Program-made: the position numbers and the translations under genes
Source of the DNA: Labilithrix sp.
GTDB lineage: Bacteria > Myxococcota_A > Polyangia > Polyangiales > Polyangiaceae
Length of the DNA stretch: 64,000 nt
Direction: 5' to 3'
Assembly: GCA_044227045.1 (NCBI GenBank)
Contig: JBGAFW010000037.1
Coordinates: 1,129-65,128, forward strand
The notes under the pieces: model-generated
Told to the model about the DNA's origin: nothing
The model's database searches: none
What the model saw: the letters and a program-made list of their open reading frames with translations, nothing else
Part shown: positions 1-64,000 of the stretch, in pieces
Numbering within the stretch: the stretch's first letter is position 1
How the letters are laid out: each line of letters opens with the position of its first letter

Positions 1-1
1 G

Positions 2-1489
2 CGTTATGCCGGTGGGATCGTCTCGGGTACGACACGCGAGCCGGCCAAAGACCTTTATGGGGAAGGCCAAATACGCATTTACGACGCGGGGGCCTATGTC
101 GAAGCTCCGCTCGCGAAGGGCCGCGCGACGGTAGGGGTGGGCGGCCGTTATTCGTATACCGCGGGGATCATCTCGCTGCTCGCGCCCGATTTGACGCTCG
201 ACTATCGCGACTACAACGCTCGATTCTCGTATGCGCTCGACGACAAATGGCGAGCCTCGGCGGTGGCCCTCGGCGCCTTCGATTACGCCTCGAACAAGGT
301 CGACGGGCGAGAAGAGGTGTTCTTCGCCTCCGAGTTTCATCGCCTCGATCTGCGGCTCGATCGAAAAGGCGAAGACGGCGCGACCAGCCGCATCGCGGCC
401 ACGGTGGGCATCGACCGCACGCGGCTCGAGGATGCGCGCTTCGCTCAAGACGTGATCACCGGGCTGCGAGGTCGTCACGGCTGGCCGGTCTCGCGCAATG
501 TCGACGCTGAGATCGGCATCGACGCGCTCATCGACTTCTACGGCGGCGATTTACCAAGCCCCTATGCGGTGCCGCGGCGCTCGTATCAACAAGCCGTCGC
601 GCTGTTCTCGCCGCGAACGGAGACCTCCACTGGCGCGTGGGTGTCCTCCACCTATCGGCCATCGCATGGCTGGGAGGTCACCACCACGCTTCGCGGCGAC
701 GTCTACACGAGCGAGGGAAAGATCGCGATCGGCCCAAGCCCGCGCGCGACGATGCGCGTGCCGATCATCGCCAACCGACTGAGCTTCCTCGCGGCGCTCG
801 GCATCGCGCCACAACCGCCCGCCTTCGCGATCCCCGTGCCTGCCGTCGGCTACCACGGCCTGCCCGGCGGGCTTGCGTATGCATACCAAAAGAGCGCAGG
901 GACCGAGCTAAAGCTCCCGTGGAAATTCACTCTTACGACGGTCGGATTTCATCACAGCTACTTCAACCTCCGCGACTTCTCGCAAGACCGCGGCGACGTG
1001 AATTTCGACGAGCCGGTGCTCGAGACCACCTCACCGACGCAAGCGTTCGGGCTCGAGATCCTCCTCATGCGAAAGCTGAGCGAGCGCTACTCGGTATTTG
1101 GCAGCGCCACGATCTCGCGCGCGCAGCTCGGGTCGACACGAACTTCACCGGCGCAGCTCAGCCCGTTCGACCGCACGTATGTCGCGCAGATCGGCGGCGT
1201 CGCCGACCTTGGTCGTCACTGGACGCTGTCCTCGCGCTTTCTCACGTATGCGGGTTGGCCCGGCGAAAAGCCCGGCGATCCGCGCCTCGATCCATTTTAC
1301 CGAGTCGACGCACGGATCGAAAAGCGTTGGGTGTGGCGCGAGCATCGCTACATTGCATTCGTGATGGAGGGACTCAACGTGACCGGGTCGAAGGACATCG
1401 TCGGTCGCAGCTGCGATGGCGGAAAATGCCGCAATCAGGAGCTCGGCCCCATCATCGCGCCAAACATCGGCGTGGAGGGAGCGCTCTGA
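2..1489 (+). CDS. hypothetical protein, 5'-truncated at window edge; possible outer-membrane beta-barrel protein (Gly/Tyr/Phe-rich alternating-strand composition)
   Basis: The frame is open from nt 2 with no stop and ends at TGA 1487-1489. Third-codon-position GC (GC3) is high. ORF-track protein MGGRYSYTAG... continues upstream of the window. Confidence 0.5.
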   Translation, partial: RYAGGIVSGTTREPAKDLYGEGQIRIYDAGAYVEAPLAKGRATVGVGGRYSYTAGIISLLAPDLTLDYRDYNARFSYALDDKWRASAVALGAFDYASNKVDGREEVFFASEFHRLDLRLDRKGEDGATSRIAATVGIDRTRLEDARFAQDVITGLRGRHGWPVSRNVDAEIGIDALIDFYGGDLPSPYAVPRRSYQQAVALFSPRTETSTGAWVSSTYRPSHGWEVTTTLRGDVYTSEGKIAIGPSPRATMRVPIIANRLSFLAALGIAPQPPAFAIPVPAVGYHGLPGGLAYAYQKSAGTELKLPWKFTLTTVGFHHSYFNLRDFSQDRGDVNFDEPVLETTSPTQAFGLEILLMRKLSERYSVFGSATISRAQLGSTRTSPAQLSPFDRTYVAQIGGVADLGRHWTLSSRFLTYAGWPGEKPGDPRLDPFYRVDARIEKRWVWREHRYIAFVMEGLNVTGSKDIVGRSCDGGKCRNQELGPIIAPNIGVEGAL

Positions 1490-2358
1490 TGGCGGTCGCG
1501 CCTCCCTTGAGACAGCCGTGGAAGACGCGCGTGGTCGCCGCGCTGGCGCTCGCCAGCGTCGTGTTCGCATGCGTCCCAGCGTCCGAGAAGCATCCACCTG
1601 CCGGCGCGGGCGGCTTCGTCATCGAGCCATCACCCGGAGCGCGCGGTGAGCCGTTCACGACGCGCGAAGGATGGACGATCACGATCGACAAGCTGATGGT
1701 TCGCGCCCGCGTCAGCGTGAACCCGACCGTCTCGAACAACGGCACGTACACGCAAGAGCGCAACGAAGCGCACCTCTTCGACGGATCGAAGCAGGCGCAG
1801 ATCTTCACGCCCGGTGTCGATGTCGGCGACGCACGAATATCGGCATCGCTCGACTCACGCTCCATCTACTTCGGGCCGGACAGCAACTACAAGGAGGACC
1901 TCGATATCGTCAACGTCGGCCCCGAAGACGTCGCGCGCTTCGAGCAGGCGGCAGACCAGGGGCTCCAGGGCGCCAGCGGCTACGTCTATGGCTCGGGCCC
2001 AAGCGTGCTCCTCGAGCTTCACGCGACGAAGGCGGAGCGCACCATGTCGCTTCGCACGGCCATCAGCACGGGATATGGCAGCTTCGATGACCGCGGTGGA
2101 GTCGTCATCATCACGATCCTAGAGGACGACGTCTCGTACGCCCAGCTCGACGTTCGGCCAGAGGCGGTCTTCGACGCATCGTTGCCGTTCGAGATGCTGC
2201 TCGGTGCGGACGCGAACGGCGACGGCGTGGTCACGGGCGAAGAGCTGAGGTTGGCCGCGCCGCCGACGACCTCGGCGAACCGAGTGGGTAGCGAGACGCT
2301 CCTCGACACCCTCGCGACGCAGCTAGGCTCGCGGCTGCTCGTTCCCGCGTCTCGATGA
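1489..2358 (+). CDS. lipoprotein, unknown function
   Basis: ATG 1489 overlaps the upstream TGA (TGATG, translational coupling). N-terminal signal peptide plus lipobox (LALASVVFAC). It is the C-terminal 289 aa of the 637..2358 ORF; the upstream part of that ORF is antisense shadow. Confidence 0.6.
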   Translation: MAVAPPLRQPWKTRVVAALALASVVFACVPASEKHPPAGAGGFVIEPSPGARGEPFTTREGWTITIDKLMVRARVSVNPTVSNNGTYTQERNEAHLFDGSKQAQIFTPGVDVGDARISASLDSRSIYFGPDSNYKEDLDIVNVGPEDVARFEQAADQGLQGASGYVYGSGPSVLLELHATKAERTMSLRTAISTGYGSFDDRGGVVIITILEDDVSYAQLDVRPEAVFDASLPFEMLLGADANGDGVVTGEELRLAAPPTTSANRVGSETLLDTLATQLGSRLLVPASR

Positions 2359-2369
2359 GGGCCGAGCGT

Positions 2370-3254
2370 TCACGTCGTCGTCGGGCGCTCTTGCCACTTC
2401 GTGGAGGAGCGGAGGACGTCGATGAGATCGGCGTTGTTGTCGACGCTCGCATGCGCCGAGGTGATCCGCTCGAGGTGAGGCATCTCGGGTGCCGCACGCA
2501 CGATCGCCGCGGCATTGTCGAGCGAGATGGGGCCTTGAAGGACGATCGCCTGAAGGGAGCGAAGCGCGAGGAGCGCGTCCTCGGCGAACGTGACCCTCGT
2601 CGAGCCTGGATAGGACGCGACGCCGAGATGAAGCTCGGCGAGCGGCGTCGCCCGAGCAAGACGAGTCGCGCGCTCGAGCGTCAGATCGCTGCTCCATTGC
2701 ACGGCCGAGACGAATCCGCGGTCGTACGAACGAATCTCCAAATACTGCGCGACGGAACCGAGCCATAGTCGTTCGAGTCGGTACTTCGTGGCTTCGAGGT
2801 CGTCAGACCACGTGCCTGCACACGAGGCGTTGAGGACGGGGCCGCGCGGATCGTTTCGTTCGCAGAGCCAGTCCGCGAGGACGGCGCGCGGGGCGATGTC
2901 GGCGGGATGCTCGAGCACGCCGGCGAAGAGCCCGCTGGCGTGGAGCATCTCGACGTGGTCGTCGAGGGTATCGTTTACACGCGCGACGAGATAGGCGAGC
3001 GCCGCGGGATCCCACGGATAAGGCCCGAGCATCCGCTGCACCGAGAAGTCGTAGAACTGGCGCGCGCGAAAGCTCTCGACTTGCGATCGCTTCACGTACG
3101 CTTCGACATACCGATGCGACTTGCGATGCCGGCCCACGACGCGCAGGCGCTCGGCGTCATCCCAAAGGCTCGTCCGCGCGAGCCAAAGCTTCGCGCCCGG
3201 CGCAAACAAACGTGTGCCGGGAGGGCGACGCGTTCCATCGTCGCGCAGAGGCAT
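2370..3254 (-). CDS. TIGR02996-type repeat-companion domain protein (ADWLCERNDPRG motif near N-terminus)
   Basis: Only the C-terminal ~294 aa of the 739-aa ORF 2370..4589 is credible. It starts MPLRDDG... and carries the motif RAVLADWLCERNDPRGPV. The rest of that ORF is antisense to the desaturase gene. Confidence 0.5.
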   Translation of the reverse strand: MPLRDDGTRRPPGTRLFAPGAKLWLARTSLWDDAERLRVVGRHRKSHRYVEAYVKRSQVESFRARQFYDFSVQRMLGPYPWDPAALAYLVARVNDTLDDHVEMLHASGLFAGVLEHPADIAPRAVLADWLCERNDPRGPVLNASCAGTWSDDLEATKYRLERLWLGSVAQYLEIRSYDRGFVSAVQWSSDLTLERATRLARATPLAELHLGVASYPGSTRVTFAEDALLALRSLQAIVLQGPISLDNAAAIVRAAPEMPHLERITSAHASVDNNADLIDVLRSSTKWQERPTTT

Positions 3255-3473
3255 AACGCGACGCACGTTGGCGACGAGGCACCAGCCAAGCGGCTGCCTT
3301 GACGCTTCGGGTTGTTCGTCGTCGTCGATGTGGGTGGTCACGGGAGGCCTAAAAGACGGACGAAACCTAAGCATGCCTGCCAGACGGCGCCATCGGCCGA
3401 CCTCGAGAAGTGTACCGCCAGACGCAAAGAGTGCGTTTGGTCCCACCGCCGAAGATGGCGTCCTAGTCAAAGA

Positions 3474-4625
3474 ATGACGGTGAGGAGCGCCGAAGCGCGC
3501 CATGCTTCCTGCATGCAGACGGCCTCGGAGCGCGTGCGCTTCGCGAAGAGAAGCGATTTTGCGCGGGACCTCGAGATCTCCGCTGACGCGTATTTCGCGA
3601 CGCATGGGAAAGAGCGGCGCGACCTCCCGCGCATGTACCTGAAGACGATCATCATCTTGCTTTGGTTCGTCGGCTCCTGGGCCCTCCTCGTCTTCGGCGC
3701 GAAGAACGGCTGGCAAGGAGCGCTCGCGGCGATCTCGCTCGGCCTCTCGATCGCCGGAGTGGGGATGAGCATCCAGCACGACGCGAATCACGGCGCGTAC
3801 TCGAAGCACAAGTGGATCAACCGCATCTTCGGCTCCACGCTCGATGTCATGGGCGTGAGCTCGTTCATCTGGCGTCCCAAGCACAACATCGGTCACCACA
3901 CGTTCACGAACATCCAGGACATCGACTTCGATCTCGACTTCGGCTCGCTCGCCCGCTTGGCGCCCACGCAGGCGTACCACCCGTGGCATCGCTACCAGCA
4001 CCTCTACCTCTGGTTCTTCTACGGCTTCTTGCTGCCGAAATGGGTCTTCTACGACGACTTCGTCATCTTGCGACGGCGATGGATCGGAGCACACAGGCTC
4101 CCGCCGCCTGGTCCCCTGGACCTCGCGACCTTCGCGTTCTGGAAGGTCTTCTTCGTCGGATGGGCGATCGTCATCCCGGCGATGGTTCATCCGCTCTGGC
4201 AGGTGCTCCTGTTTCACGCGATCGCGGCGTTCACGCTTGGCGTCACGCTGGGCACCGTCTTTCAGCTCGCGCACTGCACCGGCGCCGCCTCGTTTCCACC
4301 GCTCCCGATCGTGGCGCCAGCGAGCACGCCACCAGGCCCGGCGCACATGCCGACGGATTGGGCGACGCACCAGCTCCAAACCACGGTCGACTTCGGCCCC
4401 CGGAACGATGTCCTCACATGGTTCGTGGGCGGGCTCAACTACCAGGTCGTGCACCACCTCTTCCCGAAGGTGTGCCATCTCCACTATCCCGCGCTCTCCG
4501 CGATCGTCACGGACGTCGCGGTTCGGCACGGCCTCGTTCATCGAAGCGAGCGGACGCTCGGCCATGCGCTCTCGGCGCACTTCACCCATCTCCGCGCGAT
4601 GGGCTGCAAGCCCGTGCTGGTGTGA
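3474..4625 (+). CDS. membrane fatty-acid desaturase (three His boxes)
   Basis: His boxes HDANHGAY, HNIGHHTF and QVVHHLFP, with multiple TM segments. Start chosen at ATG 3474 (MTVRSAE...) because the upstream in-frame part has poor coding character. Confidence 0.8.
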   Translation: MTVRSAEARHASCMQTASERVRFAKRSDFARDLEISADAYFATHGKERRDLPRMYLKTIIILLWFVGSWALLVFGAKNGWQGALAAISLGLSIAGVGMSIQHDANHGAYSKHKWINRIFGSTLDVMGVSSFIWRPKHNIGHHTFTNIQDIDFDLDFGSLARLAPTQAYHPWHRYQHLYLWFFYGFLLPKWVFYDDFVILRRRWIGAHRLPPPGPLDLATFAFWKVFFVGWAIVIPAMVHPLWQVLLFHAIAAFTLGVTLGTVFQLAHCTGAASFPPLPIVAPASTPPGPAHMPTDWATHQLQTTVDFGPRNDVLTWFVGGLNYQVVHHLFPKVCHLHYPALSAIVTDVAVRHGLVHRSERTLGHALSAHFTHLRAMGCKPVLV

Positions 4626-4643
4626 GGCGAAGATCGAGACGTG

Positions 4644-6509
4644 CTACTTCGGCGTCCGCTCGATGCCGACGAGGGTGTGCCCCTTCGACGGTCCGCGATC
4701 GTAGAGATGAAGCTCGAGCGGTCCCTCCGCGACACCGTTCGCGATGCGGAGGACGACGTAGCGGCTCGGATCGTCTTCGGCGGCCGCAGCGCTGTCGGGC
4801 ATCGCCGACGTGAGCGGTAGACAGAGCCGTCCGTCATCGCCGGTGACGACCTCCCGCGGCTCCGGCTTCGCGTTCGGGCCTCGTGCGATCATCGCGCGAT
4901 AGCGGAAGCTCGCCATGGGCCACGTCTGCGTCTTCCGCGCAAGATCGACCGCGCAGAGCTCCTCGCGACCGTCGCGTCGCTCCACGCTGACATCGGCGAT
5001 CGGCGAGAGCTTCGAGAAATAGCGCGTCATGAGCGTCCGTTGCCGAGCGAGAAGCACGCGCAAGAGAAAGGCTCGGTGATCGGGGCTCGTCAGGTCGCCG
5101 GCGCGAATGGCAGCCTCGATGTGACTCTTCGTGAAGCGCGCGATGATGCGCGTCGCCCACGCAGCATCCCCCTCGCTCATGTTCTGAAAGGCGGGGTTTG
5201 GATACTCGCCACGCCACACGTCGGGATCGAAGTCGCGCTCGCTGAAGAACCCGAAGATCGGCGCCTCTGGGTTGCGATGGTTGCGATCCCAGGGGCGCTG
5301 CGGAACGCCAAAGGTCACGAAATCTTCGAAGAGGTAAGGGAAGTCGAGCATGTACGCGTGGCCATGCCGTCGCGAGAACCCCTCGACCGTCCACTCGCTT
5401 CCGAACGAGTCACCGAGGTCGATGTACCAGTGGCGGGTGTGGCCACGGTTCGAGGCGTGCTTCTTCTCGTCTCTCTTCTTGTCGCCGTCGGGTGCGTCCT
5501 TCTTCTCTTTCTCGTCGGGCGCTGCCTGCTTTCGCGTGTCGAACGCCGCGATGGCCCGCGCCTCTTCCTCTTCCGCGCCTTCCTCCATCCACGTCACCAT
5601 CGAGTTTTGCTCGCGTGAATCGAAGTGGTTGAGCCAAGCCGCGATCACGCGCGCGCCGCGCAAATCGCGCCTGTGCTCGTGAGGAATCACGTCGGAGGGA
5701 TCGTCATCTCGAACGCCGTCGTAGGTGAAGGGCCCTAGCGACTCGCCTGGCAACCATCGCGACGCCGCCGCGCGAAAGAGAGGTCCGCGCTTCGATGTCT
5801 GCTCGAGGATGCGATCGAGGAGCTGCTCGTCGAACTTCTTCGCGACGCCGACGTTCGCCTTGATCGTGAGGCCAGGCTTCAGCTTCAGGATCGAGCGCGG
5901 AAAATACACGACGGCATCGCAAGGAGCCCACCAGCCGGCCGCGTAGTAGAAGCGCGACGCGATCGCCGTCGCCGCTGTTGGCCGTTCGCCTTGGCCATCG
6001 TCGATCGAATCGGTCTTGAGCATGTACTTCACGCCCTCGGACTTCACGCGGAAGCCGGGGTTGGCGCCGTTGTCTTTGCCGTGATCGATGAGCCACGCCT
6101 CATCGGGCAGCTTCGGGTTCAGCATCTTGCCGGCGCGGCAGTAGCCGTCGAAGACTTCGTCGTCGGTCATCGGGCGCACGCCGATGCGGTTGACGAACCA
6201 GCTCGAGTCGGGGACCTCATCGAAGGCGTTGACGTTCCGCGCCTCACCCTTCGATTTGACGATCAGCGTCCACGAGATCGGCCGAAAGAGAATGTTATCG
6301 ACCGCGTCCCACGCGAAATAGGACGTGTACTCCTCGATGCAAGGCGCCTTCTTTGCGTCTTTACCTTTGCAGTCGAGCTGAATGTCGTCGAGGTCTTGAT
6401 CGCGAAGTACGGGCGCCCGCAGCGCATATCGACGCGGATCGCCGTGCGCGCATGCGCCGGCTCCCAAGACGACGAGCCCCGCGAGGACGAACCGGGAATC
6501 AAAGCCCAT
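4644..6509 (-). CDS. large lipoprotein, unknown function
   Basis: 621-aa ORF with signal peptide plus lipobox (LGAGAC). High GC3. Overlaps the upstream gene by 11 nt, which suggests an operon. Confidence 0.65.
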   Translation of the reverse strand: MGFDSRFVLAGLVVLGAGACAHGDPRRYALRAPVLRDQDLDDIQLDCKGKDAKKAPCIEEYTSYFAWDAVDNILFRPISWTLIVKSKGEARNVNAFDEVPDSSWFVNRIGVRPMTDDEVFDGYCRAGKMLNPKLPDEAWLIDHGKDNGANPGFRVKSEGVKYMLKTDSIDDGQGERPTAATAIASRFYYAAGWWAPCDAVVYFPRSILKLKPGLTIKANVGVAKKFDEQLLDRILEQTSKRGPLFRAAASRWLPGESLGPFTYDGVRDDDPSDVIPHEHRRDLRGARVIAAWLNHFDSREQNSMVTWMEEGAEEEEARAIAAFDTRKQAAPDEKEKKDAPDGDKKRDEKKHASNRGHTRHWYIDLGDSFGSEWTVEGFSRRHGHAYMLDFPYLFEDFVTFGVPQRPWDRNHRNPEAPIFGFFSERDFDPDVWRGEYPNPAFQNMSEGDAAWATRIIARFTKSHIEAAIRAGDLTSPDHRAFLLRVLLARQRTLMTRYFSKLSPIADVSVERRDGREELCAVDLARKTQTWPMASFRYRAMIARGPNAKPEPREVVTGDDGRLCLPLTSAMPDSAAAAEDDPSRYVVLRIANGVAEGPLELHLYDRGPSKGHTLVGIERTPK

Positions 6510-7869
6510 GATGTGACCCCACGAGAAAGCGAAACGAGCTTACGCCAAAGCCTTGATCGAGCGGGTCGGTGCCAGCCCCGACGCTAAGCTCGAATCCAGA
6601 GTCGCGGTCGCCGTTCGATCGAATGCCAAGCGAGCCGCTCAATCGCGATTTGCCAAACGAGAATTGCTCGAAATGCGTCCCATACACATTGCCCATTTCG
6701 ACGTGCGCGACGCCGTCGAGATAAACCCATATCGGCCACGTGTATTGCAATGTAGCGATCGCGCCACTTCGGTCGATGAGGCGATTCCGAACGAACCCGG
6801 ACATGCGCTCTCCACCAAAGGACACCTGCTCTGTAAATGGAATGCTCCCCACGATCGGGTCCGCGAGCTCGGCGTCGACGCCGAGCGCGATGACACGCTG
6901 CGTGCCGGTGACGTCGATGGCGACGCCCATCGAGCCGCCATAACGAATCCAGCTCCGGCGAGGCTCACCTGCCGCGCCGTCGACCGGAAACATGGTCTCT
7001 TCGTGCGCTTCGACGCGTAGCCCGCTCCCTGGCTCTGGGCGCGGCTTGCGCGTGTCGAATGCGACGCTCGCGCGTTGAAAGCCGCCGGCGTATCCGAGGC
7101 CGAAGCCAGGAGGATTGGGAAAGCGCCCTGCCGCGACGGAGTCCGCGACGGAAGGATCGGCGCAGCAGGTGCCGTCGAAGAATCCGAGGCCACGGCCGCC
7201 CACGCTTGCTTCGAACGAGCTCGAGTCGCCCATCTCGCGCGCATAGCCGGGCGCGACCTCGAGGGTCTGGATCGCCACGCGGCTTCGATCACCCTGGAGC
7301 GAGCGAGGTCCGACTCCGAAGAAGGGGTTGTCACGCCGTCGCACGAAGGCCACGCCGAACGTGAGGTGCTCACGCTTGGCGAGGTCGTATTGATCCTTTG
7401 CCTTGATCGAGAGCCAGTCGGTGCCCCATGTGCCGAAGTGCAGCTTCAGCGTGTTGTCGTCCGAGCCGAGGTACTTCCACGAGAGGTTGAAGCCGACGCT
7501 CGGCAAGAGCCCAAAGTCGAACAAAGCCGACGGATAGATCGTCACCTGCCGCCGCGGCCCGAACGAGAAGAGCTCCTTCGCTTCGTCGATCCACTGGCCG
7601 CGCTCCGAAGCACGCGTGAGCGCGCCGAGCGGAATGCGAAGGACGACCTCGTTCACGAGCCAGAGCGGAAACAAGATCACGCGGAGCGGCCATGCGAGCA
7701 CGTCGCCAGCGTCGGTCTCCGGCGGGGGATGGCCGTAGTCCTGCGGCGGGCGCTTGTCGTCGGCGTGCGCGCGTACCGCTCCGAGAAGGGACAGCGCGAC
7801 GATCAGCGTGCCCACGGCAAGCCGTCCTCCAATGGAGCGCGCCTTCGAGAGCTGACCGCAGGGACCCAT
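6499..7869 (-). CDS. secreted protein, putative outer-membrane beta-barrel-like
   Basis: 456 aa with an N-terminal signal peptide (LIVALSLLGAVRAHA). Gly/Phe/Tyr-rich alternating pattern. It lies upstream of and overlaps 4644..6509. Confidence 0.55.
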   Translation of the reverse strand: MGPCGQLSKARSIGGRLAVGTLIVALSLLGAVRAHADDKRPPQDYGHPPPETDAGDVLAWPLRVILFPLWLVNEVVLRIPLGALTRASERGQWIDEAKELFSFGPRRQVTIYPSALFDFGLLPSVGFNLSWKYLGSDDNTLKLHFGTWGTDWLSIKAKDQYDLAKREHLTFGVAFVRRRDNPFFGVGPRSLQGDRSRVAIQTLEVAPGYAREMGDSSSFEASVGGRGLGFFDGTCCADPSVADSVAAGRFPNPPGFGLGYAGGFQRASVAFDTRKPRPEPGSGLRVEAHEETMFPVDGAAGEPRRSWIRYGGSMGVAIDVTGTQRVIALGVDAELADPIVGSIPFTEQVSFGGERMSGFVRNRLIDRSGAIATLQYTWPIWVYLDGVAHVEMGNVYGTHFEQFSFGKSRLSGSLGIRSNGDRDSGFELSVGAGTDPLDQGFGVSSFRFLVGSHHGL

Positions 7870-7991
7870 GACACTCTGGCGTGAACGGCGTCACGCGAAG
7901 GGCGAACACCTAACACTCTCCGGCATGGGTTCGCGCAGAATTTGCGCCACAGCGTCGAATTCTCGATAAAGTACGAGCGGTTGGCTGTGCT

Positions 7992-8825
7992 TCAGCGCGT
8001 CGAAATGACGGGGTCTTCGAAGAGCTCGACGTCATAGTCGACGAGGACGAGCACGGACTCTTCGAACTCCTTGAGGGCCGCGCGCATGTCCCCGTCGAGC
8101 GGGCGCAGGCGAACGAGCGCGCCTGGTGTGCCCGTCCCGCGCCGCACGACCGACCCCGACAGCGTGAGGATCTCGTTCGTGATCGGATGAACGATCTGAA
8201 CATGGACGTTGGCCCCGAGCATCACCGGCGTCGTGGTCGGCACGAAGAACATGCCCGTCGGGATCTGCTGCTCGATGATGTTCGAGAGCTCTTCGAACGT
8301 CGCTGGTTGAAGCTGAATGGCGACTGCCGTCGGCTCGCGCTCCTGCAGACGCATCACGTAACTCGCCCGCGCGAAGAAGATCGTGTCCTCCGATCGCGAC
8401 GCCGCCGCGCTCGCGCGGAGTGACTGCACGAGCCCTTCCCACCGGCGCTTCACCGGACCGTTCAACGCGACGAAGCGCGCCGCGAAGCCCGGGTAGTGAT
8501 CCGCCTCCGTGTCGGGCTTGATCACGTTCGTGACGTGCGCCGAGATGTCGAGCACCGACTCTGCCTGTTGCCCGTCGGAAGGCAACGTGAAGAGGAGACG
8601 CACGAGCGAGTTCAGCGGAGGTGACTCTGTCGTTCGGATGAACGCGCCAGCGAAGCCGATCTCGCTCGTCAAAAGCTCGAGGTTTTCACTTCGACGTTTC
8701 AGCGTGACGGCAAGCGCGCACCGATACATGCGATCGGACGGCAAGATGCTGTTCGTGGTGCTGTTGTTGGGCGGCGAAGTCGTCACGCGGGCGTTGATTC
8801 TAGCTCGGGTTCCTTCGTGGTCCAC
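7992..8825 (-). CDS. PilZ-like domain protein
   Basis: Has the RxxxR...(D/T)xSExG-like pattern (RCALAVTLKRR ... LTSEIGFAGAFI). The true start may be the internal ATG at 8729 (MYRCAL...). Confidence 0.4.
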   Translation of the reverse strand: MDHEGTRARINARVTTSPPNNSTTNSILPSDRMYRCALAVTLKRRSENLELLTSEIGFAGAFIRTTESPPLNSLVRLLFTLPSDGQQAESVLDISAHVTNVIKPDTEADHYPGFAARFVALNGPVKRRWEGLVQSLRASAAASRSEDTIFFARASYVMRLQEREPTAVAIQLQPATFEELSNIIEQQIPTGMFFVPTTTPVMLGANVHVQIVHPITNEILTLSGSVVRRGTGTPGALVRLRPLDGDMRAALKEFEESVLVLVDYDVELFEDPVISTR

Positions 8826-8857
8826 CTCCCACTTTCAACCGCGGCTCGTTTGCGGCC

Positions 8858-10336
8858 CTACTTCGTCATTGCCTTCGCGAGCGTGGAGCGCTTGTTGCCG
8901 TAGCCGAAGTAGATGGCGAGACCGATGACGAGCCACACACCTAGGCGCGCCCAATTGGGCCAGCCAAGACCGAAGATCATCGCGCCACAGATCAGCGCGC
9001 CAAGCGTCGCGACGACCGGCAACGCGGGGACGCGGAACGGACGGACGAGCTGAGGCTCCTTCACACGCAGGATCCACACGCCGATCGACACGAGGATGAA
9101 CGCGAACAGCGTCCCGATGCTCGTCATGTCACCCACGATGTCACCGGGGACGAAGCCGGCGAAGAAGCCGACGAAGCCGAGGAAGAGCAGATTCGATTTG
9201 TAGGGGGTTCGAAACCGCGGATGGAGCTCGGAGAACGCCTTCGGGACGAGCCCATCGCGACTCAGCGAGTAAAACACGCGCGACTGGCCCATGAGGAGCA
9301 CGAGGATGACGGACGAGAAGCCGCCCAGGATGGCGACCGTCACGGCGCTGGACAGCCACTTGTAGCCGGGCATCGCGCGCTCGATCGCTTGCGCGACCGA
9401 GGCCTCGCTACCTGCATTTCGAAAGAACTCGACGGGCGCGAGGCCGGTCAACACATGCGCGAACAAGACATAAAGCACCGTGCAAACGGCGAGGGATCCC
9501 AAGATGCCGATCGGCATGTCGCGTTTGGGGTTCTTCGCTTCTTGCGCCGCGGTCGACACGGCGTCGAACCCGATGAACGCAAAGAACACGATACCGGCCG
9601 CGCCGAGGATGCCCATCATGCCGCCGAAGGCGTGTGTGACGCCTTGCTTGTCGGTGTACTCGGTGGGCGGTGGAATGTAGGGGGTGTGATTCGCCGGATC
9701 GATGAAGCGCCATCCGAGGCCAATGATGAGGACGACGATGACGAGCTTCACGACGACGATGAGCGTGTTGATCGTCGCAGACTCTTGAATGCCGCGGACG
9801 AGCAGCATCGTGAGGACGAGCAAGATCCCGAGCGCTGGCAGGTTGATGATGCCGTGTGCGTGCGTCGCTTCGTCGATCTGAAAGGGGGAGTGGCAAAGCG
9901 CATAGGGCACCTGCACACCAAATAGCCCGAGCAGCTTGTTCAAGTATTCGCTCCACGCGATCGCGACGGTCGCCGACCCGAGCGCGTATTCGAGCGTGAG
10001 ATCCCAGCCGATGATCCACGCGATGAGCTCACCCATCGTCGCATACGTGTACGTGTACGCGCTGCCGGCGATCGGAAGCATCGAGGCGAGCTCCGCATAG
10101 CAGAGGCCTGCGAAGGCACATCCGACGGCCGCGATGATGAAGCCGAACGTGACAGAGGGCCCTGCCGCGGTCGCCGCCGCTGCCGCCGTACGCACGAAGA
10201 GTCCAGCACCGATGATGGCGCCAATGCCAAGCGCGACGAGCGACGGTGCGCCGAGCGTGCGCTTCAGACCCTTCTCGGATTCGAGCGCCTCGGCTTCGAG
10301 CTCGGCGATGGGCTTACGACCCCAAAGATGTTTCAT
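8858..10336 (-). CDS. APC-family amino-acid permease
   Basis: 492 aa with 12 predicted TM segments. The N-terminus has the typical SLVALGIGAIIGAGLF motif. Confidence 0.8.
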   Translation of the reverse strand: MKHLWGRKPIAELEAEALESEKGLKRTLGAPSLVALGIGAIIGAGLFVRTAAAAATAAGPSVTFGFIIAAVGCAFAGLCYAELASMLPIAGSAYTYTYATMGELIAWIIGWDLTLEYALGSATVAIAWSEYLNKLLGLFGVQVPYALCHSPFQIDEATHAHGIINLPALGILLVLTMLLVRGIQESATINTLIVVVKLVIVVLIIGLGWRFIDPANHTPYIPPPTEYTDKQGVTHAFGGMMGILGAAGIVFFAFIGFDAVSTAAQEAKNPKRDMPIGILGSLAVCTVLYVLFAHVLTGLAPVEFFRNAGSEASVAQAIERAMPGYKWLSSAVTVAILGGFSSVILVLLMGQSRVFYSLSRDGLVPKAFSELHPRFRTPYKSNLLFLGFVGFFAGFVPGDIVGDMTSIGTLFAFILVSIGVWILRVKEPQLVRPFRVPALPVVATLGALICGAMIFGLGWPNWARLGVWLVIGLAIYFGYGNKRSTLAKAMTK

Positions 10337-10423
10337 GGCTTTTGTCGAGCCACTCTCTCAGACCTTGCCATCCAGTTCTAGCCACTTCGCGCACAGCGGA
10401 CGCTATGATCGCACTCGTCATTC

Positions 10424-11296
10424 ATGCGCGGTCCCGTCTCGCTAGCCATTCTCGCGTTGCCTCTGCTTTGGCTGGCGAGGTGCACGCTCTCGACGCCGAC
10501 CGGCGGGCTTTCGTCTGGCGGAGTCGGCGGCGACTCCGACGGCGGGTCGACGGCGAAGGACGGCGGCGCGGTTGACGCAGCGGCAGGTGACATCTCGGTC
10601 ACTGCCGTCCTCGGGTGCGATGGAGGAAGCTCATGCACGGTTCGATCGTGCAAGGTGCTCGGTGGGCTCGTGCCGCGCCTGCCGAACGGCGTCTATTGGA
10701 TCGACCCTGATGACGCCGGTCCGGCGACCGCCTTTCGCGCGTACTGTGACGTGGACAACGGCGGCTGGACCTTGCTCCTCAAGGTCGACGGACGCAAGGA
10801 CACGTTCAACCACGGCTCGACGCTTTGGGAGGACGAGGTGCTCTGGCAGATCGATCATCCCGACCTCGACCTCACGGAGGCCAAGCTCGCGGGATACATG
10901 ACGATGCCGCTTACCGAGATCCGGGTCGGTATGCAGCGGACGCCGGAGCAAAGCGTCCCTCACTTCATCGTTGTCCCCGTTGTCGCGGGCTCTCTTCGCG
11001 AGCTCTTCGCCGGCCCGGAGCGTCTTACGTCGGTTGGGCGCGACAAATGGCTCACGCTCGTCGACGACCCGACCGTGCAATCCAACTGCAATGCGGAAGG
11101 ATTCAATCTCGTTCGGGGTAAAAACGGTGGATTCGCCCGCATTCGGATGGGGATGATCTTCAACAACGAGAGTGACTGCGTCTCCCCCGACTCGTACATC
11201 GCCGTCGCGGGCTGGTCGGGAACGGGCAATTACGCCTCGACGTCGGCCGGCCCAGCACGCGATGCAGACGATTTTGCCTACCTCATGATTCGCTGA
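10424..11296 (+). CDS. lipoprotein with fibrinogen-related (FReD) C-terminal-like domain
   Basis: Signal peptide plus lipobox (LWLARC). The segment CKVLGG..NGVYWIDPDD..AFRAYCDVDNGGWTLLLKVDG matches the fibrinogen C-domain core (GVY.I.P....F.VYCDM.TDGGGWTV.Q.R.DG). Confidence 0.6.
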   Translation: MRGPVSLAILALPLLWLARCTLSTPTGGLSSGGVGGDSDGGSTAKDGGAVDAAAGDISVTAVLGCDGGSSCTVRSCKVLGGLVPRLPNGVYWIDPDDAGPATAFRAYCDVDNGGWTLLLKVDGRKDTFNHGSTLWEDEVLWQIDHPDLDLTEAKLAGYMTMPLTEIRVGMQRTPEQSVPHFIVVPVVAGSLRELFAGPERLTSVGRDKWLTLVDDPTVQSNCNAEGFNLVRGKNGGFARIRMGMIFNNESDCVSPDSYIAVAGWSGTGNYASTSAGPARDADDFAYLMIR

Positions 11297-11324
11297 CCAT
11301 TCGTAACGAAGAACCGGTGACTTT

Positions 11325-11939
11325 ATGCCCATGACCGATGGCTACGCCTTCTCCGTCGATTCGCTCGTCATCGCGTCGGTCGTGATCGTCAGCGTCGCGG
11401 CGTTCGTCTCCGAGCGTCTTCGAAGCGCGCTCGTGCTCGTGCCCTTCCTCGTGCGATCTCGAAAGCAAGTGCACCGGTTGCTCACGGCAGGTTGGGTGCA
11501 CGCCGATCCCACTCATTTGATCTTCAACATGCTCACGCTGCACTTCTTCGCGCGCGAGGTGCTCGTGGGGCTCGGCCCGGTGCGCTTTCTCCTCCTCTAT
11601 GTGAGCGCCGTCGTCGTGGCGTTCATTCCGACGACGCTCCGGCACATGAACCGAAGCCAATACGTCTCGTTGGGCGCGTCGGGCGCAGTCGCGGCGATCA
11701 TGTTCTCTGCGATCCTGCTCCGGCCGACGTTGCGGCTGAGCCTCATGTTCTTGCCGCTTCCGATCCCCGGGCTCCTCTACGCCCTCGGCTATCTCGCCTA
11801 CAGCGCCTATCGATCGTACCGGCCAAGCGGCAACATCAACCACGACGCCCACTTTGCGGGGGCGATTTACGGTGCTGCACTGACGTTCGTGTTCGAGCCC
11901 GAGGCGGTGCAGCGCGCGTTCGCGCGGCTCCTCGCCTAG
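11325..11939 (+). CDS. rhomboid family intramembrane serine protease
   Basis: Motifs WVHADPTHLIFNM and GASGAV (catalytic Ser), plus a His in HDAHFAG. About six TM segments. Confidence 0.75.
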   Translation: MPMTDGYAFSVDSLVIASVVIVSVAAFVSERLRSALVLVPFLVRSRKQVHRLLTAGWVHADPTHLIFNMLTLHFFAREVLVGLGPVRFLLLYVSAVVVAFIPTTLRHMNRSQYVSLGASGAVAAIMFSAILLRPTLRLSLMFLPLPIPGLLYALGYLAYSAYRSYRPSGNINHDAHFAGAIYGAALTFVFEPEAVQRAFARLLA

Positions 11940-11943
11940 GTGT

Positions 11944-12315
11944 TTACTGCTGCGCGATCGACTTCGACGAGACCGCGAAGCCATGCACCTCGGTGCACAC
12001 CTCGTAATAGAACGGGAAGATGAAGAGGTTCGTCGCGCGAGCCTCGTAGCTGATCAGCGTGTCCGTTCCAGGCGCCTTCGAGAGGGCGTCTTGGTAGGCG
12101 CTCTCCGCTGTCGCAAAGCCGACGGGGATGATGAGGAGCGCGACGCGGTTGCAGCTCGAGCCGGTGACTTCGACGCCCACACGCGTGCTGTTTGGCAGCT
12201 CGGGCAGGATCTTCGTCGTCACCGTGACGGGAGCGTCGAGCGTCTTTACCGTACAGGCCGACCCGAGCAAGCCGAGCGAAGTGACCGCGGTGAGGAGAAG
12301 GCGAGAGGTCTTCAT
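11944..12315 (-). CDS. small lipoprotein, TRL-like family (paralog 1)
   Basis: The real start is the internal ATG at 12315 (MKTSRLLLTAVTSLGLLGSAC). The rest of the 11944..12477 ORF is an upstream extension. Confidence 0.55.
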   Translation of the reverse strand: MKTSRLLLTAVTSLGLLGSACTVKTLDAPVTVTTKILPELPNSTRVGVEVTGSSCNRVALLIIPVGFATAESAYQDALSKAPGTDTLISYEARATNLFIFPFYYEVCTEVHGFAVSSKSIAQQ

Positions 12316-12782
12316 TGCATCACCTCGGCGTCGTCGCTCGACGGAAGCATCAACATCGCTCCAGCCCCGGGCGCGGGCGTAGCCGGAGCGACCGGCGGCG
12401 GCGACGGTGGCGCGCCGGGTTGCGCGGGCGGAGCTCCACCCGCACGGCGAACGACCGTACCGGTCACGCGAGCACACTGCTTCGTGTAGAAGACGGCGGG
12501 GATGGAGAAGAACGTCAGGTTCGCGTCCTGGATCGCGTCGCCCTTGTACTTCGCGAGGACATCGGTCACGAGCGCTTCGTGATTTGCGTCGTCACCCCAC
12601 GCGACGAAGAAGAGCACGACATGCGTGCAGCGCTTCTCGTCGATGTGCGCGACGCGCTCGTAGCCTGCGAGCTGGCCCTTCCCGACGAGGGGAAAGCTGG
12701 CTCGACCGCCGAGCTCGGGCGCGCATCCGGTGAGGCCAAGGAGAGCGAAGAGCGACGACAACGCGAGGACGAGTCGTTTCAT
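12312..12782 (-). CDS. small lipoprotein, TRL-like family (paralog 2)
   Basis: It is the C-terminal 156 aa of the antisense-shadow ORF 12312..14177 (MKRLVLALSSLFALLGLTGC...). It is a recognisable paralog of the downstream lipoprotein and overlaps it with ATGA. Confidence 0.55.
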   Translation of the reverse strand: MKRLVLALSSLFALLGLTGCAPELGGRASFPLVGKGQLAGYERVAHIDEKRCTHVVLFFVAWGDDANHEALVTDVLAKYKGDAIQDANLTFFSIPAVFYTKQCARVTGTVVRRAGGAPPAQPGAPPSPPPVAPATPAPGAGAMLMLPSSDDAEVMQ

Positions 12783-12860
12783 CGCCGCGGTTCTATGCAA
12801 GTCGATCACGATCGTCAACACACGGGAGAGATGAGTCCTGCGACGAGGTAAGCTGTTCGC

Positions 12861-14051
12861 GTGAACGACACGGATGCTCTCCTCGAGGAGTGGCGCAAAA
12901 CGCGCGCGTGTGATCTCGCCGACAAGATCCAGACGCTGGCGCCGGAGCCCGCGAAGCTCCTGGTCGACCTCTGGAAGGGCAAGAGTCAGGACGAAGGGAA
13001 GGCCGCGTTCGTGCGGCTCAAAGACGAGCCCGACGATCCACGCATGACGGTCATGTTCGTTCGGTGCTTTCACGCCGCCCGCTGGCCGGGGTCGGGCGCG
13101 AAGGCCTTGTGGACCGATATCCTCGCGAGGCTCGTCACGCTGCGCGACGCACGCGCGATCGCGCCGCTTCGCAGCGCGCTCGAAGACATGCCCCACTTCA
13201 TGGGCGTCGCGCACACGCGTTGGATGATCCTCGAGACCCGCAAGGCGGTCGACGCCCTCGAGAAGGCGTGCACGGCGAGCGGCGTCTCGATCCCGGCGGA
13301 GGTGTCTCCGTTCTTCGTTCGCGAGGCGCCTGTCGGGGCGCGCGCGTCGAAGCTGGCAGAGAGCGTGTGGGCGAAGCCCGAGGATGACGAGACGAAGCTC
13401 GTCGTCGCTGACGCGCTGATGGAACAGGGAGATCCCTGGGGCGAATTCATCACGCTCGGCTTCAAGATCGGCGACGGCACCGCGACAGAACAGATGAAGG
13501 AGCGGCATGCGTCGCTCTTGCACAAGAACGCGCCGCTCTTCGGCGGACCGATCGCGCACATCGCGACGAAGGATCTCTGGCGCTTCGAGAAAGGGTTCCT
13601 CGTCGCGTTTGCTGCCGATCGCTCGCAGGTGCCCCGCCGTCGGTGGGAAGAGGCCGCGAGCACACCTTACTGGTCGACGGTGCGAGAGGTGACCCTCCAC
13701 AGCGAGGCGCCGATGTGGTGGCTCACCGAGATCATGAAGAACCCCGCGACCGCAGGTCTTCGACTCCTCGTCGCGGCGCATGGAGGCCTTCGCTTCGAGC
13801 GCGAGCGCGGCGGTCCGTGGCACGTGACGCGCGTGCAGAAGGAGACGACGGGCTACTTTGCCAGCTACGGCATCCTCCCCGCGCTGACGGCGATGCTCAA
13901 AGGTCTTCGACCCGAAGACCGCGCGAGCGTGATCTTCGACGAAGCCATGGATCAGGAGACGCGCGAGAGCTTCGAGAATGCGCGTTCGTCGATCGACCGC
14001 CCGCCTGCCAAAGCCAGAAAGAAGAAGAAGACGAGCGCCGCGAGCACGTAA
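12861..14051 (+). CDS. TIGR02996-type repeat-companion domain protein
   Basis: 396 aa. Central motif KLVVADALMEQGDPWGEFITLG. High GC3. Confidence 0.65.
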   Translation: MNDTDALLEEWRKTRACDLADKIQTLAPEPAKLLVDLWKGKSQDEGKAAFVRLKDEPDDPRMTVMFVRCFHAARWPGSGAKALWTDILARLVTLRDARAIAPLRSALEDMPHFMGVAHTRWMILETRKAVDALEKACTASGVSIPAEVSPFFVREAPVGARASKLAESVWAKPEDDETKLVVADALMEQGDPWGEFITLGFKIGDGTATEQMKERHASLLHKNAPLFGGPIAHIATKDLWRFEKGFLVAFAADRSQVPRRRWEEAASTPYWSTVREVTLHSEAPMWWLTEIMKNPATAGLRLLVAAHGGLRFERERGGPWHVTRVQKETTGYFASYGILPALTAMLKGLRPEDRASVIFDEAMDQETRESFENARSSIDRPPAKARKKKKTSAAST

Positions 14052-14121
14052 ATCGCGCAAAAACACGCCAGAAGGTCGGTCTTGGTTCTCGCGCGCAGGA
14101 CTGCTACCACCTTGGCCCAAG

Positions 14122-14991
14122 ATGCAGGCGCTGGCGCGAAAGCTCCTCACGAGATCGGCGGTGGCCGCCGTCTTCATCGTCGCCGGCTGCGCGAAGGGGC
14201 AAGCGCCCGTCGTCGCCGTGCCTCGTGACGGCGCGACGGAGATCGCGCTCGCGAATCACCTTCCCGAGAGCTTTCGAATCACCGGCGTTCGCCTCGCGCT
14301 CGACGGTGACCCGCTCCCGTCGAACGCCGCCGGCATGGCCGCCGACACCACCAGCGTCCTCTTTCATGCGCGCACCCCGGAGGGCGCACACACGCTCGAC
14401 ATCGTCGCCGAGGTTCGAGTCCCGTGCGGCCTCATGGCCGAGCCGTTCGAGAAGCTCACGCTCACGATCTCGCGTTCGTTCACCGTTGGTCCGAACGGAG
14501 GTCTGGTCCACATCGATGCGTTCGCGGAGTCTCCGTGGCTCAACCCGTCCGAGCGCGTTCACCTCCTCGTGAGCCTTCGCGGGCTCAGCGAGGGCCGCGT
14601 CCTCTATGGTCAGAGCAAAGACGCGAAGCAGGCGTGCGGTCGTCTCGGGCACCTCGAGCGATCGCGGTGCGTCGTTCAGCGCCTCACGGATCGCGCGCGC
14701 GCGCAACGCGACGTCGCCGGGCTCCTCTGCGAGAAGGACAAGCTCGAGGTGATCGATGACGCGATCGCCTCGCTCGACGAACCTGCGCTGGCGACCGACA
14801 ACGGCGCGCCTTCGAGGCCCCTCACCGCAGACCAGCGACGCCGCGACGTCGAGACGAAGGTCGAGCAAGCCGAGCGTGACGCGGAGTACTGCGTCGCGGA
14901 GGATCTCTCTCGGATCGGCAAACAAGAGGTCTCGTCCGATCGAAGCGCGTGCGCTCGCTACGACGAGCCGCTGTCGCTCCGCGGACGTTGA
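14122..14991 (+). CDS. lipoprotein, unknown function
   Basis: Internal ATG at 14122 (MQALARKLLTRSAVAAVFIVAGC). The upstream part of ORF 13978.. is Arg-rich junk. Confidence 0.55.
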   Translation: MQALARKLLTRSAVAAVFIVAGCAKGQAPVVAVPRDGATEIALANHLPESFRITGVRLALDGDPLPSNAAGMAADTTSVLFHARTPEGAHTLDIVAEVRVPCGLMAEPFEKLTLTISRSFTVGPNGGLVHIDAFAESPWLNPSERVHLLVSLRGLSEGRVLYGQSKDAKQACGRLGHLERSRCVVQRLTDRARAQRDVAGLLCEKDKLEVIDDAIASLDEPALATDNGAPSRPLTADQRRRDVETKVEQAERDAEYCVAEDLSRIGKQEVSSDRSACARYDEPLSLRGR

Positions 14992-15110
14992 AGCGCGGAT
15001 TTGCCGAACGGGCGGGCGCCTTCCGATTGGCGTCTTTCCCCGCCATCCGATGGCTTCACCCGAGCCCCGATCGTGCGTCACGAAGCGCCATTGCACGTGC
15101 GCTGCCGCAA

Positions 15111-15812
15111 ATGGGTAGAATGAACGAATCGAGTATGAGGATGCCCTGGCGATCGCTTCGTGACACGTTCTGCGCGTTGGCCGTGTTCGCCGTGAGCGCC
15201 GCTGGCGTCGCGTGCTCTTCGGACAGTGGTTCCTCGTCCTCCTCGTCGAGCAGCGGATCGATCGCGCCAGCCAGCCTTCGGATCTTTCCGGCGAAGATCT
15301 ATTCGGGTTTCGACGGCCAGAACAAATATCGTGTCCCCGCCGTCGTCGTCGGCTCGGCGAGCGAAGCGACGTGGTCGATCAGCGATCCCGCGCTTGCCTC
15401 GCTCGAGCCCAGCATCGACGGCGTGATCCTCACGACGAAGAAGGCGGGCACGGCCAAGCTCACCGTCAAGATCAGCGGAGTCACGGCCACCGCCGACATC
15501 ACCGTCAACGCTTACACGCCGGCGCAGCACGACGATGGCAAGGCGCGCTACACCGCAGACGCTGCGTCGGGGCCGGCTTGTTCCTCCTGTCACGGTCCGC
15601 AAAAGGGCGCGCCGGATCACACGCCGACGGTCATTGGTCAGTTTACGGACGAAGAGGTCGCGAAGACGATCCAGAGCGGCGTCGATCCGCTCGGCCAGGC
15701 GCTTCCGGTCGAGCACAAATGGGCGATCAGCGACAAAGAAAAGGCCGGCTTGCTCCCGTATCTCCGGTCGCTCGATCCCAAGGGCTTCCCGGCGCCGGGC
15801 GGAGACGGTTAA
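15111..15812 (+). CDS. lipoprotein with bacterial Ig-like (Big_2-like) domain and a CxxCH haem-binding motif
   Basis: Signal peptide plus lipobox (AAGVAC). Poly-Ser linker, then an Ig-like segment (ATWSISDPALASLEPSIDGVILTTKKAGTAKLTVKISG), then PACSSCHG. The start is ambiguous among ATG 15111, 15120, 15135 and 15141. Confidence 0.55.
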   Translation: MGRMNESSMRMPWRSLRDTFCALAVFAVSAAGVACSSDSGSSSSSSSSGSIAPASLRIFPAKIYSGFDGQNKYRVPAVVVGSASEATWSISDPALASLEPSIDGVILTTKKAGTAKLTVKISGVTATADITVNAYTPAQHDDGKARYTADAASGPACSSCHGPQKGAPDHTPTVIGQFTDEEVAKTIQSGVDPLGQALPVEHKWAISDKEKAGLLPYLRSLDPKGFPAPGGDG

Positions 15813-15825
15813 CGCGCTCGGCTTG

Positions 15826-16224
15826 TCAGCCTGCTTCGTTCTCGAGGCCGGCCCGGTGACGTCGCGTCGTGCGATGAACGACGTAGATCGCGAGCAGCAC
15901 CCCGACGAGATCGGCGGCGAGGTCGAGCCAGTCCGAGCTCCGTGAAGTGCTGAAGCGCTGGGCATACTCGTCGATCCCAACGGGGATCATCACGATCAAA
16001 CCCGCGAGCACGGCCCTCGACCGAAGGAGCCGCGCGAGCAGGAAAGTCAGCGTGAACGTCATCGTCGCGTGCAGGACCTTGTCGATGCCGTGTGACGAGA
16101 AGACGTGCGGGATGTGCCCCGTGTAGGCCGCAGCAGAGATGCCCACGACCCCGACCGCAGCGAGCGCGAAGACCCACGCTTTGAAAGGGAAGACGGAGCT
16201 CGAGGGTGGAGAAAGCGTGACCAT
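15826..16224 (-). CDS. VanZ-like family membrane protein
   Basis: 132 aa with 3-4 TM segments. Has an IDEYAQRFSTSRSSDWLDLAADLVG motif. Confidence 0.5.
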   Translation of the reverse strand: MVTLSPPSSSVFPFKAWVFALAAVGVVGISAAAYTGHIPHVFSSHGIDKVLHATMTFTLTFLLARLLRSRAVLAGLIVMIPVGIDEYAQRFSTSRSSDWLDLAADLVGVLLAIYVVHRTTRRHRAGLENEAG

Positions 16225-16311
16225 GCATCATTCTACGGTTCGGCTGCGCCCGATGCCCGACCGCTCACACGCCGGTGGCGACCAATCGCCGGTTTTCGCC
16301 CACAAAAGCGC

Positions 16312-17505
16312 TCATTCGAGGGCCGCGCGCGCGAGCGATGCGCCGATGCCTTTACTCGAGGCGCGCGGGCGCGCGATGTCGACGTTGTCCGTCCACGCGA
16401 GGATCGCGCGATGCTCTTCGGGGAAGTAGGCCGAGAAGAAGCGCACGTTGCCGAAGGTGCCTGGGCGCTCGACGAGCGTCGTCGTTCCTCCCTCGGGCTT
16501 GCCAAACGGAAAGGCCCAGCATCCGTACGCGCCGTGATTGCGGTCGGGTCGTCCGTCGAACAACGTCTTCTTCGAGTCGTCCGAGAGGAGCACGTTCGAG
16601 TCGAGCGCTTCGAAGAAGGAGAGGAGGTCCGAGGCCGAGGCGTACCCCGCCCCCGCCGTGAAGAAGTTCTGCGGGCGGACGGCGCCCATGATCGTGAGGT
16701 CGAGGTCGGTGGGCGCCTTCTTCGACAAGAGCCCAGCATGCGTCATCTTCGCAGGCTCGAACACCTCACGGCGAAGCACGCCCTCCGCGTCGGTCTTCGC
16801 GCGCGCAGCCAAGATCGCGCCGACGATCGCGAGCTCGGCGTTGCGATATTTGTAGGTGCCTCGCTTCTCGGTGAAGTCTGCTGGGATGTGTTTGAGCAAT
16901 ACCGATACGACAGCACCTTGTGTCGATACGTCGATATCCGCTTTACGGTAATAGCCACCACGCTCGTCGAGCTCAGGGACGCGCGACGTATGCGTGAGAA
17001 GCTCGCGAATCGTGCTGTCCGACCACGGGCGAGACGCAAGCTCGGGCAACGCCGTCTTGATCGTCTCGTCGAGCGACAGCTCTCCGCGCTCGACCATTCG
17101 GAGCGTCGCGACTGCGGTGAGGAGCTTCGTGAACGACGCGACGAGCACGGGGCGATCGGCGAGGACAGCATTCGCGCCGTCGGCCGAGGGCATCGCGACG
17201 AACGTACGCTTGCTGGTTGGCGCGCTTCCAGCCAACGCAAACGACGACATCGCGACGAATCCGTGGGCGTTCGTCCCGCGAAATGGAGCGGTGAGGTGAT
17301 CGTTCGGCGGAAGATCGGTGGCGACCGCGCCGGCGCCTACGCCTGCCGCGTCAAAGGCGGGATGGGAGAGGGACGCGCCCGGTCGATCGCTGCGGGCGTC
17401 CGAAGGTGCGTCAGCGCGGACGGCGCCGACCTCGGCCTCCGCGTCGCGATCGATCCGCGGTGGTGTCGTGTCGCGACAGCCGATCACGAGCCACGGCCCA
17501 GCCAT
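16312..17505 (-). CDS. serine hydrolase, beta-lactamase/PBP-like family
   Basis: SxxK motif (ASFTKLL). The real start is ATG 17505 (MAGPWLVIGC, possible lipobox). The upstream 122 codons of the ORF are Arg-rich shadow. Confidence 0.65.
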   Translation of the reverse strand: MAGPWLVIGCRDTTPPRIDRDAEAEVGAVRADAPSDARSDRPGASLSHPAFDAAGVGAGAVATDLPPNDHLTAPFRGTNAHGFVAMSSFALAGSAPTSKRTFVAMPSADGANAVLADRPVLVASFTKLLTAVATLRMVERGELSLDETIKTALPELASRPWSDSTIRELLTHTSRVPELDERGGYYRKADIDVSTQGAVVSVLLKHIPADFTEKRGTYKYRNAELAIVGAILAARAKTDAEGVLRREVFEPAKMTHAGLLSKKAPTDLDLTIMGAVRPQNFFTAGAGYASASDLLSFFEALDSNVLLSDDSKKTLFDGRPDRNHGAYGCWAFPFGKPEGGTTTLVERPGTFGNVRFFSAYFPEEHRAILAWTDNVDIARPRASSKGIGASLARAALE

Positions 17506-17579
17506 GACCAAGGCGAAGACGCGCGAAAATCGCGGCGGTGGTTCTAGACGCTTCACGGTGAAGGAGGCAGGATGGTGTT

Positions 17580-17891
17580 GTGGACGCGCCCGAACCGCAA
17601 GAGAAAGAGGCTGGTCTTCCCGCAATTCGCGTGCTCGTCGACGCTTGCCTCGCAGGACGTCGCGCCGACAAGCCGGATCTCGACACGGAGCTCGTCGTCG
17701 CCGATTGGTGCGAGGAGCACGGTCTCCTCGGCATCGCCAATGCCGTGCGCATGACCGACGGCAACATGCGCTGGAGCGCGCTTGCCCACCTATGGCGCTG
17801 CATCGAGCCGACGTTCTGGATGTCGCCCTCTCCGACCCCGCCGAAGCCAGCCGAGGCGAAAGCCACGCCACGTCGACGAAAGCGTGCCTAG
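17580..17891 (+). CDS. small protein with degenerate TIGR02996-like motif (LVVADWCEEHG)
   Basis: GTG start. GC3 is high from about 17620 onward. AGGAGG lies at 17561-17566. The protein is only 103 aa and the call is tentative. Confidence 0.35.
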   Translation: MDAPEPQEKEAGLPAIRVLVDACLAGRRADKPDLDTELVVADWCEEHGLLGIANAVRMTDGNMRWSALAHLWRCIEPTFWMSPSPTPPKPAEAKATPRRRKRA

Positions 17892-19132
17892 TTGTCTCGG
17901 TAAATCGACACGCGCTGGATGTTCACGGGCGTCGTCGGCGCATCGCCGACCGAGGTGGGCACCGAGGCGATGTCGTGGATCGTCGTGAGCGATGACGTGG
18001 ACGTGCATTCTCCAAACACCGTGTACGACCCGTCGATGTGAGGTGCCGCCGCGTCGGTGATGAAGAACTGCGCGCCGTTGGTGTTCGGACCACGGTTGGC
18101 CATGCAGAGCAGGCCAGCGCGATCGTGCTTCGCGCCTTCCCAGTTCTCGTCGTTGAAGACATAGCCAGGCTCGCCGGTGCCCTTCTTGAGCGGGTCACCA
18201 CCTTGAATCATGAAGCCCTTGATCGTCCGGTGAAAAGACGAGTTGTCGTAGGCCGGCTTGTTTTGCCACTTCATGAGCAAGGGATCGCGCCAAATGCGTT
18301 TACCCGTCGCGAGCCCAATGTAATTTGCGACCGTATTTGGGGCCTTCGTGTCGTAGAGCTGACACGTAATTCGCCCACGTGACGTATCGATATCCGTCAT
18401 GAGCTTGCCCGTGCCTGGCAAGTCTTGCGTCGCGTCGAAAATCGTATAGCTGCCTTTTAGGGGATCGGCTCCGGGCGGATTGTCGATCGAAGGGTGGCTA
18501 TCGCCGTCCCGACTCACCTCGAGGAGCTCGACCTCGAAGACGAGGGTGGACTTCGGTGGAATAACCCCACCCGCGCCGCGATCTCCATAGCCGAGGTGTG
18601 GCGGGATCGTGAGCTTTCGCTTCCCGCCGACCTTCATCCCCACGACACCCGTGTCCCAACCCTTGATGACGCGCCCCTTGCCGAGATCGAACGCGAACGG
18701 AGTGGGGCCGTGCTTGCGTGAGGAGTCAAACTCTTTGCCATCAGAGAGCGTGCCGACGTAGTGGACCTTCACGGCGTCACCCGAACGCGCCGTCGCGCCC
18801 GTCCCAATAACGAGGTCATCGATGACGAGCGGGGTGGTGTGTCCCTCTGGGCTCGGGCCTTTAACGGGCGGTGTTGTCGTGGGCGCGGTCGTCTCGGTCG
18901 TCGGGACGGTCTTCGATGTCGGCTCCGGATTTTCGGTGGTCACCGGACCTTTGTATTGAATCCCGTGAAGGACGCCCGCGCCTCCGACCGAGCACAGCAC
19001 GACGAGCACCCCGTACGCAGGCCACGCGACCGGACGCCGGGTGTTGTTGTACGAGCCCGGTCGTGGTGGAGGAGGAGGGTTCGTTTGAAAGGGCTGGGGT
19101 GGTTGCACGGCAGGCTCGCTGCTCATCAACAT
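17888..19132 (-). CDS. dual-domain peptidyl-prolyl isomerase: N-terminal Pro-rich region plus TM anchor, FKBP-type domain, cyclophilin-type domain
   Basis: FKBP motifs VKVHYVGTLSDGKEFDSS...GWDTGVVGMKVGGKRKLTIPPHLGYG. Cyclophilin motifs FHRTIKGFMIQGGDP...LLCMANRGPNTNGAQFFIT. TM segment VLVVLCSVGGAGVL. Confidence 0.8.
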   Translation of the reverse strand: MLMSSEPAVQPPQPFQTNPPPPPRPGSYNNTRRPVAWPAYGVLVVLCSVGGAGVLHGIQYKGPVTTENPEPTSKTVPTTETTAPTTTPPVKGPSPEGHTTPLVIDDLVIGTGATARSGDAVKVHYVGTLSDGKEFDSSRKHGPTPFAFDLGKGRVIKGWDTGVVGMKVGGKRKLTIPPHLGYGDRGAGGVIPPKSTLVFEVELLEVSRDGDSHPSIDNPPGADPLKGSYTIFDATQDLPGTGKLMTDIDTSRGRITCQLYDTKAPNTVANYIGLATGKRIWRDPLLMKWQNKPAYDNSSFHRTIKGFMIQGGDPLKKGTGEPGYVFNDENWEGAKHDRAGLLCMANRGPNTNGAQFFITDAAAPHIDGSYTVFGECTSTSSLTTIHDIASVPTSVGDAPTTPVNIQRVSIYRDN

Positions 19133-19268
19133 AGAAACGCGGGGCCGCGAAAAGTAGTCCCAGCGTCGATGTCGAAGTGATGGATGGTCCTTGTGCTCGT
19201 TCTCCCTACGAAATCGAGCCCGTGCACCTTCCCGGGATCAGCCCGAAAGGACAAGGTGCAGCCTGCGA

Positions 19269-20501
19269 TCATACGTTTGCGTCGCCAGGCTCCGCCGTCC
19301 GATGGGTCAGCGCCGCCTCGGCCTCGCTCGCCGCCCGCTCGAAAATCGACCTCGCCATCAGCGAAGGCTCAGCTGCCGCGCGCGCCCGAAACAGGTCACG
19401 GACGGCCTCGTTCGCGGCGACATGCGCGGGAGCCGCGAGCCGCGCCCACTCGGCGAGATGGCATGCAAGGGAGAGGTCCGCGTCCGCCACCTCGCGTGCG
19501 CGACGCACCAAGACGTCGACGCCGCCCGCCAAGCTCGCGATCTCGCGCGCGCGTGCATCGGGTAGCGAGGGAAGGAGGTGCGAAGGCAAACCGTCCCACC
19601 ATCCAGCGTGGAGACGAATCACGTTGCGCGCGATGAACTCCGGTCGATCGTAGAGCGGCTGCAAGTACGGCTTGCTCGCGAGCTCGGGAGGAACGATGAC
19701 GCTCGCGACGATCTCATCGTGGCCTCTACCAGCGTTGAGGCCGGCGATCGTTTGCTCCACGATGGACTCGAGGTAATGGGCCGTGTCGAGCAACGCTTCG
19801 CGGATCTCCGCTTCGCCCTTCATCGGCGGCCCATGGCCAGGGAGGAGAAGCTTTGCGCCTTTGGTGGCCATTTGCTCGAGCACGGACTTCCACTCTTCGG
19901 CGTAGCGCTGCACCTTCTGCGGATTGCCGCAATTGGGGGCGCATCCAATCCAGAAGTCTCCCGTGCAAAGCACCTTACGATCCTTTGCCCATATCCATGT
20001 AGCGTCGTCCGTCTCGCCGCGGCCGTGGTGAAGCTCGAATCGCTCTCCTCCCAAATCGATATCGAGGCGATCATCGTAAACGACTGTTGGCTCCTTCGCG
20101 ACACGCGGCCATTCGAGGTTTGGGAGAGAGAATTGAACGCGATTGATGTGCTCGTTGAGCCCGCGCGTACGTTCGTAGCGATCGAGCCGCTCCTTGACGG
20201 CACGATGCGCATAAACACGTGGAGGAGCGCTCTTCGCAGACTCCTCCTCGAGCCAGGGACCGAGGCCGAAGGCGTGGTCCACGTGCCCATGCGTATAAAC
20301 GACCGAGTGAAGCGGAGCCTTCGTCTTCTCGCGAACCGAGTCGCGTACCGCCTCGGCGAGCTGCGGGAGTCCCGTGTCGACGAGGAGGAGCCCCTGGTCC
20401 GTCTCGAACACGCTGACGCCGACGAACGTGGAGACGAAGTACGTCCGTGGCGCGAGCTCCTCAGCCTCGATGCTTCCACGCCAATGACTCGGGATCTTCA
20501 T
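19269..20501 (-). CDS. MBL-fold metallo-hydrolase with alkyl-sulfatase-type dimerisation domain
   Basis: HxHxDH motif (YTHGHVDHAFG). C-terminal PYLQPLYDRPEFIARNVIRLHAGWWDG is alkylsulfatase-like. The real start is ATG 20501 (MKIPSHW...). The upstream 150 codons are shadow. Confidence 0.65.
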   Translation of the reverse strand: MKIPSHWRGSIEAEELAPRTYFVSTFVGVSVFETDQGLLLVDTGLPQLAEAVRDSVREKTKAPLHSVVYTHGHVDHAFGLGPWLEEESAKSAPPRVYAHRAVKERLDRYERTRGLNEHINRVQFSLPNLEWPRVAKEPTVVYDDRLDIDLGGERFELHHGRGETDDATWIWAKDRKVLCTGDFWIGCAPNCGNPQKVQRYAEEWKSVLEQMATKGAKLLLPGHGPPMKGEAEIREALLDTAHYLESIVEQTIAGLNAGRGHDEIVASVIVPPELASKPYLQPLYDRPEFIARNVIRLHAGWWDGLPSHLLPSLPDARAREIASLAGGVDVLVRRAREVADADLSLACHLAEWARLAAPAHVAANEAVRDLFRARAAAEPSLMARSIFERAASEAEAALTHRTAEPGDANV

Positions 20502-20512
20502 GCGCGCGCTCT

Positions 20513-21829
20513 CTAATGGGAATCGCCAGGGTCGCGACTGAACGGTTTGCCCATCCACTGCGCGATCTTCTTCTTCGCTTCGTCGGGGTGACCGCCGGTG
20601 CCCTCGAAGCCGACGCGATAAAGGTGGGCGTCGTACCAGCCCGTCACGAAGGCATGATGTCCGTCCGCGGCGACAGCGACTCCGCTGCCGCGATCCATCC
20701 CAGGGACGATGAAGGTCTGCGCCGACCAGTCTTTCGTATCGACGACAGAGACGCTGCGCGTCGTTCCATAGTCGGCCGAATAGACATAGCGACCATCGGT
20801 CGAAATTCCGATGCTCTTCGGGGCCGCGCCGAGCTGAGCGTGATGAACGACCGTCTCGCTCTCGAGATCGAGCGCGTGAAGCTGCGATTTGTAGAGGCAA
20901 GAGATGTAGAGCGTCTTCTGATCGGGAGAGAGCACGAGATGACGCGGGCACTTGCAGGCGGGAATGCGATGATCACGCCGCTCTCCACCTTCGGGCTTGA
21001 AGACGTCGATCGACTCGTCGAAGAAGTTCGCGGCGTACACGGTGCCGTTCGCGGTGACCGCGAGACCTCGTGGATTCTTGCCGGCCTTGAGCGTTCGCGT
21101 CACAGCGGGCGCTTTCTCATTTCGCGGCCGTGGCTCGCTGCCGCTCCCCGCCGCGGCCGCCGGGATGTCGATCTCGCTCACGGATTCGCCAGACCAGTTG
21201 GCGGCGTAGAGCTTCTTCCCGTCCTGCGAGAGCGCGAGCACCTTCGGGTGGTGACCGACCTTGATCTCGTTCGTGATCGTCTTGGTCGCGAGATCGATGA
21301 AGACCACGGAGTGGCCCCAGAAGCTCGAGACGTAGAGCGTCTTGTCGTCGGGAGAGAGGGCCGCCTCGACGGCGACCACGGGGATGTCGAGCTGGTCTTT
21401 CAGCTCCAAGGTGTCGGCGTCGTAGATCGTGACGACCTTCTTGTGATCGAGCTGTCCGAAGTTCGTCACGTAGAGGGTCTTCTTGTCGTGCGAGAGGAAG
21501 ACGCCTTTCGGATTGAGCCCCGTCGCCTCGACCGCCTGCACCTCGAGCTTCGGCATCTTGCCCGTGACGACCTTCGGGGTCTCTTCGTTCGCGGTGGACG
21601 CGTCCGCTGCTGTTCCCGAGGCCGACGAGGCCGCCGTCGCCGCCGTTGCAGTCGTGGCTGTCGTGGCTGTCGTGGCTGTCGTGGCCGAGGCGTCACGGGA
21701 CGGCCGCGCTTCGCTCTTCTTCACGTCACAGCCGATCGCCTGCGCCGCCACGGTCGCAGCTACGACGAAGAGAGCGAGTGCTCTCGCGTCGCGATCGCTC
21801 GGTGTTTTTTCTTGCGGAACGATTGCCAA
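20513..21829 (-). CDS. YVTN-type beta-propeller repeat lipoprotein (YncE-like)
   Basis: Signal peptide plus lipobox (QAIGC). Repeated KTLYV/KKLYAAN/GTVYAAN blades. An internal (Thr-Ala)n tract is encoded by a 9-bp tandem repeat. Confidence 0.65.
   Translation of the reverse strand: MAIVPQEKTPSDRDARALALFVVAATVAAQAIGCDVKKSEARPSRDASATTATTATTATTATAATAASSASGTAADASTANEETPKVVTGKMPKLEVQAVEATGLNPKGVFLSHDKKTLYVTNFGQLDHKKVVTIYDADTLELKDQLDIPVVAVEAALSPDDKTLYVSSFWGHSVVFIDLATKTITNEIKVGHHPKVLALSQDGKKLYAANWSGESVSEIDIPAAAAGSGSEPRPRNEKAPAVTRTLKAGKNPRGLAVTANGTVYAANFFDESIDVFKPEGGERRDHRIPACKCPRHLVLSPDQKTLYISCLYKSQLHALDLESETVVHHAQLGAAPKSIGISTDGRYVYSADYGTTRSVSVVDTKDWSAQTFIVPGMDRGSGVAVAADGHHAFVTGWYDAHLYRVGFEGTGGHPDEAKKKIAQWMGKPFSRDPGDSH
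21651..21686. repeat. 9-bp tandem repeat (GTCGTGGCT x4) encoding a (Thr-Ala)n tract within the YVTN lipoprotein gene
   Basis: Four direct copies read from the sequence; the last copy ends ...GCC. Confidence 0.7.
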
Positions 21830-21921
21830 GCGCTGGAAGAGTACACACGTTTCACGGACCGGGCACAGTAGGTGAACGCCTCTCGATTACCCTCGCCCCA
21901 CTCTTGTGATACCGGTCTGAC

Positions 21922-22521
21922 ATGCCCTGCGGAATGAGTCTCCAACTCGGATGGATCCCGGTTCGAAGGACCGTGAGCGCCGATGCCGATGTCGAATCGC
22001 ACGACTCGATCGAGGTCGCTGTGCGGCTTCTTCCCATCCTCGACGAAGCGTCACTCGGAGAGATTCTCCGCGCAGGCCTCGAGGAGCGCGGATGGCAGCG
22101 CCAGCCCGACGGCACACTCACGAAGCAGTTCGGCGAGGCTACCGCCACGTTGCCGGCAGACGGATCGGTCATCACTCTCGCGATCAAGGCGGAGACGTCG
22201 GTGTCGGTCTCCGCGACGGAAGACGGCGCAGCTCCCGAGGACGACAAGAAGGCACAAGACGCGATCGAAGAGCGGGCGCGTGAAGCCGCTGCTCGCAAGC
22301 TTGGCTCTGCGGAGCGATCGGCGAGGCGTGAGCTCGAGCGCAAGAACGCCGACGAGCTGCTGCGCGTCGAGCAAGACCTCCGCAAAGAGGTCGCCGAGCT
22401 GGTGAACCAGACGACGAAGAAGGCGCTCGAGCGCCGCGCGACGTCCCTCGGGCAAATCGACTCGATCGAAGAGCGGCGCGGTGAAGAAGGCTACGAGCTG
22501 ACGATCACGGTGAGGACCTAG
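21922..22521 (+). CDS. hypothetical protein with C-terminal predicted coiled coil
   Basis: 199 aa. GC3 is strongly coding. No recognisable domain. Confidence 0.5.
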   Translation: MPCGMSLQLGWIPVRRTVSADADVESHDSIEVAVRLLPILDEASLGEILRAGLEERGWQRQPDGTLTKQFGEATATLPADGSVITLAIKAETSVSVSATEDGAAPEDDKKAQDAIEERAREAAARKLGSAERSARRELERKNADELLRVEQDLRKEVAELVNQTTKKALERRATSLGQIDSIEERRGEEGYELTITVRT

Positions 22522-22539
22522 CAAGGGTACGGACGAATC

Positions 22540-22827
22540 ATGAAGATCGATCGAGGCCGCAAAATCACGCTCACGTACCGCGAAAATGGCGGCACCGGCA
22601 AAGCCACCCTGATCGTCGATGTCTCTGCCGACGAAGGCGAGCTCCCGCACGAGCACCGTGACGACCTCAAAGACGTCGCCGCTGAGCTCCTCGGCGTCCC
22701 GCTCGACTCCCTCGAGGACGTCGAGGTCGAGTTGAAGCGCACCGGCGGCGATCACACGCATCCGCATCCGCACCCCGTAGTCCTACCGTCGAGCGACGAG
22801 TCGTCTCCGGAAAAGGCAAAAGCGTAG
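22540..22827 (+). CDS. small hypothetical protein (His/Pro-rich tail HTHPHPHP)
   Basis: 95 aa with good GC3. Lies 18 nt downstream of 21922..22521, so co-transcription is likely. Confidence 0.45.
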   Translation: MKIDRGRKITLTYRENGGTGKATLIVDVSADEGELPHEHRDDLKDVAAELLGVPLDSLEDVEVELKRTGGDHTHPHPHPVVLPSSDESSPEKAKA

Positions 22828-22892
22828 CGTCACTCACGCGTCGCTGCGTTGAGCGTCGCTGCACAGCGTCGATTCGCTCTTTGGCGATTCGC

Positions 22893-24356
22893 TCAGGTCG
22901 TGGTCGAGGCGAAGAGACCCTCGAACCGAATGCCCACGTGCGTGCTCGTGCGGTCGCGCATCTCGCGAACCCACTCGCGTAGCGTCGACTCGAGGAGCGC
23001 CGGATCCTGAGCGATGCTGCGCTCGGGAGGCTCGGCGACCGGCCCCGAGGCCGACAGCCGCGTGAGCTCGCGCATGCCGATGACACCTTCGCGGATCGCG
23101 AGGCGCAAAGGACCCTGCGACCAAAGGTAATTGGCGCTCTGCCAGTCGATCGTCAGGTCCGTTGGCCGCGCGTGCATGTCGCGTCGGAGCGTGAGGCGGA
23201 TCGTGGGACTCTCGAACATCACGGGCAGCGAGCCCACGACGCAGAGCTCTTGAACGCAGCGGATGGCCCCCTGGATCAACAGCTCCTGCCAATCGGGGAG
23301 GTTCGAGAACGCCGACACGATCGAGAGGCTCAGCACGTGATCGCCGCAAATCGACTGAAGTGTAGAGAGCAGCTCCTGACGCTCGTTCGAGTCGACGAGC
23401 GTGAGCCGCCGCAGACGGCGTGGAGCGGCCGAGGATGACGAGCTCACGAGGCTCGGCAAAAGCTCGAGGAGCTTCTTCGGCGCGCGTTCGTCGGAACCCC
23501 AAACGACGATGAGCTCCTCGACGTCGGGCATCGCGTGGCGTTCGATCAGCTTCTCGATGACCGCGGTGGACGCCGTCAACGCCTCGAGATGCGTCAAGAC
23601 AGGGTGTCCGACGAGCTGAACGATATCGCTGTCCGCCATGTATTGTGCGCGCGCGTTGATCCGCCGCACCGTGCGCCACTTCGGATCGCCGATCGCCAGG
23701 TTGACGACGCCGCGCTGACGCCGGTCGAGCCTCACCTCTTCGAGCAGGCCGCGTCTCCAGATCCGTGTGCTCGTGACGTCGGCGATCGCGCCGAGCCACT
23801 CCCAGTTGTACCTCTCGATCAATGCCTTGTGGCGGTCGGCTTGGACAGTCGAGAGCGCGCCGCGCTCGAAGCCGCAGGCAAGGTGAATGTACTCGCCGTG
23901 CTCGTCTCCGCGATCGAGCAGCCAATCCGCGTAGACGAGGTAGGGGCTGTCGTCGTCGGGCGGCGCGCGCCGTATCGCCGCGATGAGCTCGCCTTCGATC
24001 GTGGATGAGTCACGGGAGGCGCCGCTTGCCTTCTTGGGTGTCTTCTTCGCATCGGGCTCGTCGGCGTAGGGACCTACCGGCGGCGTGTATTGGAAACCGC
24101 GTGGGAGGACGTCGAAGGGATCCCAACCCGCGGCGCGTGCCTCGAGGATCAGCCTGCGGACGTACGATGGGAGGACGAGCACAGGACGGCGAAGGTTGAT
24201 CGTGAGGCCGCTCCGCTTTCCCGTCGGGCTCGTCGCGGGCACGACCACCACGCCGAGCCAATCGAAGTTGGTCGAGTATTCGTCGGCCGTGCGAATGTCC
24301 CATCGGTACTCGATGTCATCGATGACGATGCGACGCGAAGGCTTGCGTTTGGCCAT
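22893..24356 (-). CDS. TIGR02996-type repeat-companion domain protein with LRR-like C-terminal region
   Basis: 487 aa. Motif PYLVYADWLLDRGDEHGEYIHLA. N-terminal WGR-like segment (IEYRWDIRTADEY...). Confidence 0.7.
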   Translation of the reverse strand: MAKRKPSRRIVIDDIEYRWDIRTADEYSTNFDWLGVVVVPATSPTGKRSGLTINLRRPVLVLPSYVRRLILEARAAGWDPFDVLPRGFQYTPPVGPYADEPDAKKTPKKASGASRDSSTIEGELIAAIRRAPPDDDSPYLVYADWLLDRGDEHGEYIHLACGFERGALSTVQADRHKALIERYNWEWLGAIADVTSTRIWRRGLLEEVRLDRRQRGVVNLAIGDPKWRTVRRINARAQYMADSDIVQLVGHPVLTHLEALTASTAVIEKLIERHAMPDVEELIVVWGSDERAPKKLLELLPSLVSSSSSAAPRRLRRLTLVDSNERQELLSTLQSICGDHVLSLSIVSAFSNLPDWQELLIQGAIRCVQELCVVGSLPVMFESPTIRLTLRRDMHARPTDLTIDWQSANYLWSQGPLRLAIREGVIGMRELTRLSASGPVAEPPERSIAQDPALLESTLREWVREMRDRTSTHVGIRFEGLFASTTT

Positions 24357-24435
24357 GAATTCGAGGTGTTCGAGGCCGACCCCGGTTCGGCCCGAGGTCG
24401 GGTAGAAACTCTAGCGCACCGGCGTAAGACGGAGC

Positions 24436-25092
24436 GTGCGAAGGACCAGCATCATCATCATCGGCCTCAGCGCAAGCCTCCTCGCGATGGCGTGTGCGGC
24501 TGGGGCTGCGGATGGTGATGTTGGTCCCACCACACCAAGCGACGGCACCGGCTCGGACACGAGCGCGTCCCTACCAGCGTCAGGCGACACGGGCTTCGAT
24601 CCACCGAAGAAGTCTTCGTCATCATCGTCATCATCCTCATCCTCCTCGTCTGCTTCTTCTGGCGCGTCTGGTTCGTCTTCGGGCGCTTCTTCCTCTTCTT
24701 CCTCCTCAGGAGCGGCCTCTTCGTCGGCGAGCTCGTCGTCGGGCTCCTCTGGCTCGTCGTCCGGCTCCTCGGGCTCTTCGGGCACGTCGTCGTCCTCCAC
24801 GTCGTCTTCTTCCTCGAGCACGAGCAGCAGCGGAAGCAGCGGGTCGACCAGCGGCGCGTGCGGCGTCTGCGATCGCGACTGGACGTGCAACGGCTTCACG
24901 GATTTCTGGGCGACGCAAGGCGCGACGTGCGTGAACACGCGCACGCAGACGACGCTCAAGTGCAATGGCAAGTTCGATCAGGGCGGCAGCGTCAACGTCG
25001 GCACGTGGTCGAGCACCGCGTCACCCGCCACGCTGACGCTGAACTACCCAATGCTCGGCGGCGGCACGAAGACGTACGTCTGCACGCCCTGA
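24436..25092 (+). CDS. Ser-rich lipoprotein with C-terminal Cys-rich domain
   Basis: Signal peptide (LLAMAC). About 75-aa poly-Ser/Gly/Ala tract. C-terminal GACGVCDRDWTCNG...KCNG...YVCTP. The antisense acidic ORF 24411..24971 is rejected. Confidence 0.6.
   Translation: MRRTSIIIIGLSASLLAMACAAGAADGDVGPTTPSDGTGSDTSASLPASGDTGFDPPKKSSSSSSSSSSSSSASSGASGSSSGASSSSSSSGAASSSASSSSGSSGSSSGSSGSSGTSSSSTSSSSSSTSSSGSSGSTSGACGVCDRDWTCNGFTDFWATQGATCVNTRTQTTLKCNGKFDQGGSVNVGTWSSTASPATLTLNYPMLGGGTKTYVCTP
24600..24840. repeat. low-complexity Ser-codon (TCN/AGC) tract inside the lipoprotein gene 24436..25092
   Basis: About 75 consecutive mostly-Ser codons. The antisense reading is acidic (D/E), which created a spurious ORF. 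Confidence 0.6.
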
Positions 25093-25128
25093 TTTCACAC
25101 ACGCGACGCCACGCCCCCCGCGCGCCCG

Positions 25129-25734
25129 TCATCCATACGGATTGTCGGGGATGGTGTAGAGCATCGCGTTCTCCACGAACCCGCCGTGCGGCGTGCAGAG
25201 CCTGCGGAACGAGCACGCCATCGCCCAGAGCCGCTCGAAGTGCATCAGCCGGTCGTCCTCGGTCGGAAGCGACAGCCCAAACGCGCGGTGCATCGCCCGC
25301 TCCCCAAACACGACGCGCATCGCCCGCTTGAACGCCTTGCGTCCCATGCGTGTAAATTCCAAGTATCTCCGGCGCCGATCGGACGGCCGCACGACCTGCC
25401 GAATGAACCCAAGCTCCTCGAGCCGCTGAGCCATCGCCGAAATCGTCGACGCGTGAAGCCCAAGCCGCTCGCGCAAATCCTTCTGCGTGCTCAGCTCCGA
25501 CAGCGACATCGCGTAGAGAAAATCAAACCGCGCGGGCGTCATCTTCAGAACGTACTGAAGAAGCTTGAAGCGAATTTTGAGAGGACCGGCCTGCGAGGCG
25601 ATCGCGTCGTCGTGAAAGACCATCCGTCCATACGCGACCATGGAGAGGTGACAGCGCTTGTGTTGAAACGACCAGGGGCTCATGCCACCACGCCAAGCAC
25701 GCCGGGTGCCAACCGAGCCCCACTTCTTGGCCAT
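25129..25734 (-). CDS. MarR-family transcriptional regulator
   Basis: Winged-HTH segment LSELSTQKDLRERLGLHASTISAMAQRLEELGFIRQVVRPSDRRRRYLEFTRMGRKAF. The N-terminal start is ambiguous; several in-frame Met lie upstream. Confidence 0.6.
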   Translation of the reverse strand: MAKKWGSVGTRRAWRGGMSPWSFQHKRCHLSMVAYGRMVFHDDAIASQAGPLKIRFKLLQYVLKMTPARFDFLYAMSLSELSTQKDLRERLGLHASTISAMAQRLEELGFIRQVVRPSDRRRRYLEFTRMGRKAFKRAMRVVFGERAMHRAFGLSLPTEDDRLMHFERLWAMACSFRRLCTPHGGFVENAMLYTIPDNPYG

Positions 25735-25843
25735 CGATTAAGTGTTCGGCATGCAGAACAAAAGCAGGATGGGCCTCGAAGGCCGGGCGGCGTGACCATA
25801 TGGCCGGGCCAGGCGCGGGGCCGGCCCGGGCCAGATCGCGCCG

Positions 25844-27262
25844 CTAAATCGCTTTGCCGGGGTTGAGGATGCCGCGTGGGTCGAAGGCGTCCTTGATCTT
25901 GCGCATGAGCGCGCGCTGGGGATCGCCGAGCATCGACGTGAGGTACTTCGTCTTGAGCGAGCCGACGCCATGCTCGCCCGTGATCGTTCCGCCGAGCGCG
26001 ATGGCATCCTTTAGGATTTCGTCGAAGGCGGTGTAGGCGGCGTCGGTGGAGGCTTCGTCCTTGGCGTCGAACACGATCGTCGGATGCAGGTTGCCGTCAC
26101 CTGCGTGACCGAACGTTCCAATCATCACGTGGTGCGCATCTGCGATGGACCGAATGCGAGCGATCATCTCGATCATGGCCGACTTGGGGACGGCGATGTC
26201 GTCGAGGAGCGTGGTGCCCTTCTTCTCGAGCGCTGGGAGCGCCATGCGACGCGCCGCGAGCAGCATGCGTCCTTCTTCGACGTCGTCGGTGCACAAGACG
26301 CTCTTTGCTTGGTGCGCGTTGCAGAGCGCCTCGGCCTCTGCGACCACGGCCATGCGATCGCTCGCGTCGCTCTGCGCGAGGACGAACGCCGCGGCAGAGA
26401 CGTCGAGGTCCATATGGGTGATGTCCTCGACCGCGCGCAGCGTCGTCTGATCCATCACCTCGAGGAGGGAGAGGTCGAGCTTCGCATCCATCGCCACGAT
26501 GGCCGCGGCGGCGTGTTCGAGCGTGTCGAAGAACGCGACCATCGTCGCCGGCGGGCGCGGCGCGCGCAGAAGACGAACGGTCGCTTCGACGATGACGCCG
26601 AGCGTGCCTTCGGAGCCGATGAACAGGCGCATGAGATCGAGGCCGGCGACGTTCTTCTTCGTGAGCGCGCCTAGACGCATCCGCGAGCCATCCGCGAGAA
26701 CGACCTCGAGCGCCGCGACATGATCGCCCGTCACGCCATATTTCAGGCAACACGAGCCGCCCGCATTCGTCGCGATGTTGCCGCCAATCGTCGAGATGTC
26801 CCGGCTCGCAGGGTCGGGCGCGTAATAGAGGCCCCGCGCGGTCGCTTCTTTGGCGAGCGATGCGTTGAGCACGCCCGGCTCGACGACCGCGAGCCGCGCG
26901 ACGTCGTCAACGCTGAGGATGCGGTCGAGGTGGCTGAGCGACAGTAGGATGCAACCATCGACCGCGTTCGCGCCGCCCGCGAGGCCGGTGCCCGCGCCGC
27001 GCGTGACGACGGGGATGCAACGTAGGTTTGCGAAGCGAAGCGTCGCGACGACATGGTCGACCGTACGCGCGCGCACGAGCGCGGCCGCCGTCCCCGCAGG
27101 GGCGAGGGGAGCCTGGTCGCGCGCGTACGATGCGAGCACGTCCGGGTCGGTCGTCACGATCCCTGCCGAAGCGCCTCCGAGCGCCTCGACGAGGCCTGCG
27201 AGGGAGGACTCCGGGAGGCTCGAGGCGCTGGAGCCCGGCATGAACGACCGCGACGCGCTCAC
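25844..27262 (-). CDS. FAD-linked oxidase (GlcD / D-lactate dehydrogenase family)
   Basis: 472 aa. FAD-binding PCMH-type motifs (RGAGTGLAGGANAVDGCILLSL). C-terminal oxidase domain. Confidence 0.8.
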   Translation of the reverse strand: MSASRSFMPGSSASSLPESSLAGLVEALGGASAGIVTTDPDVLASYARDQAPLAPAGTAAALVRARTVDHVVATLRFANLRCIPVVTRGAGTGLAGGANAVDGCILLSLSHLDRILSVDDVARLAVVEPGVLNASLAKEATARGLYYAPDPASRDISTIGGNIATNAGGSCCLKYGVTGDHVAALEVVLADGSRMRLGALTKKNVAGLDLMRLFIGSEGTLGVIVEATVRLLRAPRPPATMVAFFDTLEHAAAAIVAMDAKLDLSLLEVMDQTTLRAVEDITHMDLDVSAAAFVLAQSDASDRMAVVAEAEALCNAHQAKSVLCTDDVEEGRMLLAARRMALPALEKKGTTLLDDIAVPKSAMIEMIARIRSIADAHHVMIGTFGHAGDGNLHPTIVFDAKDEASTDAAYTAFDEILKDAIALGGTITGEHGVGSLKTKYLTSMLGDPQRALMRKIKDAFDPRGILNPGKAI

Positions 27263-28107
27263 GAGTCACGGCCTTTGTAGAATGCACGTATATGCCGGGT
27301 GATGAGGTCACGCGCGCGTTCGCCTTCGCCGCTGGTCACGGCGGCCAGGATGGCTTCGTGCTCGCGCGCGAGCTTGGCCATCGTCTTCTTCGGCTCGTCG
27401 TCGCGCTCGAGCGCTTCGCCGAGGTGCTCGCTGATCGCGGTGCGCAGCACGCCCATCACGAGCGGGAATGCGGCGTTTCCCGCCGCGTCGGAGAGGGCGC
27501 GATGAAACCGAATATCGGCCGCGCGAAACACGTCGATCTGCTTCGTCTCCTTCATCGTGATGACGGCTTCGCCCGCGGTGACCAGCGCGACCTTGGTCTT
27601 CGCATCACGGCTAAGGTCGGCCGCCGCCTGGACGGAGGCCCCCTCGATGAGCACGCGAAGCTCGACGAGATCTTCGAGCGGGACCTGCGCAAGACGAACG
27701 ACGTTCTCCATCGCGAGCGCAGCTGCGTGATTGAGCTTCTCTTCGCTCGAGACGCGTGGACGGCGCGTCGACACCGTATCGCCCCCCGAGAGCAGACCTT
27801 GTGCTTGAAGGATACGAAGCGCCTCTCGAACGGTCGAACGACCCACACCAAGCTCACGCGTGAGCTCCTTCTCGCTCGGCATCTCGGTGCCGATCGAGAT
27901 CTTGCCCGACACGATCGCTCGGCGGAGCTGCTGGGACACGAGCACGCTCAGAGGGGCACGCTGCTCGGCCGTGAGCTCGAGTCGATGCGCAGACGCTTTG
28001 GGTGGCGGCGTGACCTTGGGTGGCGGCGCCTTGGGTGCCGCAGACGCCCGAGTTGTCGCAGACGGCGACGACGCTGCGCGTCGTTTCGTGTGTTTTGCGG
28101 CCTGCAT
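27259..28107 (-). CDS. GntR-family transcriptional regulator (FadR-like C-terminal domain)
   Basis: HTH segment LVSQQLRRAIVSGKISIGTEMPSEKELTRELGVGRSTVREALRIL. Overlaps the downstream oxidase gene by ATGA. Confidence 0.7.
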   Translation of the reverse strand: MQAAKHTKRRAASSPSATTRASAAPKAPPPKVTPPPKASAHRLELTAEQRAPLSVLVSQQLRRAIVSGKISIGTEMPSEKELTRELGVGRSTVREALRILQAQGLLSGGDTVSTRRPRVSSEEKLNHAAALAMENVVRLAQVPLEDLVELRVLIEGASVQAAADLSRDAKTKVALVTAGEAVITMKETKQIDVFRAADIRFHRALSDAAGNAAFPLVMGVLRTAISEHLGEALERDDEPKKTMAKLAREHEAILAAVTSGEGERARDLITRHIRAFYKGRDS

Positions 28108-28124
28108 ACCTCAGAGATAGCAGC

Positions 28125-28145
28125 TTGACAGCTTGTCTGACAAGC
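28125..28145. promoter_or_regulatory. candidate GntR/FadR-type operator (GCTTGTC-T-GACAAGC palindrome, 28131-28145) adjoining a TTGACA -35-like hexamer (28125-28130) in a divergent intergenic region
   Basis: The palindrome has 7-bp arms and fits the FadR-subfamily half-site pattern TnGT/ACnA. It sits between divergent gntR-like and isochorismatase-like genes. Confidence 0.4.
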
Positions 28146-28204
28146 AGTCTGATTCAAGGGCCCGGCACGCAGACGAGCGAGAGATCCGAGCGAAAGGACT
28201 ACCC

Positions 28205-28813
28205 ATGAGCAACTTCGACCCGAAGACCACCGCCGTTCTCCTCATCGAGTACCAAAACGAGTTCGCCTCGAAGGGCGGTGTCCTTCATGGCGCCGTCGAA
28301 GGGGTGATGAACGAGACGAAGATGCTCCCGAACACGGTGGCTCTCGTCAACGCTGCCCGAAAGAAGGGGATTGCGGTGATGCACGCGCCGATCACGTTCA
28401 CCGAGGGTTACAACGAGCTTGGCGCGCACCCCTACGGCATCCTGAAGGGCGTCGTTGACGGCAAGGCGTTCGTGAAAGGCACCTGGGGCGCGGCGATCGT
28501 CGATGACCTCGCGCCGCAAAAAGGCGACATCGTGATCGAAGGCAAACGCGGGCTCGACACGTTCGCGAGCACGAACCTCGACTTCATTCTTCGAAGCAAA
28601 GGCATCAAGACCGTCGTCATCGGAGGCTTCCTCACCAACTGCTGCGTCGAGTCCACGATGCGAACCGCCTACGAGCATGGCTTCGAGGTCATCACGCTCA
28701 CCGACTGCTGCGCCGCGACGTCGAGCGAGGCGCACGTGAACGCGCTCAAGAACGATTTCCCGATGTTCTCGAAGCCCATGCCATCGTCCGAGGTCATTGC
28801 CCACTTCGGCTAA
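28205..28813 (+). CDS. isochorismatase-family cysteine hydrolase
   Basis: ATG 28205 with AAGGA upstream. Catalytic Cys context VVIGGFLTNCCVEST. Confidence 0.75.
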   Translation: MSNFDPKTTAVLLIEYQNEFASKGGVLHGAVEGVMNETKMLPNTVALVNAARKKGIAVMHAPITFTEGYNELGAHPYGILKGVVDGKAFVKGTWGAAIVDDLAPQKGDIVIEGKRGLDTFASTNLDFILRSKGIKTVVIGGFLTNCCVESTMRTAYEHGFEVITLTDCCAATSSEAHVNALKNDFPMFSKPMPSSEVIAHFG

Positions 28814-37850: not shown

Positions 37851-38945
37851 ATGTGCCCGCTCGAGATGGTCTTGGCCGAGTCGAAAACCAGCGCGGAGAA
37901 GGGAGCGAACGCGAACGCGAACGCCGAGCAAGCCCCGCTCGCGTGGGAATCGCTCAGCGACGAAGAGCTCCTGAAGACTCGTCTCTGCGATCTGCACGTG
38001 AAGATCGAAGGCAGCGAAGTCGAGCCGCGCGTTCAGAACCTCTACGCGGCGCTCGAGGCGCGCGGCATTCCGCTTCGACCTCGCTGCTACCTCGGCGACG
38101 AATGGCTCTCGCCGAACGGCGTGCCGGCGATCGCGATTCCGTTTTATCTCGCCCATCCGCGACTGAAGCAGCTCGAGCTCCGGCAGATGCTCGAGGTCGA
38201 AGGCGGCACGCCCGAGTGGTGCGACAAGCTTTTGTTTCACGAGTGTGGTCACGCCGTCGATCACGCGTATCGGTTCTCGTCCCGCCGAACGTGGCGGCAG
38301 GTCTTTGGCGATCCCCATGCCGACTACCATCCCGAGGTGTACCGGCCACGCCCGTACAGCCGAGCGTTCGTTCGTCACCTGCCCAATTGGTACGCGCAGG
38401 CCCACCCGGACGAAGACTTCGCCGAGACGTTTGCCGTGTGGCTCGCGCTTCCACAGGAAGAATGGCGAGCGAGGTATGCGGGCTGGAAGGCGCTCGAGAA
38501 GCTCGAATACATCAATCGCATCATGAAGGACGCCGTGAAGCGTCCACCGCGTGTCACCGGTGGGAGGCTCATCGCCGACGCGAGCAAAGCCAAAAAGACA
38601 TTGGCGCGTCACTACGCGGCGCGACGGAAGCTTTGGTCATCGGATTATCCGGATTTCTATGACGCCGATCTGCGCAAGATCTTCGGCGAGCTCACGACAG
38701 GTGACGAGAGCGCCGCGCGCTTTTTACGCCGTTATCGGCGCTCCATCGTCGCCGCGACCGTCAATTGGACAGGCGAGCCCAAATACACCGTCGACGGCCT
38801 CGCCAAGAAGCTCATCGCACGCGCCGCTGCGCTGAACCTCGGTACGCCGCGCGACGAGCCTGCGCTCCTCATCGACATCGGGTCGTACCTCGGGGCGCTC
38901 GTGACGAACTACCTGCATACCGGCAAGTTCAAGCGCAGCGTTTAG
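37851..38945 (+). CDS. putative zinc-dependent metallopeptidase-like protein (HExxH: HECGHAVDH)
   Basis: 364 aa. HExxH lies within FHECGHAVDHAY. No signal peptide. An alternative start at MVLAESK. Confidence 0.5.
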   Translation: MCPLEMVLAESKTSAEKGANANANAEQAPLAWESLSDEELLKTRLCDLHVKIEGSEVEPRVQNLYAALEARGIPLRPRCYLGDEWLSPNGVPAIAIPFYLAHPRLKQLELRQMLEVEGGTPEWCDKLLFHECGHAVDHAYRFSSRRTWRQVFGDPHADYHPEVYRPRPYSRAFVRHLPNWYAQAHPDEDFAETFAVWLALPQEEWRARYAGWKALEKLEYINRIMKDAVKRPPRVTGGRLIADASKAKKTLARHYAARRKLWSSDYPDFYDADLRKIFGELTTGDESAARFLRRYRRSIVAATVNWTGEPKYTVDGLAKKLIARAAALNLGTPRDEPALLIDIGSYLGALVTNYLHTGKFKRSV

Positions 38946-38956
38946 CGCATTGGCCC

Positions 38957-40348
38957 TTAGCCGCGCACCGTGCTGATGACCTCGATGAGCTCGCCGAAGC
39001 GGTCGAAGTCGATCTCGAAGCATCCGTTCTTGCGCGGCGTGCCTGGTCTTTGGACGTCTTCTCCCCACGGATTGCGGAGCCCGAGCTTCCTGACGCCACG
39101 CACCTCGCGGCATGTCATGACGGTGTAGGCGTGGTCCGGGTAGAGCCCCGTCAATCGATATTTTCGCGCAGACGTCGCCGGGTAGGTGCCGACGACGAGC
39201 GGGATCTTCTTCGCCATGATCCGTGTGAGCTCCGTCCACATGCGGTCGGGTGAGAGCTGATCCGAGTAGAAGTGACGTGGAGGCCGCCCCATCAAGATCT
39301 CGAGGATGCGATGGGAGCAACCACCTCGGCCGATCTTCTTGTAGCTACCCTTCAATCGAGCGATCGCCTTCTCGAGGACAGGCCACCAGAGCGAGGTGAT
39401 GGGTCGATGATGAGCGTTCGTGCTCGAGCCATACAAGAGCCCTCCCGATGGGCGAACGTAGAGATGGGACGTCACTGTCACGTGGCGTGCCGCATAGCGA
39501 CCCGAGCGCGCATCGATCATCTGGAACCGCACGCGATAACGGTCTTGTCCGAGGCCTACGATGGCCTTCGCCAGTACCTCGGGCCGGACATGGGCGATCG
39601 CGGCGACCGCGCTCGCGATGTAGCAGTTGGCGAGCTCGCTTTGATAAACCTCATAAGGGCTCATCGTCGAGCCGAAGAGCGGAGCCTGAAAGCGGTGAAG
39701 CGTCGGCACGAATCCAAGCTTCTGATGGAGCCCGCTCGTCGCGACATGGAGCTCGCGCGCGCCACGACGGGCACGCTGCGCGCGCTTCTTCGCCGGCGCA
39801 TGGTGGATCGTAGGCGTCAGGAGCGTCCCGACCACGGCCGCGCGTCCCGCCGCCGCGCGACCTCCAGCGGCCGCCGCCTCGACGCGCAGGCGGTCCCCAC
39901 CACGACCCGGCACACGAACGCGTCCTTGCAGCGAGCCATTCGCGTTCATGACGAGCTCGACGCGGTCGCCCGTGCGCACGTTCGTGAGCCAGAGCGTTCG
40001 ACCCGGCTCGGCGAGCGGCCGCGCCGGGTTGATGTTGAAGACGCGGATCGAGCCGTTGCCGAGATCGCGGAGGCCAATCCGAAAGGTCGCCACACATGGC
40101 GCGCGAGGCTTACCTTCGACGCTTCGTGCGCGAAACACCTCCGCAGGTCCCGGAAGCCCGCGTGGTGACCTCGCACGAAGGCGAATCAGATCGCGCGGCC
40201 GCATCGGCAGCTTGCCTTCGAAGCGTCCGTTCTCGTCCGCGGTGGCGATGACGGCGGCCTCGGTTGGTCGCACGCGTTCCTTCGGCACCACCGAGAGGTT
40301 CAACGCCTCGATCTGCGCGTAGGGCTGCGTTTTGCCTCGAATCTTCAT
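38957..40348 (-). CDS. calpain-like (peptidase C2 family) cysteine protease domain protein
   Basis: Catalytic Cys context QSELANCYIASAVAAIAHV. The real start is ATG 40348 (MKIRGK...), with GGGGG just upstream. The upstream 79 codons are discounted. Confidence 0.6.
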   Translation of the reverse strand: MKIRGKTQPYAQIEALNLSVVPKERVRPTEAAVIATADENGRFEGKLPMRPRDLIRLRARSPRGLPGPAEVFRARSVEGKPRAPCVATFRIGLRDLGNGSIRVFNINPARPLAEPGRTLWLTNVRTGDRVELVMNANGSLQGRVRVPGRGGDRLRVEAAAAGGRAAAGRAAVVGTLLTPTIHHAPAKKRAQRARRGARELHVATSGLHQKLGFVPTLHRFQAPLFGSTMSPYEVYQSELANCYIASAVAAIAHVRPEVLAKAIVGLGQDRYRVRFQMIDARSGRYAARHVTVTSHLYVRPSGGLLYGSSTNAHHRPITSLWWPVLEKAIARLKGSYKKIGRGGCSHRILEILMGRPPRHFYSDQLSPDRMWTELTRIMAKKIPLVVGTYPATSARKYRLTGLYPDHAYTVMTCREVRGVRKLGLRNPWGEDVQRPGTPRKNGCFEIDFDRFGELIEVISTVRG

Positions 40349-40482
40349 CCCCCGCTGCGTGCCGACGACCGTGACGCGGGGTCGCGATCGTGCGCTCTTC
40401 GCGCGACGCGTCGTTTCCGATCGGGAGGCAGGCGAACGTTTGCCAGGCACGCGGAAGGATCTCGCTCTACGCTGAAGCGGAG

Positions 40483-40935
40483 ATGTACCGCGTATCAGCT
40501 GGAGGACAGTATAGCTGTCCGCGCTGCCTTCGTTCGTTAACCACGTACCAGGCAGGCGCGTTCGTGGTGGATGCTTGCCATGCATGCGGCGGCCTCTTCA
40601 TCGACAACGCTGCGACGCAGGAGCTCGTTCGCTCCTTCGATCGCGATCTCGTGGGCATCGCGACGACGCTTGGGATCGGAAAAGGTGAGGCGATCGGCGA
40701 AGGCGTGATGAAGCGTGATCTGCCGTGCCCGAAATGCAGCGGCATCATGCGTCCCATTCACTTGCCGAGCGCGCACGCCGAGATCGACGTGTGCGCCGAG
40801 CACGGCACGTGGTTCGACGCCAACGAGCTACCAAAGGTGGCCCGAGCGTACCGGCGTGGTCGTGAGGGCGCCCCGACCAACATGAGCGACGACCAGCTCG
40901 CCGAGATCCTCGACAGCAAATACCGGAGCGTCTGA
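40483..40935 (+). CDS. zinc-ribbon (TFIIB-type zf) domain protein, two CxxC...CxxC units
   Basis: YSCPRC...DACHACGGLFID and LPCPKCSG...DVCAEHGTWFD. ATG 40483 has GGAG upstream. Confidence 0.6.
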   Translation: MYRVSAGGQYSCPRCLRSLTTYQAGAFVVDACHACGGLFIDNAATQELVRSFDRDLVGIATTLGIGKGEAIGEGVMKRDLPCPKCSGIMRPIHLPSAHAEIDVCAEHGTWFDANELPKVARAYRRGREGAPTNMSDDQLAEILDSKYRSV

Positions 40936-40942
40936 GGCGCGG

Positions 40943-41419
40943 CTACGGATCGGAGCTTGGGGAAGACCCCTCCGGGTCGCGTGGAAGCTTCGTCAGCACG
41001 CACCCGAGCTCCGGATGGCCCTCGTCGAATTTCGCCGTCGCCGACCCTCCGATCTGGAGGTCACCGAGCCCAAGCGAAGCCGTGAGCTGGTTGACGGTGT
41101 CATGACCTTTGTAGGCCGACGACACAGTGTGCGCGCGGTCGTCGACGCTGATGTTGACGATCGAGTGTGCGATCGATGGGAGGTTGTCGCGGGCCTTGCA
41201 CTCCTCGAGCGTCAGGCCGTCGACGAACTGACACGAGCAAAGCTCTTTGGCGAAGATCGTGTTGAAGACGCCCTCTTCGACCGCAAACTTGGTGACCTGC
41301 AAATCAACGCCGCCGACGGCGTGTGCGTCGAGCGGACGACTGGTCAAGGTCGCCATCATCGCGATCGCGCTCAGCGCCAAGCCCAGGACCGACTTCGTGC
41401 GGCTCGACTTCGTGCTCAT
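40943..41419 (-). CDS. small secreted protein, unknown function
   Basis: Signal peptide MSTKSSRTKSVLGLALSAIAMMATLTSRPLDAHA. Overlaps the upstream gene with ATGA. Confidence 0.5.
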   Translation of the reverse strand: MSTKSSRTKSVLGLALSAIAMMATLTSRPLDAHAVGGVDLQVTKFAVEEGVFNTIFAKELCSCQFVDGLTLEECKARDNLPSIAHSIVNISVDDRAHTVSSAYKGHDTVNQLTASLGLGDLQIGGSATAKFDEGHPELGCVLTKLPRDPEGSSPSSDP

Positions 41420-42891
41420 CGGACACCTCCCTCGGCGGCCGCGCCAAGGAAGCATCGGCGCGCTCCGCTCATCATCTTGTCGAGCTTCGAGAAGTATTCG
41501 TTGTCGTGCGACATCCGTACGATCATCAGGTCGTCTTTCGGAAAGATGATGATGTTTTGCCCGTAATGACCGGCGGCAAAGAACACGTCGACGGGCGTGC
41601 TCGGGAAGAACTTCGAGCCAGGAAGGAGCCCGTTCGTCGCGTTCTTCGGGAACGTCTCGCCAAAGGCCCGCACGCCCTCACGCTCCAGCACGCGAGGGCT
41701 TGGGTTGATCCAAAAGCCAAGGCTGTAAAAGGAGCCTTCCTCCTCGATCGCCTCATCGCTCGTCCCCGGGGCGCGCATCCCCGCGCCGACCACGCGGGCC
41801 TTCTCGATGAACGAAGGAGCGATCACTTGCGACCCTGCGTAATAACCTCCATTCAAATAGGCATATCCAAAGCGGGCCATGTCACGCAGTGTCATATGGG
41901 CATACGAAGACCCGACGAATACGCCCTTTTGATCGCGCTCGAGGACCGTGGACTTCATGCCAAGCCGATCGAACAGCACGCCAAAAGGCAGTTTGTCGTA
42001 GTCGGACCCATAAAGGTCTTTGAGCGCACGAAACAACGCGACGGCAGTTCCGCTCGAATAGCGAAAGGCCGACGGACCTGCGACGGAGGAAGGGCCTTGT
42101 GGCTTGGACAGCGCGGTAGCGACGAACTGACCCATATCGCGCGCGCCATCCGTCCAAAGCATCTTGACGACGCTCGATGTCGCGATGTTTCCGTCATATC
42201 CCTCGTTCCACGCTGGGTCGGGGATGTTCATCGAGAGGAGGTCTTCGACCGTCAGCTTTGCGAGACGCGCATCGGTCGCCGGCGCGATCTCGGCAAGCGG
42301 CGTCGCAAGGCCGATCGCCTTTCCGTCGCGCGTGAGCTTGCCGAACGGCGCCGAGGTGTCGCCCGCCGCGGCGCGCTCGCTCGAATAGGCGATGGCTCCC
42401 ATCACGCCGGTCGTGAAGCTCTTCGTCGCCGACCACATGCAGTGTCGCTTCTCGGGATGTCCCGCGTAAGGACCGACATAGTGCTCGTAGATGATCGTGC
42501 CGCCCTTCACGACGATCACGCCATCCGTGCGAAGCGCCTGGTCGACATCCTTCAGCTTGCCGGCGGACGTCCCAAGACGCTCGGCGGTTCGCTGATCCGC
42601 ATCGGACGCCGGGAACATGAAGCTCGCGAAGTCCGAGCACGCGTTGCTCGACATCAAGCGCGCCTGCGCATCTTCATCCAACGCTTGCCAGTCGTGAGCT
42701 CCGTCAGGCCAGTACGAGCGCGCCTTGGCTCGCTCGATCATTTGATCGACGGGGAACAGCGGCGCAGCATCGGCCTCGCTCGTCAGATCACTCGTGCCGA
42801 CGTCGCCATCTCGAGGCGCCTCGCGATGACAGGCATACGAAGCCATGAGCGCCAAAGCGGCCCCAAAGAGAGAGAAACGACGGTAGATCAT
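41416..42891 (-). CDS. serine hydrolase, beta-lactamase-like family lipoprotein
   Basis: SxxK motif (MWSATKSFT). Signal peptide plus lipobox (LMASYAC). 491 aa. Confidence 0.7.
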   Translation of the reverse strand: MIYRRFSLFGAALALMASYACHREAPRDGDVGTSDLTSEADAAPLFPVDQMIERAKARSYWPDGAHDWQALDEDAQARLMSSNACSDFASFMFPASDADQRTAERLGTSAGKLKDVDQALRTDGVIVVKGGTIIYEHYVGPYAGHPEKRHCMWSATKSFTTGVMGAIAYSSERAAAGDTSAPFGKLTRDGKAIGLATPLAEIAPATDARLAKLTVEDLLSMNIPDPAWNEGYDGNIATSSVVKMLWTDGARDMGQFVATALSKPQGPSSVAGPSAFRYSSGTAVALFRALKDLYGSDYDKLPFGVLFDRLGMKSTVLERDQKGVFVGSSYAHMTLRDMARFGYAYLNGGYYAGSQVIAPSFIEKARVVGAGMRAPGTSDEAIEEEGSFYSLGFWINPSPRVLEREGVRAFGETFPKNATNGLLPGSKFFPSTPVDVFFAAGHYGQNIIIFPKDDLMIVRMSHDNEYFSKLDKMMSGARRCFLGAAAEGGVR

Positions 42892-43073
42892 GGTGTGTAG
42901 TGGTCTTGCCTACATGCACCGCATATGCCGCGCGGCTCGCCAGCGGTTCGCGGCATTTCTTCCGATCGCTTTGGCCGTGAACGACGCGATCACGGCGTGA
43001 TCGATCCAGCGGCGACCGCGAGGACATGCACCAACTATCCATCGCAAAGAAGCACCGCGAGAAAAGTGCAGTG

Positions 43074-43532
43074 TCAGGGCTCGTCGCGTTTCGAGAAGGA
43101 GAGCGGCACCTGGATTCGAATCGTCCGGGCGGCGCCGTCGTGAAATGCGATCGTCTTCACGACGCGGGCGAGGCAGCGAACGACGTCGTCCGGCAATCCT
43201 TCACGCCGACCTTCGAGCACGTGCGCGGCGCGGCCGTTTTGGCCGACGTCGATCACGAGGACGACCTTGCCTTCGAGGTCCGGCGTCTTCACAAGCGCGT
43301 CTTCGTAACATGCGCGGAGCCGCGGTCGATTCGCGATCAGGACGTTACGCGTCGTCTGCTCGAGCTCGGCCTCGGCGTCGATCCTCGACGCAGGCGATGA
43401 AGGCGACGAGGACGATGTTGGAGATGGCGGTGCCGGATCGCTACGCGTCCCATGGCCACACGCCGCGCCGATGGGCACGAGCGAGGCGAGCACGATGCAG
43501 ACGCCAATCCGCGATAGGACCAACGTCTGCAT
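43074..43532 (-). CDS. lipoprotein with TonB-C/AgmX-like C-terminal domain
   Basis: Lipobox IGAAC. Poly-Ser/Pro linker. C-terminal NVLIANRPRLRACYEDAL...GKVVLVIDV. Confidence 0.5.
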   Translation of the reverse strand: MQTLVLSRIGVCIVLASLVPIGAACGHGTRSDPAPPSPTSSSSPSSPASRIDAEAELEQTTRNVLIANRPRLRACYEDALVKTPDLEGKVVLVIDVGQNGRAAHVLEGRREGLPDDVVRCLARVVKTIAFHDGAARTIRIQVPLSFSKRDEP

Positions 43533-43587
43533 CGTAGCCGCTCGGCTTCTCTCACGTCACCACGTCATCGTCGTGGCGCCGTCATCG

Positions 43588-44661
43588 TCACTGGCGATCG
43601 AGCTCGAGGCGAGATCCGAACACCTGATGGAGTGTCGCGGCCGTCGCCGACGAGACCGGATCGCTAACCACGATGCGCAGGCGCTCGAGCTTTGGAAGCT
43701 TGGCGAGCGTGAGCGCATCGAGCGACCGATCGTCGATGTTTCCGATGAGCGTCATCTCGACGAGCTCATGGGCGCCAAACGGGTCGAGGGCCATCTGGCG
43801 TCCAATCGCCGTGAAGCGCTGGAGCCGAGGGAGCGACTCGAGGACCGATGTGACATCGCCGAGCGCGACGTCCGAGCCCCACGTTCCCTGAAGCGTGAGA
43901 GACTCGACGGCAGGAGGAGACAGGGCGACGAGCATCGCGACGATGTCGAGGACGGTCGTGTTTGGCGAGAGGAGCATGTCGACGCCGATCGTGAGGTCGC
44001 GAACGAGCTCGCCGCTCGGGTGGGTGAGCAGCGAGACGAGCACGGCGCCGAGGTCGAAGCCGCGAAGGCTCTCGTCCTGATCACGTTCGACGACGAGCGT
44101 GTCGACGAACCCACGACGCCATTGAACGCACGCCTGGTTGGGGCGATCCGCGAAGGGGCCGAGGAACGTCCCGCGATGGCGCAGGATCAGCTGCTCCGCC
44201 TTCAGCGCGGCGTTGATGTCGTTTGCGTTCTCCGCTTTGGTCTGCGCGACGATCAGCTCACCGCGCTCGTCACGACGCTCCGTGAGGATGTCGGCGTAGA
44301 CGAGGCGTGCGTCATCACCATCGCTTGCGAGACAAGCATCCTTCCACGACTGGAGAGGGTCGGGCGGTGGAAGCTTGATGTCTTCACCGTCGAGGAGCTT
44401 GTAGCCCGCGAGCGCGAGGGTGCGCGCGATGCGCAGCGCAGCGATCTCGGCCTTTACGGACGATGCGAACGTCCGCGCCCAGCGGATCTTCTTGTTGTGG
44501 CGCACGAGACGGAACGCGATCGTGTCACCACGACGGGTGACGGTGATCGTCGAGATGCGCTCGGCGGTGGTGTATTCGTCACCATCACGCCAATACGTGT
44601 AGCCAGGAATCGTCGTCTCGTAGCGCATGGCAGCACCAAACGCCGAGAGCGTGATCATCAC
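43588..44661 (-). CDS. WGR-like + TIGR02996 + LRR protein (paralog)
   Basis: ARLVYADILTERRDERGELIVAQ. N-terminal YTYWRDGDEYTTAERISTITVTRRGDTIAF (WGR-like). C-terminal LRR-like repeats. Confidence 0.7.
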   Translation of the reverse strand: MMITLSAFGAAMRYETTIPGYTYWRDGDEYTTAERISTITVTRRGDTIAFRLVRHNKKIRWARTFASSVKAEIAALRIARTLALAGYKLLDGEDIKLPPPDPLQSWKDACLASDGDDARLVYADILTERRDERGELIVAQTKAENANDINAALKAEQLILRHRGTFLGPFADRPNQACVQWRRGFVDTLVVERDQDESLRGFDLGAVLVSLLTHPSGELVRDLTIGVDMLLSPNTTVLDIVAMLVALSPPAVESLTLQGTWGSDVALGDVTSVLESLPRLQRFTAIGRQMALDPFGAHELVEMTLIGNIDDRSLDALTLAKLPKLERLRIVVSDPVSSATAATLHQVFGSRLELDRQ

Positions 44662-44780
44662 GCGCGCGATGCGCTACGGGATCTTGGTGTTGGCGCCGAA
44701 CAAAACGGACCGACGCGCGGCTGCTGCGGAGGACTCCACCGCGCCCGGGACAGCCGGTGGGGCAGGCTGGGCGGAGACGC

Positions 44781-45032
44781 TTAGCGTTTGGCCAGCGGAC
44801 CGGACGACGGGATCTCCGCGTGGTTCGGCTGGAGGAGATGGCGGGCGCGGGGCTTCTTCTTCTCTTTGACCTCGGGGTCCGCGCCGATGGCGAGGTCGCC
44901 CTGTCCGGGGGGCTGGTAGGCCGGGTCGTTGGCGATGTCCGTCGCGTCCTTCGCGGGGCCTGCGCCACAACCCACCATCGTCGTCATTCCGATGACCATC
45001 AACGACGAAACCAGCAAAGCGGCAACCTTCAT
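44781..45032 (-). CDS. small lipoprotein (83 aa)
   Basis: Lipobox MVGCGAG. Strong AAGGAG lies 7 nt upstream of the ATG on the minus strand. Confidence 0.55.
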   Translation of the reverse strand: MKVAALLVSSLMVIGMTTMVGCGAGPAKDATDIANDPAYQPPGQGDLAIGADPEVKEKKKPRARHLLQPNHAEIPSSGPLAKR

Positions 45033-45327
45033 AGGGCTCCTTAAGTGTGCGACCAGCAGACGCTCGCGACCCTCTCGTGTCCGTCTCGAGCCAAGCGTTT
45101 ACAAAGGAAGTGCCACGTTAGCGCGCCCCCATTTCTCCGGCAAAACAAGCGGCAATGGGGGTCGGGTCGGGCCGGCGAGCGCGATCACTGGGGTCGCTTG
45201 ATCCGGTCATGCGCAGGGCCGCGTCGCGAACGGCCAATCGTTGGATCTCCCTCGACCTGTGTCCGCATGTGCGACACGAATGGGTCACCCGTGATAGCCT
45301 CGTCGGAAGACTCCAGTAGACGACGCG

Positions 45328-46020
45328 ATGCATTTCCAAGTCCTTCTCGGTCGCGACCGCGGACGCGTGTACACCATCGAAGGCGGCTCTTACGTCGCGG
45401 GCAGAGGCTCGGACTGCGACCTTGTCCTTGGCAGCGATCTCGTGAGCCGGCGCCACGCGAGCATCACCGTGAACGGCACGGATGTAAAAGTCGTCGATGG
45501 CGGTAGCTCGAACGGGACGTTCATCAACGGCTCGCGTGTCCTCGGTGAGGGGACGGTCAGGCCCGGCGACATCTTGCTCCTCGGAAGCGTCGGGCTTCGC
45601 CTCCATGCGCACGACGCTCCGCCGATCGCGCCGATGGCGTTCTTCGATGCGATGCAGCGGCCCGACTACGACCCGAAGACGCAGCCGCCGCTCGCGGGCA
45701 GCCTCACCGAGGTCCCGCCGTCCACGGTGATCCGTTGGCTTGGTGTCGGCAAGAAAGATGGCGTGCTCATGCTCACGTCGCCGCCGCTCCAAGCAATGAT
45801 CTCGTTTTCACGTGGTCACATCAGCGAAGTGCTCGTCGACACGCGCAAGACGCGCGATCCGATCCAGGCGCTCACGGCGATCCTTCGGTGGAAAGGCGTC
45901 TTCGAGCTCGGCCCTCCGGATCCGGTCGGTGGTTCGTCCTTGCTCCTTGGCCTCGACGCCGTTCTTCCGGCCGTCGGCAGCCAAGCTCGCCCTTCGATGT
46001 TGCCGAAGCCTCCGCGATAA
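45328..46020 (+). CDS. FHA-domain protein with C-terminal DUF4388-like domain
   Basis: GRGSDCDLVLGSDLVSRRHASITVNGTDVKVVDGGSSNGTFINGSRV. Confidence 0.75.
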   Translation: MHFQVLLGRDRGRVYTIEGGSYVAGRGSDCDLVLGSDLVSRRHASITVNGTDVKVVDGGSSNGTFINGSRVLGEGTVRPGDILLLGSVGLRLHAHDAPPIAPMAFFDAMQRPDYDPKTQPPLAGSLTEVPPSTVIRWLGVGKKDGVLMLTSPPLQAMISFSRGHISEVLVDTRKTRDPIQALTAILRWKGVFELGPPDPVGGSSLLLGLDAVLPAVGSQARPSMLPKPPR

Positions 46021-46094
46021 TCGGTTTCGCGGAGACAAAGTGTGCACGGGCTGTCAGTAGCGTCGCGCCGCGTCGTCTGATGGGATGATCCTCG

Positions 46095-46997
46095 ATGTTG
46101 CGTGTCACCGTTTATGACTCACTCCAGCCGCGGGTGTTCACGTTCACGCAAGACGTCGTGAACATCGGGCGAAGCCTCGACAACGACATCGTCCTTCGGA
46201 CGGATATGGTCTCTCGCCGCCACGCGCGTCTGATCGTCGATCGGGCGGCCGGGCAAGTGACCCTTCAGGACAGGCAATCGACGAGCGGCACGTTCGTGGG
46301 TGGGAAAAATCTTTGGACGCGAGGCGAGGGGAAGGTCGTCGGTCCGGCGGACGACATTCGGATCGGAAACGTAAAGGTCAACGTACTCCTCGAGGTGCTC
46401 GAGCCCGAGATCGTCGCCGAGCGTGAGCGAGAATGGCTCGAGGCATTGCGAAGGAACGGATCGGACGACGACACGCGCGCGGTCTACGCCGATTGGCTCG
46501 AGGAACACGGCAGCCGCGAGCGCGCGGAGTTTCTTCGCGAGCAGATGGCGATCCGCAAGATCACGTCGGCAGAGGACCCAGCCTTTCGCGCTTCGAGTGA
46601 GCGGCTGCGTGCGCTTGCCGAGAAAGTGGGCGTCGGTTGGCGAGCGCGGGTCGCGATGCTCTTCATCGAACCGAGCACCTGCGGTCTTCCGCGTGGTCTC
46701 CCCATCGCGATGGAGATGACCTGCCCGAAGCGGTGGGAGGAGATGACTCCGACGGCGATCGAGGGCGTGCGTACCTGCAACGCGTGCAAGATGGACGTCG
46801 TGTATTGCACGACAATCGAACAAGCGCGCCAGCACGCGGCCGACGGAGGATGCATCGCGATCGACGTCGGGGTGGCGCGGAGCAAGGACGACCTCTCGGA
46901 GAGCGCGGGCCGCTATTCCGTTCGTGGTAGACCGGCCCCGAACTTCGCGACGCGTGGCAGCCCGTTACGCAAACCCGCTGAAAATCAGGGCGAATAG
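46095..46997 (+). CDS. FHA domain + TIGR02996 companion domain + Cys-rich (zinc-ribbon-like) C-terminal region
   Basis: FHA segment NIGRSLDNDIVLRTDMVSRRHARLIV...STSGTFVGGKNL. Then RAVYADWLEEHGSRERAEFLREQ. Then TCPKRW...CNACKMDVVYC. Confidence 0.75.
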   Translation: MLRVTVYDSLQPRVFTFTQDVVNIGRSLDNDIVLRTDMVSRRHARLIVDRAAGQVTLQDRQSTSGTFVGGKNLWTRGEGKVVGPADDIRIGNVKVNVLLEVLEPEIVAEREREWLEALRRNGSDDDTRAVYADWLEEHGSRERAEFLREQMAIRKITSAEDPAFRASSERLRALAEKVGVGWRARVAMLFIEPSTCGLPRGLPIAMEMTCPKRWEEMTPTAIEGVRTCNACKMDVVYCTTIEQARQHAADGGCIAIDVGVARSKDDLSESAGRYSVRGRPAPNFATRGSPLRKPAENQGE

Positions 46998-47049
46998 CGC
47001 GCTCAGCAGGACGAAACATTTTCCGTTCGAACAGGGCTGACGAACGCGA

Positions 47050-48621
47050 ATGAAGCCTCGTAGCATCGCCGTCACCCCAATGCCCCGATACGAATTCAAA
47101 GAAGGCACGTCTAGCAAGTTCTGGCAAATCGACCTCGACGGCACGGCGTTCACCACGACGTACGGCAAGATCGGAACGTCAGGGCAAACCTCTCTCAAGC
47201 AGTGGAAGGACGCCGCGACCGCGAAGAAGGAGTACGACAAGCTCATCGCCGAGAAGACGAAGAAGGGCTACTCGCTCGTTGGTGGCGGTGGCGGCAAGAC
47301 GGCCACGAACGGCGTCGGAAAGAAGACGAACGGTGCTGCTGCGGCCGCTGCTCCTGCTCCCGCGAAGAAGGCCACGAAGGTGGCAGCTGCGCCCGCCGCG
47401 AAGAAGCCCGCAGCCGCGAAGGGCAACGCTGCGCTCGAGAAGAAGATCGACGCCGAGCCCGACAACGACGACGCATGGGCGGTGTACACCGACTGGCTCG
47501 TCGAGCAGGGCGATCCGCGCGGCGAGCTCGGCGCAGTGCAGGAGCGACTGCGCACCGATCCGAAGAACAAGGAGCTCCTCAGCGCAGAGAAGAAGCTCTT
47601 CAAAGACCACGGCGACGCGCTCTTTGGCTCGCTCGTGAAGATGATGTGCAAGCCCGGCACGAAGGCGATCCCGAGCATCACGACACGCGAGCAGCTCGGA
47701 CCGGATGCGCGTAGCGACGACGGAAGCGCGCCGCCGCTCCGCCCGCGCTGGCGTGCGGGCTTCATCACGCACGCGTTCGTCGGCTATCCCGGCTACGACT
47801 GGGAGGGCGATGACGTCGACATCCCGAAGCTCCTCGAAGAGCTGATGACGAGCCCGACGGGTCGCTTTTTGACCAGCCTCAACATCGGCATGGCCAACAC
47901 GATGGATGACGGTGAGAACTACTACTCCGACATCATCAAGCGCCTCCTCAAGCTCGATGGCACGTCGCGTCTGCGCCGCCTCTACATCGGTGACGTCACC
48001 CAGGAAGAATGCGAGGTCTCGTGGATCGAGATCGGTGACGTCTCGAAGCTTTGGCCAAAGCTCTCGAAGCTCCAATCGCTCACGCTCCGTGGCGGAAGCG
48101 GCGTCAAGCTCGGCTCGATCGCGCTGCCTGAGCTTCGCGAGCTCACGATCATCACAGGTGGGCTCGATAAGAAGAACCTCGCCGCGATCTGCAATGCAAA
48201 GTGGCCAAAGCTCGAGAAGCTCGACTTGTGGTTTGGCGCGAAGAGCTATGGCGCGAATACGACGCTGAAGGATCTCAAGCCGATCTTCGACGGCAAGGCG
48301 TTCCCGAAGGTGAAGCACCTCGGCCTGAACAACTGCGAGTTTACCGACGAGATCGCGCAGCAGCTTCCGACGGCAAAGATCTTGAAGCAGCTCCAGGTGC
48401 TCGATCTCTCCGACGGCTGCATGACGGACGCCGGGGTCAAGGCGATGGCCGACGCGAAGGGTGCATTCCAGCATCTCGCTCGCCTCGATCTCTCGAACAA
48501 CTACCTCTCACCGGGGGAGCGCCTCTCGAGCACGCTGAACAAGCAGACGCGCTCGAAGCCCCAGCGCAAGCCCAGCGAGTACGACGGCGTGCAGCACCGC
48601 TACGTCTCACTCGGCGAGTAG
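47050..48621 (+). CDS. WGR domain + TIGR02996 + ribonuclease-inhibitor-type LRR protein
   Basis: Canonical WGR (YEFKEGTSSKFWQIDLDGTAFTTTYGKIGTSGQ...KKGY). AWAVYTDWLVEQGDPRGELGAVQ. LRRs (LDLSDGCMTDAGVKAMA...LDLSNNYL). Confidence 0.8.
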   Translation: MKPRSIAVTPMPRYEFKEGTSSKFWQIDLDGTAFTTTYGKIGTSGQTSLKQWKDAATAKKEYDKLIAEKTKKGYSLVGGGGGKTATNGVGKKTNGAAAAAAPAPAKKATKVAAAPAAKKPAAAKGNAALEKKIDAEPDNDDAWAVYTDWLVEQGDPRGELGAVQERLRTDPKNKELLSAEKKLFKDHGDALFGSLVKMMCKPGTKAIPSITTREQLGPDARSDDGSAPPLRPRWRAGFITHAFVGYPGYDWEGDDVDIPKLLEELMTSPTGRFLTSLNIGMANTMDDGENYYSDIIKRLLKLDGTSRLRRLYIGDVTQEECEVSWIEIGDVSKLWPKLSKLQSLTLRGGSGVKLGSIALPELRELTIITGGLDKKNLAAICNAKWPKLEKLDLWFGAKSYGANTTLKDLKPIFDGKAFPKVKHLGLNNCEFTDEIAQQLPTAKILKQLQVLDLSDGCMTDAGVKAMADAKGAFQHLARLDLSNNYLSPGERLSSTLNKQTRSKPQRKPSEYDGVQHRYVSLGE

Positions 48622-48704
48622 TCGCGCTTACGCCGATACGTTGAAACGCGAAACGAGGTTTGGGGTCTTCCCAAACCTCGTTTGCCTTAAGTGGTTTATC
48701 GGCG

Positions 48705-49490
48705 TCAGGGGGATGAGCGGCGAGCCGCGGACCCGCTCGCGGCAGGAGCCGAGGCGCTGGCGGCTGCGCCCGACGCGGGCTTCATGCTCGCGAGGAGCGC
48801 GTCGAGGTCGGCGCGCGCGTCGTGCACGGTCTTTGCCGGACCTGTCATCTTGAAGAAGTGAGGCATCCCCGGCGTCGCGACGATCGCGCCAAGGAGCGCC
48901 GTGCCGCTTTGCTCGCCGCCGCCGGGTGTCATGCCGCCGGAGAACGTGCCCTCGACCTCGACGATCGTGACGTCGAGCCCAGCGACCTTCTTCTTCGTCT
49001 GCTTGGCGCCTTTCTGCGAGGCCGCGTCGAATTGGCCGATCCAGCGATCGACGTTGGCTTGGACCGAGCCGCCGGCCTGCGTCACCGACACCTCCGCGTC
49101 TGCGCTGTCGCCTTCGGACCGCGGGACCTTGTAGGTCGCGATCCGCATCGTGCTCGGGTTGGGGACGACCTTCCACTTCGAGGGGACCTTCCACTCGAGG
49201 GACGCAGGTTCCTTGTCGGCGCCGCCGCCCATGTCCGTCGCCGGAGGCGCGTTCGGATCGATCGCGGGGTGTCCTTTGGGGAGATCGCCCGTGCTCGGCC
49301 CTCCCGCGTTCGTTGGGTCGCGTGGAAGAGAAACGGGCGGAATGTCATCAGCGCGGGGATCCGACGTGATCGCGCCTGAAGACGATGACGCGCTCGAACC
49401 TCCGGTCGAACGGCCGGCGGCAAACGCGCCGGCGCCGACGATCGCGCTGACGATGAAGAGCGTGGAGAGGCTTACGCGAGTATCCTTCAT
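48705..49490 (-). CDS. secreted Ser/Gly/Pro-rich protein, unknown function
   Basis: Internal ATG at 49490 (MKDTRVSLSTLFIVSAIVGAGAFAAG signal peptide). The upstream extension is discounted. Confidence 0.45.
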   Translation of the reverse strand: MKDTRVSLSTLFIVSAIVGAGAFAAGRSTGGSSASSSSGAITSDPRADDIPPVSLPRDPTNAGGPSTGDLPKGHPAIDPNAPPATDMGGGADKEPASLEWKVPSKWKVVPNPSTMRIATYKVPRSEGDSADAEVSVTQAGGSVQANVDRWIGQFDAASQKGAKQTKKKVAGLDVTIVEVEGTFSGGMTPGGGEQSGTALLGAIVATPGMPHFFKMTGPAKTVHDARADLDALLASMKPASGAAASASAPAASGSAARRSSP

Positions 49491-49557
49491 TCGAGTGGCC
49501 GGAAGCCTAGTGCCGTGCCCGCGAGCCCGAAAGGAGATAGTTTGGGGCCGCACGAAG

Positions 49558-50700
49558 ATGGCCGCCACACGCAAGAAGACATCGGCGAAGAACGCGAACG
49601 AGACGCCAAAGTCCGACGTCACGACCGCCGGTGAGGTCGCCAGCCCCACCCTCGAGAAGAAGCTCCTCGCCGACATCTTCGCTGCGCCGGACGACGACGC
49701 CCCACGGCTCGTTTACGCCGATTGGCTCCTCGAGCATGGCGATGCAGAGCGCGGCGAGCTGATCCAGATCCAGTGCGCGCTCGGTCGGCCTGCGATCGGG
49801 GCAAAGGCTCATCCACATCGCTTGCACCCCGACGCGAAGAACCCGCCCACGCGCGAAGAGCTCGAGGCGCGAGAGAAGAAGCTGCTTCAAAAGCATCAGA
49901 AGGCGTGGCTCGTGCCGATTCGTCCCTTCATTCGCGTGTGGACGTGGCGTCGCGGCTTCGTCGACACCGTGGAGGCCGACGGCGCGACGTTCCTCAAAGG
50001 CGCTGCGACGGTCTTCCCGCACACACCGCTCACGCGCGCCGAGCTAACGGGGATGAAGAAGGAGCAGCTCGAGCTCATTCCGAAGACACCCGAGCTCCTT
50101 CACTTGCCGGAGCTCTCGCTGTCGCAACAGCGTATTGGTCCCAAACAAGCGCATATCTTCTTGACGCCTTATCTGAAGAACGTGCGCTCACTATTCCTTT
50201 ATCGAAATCCGCTCGGCGACGAAGGTGTCACGACGCTCGCGTCCGCCGAGCACCTCGGCGCGCTACGTGTGCTGAGCATCCCGTGCTGCGGAGCGATGGC
50301 GCCGGGGCTCGAGGCGCTGTCGACGTCCACATTCTTTCCTCGGCTCACGACGCTCATCGCAGACGCCGAGTATGCCTACCAGGATCCCGAGAGCGTCGCT
50401 GTCCCGCAGGCGGTCGACTTCTTCGTACGCGGCGAGTCCCTCGTCGTGCTCTCCCTCCAGCGACTCCGCGTGGGTGACGCTGGCGCCAAGCAGATCGCGT
50501 CTGCGGCGTCCCTCTCGAAGCTCGAGACCCTCGACCTCCGAAGCAACGATGTCGGTGATGAAGGAGCGATGGCCCTCGCGAGGTCGCCCCATCTGAAGAG
50601 CCTGAAGACCGTACGCGGCGTCTTGCCCGACATCGACGAGCCGATCACCGCCGGCTTCCAAGCGCTCCAAGAGCGCCTGGGCACCGACAACGTGACGTGA
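49558..50700 (+). CDS. TIGR02996 + LRR (RI-type) protein
   Basis: ATG 49558 (MAATRKK...). PRLVYADWLLEHGDAERGELIQIQ. LRRs LDLRSNDVGDEGAMALARSPHLKSL. The upstream part of ORF 49150.. is antisense to the neighbouring gene. Confidence 0.7.
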   Translation: MAATRKKTSAKNANETPKSDVTTAGEVASPTLEKKLLADIFAAPDDDAPRLVYADWLLEHGDAERGELIQIQCALGRPAIGAKAHPHRLHPDAKNPPTREELEAREKKLLQKHQKAWLVPIRPFIRVWTWRRGFVDTVEADGATFLKGAATVFPHTPLTRAELTGMKKEQLELIPKTPELLHLPELSLSQQRIGPKQAHIFLTPYLKNVRSLFLYRNPLGDEGVTTLASAEHLGALRVLSIPCCGAMAPGLEALSTSTFFPRLTTLIADAEYAYQDPESVAVPQAVDFFVRGESLVVLSLQRLRVGDAGAKQIASAASLSKLETLDLRSNDVGDEGAMALARSPHLKSLKTVRGVLPDIDEPITAGFQALQERLGTDNVT

Positions 50701-50740
50701 GCCTGGCTTGCGCGAATGCGAATACGGGGGAGGCCGCGCG

Positions 50741-52096
50741 CTATTTTTCGGTCGCCGTGGCGTTCTTTTGGCGGATGCCGGACTCGCGGACCATTTGCTC
50801 GAGATCGCTGAAGCGTTGCGCGAGGGCGCGGACGAGGGCGCCGCTCCAGCCGGAGAGGCCGAGGCCCTCGTTCATCGTCGCGGCGTCGAGCACGAGGACA
50901 GTGACGGCTTCGAGCGCGACGACGCTGGCCGCGCGAGGCTCGTAGAGGATGAGCGCCATCTCGCCGAACACGTCTCCGGGCTCCATCGTGGCGAGCGTCT
51001 CTTCGCCGCCGTTCTCCGTCTTGCGGAATGCGCGGCATCGACCGGCGATGATCATGTACGCGGCGTCGCCCTTCTCGCCCTCGCGGACGATGAGCTCGCC
51101 GGGTGCAAACGCCTTTCGCGGTAGGTGCAGGCCTCCGTGAAGGAAGGCGCGCATCGCCTCCTGCATCTCGCGGATGTTCTGGTAGCGCTTCGCCGGATCG
51201 ATCTGCGTCGCTTTCTCGACGATCGCGCGGATGCGTCGCGAGACGCCGATATGCGCGCACGCTTCGTCGATCGACATGACCTGTCCTTCGGCGGCGCGCT
51301 TCAAGATGACGTTGCCGTCGCGATCGTAGCCGTAGGGGCACTGGCCGCTGAGGATCTCGAAGAGCAGCGCACCCACGCCAAAGACGTCCGAGCGCTCGTC
51401 GACGTCCTTCGGGTTGCCACGTGCCTGTTCGGGCGCCATGTAGTCGGGCGTGCCGACGGGGCCTGGCGCATTCATGAGGGCGCCTTCACCCGATTGAGGC
51501 TGCGAGCGAATGAGCTTCGCGAGGCCCCAATCCATCAGGTAGACCTGTCCGAAGTCGCCGACCATGATGTTCGCGGGCTTGAGATCGCGGTGAACGACCC
51601 CGCGATGGTGCGCGTAGGCGACCGCGTCACAGACCTTGAGGAGGATCTCGATGCCTCCTTCGATGCGCTCGATCGTCCCCGGCTGGCGCTGCGCGAGCCA
51701 GCGATCGAACGAGACTCCTTGAACGAGCTTCATCGTGAAATACGGAATGCCGTTCGGATCGATCGAGAGCTCGTGCACCGGGACGATGTTCGGGTGCTCG
51801 AGCTGCCCGGTCATCTGCGCCTCGGCGATGAAGGCGTCGCGGTAGAACGTCTTCGTCGCGTACGCCTTGTCGAGACGCTTGAGCGCGACCTGACGGAGGA
51901 GATTGCGATCGACCGCAGGGTGGACATGGCCCATCCCTCCACGAGCGAGCTCGTTCCCGAGCAAGAGATGAGAGGGCGTCGGGATTTTTTCTCCTGCGAT
52001 GAGCTGCGGCGCGAGCGGAGACGTGCCTGGCACGGGCACTTGCTCGATCACACGAACAGGGGCGACTTCCGGCTCGACGGAGAAGGGATTTTTCAC
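50741..52096 (-). CDS. Ser/Thr protein kinase fused to C-terminal cyclic-nucleotide-binding domain
   Basis: HRDLKPANIMV...DWGLAK...TPDYMAPE. cNMP segment GELIVREGEKGDAAYMIIAGRCRAF...GDVFGEMALI...RAASVVA. Confidence 0.85.
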   Translation of the reverse strand: MKNPFSVEPEVAPVRVIEQVPVPGTSPLAPQLIAGEKIPTPSHLLLGNELARGGMGHVHPAVDRNLLRQVALKRLDKAYATKTFYRDAFIAEAQMTGQLEHPNIVPVHELSIDPNGIPYFTMKLVQGVSFDRWLAQRQPGTIERIEGGIEILLKVCDAVAYAHHRGVVHRDLKPANIMVGDFGQVYLMDWGLAKLIRSQPQSGEGALMNAPGPVGTPDYMAPEQARGNPKDVDERSDVFGVGALLFEILSGQCPYGYDRDGNVILKRAAEGQVMSIDEACAHIGVSRRIRAIVEKATQIDPAKRYQNIREMQEAMRAFLHGGLHLPRKAFAPGELIVREGEKGDAAYMIIAGRCRAFRKTENGGEETLATMEPGDVFGEMALILYEPRAASVVALEAVTVLVLDAATMNEGLGLSGWSGALVRALAQRFSDLEQMVRESGIRQKNATATEK

Positions 52097-52219
52097 GGTG
52101 TACGAGTCTCCAGTTCTTTCTGCATTCTCACCCCCGAAGGGGATCGAGGTCCATGCTCGATTGGTTGGGTCGCGGACGGGAGATTTGCCGGTTTGGGCTG
52201 GCCGTGCCCCACGTCGCCT

Positions 52220-53356
52220 CTACAAAAACGCAGGGGTGGGCAAGGGCGCGAACGTGATGTCCGCGCGGACGCCGCGGGAGTCCGCCTCCTCTCGCAGCGC
52301 CTTCATCGACCTGCCTGGCGCCTCGATCACCTGAACTTGCGGCAGGTTCCTCGCGATGCCCGAGACCGTATCCATCACGCTCACGACATTTCGGATCGCG
52401 ACGGTGGTCACGTTGGGGAACGCGGCGATGTAGGCGTGATTCACGCTCCCCCAACCGAGCAGCTCGACGCGCCTCAGCGCGGGAAGCGAGACTCCGCCGT
52501 CGACGAGCGCTTGCCCATCGGTGACGGAGAGCGACTCGACATGCGGCAGCGACAGACCCTTGGCGTCGAGGCTGCTCCACCCGATCGACAGCTCACGGAG
52601 GTTCTCGAGCACGTTCAGCCGCGCGAGCTTCAGGCGGGCGCTGCCGGTGCCAGGCTCGATCGTGAGCGAGCGAAGCGCGCGCGGCCTCAGGTCGGCGAAG
52701 GCGAGCGAGCAATCGGTGTACGCGCTCGCTGGGAACGCGAGCTGCGTGATGAAGCGACCGACGGGCAACGACAGCAGCGCGCCGACGAGCTCGCCTTGGG
52801 ACACGCCGAGCTCTTTGGGACCGCTTCGGATGCGCGCCGATTGCACGAGCCCGCGGCGCCACGTCAAGGTCAGCCTCTTGAGGTGCTTCGACACCTCGCC
52901 GAAGAGCCCATCGTCGTGGTCATCGCGCCACGCCGCGATCGTCGTCGCGAGGTCATTCGCTTTTGCGGTGTCTCCCGCAAGGACAGCGTCCTCGTGCGCG
53001 AGCGACAGTGTGATCAGCTCACCAAGCTCGTCGCCGTGCTCTTGAAGCCAATCGGCGTAGACCACGAACGGCTCGAGGTCGTCGGGTGACCTCGCGATCG
53101 CCTCCTCGAGCCCACGCACCTCGGGGCTCGACCGTCCGCGTGGGAGCGTCTTGGCCGGGAGCCAACCCTTCTTGAGACGCTGCGCGATGAGTCGGTTCGC
53201 CTCGACCTGCGCGAGCTCGAACGTCGCGAGCTTCTTCGTGCGCTCCTTTCCGTTCGTGCCCGCGAGGCCGTCGTGAATGAGCAGCTCTCCGTCGTCACCA
53301 ACGTGGATCGCCCAGAACGCAATTCCACGTGACTCCTTCTTCTCGTACCGTGGCAT
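52220..53356 (-). CDS. WGR-like + TIGR02996 + LRR protein (paralog)
   Basis: FWAIHVGDDGELLIHDGLAGTNGKERTKK...KKGW (WGR-like). PFVVYADWLQEHGDELGELITLS. LRR-like C-terminus. Confidence 0.75.
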   Translation of the reverse strand: MPRYEKKESRGIAFWAIHVGDDGELLIHDGLAGTNGKERTKKLATFELAQVEANRLIAQRLKKGWLPAKTLPRGRSSPEVRGLEEAIARSPDDLEPFVVYADWLQEHGDELGELITLSLAHEDAVLAGDTAKANDLATTIAAWRDDHDDGLFGEVSKHLKRLTLTWRRGLVQSARIRSGPKELGVSQGELVGALLSLPVGRFITQLAFPASAYTDCSLAFADLRPRALRSLTIEPGTGSARLKLARLNVLENLRELSIGWSSLDAKGLSLPHVESLSVTDGQALVDGGVSLPALRRVELLGWGSVNHAYIAAFPNVTTVAIRNVVSVMDTVSGIARNLPQVQVIEAPGRSMKALREEADSRGVRADITFAPLPTPAFL

Positions 53357-53433
53357 TTCTGCACCGATGCTAACGTCTCTTCGGCCCGATCCGAGCGTGC
53401 GAAGATCATGAGCCTCACGAGCGTAGAAACATC

Positions 53434-55620
53434 ATGAGCGTGGTTCTTCGAACGAGAGCACCTCTATCGCTCGCGATCTTGGGCCTCGCCATGGCCGTCA
53501 CGCCGATGACGACCGCCTGCGGTGACGACGACGACGCAGGCCCAGAAGTTGCGAGCGCTCCTTACGGGCTCGACGCGCGCCCGCCGAACCCCACGTGCCG
53601 CGCTCCCCAACGCTTGATCGATCCCGATGGTGTGGCGTTCGAGTCGGCCTTCGACGCGCTCACGTTCACCGAGCCGGTGCAGATGCTGATCGATCCGCGC
53701 GACAACCAGCGCGTGTACGTGCTCGAGCGCGCAGGCTTGGTGAAGGTGTTCTCGAACGTCAAAGAGGTGAAGGAAGCGACCGTCTTCATCGACATCAAGA
53801 CCGACGTAAACTCGCAGTACCAGGAGTCGGGTTTGCTCGGGATGGCGTTCGACCCGGACTACGAGGTCAACCACTACGTCTACCTCTCGTACACTGGCTT
53901 CGGCGGCGGTCCGGTCGATCTCGGCTCGCTCATCGTTCGCTACGAGACGAAGGACGACGGGCTCACGCTCGACCCCTCGACGAAGGAGGTCGTCTTCGGG
54001 CCGCTCGTGCAGCCCTTCGAGAACCACAACGGCGGTCACATCGTCTTTGGTCCCGACGGCAACCTCTACTTCGGCCTCGGCGACGGTGGCGACGGCGGCG
54101 ATCCCAAGGGCAACGGTCAGAACCGTGATGTGCTCTTTGGCAAGCTCCTACGCATCAACGTCAAGACACTGCCGTACACGATCCCCGAGGACAATCCGTT
54201 CGCGAACGGTGGCGGCCAGAAAGAGATTTACGCATACGGGTTTCGCAATCCCTGGCGTTTTCAATTCGACAAAGCGAACGGCGACCTCTGGCTCGGCGAT
54301 GTTGGTGAAGACACCGAAGAAGAGATCGATAAAGTCGTCTTGGGCGGCAACTACGGATGGAACGTCAAAGAGGGAAAGGGCTGCCTCGAAGGGCGGCCCT
54401 GCGACGGCACGGGTCTCATCGATCCGATTGTCTCGTATGGCCACGATGAGGGGCTCTCGGTCGTAGGGGGCTTCGTTTATCACGGTACGGCGATTCCCCA
54501 TTTGGCCAGTGCGTATATCTATGGCGATACGATCAGCGGCTCGATCTGGGCGCTGTTTCCCAATAGCCCGACGCCGAGGCTCCTCAATCCCGGTGGTCCA
54601 AGCCCCACGGTCGTATCCTTTGCGCAAGACGGTGACGGCGAGCTCTATGTCGTGAGTATCGGCAATGGGAAGATCTTCAAGCTCGTCGTCCCCGATCCCG
54701 CGAGCTCGACGAAGTTCCCAAAGACGCTGACCGCGACGGGATGCTTCGACCCTGCCGACGCCACCAAGCTGAGCGCGGCGCTGATCCCCTACGACGTCAA
54801 CAGCCCGCTCTGGTCCGACGGCGCGCGGAAGGAGCGCTTCTTCGCGATCCCGGACGGGAAGAAGATCGACGTCGACCCGGACGGTGACCTCGAGCTCCCG
54901 GAGGGAAGCGTCGCCGTGAAGACGTTCTTCCTCGGCGACAAGCGCGTGGAGACGCGTCTCTTCGTTCACCACGAGGATGGCGGCTGGGGCGGATACACCT
55001 ACGAGTGGAACGACGCGCAGACCGACGCGACGCTCCTCTCCACGAACAAGACGAAGCGCATCGGCGACCGCGACTGGTACTTCCCATCGCGAGGCGAATG
55101 CTTTCGCTGCCACACCGAAGGTGCAGGCCGCACGCTCGGCCTCGAGATCGGCCAGCTCAACGGAGACTTCGTCTACACCTCGACGAGCCGCCGCTCGAAC
55201 CAGGTCGAGACGCTCGCCCATCTCGAGATGTTCTCGACGCCGCAGTCACGGGCCGGAAAAGTGATCCCGAAGCCCACCGACGAGGCCATCTCCGTCAACG
55301 ACCGAGCGCGCGCGTATCTCCACTCGAACTGCTCGATCTGCCATCGCCCAGGCGGGATTTCCCAGGGCGGAATGGACTTCCGCTACGACACACCGTTCCG
55401 CGAGATGAAGATCTGCAACGTCGAGCCTTCGCACGGCACGCTCGACGTCGCCGGCGCGAAGATCCTCGCGGCGGGCGATCCCGCGAAGTCGATCATGTCG
55501 GTGCGCACGCACGCGGCGGAGAAGAACCGCATGCCGCCCGTGGCGTCGCGGATCGTCGACGATGAGGGGACGAAGCTCCTCGATGAGTGGATCCGCGAGA
55601 CGACGACCTGCCCGCCCTGA
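53434..55620 (+). CDS. PQQ-dependent sugar dehydrogenase (GSDH/YliI-type beta-propeller) lipoprotein fused to C-terminal dihaem cytochrome c domain
   Basis: Lipobox TTAC. HNGGHIVFGPDGNLYFGLGDGG...NYGWN propeller motifs. Two CxxCH motifs (GECFRCH, NCSICH). Confidence 0.75.
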   Translation: MSVVLRTRAPLSLAILGLAMAVTPMTTACGDDDDAGPEVASAPYGLDARPPNPTCRAPQRLIDPDGVAFESAFDALTFTEPVQMLIDPRDNQRVYVLERAGLVKVFSNVKEVKEATVFIDIKTDVNSQYQESGLLGMAFDPDYEVNHYVYLSYTGFGGGPVDLGSLIVRYETKDDGLTLDPSTKEVVFGPLVQPFENHNGGHIVFGPDGNLYFGLGDGGDGGDPKGNGQNRDVLFGKLLRINVKTLPYTIPEDNPFANGGGQKEIYAYGFRNPWRFQFDKANGDLWLGDVGEDTEEEIDKVVLGGNYGWNVKEGKGCLEGRPCDGTGLIDPIVSYGHDEGLSVVGGFVYHGTAIPHLASAYIYGDTISGSIWALFPNSPTPRLLNPGGPSPTVVSFAQDGDGELYVVSIGNGKIFKLVVPDPASSTKFPKTLTATGCFDPADATKLSAALIPYDVNSPLWSDGARKERFFAIPDGKKIDVDPDGDLELPEGSVAVKTFFLGDKRVETRLFVHHEDGGWGGYTYEWNDAQTDATLLSTNKTKRIGDRDWYFPSRGECFRCHTEGAGRTLGLEIGQLNGDFVYTSTSRRSNQVETLAHLEMFSTPQSRAGKVIPKPTDEAISVNDRARAYLHSNCSICHRPGGISQGGMDFRYDTPFREMKICNVEPSHGTLDVAGAKILAAGDPAKSIMSVRTHAAEKNRMPPVASRIVDDEGTKLLDEWIRETTTCPP

Positions 55621-55629
55621 ACGACAGGG

Positions 55630-56808
55630 CTATTCGTACATCACGTATTCGGGCTCGGGCGTCAGCGCGAGCACCTCTTCCGGGCTCATCAGCTTGCCGC
55701 CGTTCGTCGTGTCTTCGTCGAAGAACAACTTGAAGCCTGCGTGGACGGACGACGGCATCGTCTTGATCAAGAAGTTGTACGTCTTGATCTTCGCGCCCTT
55801 CGGGCCGAGCCCGTCGACGCTCTTGACGAAGGCGACGCCCGGATGCGTCGTAATGACCGACTCGTCTTTGACGACGTGGCCGTTCACCTGATGAAACACG
55901 ATCGCCTTCTCGGGGAGATCGTGCGTCTTCACGATTTCAGCGAGGTAGTCGGCGACTTCGTTGATCGCGGCGCCCGTGGTCTGCCCGAACACCGCGCCAG
56001 CCTTCTGCTTACCCTTCATTTGCCATTCGGGGTCGAGCGCGAGGCCGACATCGGGTTGCCGGAGGTATTTGTCGAAGTGCTTTGCCTCGGTCAGGAAATC
56101 CGAATGACCCGGCTGAATGTTGAGTAGCAACAATCCCTTTGCGGCGCGTGCAGCCTGCAAATACTCATCCACCACAGAATCGGGGACGCGACGGCGCGAT
56201 TTGCCATCCGCGCCGGGCGCGCCTTGCACCACGACGGCGATCAGCTCGAGCACCGGCATGATCTTTCGCGAGCTGCGGTCTGCGTACTTGTCGGCAAAGC
56301 TCTGCATCTGCTTTGTCTTCGCGGGCAGGTTGCCGGCGAGTCGGCCGAGGGCAGGAGCTCCGGGCGTTCCGCAGAAGCCCACCATGCGATACGCCGGAAA
56401 GAGCTCACGACCACCACGCGGTAGCTCGGGGCGATTCACGACCGGAGGCTTCTCCGTGGAGGACGCCCCCGAGCTGCTCGACGCGGACGGGGCCGGCTCG
56501 CTTCCAAACGCGCCCGCCGACGAGGAGGACGACGTGGGCGTCGGGGCGATCTTCGCGTTCTTGGAGTCCGGCGCCGCGGCTGCCGTCACGGGCGTCTTCT
56601 TCGGAGGCGCGGGCTGTTGCCCCTTGCGCGCATCCGCCACGCCGCGGCACTGAATGCACGCCATCGCGATCACGAATGCACCGGCGAGGCGCCAAGAGCG
56701 AACCGAAGAGGGACTCAAGACCGCGACTTCGTAGCTCGTGATACGCGAGAAACCAAGCGTAGGATCCATCCCACACCTGAACGTCTGTGCTTCGTTTCGC
56801 TTGAACAT
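55630..56808 (-). CDS. lipoprotein, unknown function
   Basis: The start is ambiguous (ATG 56808 MFKRN... or ATG 56769 MDPTLG..., the latter with AGGTG upstream). Lipobox IAMAC. Ser-rich linker. Confidence 0.5.
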   Translation of the reverse strand: MFKRNEAQTFRCGMDPTLGFSRITSYEVAVLSPSSVRSWRLAGAFVIAMACIQCRGVADARKGQQPAPPKKTPVTAAAAPDSKNAKIAPTPTSSSSSAGAFGSEPAPSASSSSGASSTEKPPVVNRPELPRGGRELFPAYRMVGFCGTPGAPALGRLAGNLPAKTKQMQSFADKYADRSSRKIMPVLELIAVVVQGAPGADGKSRRRVPDSVVDEYLQAARAAKGLLLLNIQPGHSDFLTEAKHFDKYLRQPDVGLALDPEWQMKGKQKAGAVFGQTTGAAINEVADYLAEIVKTHDLPEKAIVFHQVNGHVVKDESVITTHPGVAFVKSVDGLGPKGAKIKTYNFLIKTMPSSVHAGFKLFFDEDTTNGGKLMSPEEVLALTPEPEYVMYE

Positions 56809-56858
56809 GTTGGAAACGCGGGGAACTTTCGGACCACAAAAGACGTCGCTCCTCCCGA

Positions 56859-64000: not shown

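What the first reader, a model, noticed from the sequence alone, without database searches (positions are those of the whole stretch)
17888..19132. Membrane-anchored FKBP-cyclophilin dual-family peptidyl-prolyl isomerase
A single 414-aa protein carries an N-terminal Pro-rich segment and TM helix, then a complete FKBP domain, then a complete cyclophilin domain with the active-site regions conserved. Fusions of the two unrelated PPIase families are rare; I recall them only from a few organisms such as apicomplexans, spirochaetes and Bacteroidetes. The TM anchor suggests a periplasm- or membrane-facing folding catalyst.
Basis: partly seen in the sequence, partly recalled or inferred. Interest (0 to 1): 0.55.

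Follow-up and report, generated by a model that had tools for sequence, protein, structure and literature searches.

The report
Membrane-anchored bacterial FKBP–cyclophilin fusion isomerase
This gene really does encode one protein that joins two unrelated proline-isomerase (protein-folding) enzymes behind a membrane anchor; it belongs to a small family found in one group of soil myxobacteria, and its domain order is one that published surveys say bacteria do not have.

Summary
ORF 17888-19132 (-) encodes a 414-aa protein with five parts: a Pro-rich basic tail, one hydrophobic helix (aa 37-58), a disordered Thr/Pro spacer, a full FKBP domain (Pfam E 3.5e-36), and a full cyclophilin domain (E 1.5e-39) after a ~16-aa linker. 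The FKBP pocket residues are all kept. The cyclophilin catalytic set is kept, apart from W121->His and H126->Tyr.

It is not an assembly artefact. About 65 metagenome clusters and 8 Polyangiaceae/Polyangiales MAG species carry the same uninterrupted layout.

The closest single-domain relatives of both modules are lipoproteins from the same family. These relatives, together with positive-inside charge bias in 47 of 61 members, argue that the catalytic domains face the periplasm from an inner-membrane anchor.

There is no conserved operon.

Published surveys of dual-family PPIases allow only CYN-linker-FKBP in prokaryotes and FKBP-3TPR-CYN in eukaryotes. This protein is a bacterial FKBP-short linker-CYN with no TPR and a membrane anchor, so it is a third arrangement. 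I found no paper describing it, although source databases annotate members generically as PPIases.

Verdict: real, interpretation supported, a new variant of a known kind, moderate-to-low interest. Activity, topology and clients are untested.

The parts
17888..19132 (-). Complete CDS, 414 codons plus stop (stop codon at 17888-17890)
   Evidence: ORF list. GC3 is 75% overall. The closest relative, P0001 (94% identity), is called as a 410-aa gene whose start corresponds to codon 5 of this ORF, on contig L081.
19025..19132 (-). aa 1-36: Pro-rich, net-basic N-terminal tail, predicted cytoplasmic
   Evidence: The tail has 3 K/R and 1 D/E, with RR directly before the helix. Homolog tails vary in sequence but are K/R-rich, averaging 6.95 K+R. 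pLDDT is about 51-58.
18959..19024 (-). aa 37-58: single hydrophobic segment, predicted signal-anchor TM helix
   Evidence: Kyte-Doolittle 19-mer mean 1.78. AF2 helix at 37-55. A comparable segment is present in 61 of 61 aligned members (mean KD 1.99, minimum 1.44), often flanked by Trp.
18833..18958 (-). aa 59-100: Thr/Pro-rich disordered spacer
   Evidence: Contains 13 Thr and 9 Pro in 42 residues. pLDDT is below 50 over aa 57-96.
18515..18832 (-). aa 101-206: FKBP-type PPIase domain
   Evidence: Pfam PF00254 E 3.5e-36. 50% identical to human FKBP12 with Y26, F36, D37, F46, V55, I56, W59, Y82 and F99 all kept. 68% identical to B. pseudomallei Mip-like FKBP, with the model at rmsd 0.6 A.
18467..18514 (-). 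aa 207-222: short inter-domain linker, no TPR
   Evidence: Low pLDDT: block means 57-66, and below 50 at aa 216-218. Linker length is 5-22 aa across homologs. No Pfam TPR hit.
17891..18466 (-). aa 223-414: cyclophilin-type PPIase domain, including a clade-specific N-terminal extension (aa 223-245)
   Evidence: Pfam PF00160 E 1.5e-39. CypA R55, F60, M61, Q63, A101, N102, Q111 and F113 are kept; A103->R347, W121->H365, L122->I366, H126->Y370. The model matches M. tuberculosis PpiA 1W74 at TM 0.92 and 42% identity. The extension DPLKG..F.(L/I).DATK is shared with the lipoprotein cyclophilins.

Best explanation
The gene encodes a genuine two-family peptidyl-prolyl isomerase, tethered to the inner membrane by an uncleaved N-terminal signal-anchor helix. 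The short basic Pro-rich tail stays in the cytoplasm. The FKBP and cyclophilin domains sit in the periplasm at the end of a flexible Thr/Pro spacer of about 40 residues, joined to each other by a linker of about 16 residues.

Shown: domain content, conservation of catalytic residues, conservation of the whole layout in a Polyangiaceae-restricted family, and the absence of a conserved operon.

Inferred: the N-in/C-out topology. Also inferred is that both domains catalyse cis-trans isomerisation of Xaa-Pro bonds in envelope and secreted proteins as they emerge unfolded from the Sec translocon, giving two complementary substrate specificities at one membrane-proximal site. This would be functionally analogous to combining E. 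coli PpiD (anchor), FkpA (FKBP) and PpiA (cyclophilin).

The fusion was most likely assembled within the lineage from its own periplasmic lipoprotein FKBP and lipoprotein cyclophilin, with a TM helix replacing the lipid anchor. The cyclophilin is probably poorly sensitive to cyclosporin, because His (or Ser in most homologs) replaces Trp121.
For: Domains and scores. PDB sequence and fold matches. Catalytic residues: invariant in the 61-sequence alignment A3. Layout conserved in about 65 clusters, with a TM-like segment and a 5-22 aa linker. Eight Polyangiaceae/Polyangiales MAG species carry the fusion.

Topology: more K/R in the 15 aa before the helix than after it in 47 of 61 members (8 equal, 6 fewer). 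The closest cyclophilin-only relatives (58-68% identity to the matching part of the query) all begin with a signal peptide, a lipobox Cys and a Pro-rich spacer. The closest FKBP-only relatives (72-79% identity, Labilithrix/Polyangiaceae) mostly do the same; 71 of 104 match a strict lipobox pattern. Three Cys (C257, C343, C376) are conserved in both the fusion and the lipoprotein cyclophilins.

AF2 model: TM helix 37-55, disordered 57-96, both domains mostly at pLDDT >90, linker low. Five MAGs hold both the fusion and a lipoprotein cyclophilin paralog.
Against: No dedicated topology or signal-peptide predictor was available. The hydrophobic segment is followed by small residues (GGAG), so cleavage by signal peptidase cannot be excluded. 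The charge bias in the window protein itself is modest (2 K/R before against 1 after). The Kyte-Doolittle score of 1.78 is only slightly above the usual 1.6 threshold. No enzymatic, localisation or client data exist for any family member. Gene neighbourhood gives no functional hint, because synteny holds only among close relatives. H126->Tyr and A103->Arg in the cyclophilin site differ from CypA. I recall that Tyr occurs at this position in active E. coli cyclophilins, but I did not verify that here. The NJ trees are too poorly resolved to say whether the fusion arose once.
Confidence: 0.72

Rival explanations
1. The hydrophobic segment is a cleavable Sec signal peptide with an unusually long n-region. 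The mature protein would then be a soluble periplasmic or secreted FKBP-cyclophilin rather than a membrane-anchored one.
For: Small residues (S-V-G-G-A-G) follow the hydrophobic core. Many homologs have A-W-A-like motifs at the end of the segment. The single-domain relatives are exported proteins.
Against: The n-region is 36 aa here and up to about 110 aa in homologs. The hydrophobic stretch is about 19-22 residues, modelled as one continuous helix, and is commonly bracketed by Trp as in TM helices. This is longer than a typical signal-peptide h-region (established knowledge). No predictor was run.
Confidence: 0.13
2. The topology is reversed (N-out/C-in). The two PPIase domains would face the cytoplasm, held at the membrane to fold nascent membrane or multisubunit proteins. 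This is the 'translational co-folding centre' model proposed for dual-family PPIases.
For: Barik's model places dual-family PPIases at membranes next to ribosomes. The FKBP domain's best PDB matches are small single-domain FKBPs.
Against: Positive-inside bias favours N-in in 47 of 61 members. Both modules are nearest to lipoproteins with Sec/SPII-type signals. The Thr/Pro-rich spacer resembles the post-lipobox spacers of those lipoproteins.
Confidence: 0.08
3. Only one domain is catalytic. The cyclophilin, with Tyr at 126, Arg at 103 and no Trp121, would act mainly as a proline-binding or chaperone module and not as an isomerase.
For: Three positions in or near the CypA active site differ, and R347 and Y370 are invariant in the family. 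This suggests a clade-specific site.
Against: The core catalytic residues R55, F60, Q63, N102 and F113 are invariant. The fold matches Mtb PpiA at TM 0.92. From memory, E. coli cyclophilins carry Tyr at the His126 position and are active.
Confidence: 0.1
4. The fusion is an artefact: two adjacent genes merged by a sequencing or assembly frameshift.
For: None was found.
Against: The same uninterrupted ORF occurs in about 65 independent clusters and 8 MAG species. GC3 is continuous through the linker. Stand-alone FKBP and cyclophilin genes are not neighbours in 72 related loci.
Confidence: 0.01

Closest known systems
CFBP-class dual-family PPIases (CYN-linker-FKBP) of Flavobacteria and spirochaetes, e.g. 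Flavobacterium johnsoniae FjCFBP39 (Barik 2017/2018; PMC5852385, PMC6316441)
   Same: Bacterial. One cyclophilin and one FKBP domain in a single chain. A flexible linker without TPR. Each domain looks catalytically complete.
   Different: The domain order is reversed (FKBP first). The linker is about 16 aa here against about 50 aa on average. This protein has an N-terminal TM anchor and a Thr/Pro spacer, which those papers do not describe. The lineage is different (Polyangiaceae, Myxococcota), and the modules derive from lineage-specific lipoprotein PPIases. Among the 150 best representative clusters, 18 have the CYN->FKBP order and only 3 have FKBP->CYN.
FCBP-class dual-family PPIases (FKBP-3TPR-CYN), e.g. 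Toxoplasma gondii FCBP57
   Same: The domain order is the same: FKBP then cyclophilin.
   Different: FCBPs are eukaryotic, always carry a three-TPR linker and have no TM anchor. The window protein has no TPR and is bacterial.
E. coli PpiD (inner-membrane-anchored periplasmic parvulin-like chaperone), together with FkpA and PpiA (soluble periplasmic FKBP and cyclophilin)
   Same: PpiD has the same predicted N-terminal single-pass anchor with a periplasmic folding-helper domain. FkpA and PpiA supply the same two catalytic families in the periplasm.
   Different: PpiD's domain is a parvulin, not an FKBP or cyclophilin. FkpA has a dimerisation/chaperone domain that is absent here. In E. coli the activities lie on separate proteins. 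This is a functional analogy, not homology of architecture. M. xanthus has 17 PPIases, each assigned to a single family, and only the parvulin Pin3 is TM-anchored (PMC13599543).
Polyangiaceae/Labilithrix lipoprotein FKBPs (~180 aa) and lipoprotein cyclophilins (~260 aa)
   Same: These are the closest sequence relatives of each module: 72-79% identity for FKBP and 58-68% for cyclophilin. They share the cyclophilin N-terminal extension and three Cys, and have a Pro-rich spacer between anchor and domain.
   Different: They are single-domain and anchored by a lipobox Cys, not a TM helix. The genes are not adjacent in 72 loci.
M. tuberculosis PpiA (Rv0009, PDB 1W74) and B. pseudomallei Mip-like FKBP BpML1 (PDB 2Y78/4DZ3)
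   Same: These are the best solved-structure matches for the two domains: TM 0.92 at 42% identity, and rmsd 0.6 A at 68% identity. Mtb PpiA also has His at the Trp121 position and the same inserted loop.
   Different: Both are single-domain proteins with no TM anchor.

Membership tests
FKBP-type PPIase (Pfam PF00254) | Profile match above the curated threshold over the full domain | tested here: met
   123.9 bits against a cutoff of 21.1, covering profile positions 4-94 of 94.
FKBP-type PPIase (Pfam PF00254) | FK506/substrate pocket residues (FKBP12 Y26, F36, D37, F46, V55, I56, W59, Y82, F99) | tested here: met
   All are identical in the pairwise alignment A1. Y125, D136, F146, V155, I156, W159, Y182 and F199 are invariant in 61 homologs, and F135 is >=90% conserved.
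FKBP-type PPIase (Pfam PF00254) | FKBP fold | tested here: met
   The AF2 domain is mostly at pLDDT >90. Foldseek gives rmsd 0.6 A over 103 columns to 4DZ3.
FKBP-type PPIase (Pfam PF00254) | PPIase activity inhibited by FK506/rapamycin | not testable with these tools
   Requires an enzyme assay.
Cyclophilin-type PPIase (Pfam PF00160) | Profile match above the curated threshold over the full domain | tested here: met
   136.2 bits against a cutoff of 21.7, covering profile positions 2-158 of 159.
Cyclophilin-type PPIase (Pfam PF00160) | Catalytic residues (CypA R55, F60, Q63, N102, F113, H126) | tested here: inconclusive
   R302, F307, Q310, N346 and F357 are kept and invariant. H126 is replaced by Y370, which is invariant in the family. 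From memory this substitution occurs in active E. coli cyclophilins, but I did not verify that here.
Cyclophilin-type PPIase (Pfam PF00160) | Trp121, the determinant of high-affinity cyclosporin A binding | tested here: not met
   His365 here, His in 20 of 21 lipoprotein relatives, and Ser in the consensus of the fusion family. This predicts weak CsA sensitivity but does not affect membership of the fold or enzyme family.
Cyclophilin-type PPIase (Pfam PF00160) | Cyclophilin beta-barrel fold | tested here: met
   Foldseek TM 0.92, rmsd 2.2 A to 1W74.
Dual-family PPIase, CFBP class (Barik) | Order CYN-linker-FKBP, prokaryotic, no TPR | tested here: not met
   The order is FKBP then CYN. The prokaryotic origin and the lack of TPR do fit.
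Dual-family PPIase, FCBP class (Barik) | Order FKBP-3TPR-CYN, in a unicellular eukaryote | tested here: not met
   The order matches, but there is no TPR hit and only a ~16-aa linker. All relatives are in Polyangiaceae/Myxococcota MAGs.
Dual-family PPIase (general sense: FKBP + cyclophilin in one polypeptide) | Both domains complete in one uninterrupted chain, conserved in relatives | tested here: met
Inner-membrane-anchored periplasmic PPIase (PpiD-like, functional class) | Single N-terminal TM anchor with the catalytic part in the periplasm | tested here: inconclusive
   A hydrophobic helix is present and conserved. Orientation is inferred from charge bias and from the lipoprotein relatives. 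No dedicated predictor or experiment was available.
Inner-membrane-anchored periplasmic PPIase (PpiD-like, functional class) | Parvulin-like domain (PpiD homology) | tested here: not met
   No rotamase/parvulin Pfam hit. This is an analogy only.

The most novel reading that the evidence does not exclude
The Polyangiaceae proteins form a third, so far undescribed class of dual-family PPIase. The class is bacterial, ordered FKBP->cyclophilin, lacks TPR, and is inner-membrane-anchored and periplasm-facing. It would have been built inside the lineage from its own lipoprotein FKBP and lipoprotein cyclophilin, and would work as a translocon-proximal foldase with two activities for envelope and secreted proteins. 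Two further FKBP->CYN fusions exist (P0182, a lipoprotein with a different type of cyclophilin, and P0250). Their existence would mean that this order has arisen repeatedly in bacterial envelopes, which contradicts the published rule that prokaryotes have only CYN->FKBP.
Probability: 0.55. Interest if true: 0.45.

Novelty: new variant of a known kind. Interest (0 to 1): 0.35.

Why it matters
The reviews on dual-family PPIases stress how rare these proteins are. They state a strict rule, 'no exceptions found so far': CYN-FKBP in prokaryotes, FKBP-3TPR-CYN in unicellular eukaryotes. On that basis they build a cytoplasmic co-folding model.

A family of about 65 clusters with FKBP-CYN order in bacteria breaks that rule. 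It is anchored in the membrane and most likely faces the periplasm, so two PPIase families have also been joined for envelope protein folding.

The family also gives a clear evolutionary case, since both parents are identifiable as lipoproteins in the same lineage. It offers a compact test system for whether tethering two PPIase specificities together gives any advantage over separate enzymes.

The practical impact is modest. The biochemistry of both domains is well understood, and the hosts are uncultured MAG lineages.

Tried and rejected
1. Conserved operon or functional partners. tblastn of 10 window neighbours against the 8 fusion loci found only the PPIase itself. All-vs-all ORF comparison showed shared neighbours only between close relatives, L003/L005 and L004/L006, plus shadow ORFs. 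Only the 94%-identical contig L081 keeps the window's order of PPIase, small ORF, beta-lactamase, VanZ. I rejected any operon-based inference.

2. Read-through origin from adjacent FKBP and cyclophilin genes. There is no FKBP within about ±8 kb of 72 cyclophilin-only loci.

3. Lipoprotein reading of the window's Cys47 (VVLC|S). The -1 residue is Leu (Leu, Met or Val in relatives), not Gly/Ala/Ser, and many homologs have no Cys in the segment at all. Rejected.

4. Paralogs in the window. No second FKBP or cyclophilin was found.

5. Promoter and terminator scan. It was uninformative: 0 promoter-like sites, and terminator-like sites at the background rate.

6. AlphaFold DB fold search to survey the architecture. 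The library was unavailable. I replaced it with the 1.84-billion-protein representative search.

7. Exact look-up of the window protein's contig. The look-up of encoding contigs found nothing on record, although listing of cluster members lists the protein from NCBI on a 98.9-kb contig. Taxonomy therefore rests on relatives.

8. Single versus multiple origin of the fusion. NJ trees of each domain interleave fusion and single-domain clades and are not decisive.

9. The FKBP-domain database search did not list the fusion proteins, although their FKBP domains are up to 96% identical to the query. This is a limitation of the candidate filter, so absence from that list carries no meaning.
Full report
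**1. Observation**

Pfam gives two hits and no others. FKBP_C covers aa 114-204 (E 3.5e-36, profile positions 4-94 of 94). Pro_isomerase covers aa 246-409 (E 1.5e-39, profile positions 2-158 of 159). NCBIfam adds only sub-threshold matches to FkpA/FklB-type FKBPs and PpiA/PpiB cyclophilins.

The N-terminus is Pro-rich (QPPQPFQTNPPPPPRPG). It is followed by RR and then by the only strongly hydrophobic stretch in the protein, with a Kyte-Doolittle 19-mer mean of 1.78 at aa 40-58. GC3 is 67-82% in every segment, including the tail, spacer and linker. The first in-frame upstream stop lies 36 codons before the ATG. The window is 62-68% G+C throughout.

**2. Not an artefact, and a family**

A search of 5.8 billion clustered proteins found about 70 clusters carrying both PF00254 and PF00160, all in the same order and 290-463 aa long. 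I mapped the domains with phmmer. Every full-length member has the same layout: a charged tail, one hydrophobic segment, a low-complexity spacer, FKBP, a 5-22 aa gap, then cyclophilin.

In GTDB species representatives, the intact fusion occurs in 7 loci plus one cut off at a contig end. All are Polyangiaceae, Polyangiales or 'Myxococcales' MAGs, at 60-65% identity to the window protein. The nearest relative, P0001, is 94% identical and lies on a 9.3-kb contig with the same local gene order. This rules out a frameshift or assembly fusion.

**3. Catalytic sites**

The FKBP domain is 50% identical to human FKBP12. It keeps Y26, F36, D37, F46, V55, I56, W59, Y82 and F99. It is 68% identical to the B. 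pseudomallei Mip-like FKBP.

Against human CypA, the cyclophilin domain keeps R55, F60, M61, Q63, A101, N102, Q111 and F113. Four positions differ: A103->R347, W121->H365, L122->I366 and H126->Y370.

In the 61-sequence family alignment A3, the following are invariant: Y125, D136, F146, V155, I156, W159, Y182 and F199 in FKBP, and R302, F307, Q310, N346, R347, Q355, F357 and Y370 in cyclophilin.

M. tuberculosis PpiA, the best structural match, also has His at the Trp121 position and shares the inserted loop, but it keeps His126. From memory, E. coli cyclophilins carry Tyr at the His126 position and are active, and Trp121 is the main determinant of cyclosporin affinity. On that basis I expect an active cyclophilin with weak CsA sensitivity. 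That is an inference.

**4. Structure**

The AlphaFold2 model built on A3 has mean pLDDT 80 and pTM 0.63. It shows a helix at aa 37-55, disorder (pLDDT below 50) over aa 57-96, a confident FKBP domain, a low-confidence linker at about aa 209-222, and a confident cyclophilin.

Foldseek against the PDB recovers each domain separately: 1W74 at TM 0.92, and 4DZ3 at rmsd 0.6 A. No solved chain spans both domains.

**5. Topology and origin**

Three lines of evidence point to periplasmic catalytic domains.

- Charge bias: 47 of 61 members have more K/R in the 15 residues before the helix than in the 15 after it, with 8 equal and 6 fewer.
- Cyclophilin relatives: the nearest cyclophilin-only proteins are about 260 aa and 58-68% identical to the matching part of the query. 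They are widespread in Polyangiaceae, including Labilithrix luteola. All begin with a signal peptide, a lipobox Cys and a Pro-rich spacer (CKSPPPELEPAP...). They share the N-terminal extension and three conserved Cys with the fusion's cyclophilin domain.
- FKBP relatives: the nearest FKBP-only proteins are 72-79% identical, about 180 aa, and from Labilithrix/Polyangiaceae. They are likewise lipoproteins with a CSKLTEPPKPEP... spacer.

So both modules belong to lineage-specific exported PPIase clades. The most economical reading is that the fusion was assembled within Polyangiaceae, with a signal-anchor helix replacing the lipid anchor.

Five MAGs carry both the fusion and a lipoprotein cyclophilin, so the fusion is an additional paralog and not a replacement. 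The single-domain genes are not neighbours in 72 loci, so simple read-through is not supported. NJ trees interleave fusion and single-domain clades and cannot decide between one origin and several.

**6. Context**

The neighbours are:

- a PF00144 serine beta-lactamase-family gene, whose real start probably lies near an internal lipobox;
- a VanZ-like gene;
- an MBL-fold alkyl-sulfatase-like gene;
- a beta-propeller lactonase-like gene.

None of these is conserved next to the fusion in other species. The gene therefore gives no operon clue and is probably expressed on its own. The consensus promoter and terminator scan was uninformative.

**7. Mechanism (best estimate)**

I propose a type II (N-in/C-out) inner-membrane protein. 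Its flexible Thr/Pro spacer lets a tandem FKBP-cyclophilin unit sweep the periplasmic face of the membrane. There it would accelerate prolyl isomerisation in proteins that emerge unfolded from Sec.

The two families have different preferences for the residue before Pro (established knowledge: FKBPs favour bulky hydrophobic residues, cyclophilins are broad). Joining them would widen client coverage at one site.

This works like a combination of E. coli PpiD (anchor), FkpA (FKBP) and PpiA (cyclophilin), but it is not homologous to PpiD. In M. xanthus, 17 PPIases were catalogued, each assigned to a single family, and only the parvulin Pin3 is membrane-anchored (PMC13599543).

The rival readings are a cleavable signal peptide, a cytoplasmic orientation, or an inert cyclophilin. 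They are less likely but not excluded.

**8. Comparison with what is known**

Barik's reviews define two classes of dual-family PPIase. CFBP (CYN-~50-aa linker-FKBP) is exclusively prokaryotic, mostly from Flavobacteria and spirochaetes. FCBP (FKBP-3TPR-CYN) is exclusively from unicellular eukaryotes. The reviews say 'no exceptions found so far' (PMC6316441; PMC5852385). Neither paper mentions myxobacteria, signal peptides or the periplasm; 'transmembrane' appears in them only in unrelated contexts.

The window protein fails the defining feature of each class. It has the wrong order for CFBP, and for FCBP it lacks TPR and is not eukaryotic. It does meet the general definition of a dual-family PPIase.

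An exhaustive HMMER search of 1.84 billion representatives gives a sense of proportion. Among the 150 best-scoring clusters, 18 have CYN before FKBP and only 3 have FKBP before CYN: this family (P0022), a 362-aa lipoprotein with a different type of cyclophilin (P0182), and a 539-aa protein with an extra N-terminal region (P0250). Literature searches found no description of this arrangement. Source databases annotate members only generically, as 'peptidyl-prolyl cis-trans isomerase'.

**9. Verdict**

This is a new variant of a known kind: a third dual-family PPIase architecture, restricted to one lineage and probably acting in the envelope. Both enzyme families are very well understood, and domain fusions among PPIases are common. 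The surprise to a specialist is therefore modest, and I score interest at 0.35. Activity, inhibitor sensitivity, topology and clients remain untested.

Noticed in passing
window 21922-22827 (+): Two adjacent ORFs hit Pfam families of the predicted 'FtsH ternary system'. These are fvmX5 (199 aa, E 3e-26) and fvmX3-analog (95 aa, E 5e-7). They may be part of a conflict/defence-type system about 3 kb from the PPIase gene.
   Followed up: no
window 16312-17871 (-): This is a PF00144 beta-lactamase-family ORF. The mechanically listed 519-aa ORF is over-extended: its first ~100 codons have low GC3 and Arg-rich nonsense. A lipoprotein-like start (…VMAGPWLVIGC…) lies near codon 105-131. The closest relative's contig calls a 417-aa gene here, preceded by a 78-aa ORF.
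   Followed up: partly
P0277-P0394 and P0090-P0120 (Polyangiaceae/Labilithrix proteins): The lineage's stand-alone FKBPs and cyclophilins are both lipoproteins. Their conserved motifs after the lipobox look alike (C-SKLTEPPKPEP... and C-KSPPPELEPAP...). This may be a shared tether or sorting element.
   Followed up: partly
P0182 (362 aa) and P0250 (539 aa): These are two further bacterial-looking FKBP->cyclophilin fusions outside this family. P0182 has a lipobox and a PpiB-like short cyclophilin. P0250 has a ~250-aa N-terminal region of unknown type. Their host taxa were not determined.
   Followed up: partly
window protein aa 257, 343, 376 (window nt ~18362-18364, 18104-18106, 18005-18007): Three cysteines in the cyclophilin domain are invariant or nearly so, both in the fusion family and in all 21 lipoprotein cyclophilins examined.
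   Followed up: no
window 12861-14051 (+) and 22893-24356 (-): Two large ORFs have no Pfam hit. 22893-24356 carries the motif 'SPYLVYADWLLDRGDEHGEYI' and 12861-14051 a looser version ('LVVADALMEQGDPWGEFI'). From memory this resembles the TIGR02996 repeat-companion domain common in Myxococcota and Planctomycetota. I did not test that.
   Followed up: no
one search compared (tool behaviour): The word-indexed homolog search with the FKBP domain alone listed only stand-alone FKBPs. It omitted the fusion proteins, although their FKBP domains are up to 96% identical to the query. Absence from that tool's top list is therefore not evidence of absence.
   Followed up: yes

Follow-up and report, generated by a model that had tools for sequence, protein, structure and literature searches.

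A probable local array of TIGR02996/leucine-rich-repeat paralogues beside parts of a Ser/Thr-kinase unit in Labilithrix sp.

Within 10 kb of a 64,000-nucleotide stretch of Labilithrix sp. DNA, here called the window, four leucine-rich-repeat (LRR) proteins (paralogues A–D) are interleaved with two FHA proteins and a Ser/Thr kinase (Table 1). Is this a single module for sensing and signalling, as an earlier note on this DNA proposed, or an array of paralogues lying beside a kinase unit of its own? All of the open reading frames named in that note are present and display a coding GC pattern, except that the pattern of 17580..17891 is ambiguous and an ORF on the opposite strand overlaps it. Profile searches recovered the FHA–TIGR02996 fusion (FHA2), the separate FHA/DUF4388 protein (FHA1) and the kinase with its cyclic-nucleotide-binding (cNMP) domain, all of which the note had described. 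Paralogue D does lie 123 nt upstream of the kinase, both genes being on the minus strand; FHA1, FHA2 and B likewise share one strand and are spaced by 74 and 52 nt.

Table 1. Genes of the window discussed here; TIGR02996 scores are from NCBIfam (cut-off 29.05 bits).
Feature	Coordinates	Strand	Make-up	TIGR02996 (bits)	Other scores or remarks
Protein E	2370..3254	-	Outlying TIGR02996 protein	29.1	At cut-off
Protein G	12861..14051	+	Outlying TIGR02996 protein	32.2	
103-aa ORF	17580..17891	+	ADWCEEHG motif		Doubtful gene
Protein I	22893..24356	-	Outlying TIGR02996 protein	44.6	
Paralogue A	43588..44661	-	N-terminal domain of ~95 aa without family, divergent TIGR02996, LRR	26.5	Under cut-off
FHA1	45328..46020	+	FHA, DUF4388 (PatA_N)		FHA 63 bits, DUF4388 28 bits
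FHA2	46095..46997	+	FHA, TIGR02996 helical module, conserved Cys-rich C-terminal domain	50.5	
Paralogue B	47050..48621	+	WGR, Lys/Ala/Pro-rich linker, TIGR02996 bundle, beta-hairpin, STM4015/2RA8-type LRR	40.4	
Paralogue C	49558..50700	+	TIGR02996, RI-type LRR, without WGR	66.9	
Kinase	50741..52096	-	Hanks-type Ser/Thr kinase, C-terminal cNMP-binding domain		Pkinase 137 bits, cNMP_binding 82 bits
Paralogue D	52220..53356	-	WGR, TIGR02996, LRR; upstream of kinase	40.2	
g55630	55630..56871	-	413 aa		Probable kinase operon partner

The ADWLxEHGD segment that these proteins share is TIGR02996, as the note had proposed: seven proteins of the window pass the NCBIfam cut-off, one lies just under it and one is undetected. 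Among the LRR paralogues the assignment holds for B, C and D; A is the one that falls short, but against the profile of the 47050 family it aligns over 272 columns (hhalign, 99.6% probability), from TIGR02996 through a WRRGF motif and the LRR. Five further TIGR02996 proteins had been listed, of which E, G, I and FHA2 stand; 17580..17891 does not, having no NCBIfam match at E<=0.01 and being matched solely by an HMM made from the window copies. A WGR-like N-terminal domain had been assigned to all four LRR paralogues. It is present in B [Pfam, 63.7 bits; cut-off 22 bits] and D [23.6 bits; purpose-built WGR HMM, E=5e-7; hhalign 99.7% from residue 2], but the N-terminal domain of A, taken alone, does not match WGR (probability 0.1%), and the mere 32 residues ahead of TIGR02996 in C leave no space for one; C aligns from TIGR02996 onwards (hhalign 98.7%). 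The LRRs are matched by Pfam LRR_6 in B (23.4 bits, at cut-off) and C (40 bits), and in A and D they are detected by profile-profile alignment only. They are of the ribonuclease inhibitor (RI)/CC type, as the note had it; the AF2 model of B is an RI/CC-type solenoid with a pLDDT of 89.6. In this model the WGR domain (residues 13–77) is followed by a disordered linker, helices (127–199), a hairpin (230–244) and the LRR.

Paralogues A–D are soluble proteins. In each, an RI/CC-type LRR solenoid homologous to PDB 2RA8 and STM4015 comes after a module of ~110 residues, which is made up of a bundle of four helices and a 'WRxGF' beta-hairpin. B and D carry WGR as an N-terminal addition, which in B sits on a basic linker; in FHA2 this helical module stands between FHA and the Cys-rich domain. 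The TIGR02996 model spans the first ~45 residues of the module; the extended module, including its 'RG' hairpin, is conserved in 123 diverse members, and the charged and aromatic residues of its signature (PxDDxPRLVYADWLxxxGDxRGE...RG) are near-invariant. Pairwise identity among A–D is 25–30% and DNA-level repeats are confined to motif cores; judged from their sequences, these proteins are anciently diverged.

The order of domain then LRR is usual in NCBIfam TIGR02996 ('rpt_mate_G_obs') and is that of A–D. This DNA, though, comes from a Polyangiales myxobacterium and not from Gemmata. LRR is the main partner of TIGR02996 (55 of 123 sampled members); WGR occurs in one of the 123 and a fused FHA or kinase in none, so that the N-terminal additions seen here are a minority architecture. 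PDB 2RA8 (Bacteroides fragilis Q64V53, a structural-genomics target) has WGR joined straight to LRR without the TIGR02996 bundle. Against NF038076 (STM4015) B scores 238.6 bits, under the cut-off of 275 bits, and unlike the STM4015 systems the window contains no radical-SAM or other STM4011–4014-type neighbour that we could see. An N-terminal WGR followed by LRRs, as in B, is also found in the Leptospira LIC_11051 family and other bacterial proteins, the Leptospira members being discussed as adhesins (PMC11674859). The window proteins differ from them in their TIGR02996 insert and in showing no signal peptide by eye, and the match of B to NF047464 is at domain level (68 bits, far under the family cut-off of 1000 bits). 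Both B and D match the PARP-type WGR (PF05406), and the B-family profile also matches the WGR of PARP3 [2EOC, E=3.7e-6]; unlike PARPs, however, they have no PARP catalytic or regulatory domain, and their consensus reads Y-G-K-I-G and not W-G-R. DNA-break sensing by these domains would be an extrapolation from PARPs. FHA2 is set apart from known FHA/Hanks-kinase pairs (GarA/OdhI, FhaA/FhaB, the Bdellovibrio DgcB FHA) by its TIGR02996 and Cys-rich domains, a combination with FHA of which we know no characterised example. TIGR02996 itself is uncharacterised, as the note said: full-text literature searches returned no paper and the domain is absent from every PDB chain. The window proteins are new members of families already annotated but uncharacterised.

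The window has little synteny with its relatives and is a plastic region. It is unusually rich in LRR proteins with a common small helical domain. A TIGR02996 HMM found nine sites in its 64 kb and none in 1.28 Mb (80 related Polyangiales loci), though the window count is no independent check since the HMM was made from the same nine segments, 17580 included; the independent evidence in the window is the NCBIfam scores. The 10-kb sub-cluster is marginally denser than random placement would give (P=0.045). Enrichment of TIGR02996 genes near FHA or kinase genes was not significant within the window (P=0.08–0.31), nor was it found at loci sampled from the wider family, which comprises about 30,946 clusters at 50% identity (E<=1e-3). 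Metagenomic loci anchored on TIGR02996 (327 kb) contained four kinases and no FHA genes, and viral ones (~465 kb) neither, the kinase background being 1 per ~46 kb in Polyangiales loci; FHA and kinase genes near the sampled metagenomic and viral TIGR02996 genes are thus at background frequency or lower. The sampled genes group with one another instead, two or more copies being present at 15/80 metagenome and 10/27 viral loci.

We think it somewhat better than an even chance that members of the very large TIGR02996 superfamily which diverged long ago form a local array here, in a rearranged Polyangiales region, beside pieces of an unrelated Ser/Thr-kinase unit. The orthologues of the cNMP-kinase (62–81% identity, 80 Polyangiales/Labilithrix genomes) have a TIGR02996 gene nearby at none of 80 loci, an FHA gene at two, and a homologue of D beside them at none. 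In the nearest relative, L001, from which alone the contiguity of the kinase unit is known, homologues of the kinase, of g55630 (60–76% identical; no Pfam or NCBIfam match) and of FHA1 (57% identical) follow one another in that order on one strand, without LRR paralogues. By this order FHA1 would go with the kinase and not with the LRR paralogues. As the kinase and the phospho-Thr readers are not partners of the array elsewhere, paralogues plus a separate kinase operon are the most likely arrangement. Kinase, g55630 and FHA/DUF4388 would be a separate signalling unit, its genes here parted by paralogues and a GSDH gene, and the array would follow the general habit of the family to form tandem paralogue clusters. 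Each TIGR02996 protein of the array may act as a stand-alone modular adaptor composed of an N-terminal reader, the TIGR02996 module and a C-terminal protein-binding LRR surface; the reader might be WGR with its basic tail (for nucleic acid or another polyanion), FHA (for phospho-Thr) or lacking. FHA2 alone plausibly joins both sets, because its FHA could read the products of a nearby kinase.

The single module of the earlier note, spelled out as LRR/WGR paralogues that detect ligands or nucleic-acid damage, a cNMP-regulated kinase that phosphorylates them or their partners and an FHA pair that reads the phospho-Thr, we hold to be very unlikely, given the kinase loci just described, the lack of family-wide enrichment and the gene contexts of B. 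Orthologues of B form a single-copy-like group across Myxococcota (50–60% identity), with housekeeping genes alongside in one lineage, and are found in six or more unrelated neighbourhoods; three syntenic loci adjoin M1/M13 peptidases instead of kinases. Some of these contexts nevertheless count for a single module and against our preferred reading. A Ser/Thr kinase lies within 2.5 kb of a B-family gene in 3 of 6 independent contexts, a small sample (expected about 0.1–0.15), and in one of these a PP2C phosphatase is adjacent; yet the three kinases (387, 769 and 451 aa) are not orthologous to one another. The fusion of FHA with TIGR02996 is a conserved family (about 48 cluster representatives), often near kinases: at locus L173 a B orthologue, a kinase and such a gene lie within 10 kb, and at L083, where a kinase is again adjacent or near, three FHA2-family copies are in tandem without LRR genes, an instance of its conservation on its own that fits the array reading. 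This family is the sole real tie of the array to phospho-Thr signalling; against a single module, the STNGT loop reads STSGT in the FHA2 subclade, its Asn being lost. With such short gaps between same-strand genes (FHA1–FHA2–B and D–kinase) there may be co-transcription and hence local functional coupling, and bacterial WGR genes have been reported in DNA-damage regulons (PMC8533742), which would suit a damage sensor.

An unlikely reading, too, is that of a conflict-related variable array whose LRR paralogues serve as RI-like immunity inhibitors, effectors, or anti-phage or anti-defence factors. Such a role would account for tandem arrays, deep divergence and phage occurrence: diverged paralogues stand in tandem in many genomes, and a genuine phage (L200, with primase, TerS and TerL) carries seven TIGR02996 genes in tandem. 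Giant multi-copy TIGR02996 proteins bear a Mu portal or Zeta-toxin domain, the LRRs are similar to RI and to those of the bacterial effectors LegL1 and RipG4, and the plasticity of the window would also fit. The paralogues have no PADLOC match, however, the two tested against PHROG (49558 and 46095) matched nothing, and toxin, Rhs, PAAR, integrase and tRNA are all absent from the 64 kb. The conservation of B across Myxococcota, once among housekeeping genes, is atypical of fast-evolving conflict genes, and N-terminal WGR and FHA suggest an intracellular regulatory role. Least probable, in our estimation, is that the TIGR02996 module is an F-box-like, constant docking or oligomerisation domain which plugs variable LRR receptors and WGR/FHA readers into a shared partner or each other, the clustered paralogues being a hetero-oligomeric set. 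A constant module with near-invariant residues and a variable remainder, the 4–10 modules fused within single polypeptides and the frequency of tandem arrays would agree with this, as would 2RA8, whose WGR and LRR without the module mark the latter as an added function. Next after 2RA8, the nearest counterparts of the LRR are FBXL2, FBXL17 and RI, but the likeness to F-box/LRR receptors and RI is a structural analogy only, F-box and TIGR02996 being without sequence similarity. No co-occurring partner protein was found, no Skp1-like partner is known, and the conserved residues may just contact the module's own beta-hairpin and the LRR cap.

As to gene boundaries, the true start of B is probably at 47080, and the codon-position GC pattern backs the start of C at 49558. 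Outlying protein E has a WRxGF-like motif downstream of its TIGR02996 domain.

The cluster and the other window genes discussed here are collected in the table; genes were called from codon-position GC, the GC content of the window lying at 62–67%. Four paralogues combining a TIGR02996 domain with leucine-rich repeats (LRRs), here A to D, are accompanied by two FHA proteins (FHA1 and FHA2), a Hanks-type Ser/Thr kinase and, further downstream, g55630. The paralogue array is broken up by an oppositely oriented gene between B and C, the 261-aa product of which matches no family and carries a signal-anchor-like stretch (MKDTRVSLSTLFIVSAIVGAGAFAAG) at its N-terminus. A longer version of C (ORF 49150–50700) was rejected, as its 136 initial codons lack the coding GC pattern and the secreted-protein gene lies opposite. 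The consensus of the B family begins with MPRYEF, which in the window ORF falls on the second Met (residue 11), and the true start of B is probably 47080 rather than 47050, which would leave a gap of 82 nt between FHA2 and B. Promoter and terminator scans gave signals at shuffle level only and were uninformative.

Coordinates and assignments of the genes of the cluster and of other genes of the window
Feature	Position	Strand	Assignment
Rhomboid protease	11325–11939	+	
COLFI-like protein	10424–11296	+	290 aa
Outlying TIGR02996 protein	2370–3254		TIGR02996 29.1 bits
Outlying TIGR02996 protein	12861–14051		TIGR02996 32.2 bits
Outlying ORF	17580–17891		103 aa
Double isomerase	17888–19132	-	414 aa
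Outlying TIGR02996 protein	22893–24356		TIGR02996 44.6 bits
Vault-like protein	30513–33440	+	975 aa
Peptidase_Mx	37851–38945	+	
Calpain-type Peptidase_C2	38957–40585	-	
A	43588–44661	-	TIGR02996-LRR paralogue
Lipoprotein-like ORF	44781–45032	-	83 aa
FHA1	45328–46020	+	FHA + DUF4388 (Pfam, NCBIfam)
FHA2	46095–46997	+	FHA + TIGR02996 (50.5 bits)
B	47050–48621	+	WGR 63.7 bits + TIGR02996 40.4 bits + STM4015-like C-terminal half
Secreted protein	48705–49490	-	Opposite strand, between B and C
C	49558–50700	+	TIGR02996 66.9 bits + LRR_6 40 bits
Kinase	50741–52096	-	Pkinase 137 bits + cNMP_binding 82.2 bits
D	52220–53356	-	WGR 23.6 bits (cut-off 22) + TIGR02996 40.2 bits
Dehydrogenase	53434–55620	+	PQQ-type glucose/sorbosone dehydrogenase fused to dihaem cytochrome
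g55630	55630–56871	-	
Papain-type Peptidase_C1	57971–59173	-	

Based upon the curated NCBIfam cut-off of 29.05 bits, seven proteins of the window belong to TIGR02996 (those beginning at 46095, 47050, 49558, 52220, 2370, 12861 and 22893), with A (26.5 bits) falling slightly under it. The earlier note had also placed scattered copies outside the cluster; these hold for the three outlying proteins so designated in the table, whereas the 103-aa ORF gave no TIGR02996 match in the NCBIfam scan. It had further described all four LRR paralogues as carrying a WGR-like N-domain. With the Pfam PF05406 gathering score of 22 bits as the measure of membership and a 57-member alignment of the B family as the reference for profile-profile comparison (hhalign), D aligned from the WGR domain on (probability 99.7%), while A (99.6%) and C (98.7%) aligned only from TIGR02996 on. 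The N-terminal 90 residues of A compared alone with WGR reached a probability of 0.1%, the earlier partial alignment of A being owed to its downstream match, and C has merely 32 residues before TIGR02996 and thus no N-domain. A WGR HMM derived from the B family likewise found only B and D among the paralogues. Two of the four, B and D, thus have a WGR domain, and no PARP-type catalytic domain was found by Pfam in these WGR paralogues. The FHA-TIGR02996 fusion, the FHA/DUF4388 protein and the kinase with a cNMP-binding domain were all borne out by Pfam and NCBIfam; in the kinase, Pkinase (residues 48–306) and cNMP_binding (residues 328–410) lie in one polypeptide, both above their cut-offs. The LRRs were assigned to the RI/CC type with a Pfam LRR_6 threshold of 23.4 bits and a solenoid fold as the measure, and FHA was assigned with a PF00498 threshold of 20.7 bits, a beta-sandwich of the FHA kind and the residues for pThr binding (GR, SxxH, S/T-N).

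The C-terminal half of B spans the entire model of the STM4015 family (NCBIfam NF038076, a hypothetical equivalog), with a match over model positions 14–290, its 238.6 bits lying under the 275-bit cut-off, and A and C give only weak partial matches (24–27 bits); judged from these scores the homology of the window proteins to STM4015 is at the domain level only. The AF2 model of B (pLDDT 89.6) consists of the WGR domain (13–77), a disordered linker (80–120), a four-helix bundle (127–199), a loop, a beta-hairpin (230–244) with a conserved W-R-x-G-F, and an LRR solenoid that takes up the rest of the chain from 258 on. The TIGR02996 model spans roughly the first two helices of the bundle. The hairpin motif and the intervening helix are kept across 123 diverse family members, with L, R and G near-invariant, and the real TIGR02996 module therefore covers about 110 residues. 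A PDB search with the TIGR02996 profile returned chance-level matches only and no solved structure; 2RA8 is a solved relative, but one without the TIGR02996 module. Literature searches for TIGR02996, the repeat-companion domain and STM4015 gave nothing relevant.

The linker between WGR and TIGR02996 in B (window 47289–47415, residues ~80–122) is a Lys/Ala/Pro-rich, histone-H1-like tract (AAKKPAAAK). Among the closest B orthologues it keeps this Lys/Ala/Pro-rich character throughout, Lys and Arg making up about 18% and acidic residues being nearly absent; in more distant members of the family a second WGR domain replaces it. Bacterial WGR genes have been reported in DNA-damage regulons (PMC8533742), and from the linker, the PARP precedent and these regulons (PMC8533742) it is a reasonable inference that B may bind nucleic acids or other polyanions. 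Towards a PARP-like sensor of DNA breaks, the basic linker of B is the sole indirect hint.

A nine-copy HMM was built from the window segments themselves and cannot independently confirm those copies, for which the NCBIfam scores are therefore the evidence. This HMM detected distant FHA-TIGR02996 homologues at E values of 1e-11 to 1e-14 and yet found no match in 1.28 Mb drawn from 80 related genomes, so that the density of TIGR02996 in the window is exceptional. Within the window itself five copies inside 10 kb are marginally unusual (P=0.045, for eight copies among 47 genes), and the TIGR02996 genes do not lie significantly near the three kinases and FHA1 (P=0.08–0.31). Three Hanks kinases in the window amount to about one per 21 kb, so kinase adjacency is cheap there. 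The paralogues are 25–30% identical and share at the DNA level only the ~50-nt motif core, which rules out recent tandem duplication; by this measure they are old.

At E<=1e-3 the 49-residue core profile matched 30,946 cluster representatives (50% identity), a number that falls to 5,882 at E<=1e-10. TIGR02996 thus marks one of the larger uncharacterised bacterial superfamilies (~31,000 clusters at 50% identity). The partners among the 123 top representatives are chiefly LRRs (LRR_6 in 55, LRR_4 in 40, LRR_1 in 32), with a few WD40 and TPR domains and a single WGR; an FHA or kinase domain occurs in none of these 123. Metagenomes were scanned with a profile from four sequences. Two or more copies occur as separate tandem ORFs in 15 of 80 metagenomic loci anchored on the domain. 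Of the 80, 23 loci reach 5 kb or more, together 327 kb; none of their ten extra copies is further than 5.5 kb from the anchor, and these 23 hold no FHA genes and four kinases. In IMG/VR two or more copies are present at 10 of 27 TIGR02996 loci (~465 kb), and an FHA or kinase gene occurs at none of the 27. Tandem clustering of paralogues is therefore characteristic of the family, unlike association with FHA or kinase genes.

One of the viral loci (L200, 7241–16434 of IMG/VR UViG_2836862175_000007) belongs to a phage or prophage that is genuine, encoding as it does a primase, TerS (phrog_51) and TerL (phrog_38), and bears seven tandem genes for ~250-aa TIGR02996-domain proteins (phrog_18306, function unknown) directly after the terminase genes. 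Further core-profile matches (P0171–P0180) are predicted giants of 1.6–3.7 kaa having 4–10 TIGR02996-like modules at a spacing of 150–350 aa; a portal domain of Mu type (106 bits) opens P0179, while Zeta_toxin is matched by P0173 and, weakly, 2'-5' RNA ligase by P0176. They may represent phage "polyvalent" proteins or else gene arrays joined by read-through.

The orthologous group of B ("WGR domain-containing protein") has at least 350 matches, in Kofleriaceae, Myxococcus, Pyxidicoccus and Archangium, and its members stand in six unrelated genomic contexts. These include PEP-utilising enzymes with a kinase at 1.3 kb (L085), succinate dehydrogenase (L086), a response regulator with RecBCD (L087), and a syntenic group beside M1 and M13 peptidases (L172–L174). 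The closest orthologue outside the species (L168, 58% identity) is found with FAD synthetase and is followed after 6 bp by a convergent PP2C phosphatase gene (6318–7220), the gene for a 769-aa Ser/Thr kinase (8113–10422) lying 1.8 kb off. A kinase occurs within 2.5 kb of the B orthologue in three of six independent contexts, a small sample; with one kinase per 46 kb as the background rate, ~10–15% would be expected. These kinases are mutually non-orthologous.

Orthologues of the cNMP-kinase (62–81% identity) were found in 80 Labilithrix, Polyangiaceae and Polyangiales MAGs. On this evidence the window comes from a myxobacterium of the Polyangiales, and an origin in Gemmata was rejected; the exact sequence was encountered in short Logan contigs of SRR28480388. 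When the 10-kb flanks of these 80 loci were searched by tblastn with the window proteins, no homologues of A, B, C, D or FHA2 were present, and a TIGR02996 gene was near the kinase in 0 of 80. Only the closest relative (L001, 81%) had common neighbours in this comparison: its kinase (9998–11326) forms an uninterrupted same-strand run with homologues of g55630 (60–76% identity) and of the FHA/DUF4388 protein (57%). In the window the order is rearranged relative to L001, D and the dehydrogenase lying between kinase and g55630, and C, B and FHA2 between kinase and FHA1. A rhomboid protease gene neighbours the kinase orthologue in another genome (L013) and lies 6 kb from it in a further one (L004); in the window it is about 39 kb away, with seven TIGR02996-motif ORFs (including 17580) between. 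This placement, with one close relative compared, suggests a large-scale rearrangement or insertion in the lineage of the window. Searches for signs of a genomic island or mobile element found no tRNA, flanking repeats or integrase.

FHA2 belongs to a family of about 48 cluster representatives (36–58% identity over the full length) with a common layout: FHA, TIGR02996, helices ending in GWRARVA, and a Cys-rich domain in which CPxxW and CxxC are invariant. Their contexts vary and lack LRR genes nearby; only closeness to kinases recurs. In L083/L084 three FHA2 paralogues stand in tandem with kinases 3–9 kb off and no LRR genes, and in L173 an FHA2-family gene is divergent beside a kinase, with a B orthologue at a distance of 9 kb. 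FHA2 and its nearest relatives have STSGT instead of the canonical STNGT loop and another subclade is without the loop; binding of phosphopeptides by FHA2 is therefore plausible, not assured.

The earlier note had drawn LRR/WGR paralogues, FHA proteins and kinase together into one sensing and signalling module. Short same-strand gaps, the conserved FHA-TIGR02996 fusion and the weak tendency of B orthologues to lie near kinases would all suit such an integrated system. Its neighbourhood is not conserved, however, as none of the 80 kinase loci has a TIGR02996 gene and B occurs in six unrelated contexts, and we now regard this reading as very unlikely. A conflict-related array, to which the tandem arrangement, the divergence of the paralogues and the presence of the domain in phages would be congenial, seems to us unlikely as well. 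Toxin or defence signatures are absent: PADLOC-DB v2 gave no match for A, B, C, D, FHA1, FHA2, g55630 and two outlying paralogues (the kinase matched generic kinase models only), PHROGs none for the two proteins scanned (49558 and 46095), and Pfam, run on about 40 of the window's genes, revealed peptidases, transporters and genes of metabolism but neither toxin, Rhs, PAAR nor delivery domains. The context of B is moreover conserved and housekeeping-like in one lineage. Lowest in probability we would place the suggestion that the ~110-residue module acts as an F-box-like constant docking or oligomerisation domain, joining variable LRR receptors and WGR/FHA readers in common complexes, in myxobacteria and planctomycetes as well as in their phages; here FHA2 would bring the adjacent LRR paralogues to the phosphorylation targets of the cNMP-kinase.

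The best-supported reading, which we favour with slightly better than even confidence, is that each paralogue would be a stand-alone modular adaptor composed of a reader domain, the TIGR02996 module and LRRs. The adaptor array would sit in a plastic region beside a separate unit of cNMP-kinase, g55630 and FHA/DUF4388 protein, with FHA2 the only plausible bridge between the two. All the proteins fall into annotated families (TIGR02996, WGR, FHA, Hanks kinase) which are functionally uncharacterised in this combination, and the cluster counts as a further case of unusual density, not as a new kind of system. It offers a compact study site with five architectures next to one another: WGR with LRR twice, LRR only, an unknown N-domain with LRR, and FHA with a Cys-rich domain. 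Handles upon the superfamily are the module boundaries (helical bundle and WRxGF hairpin), the 2RA8 relative and the tandem arrays in phages, while the conserved FHA-TIGR02996-Cys family is the only testable link to phospho-signalling. Kinase adjacency is weak functional evidence in kinase-rich myxobacterial genomes and should not be over-read.

Several other genes of the window deserve mention. The vault-like protein matches MVP_shoulder (59 bits), Vault_3 and Vault_4, with no NCBIfam match, and is a bacterial homologue of the eukaryotic major vault protein. The calpain-type, papain-type and Mx peptidases form a eukaryote-like protease set around the cluster, mutually within 20 kb. The double isomerase unites FKBP-type and cyclophilin-type peptidyl-prolyl isomerases in one polypeptide, and the COLFI-like protein shows a weak match (28 bits) to the fibrillar collagen C-terminal domain.
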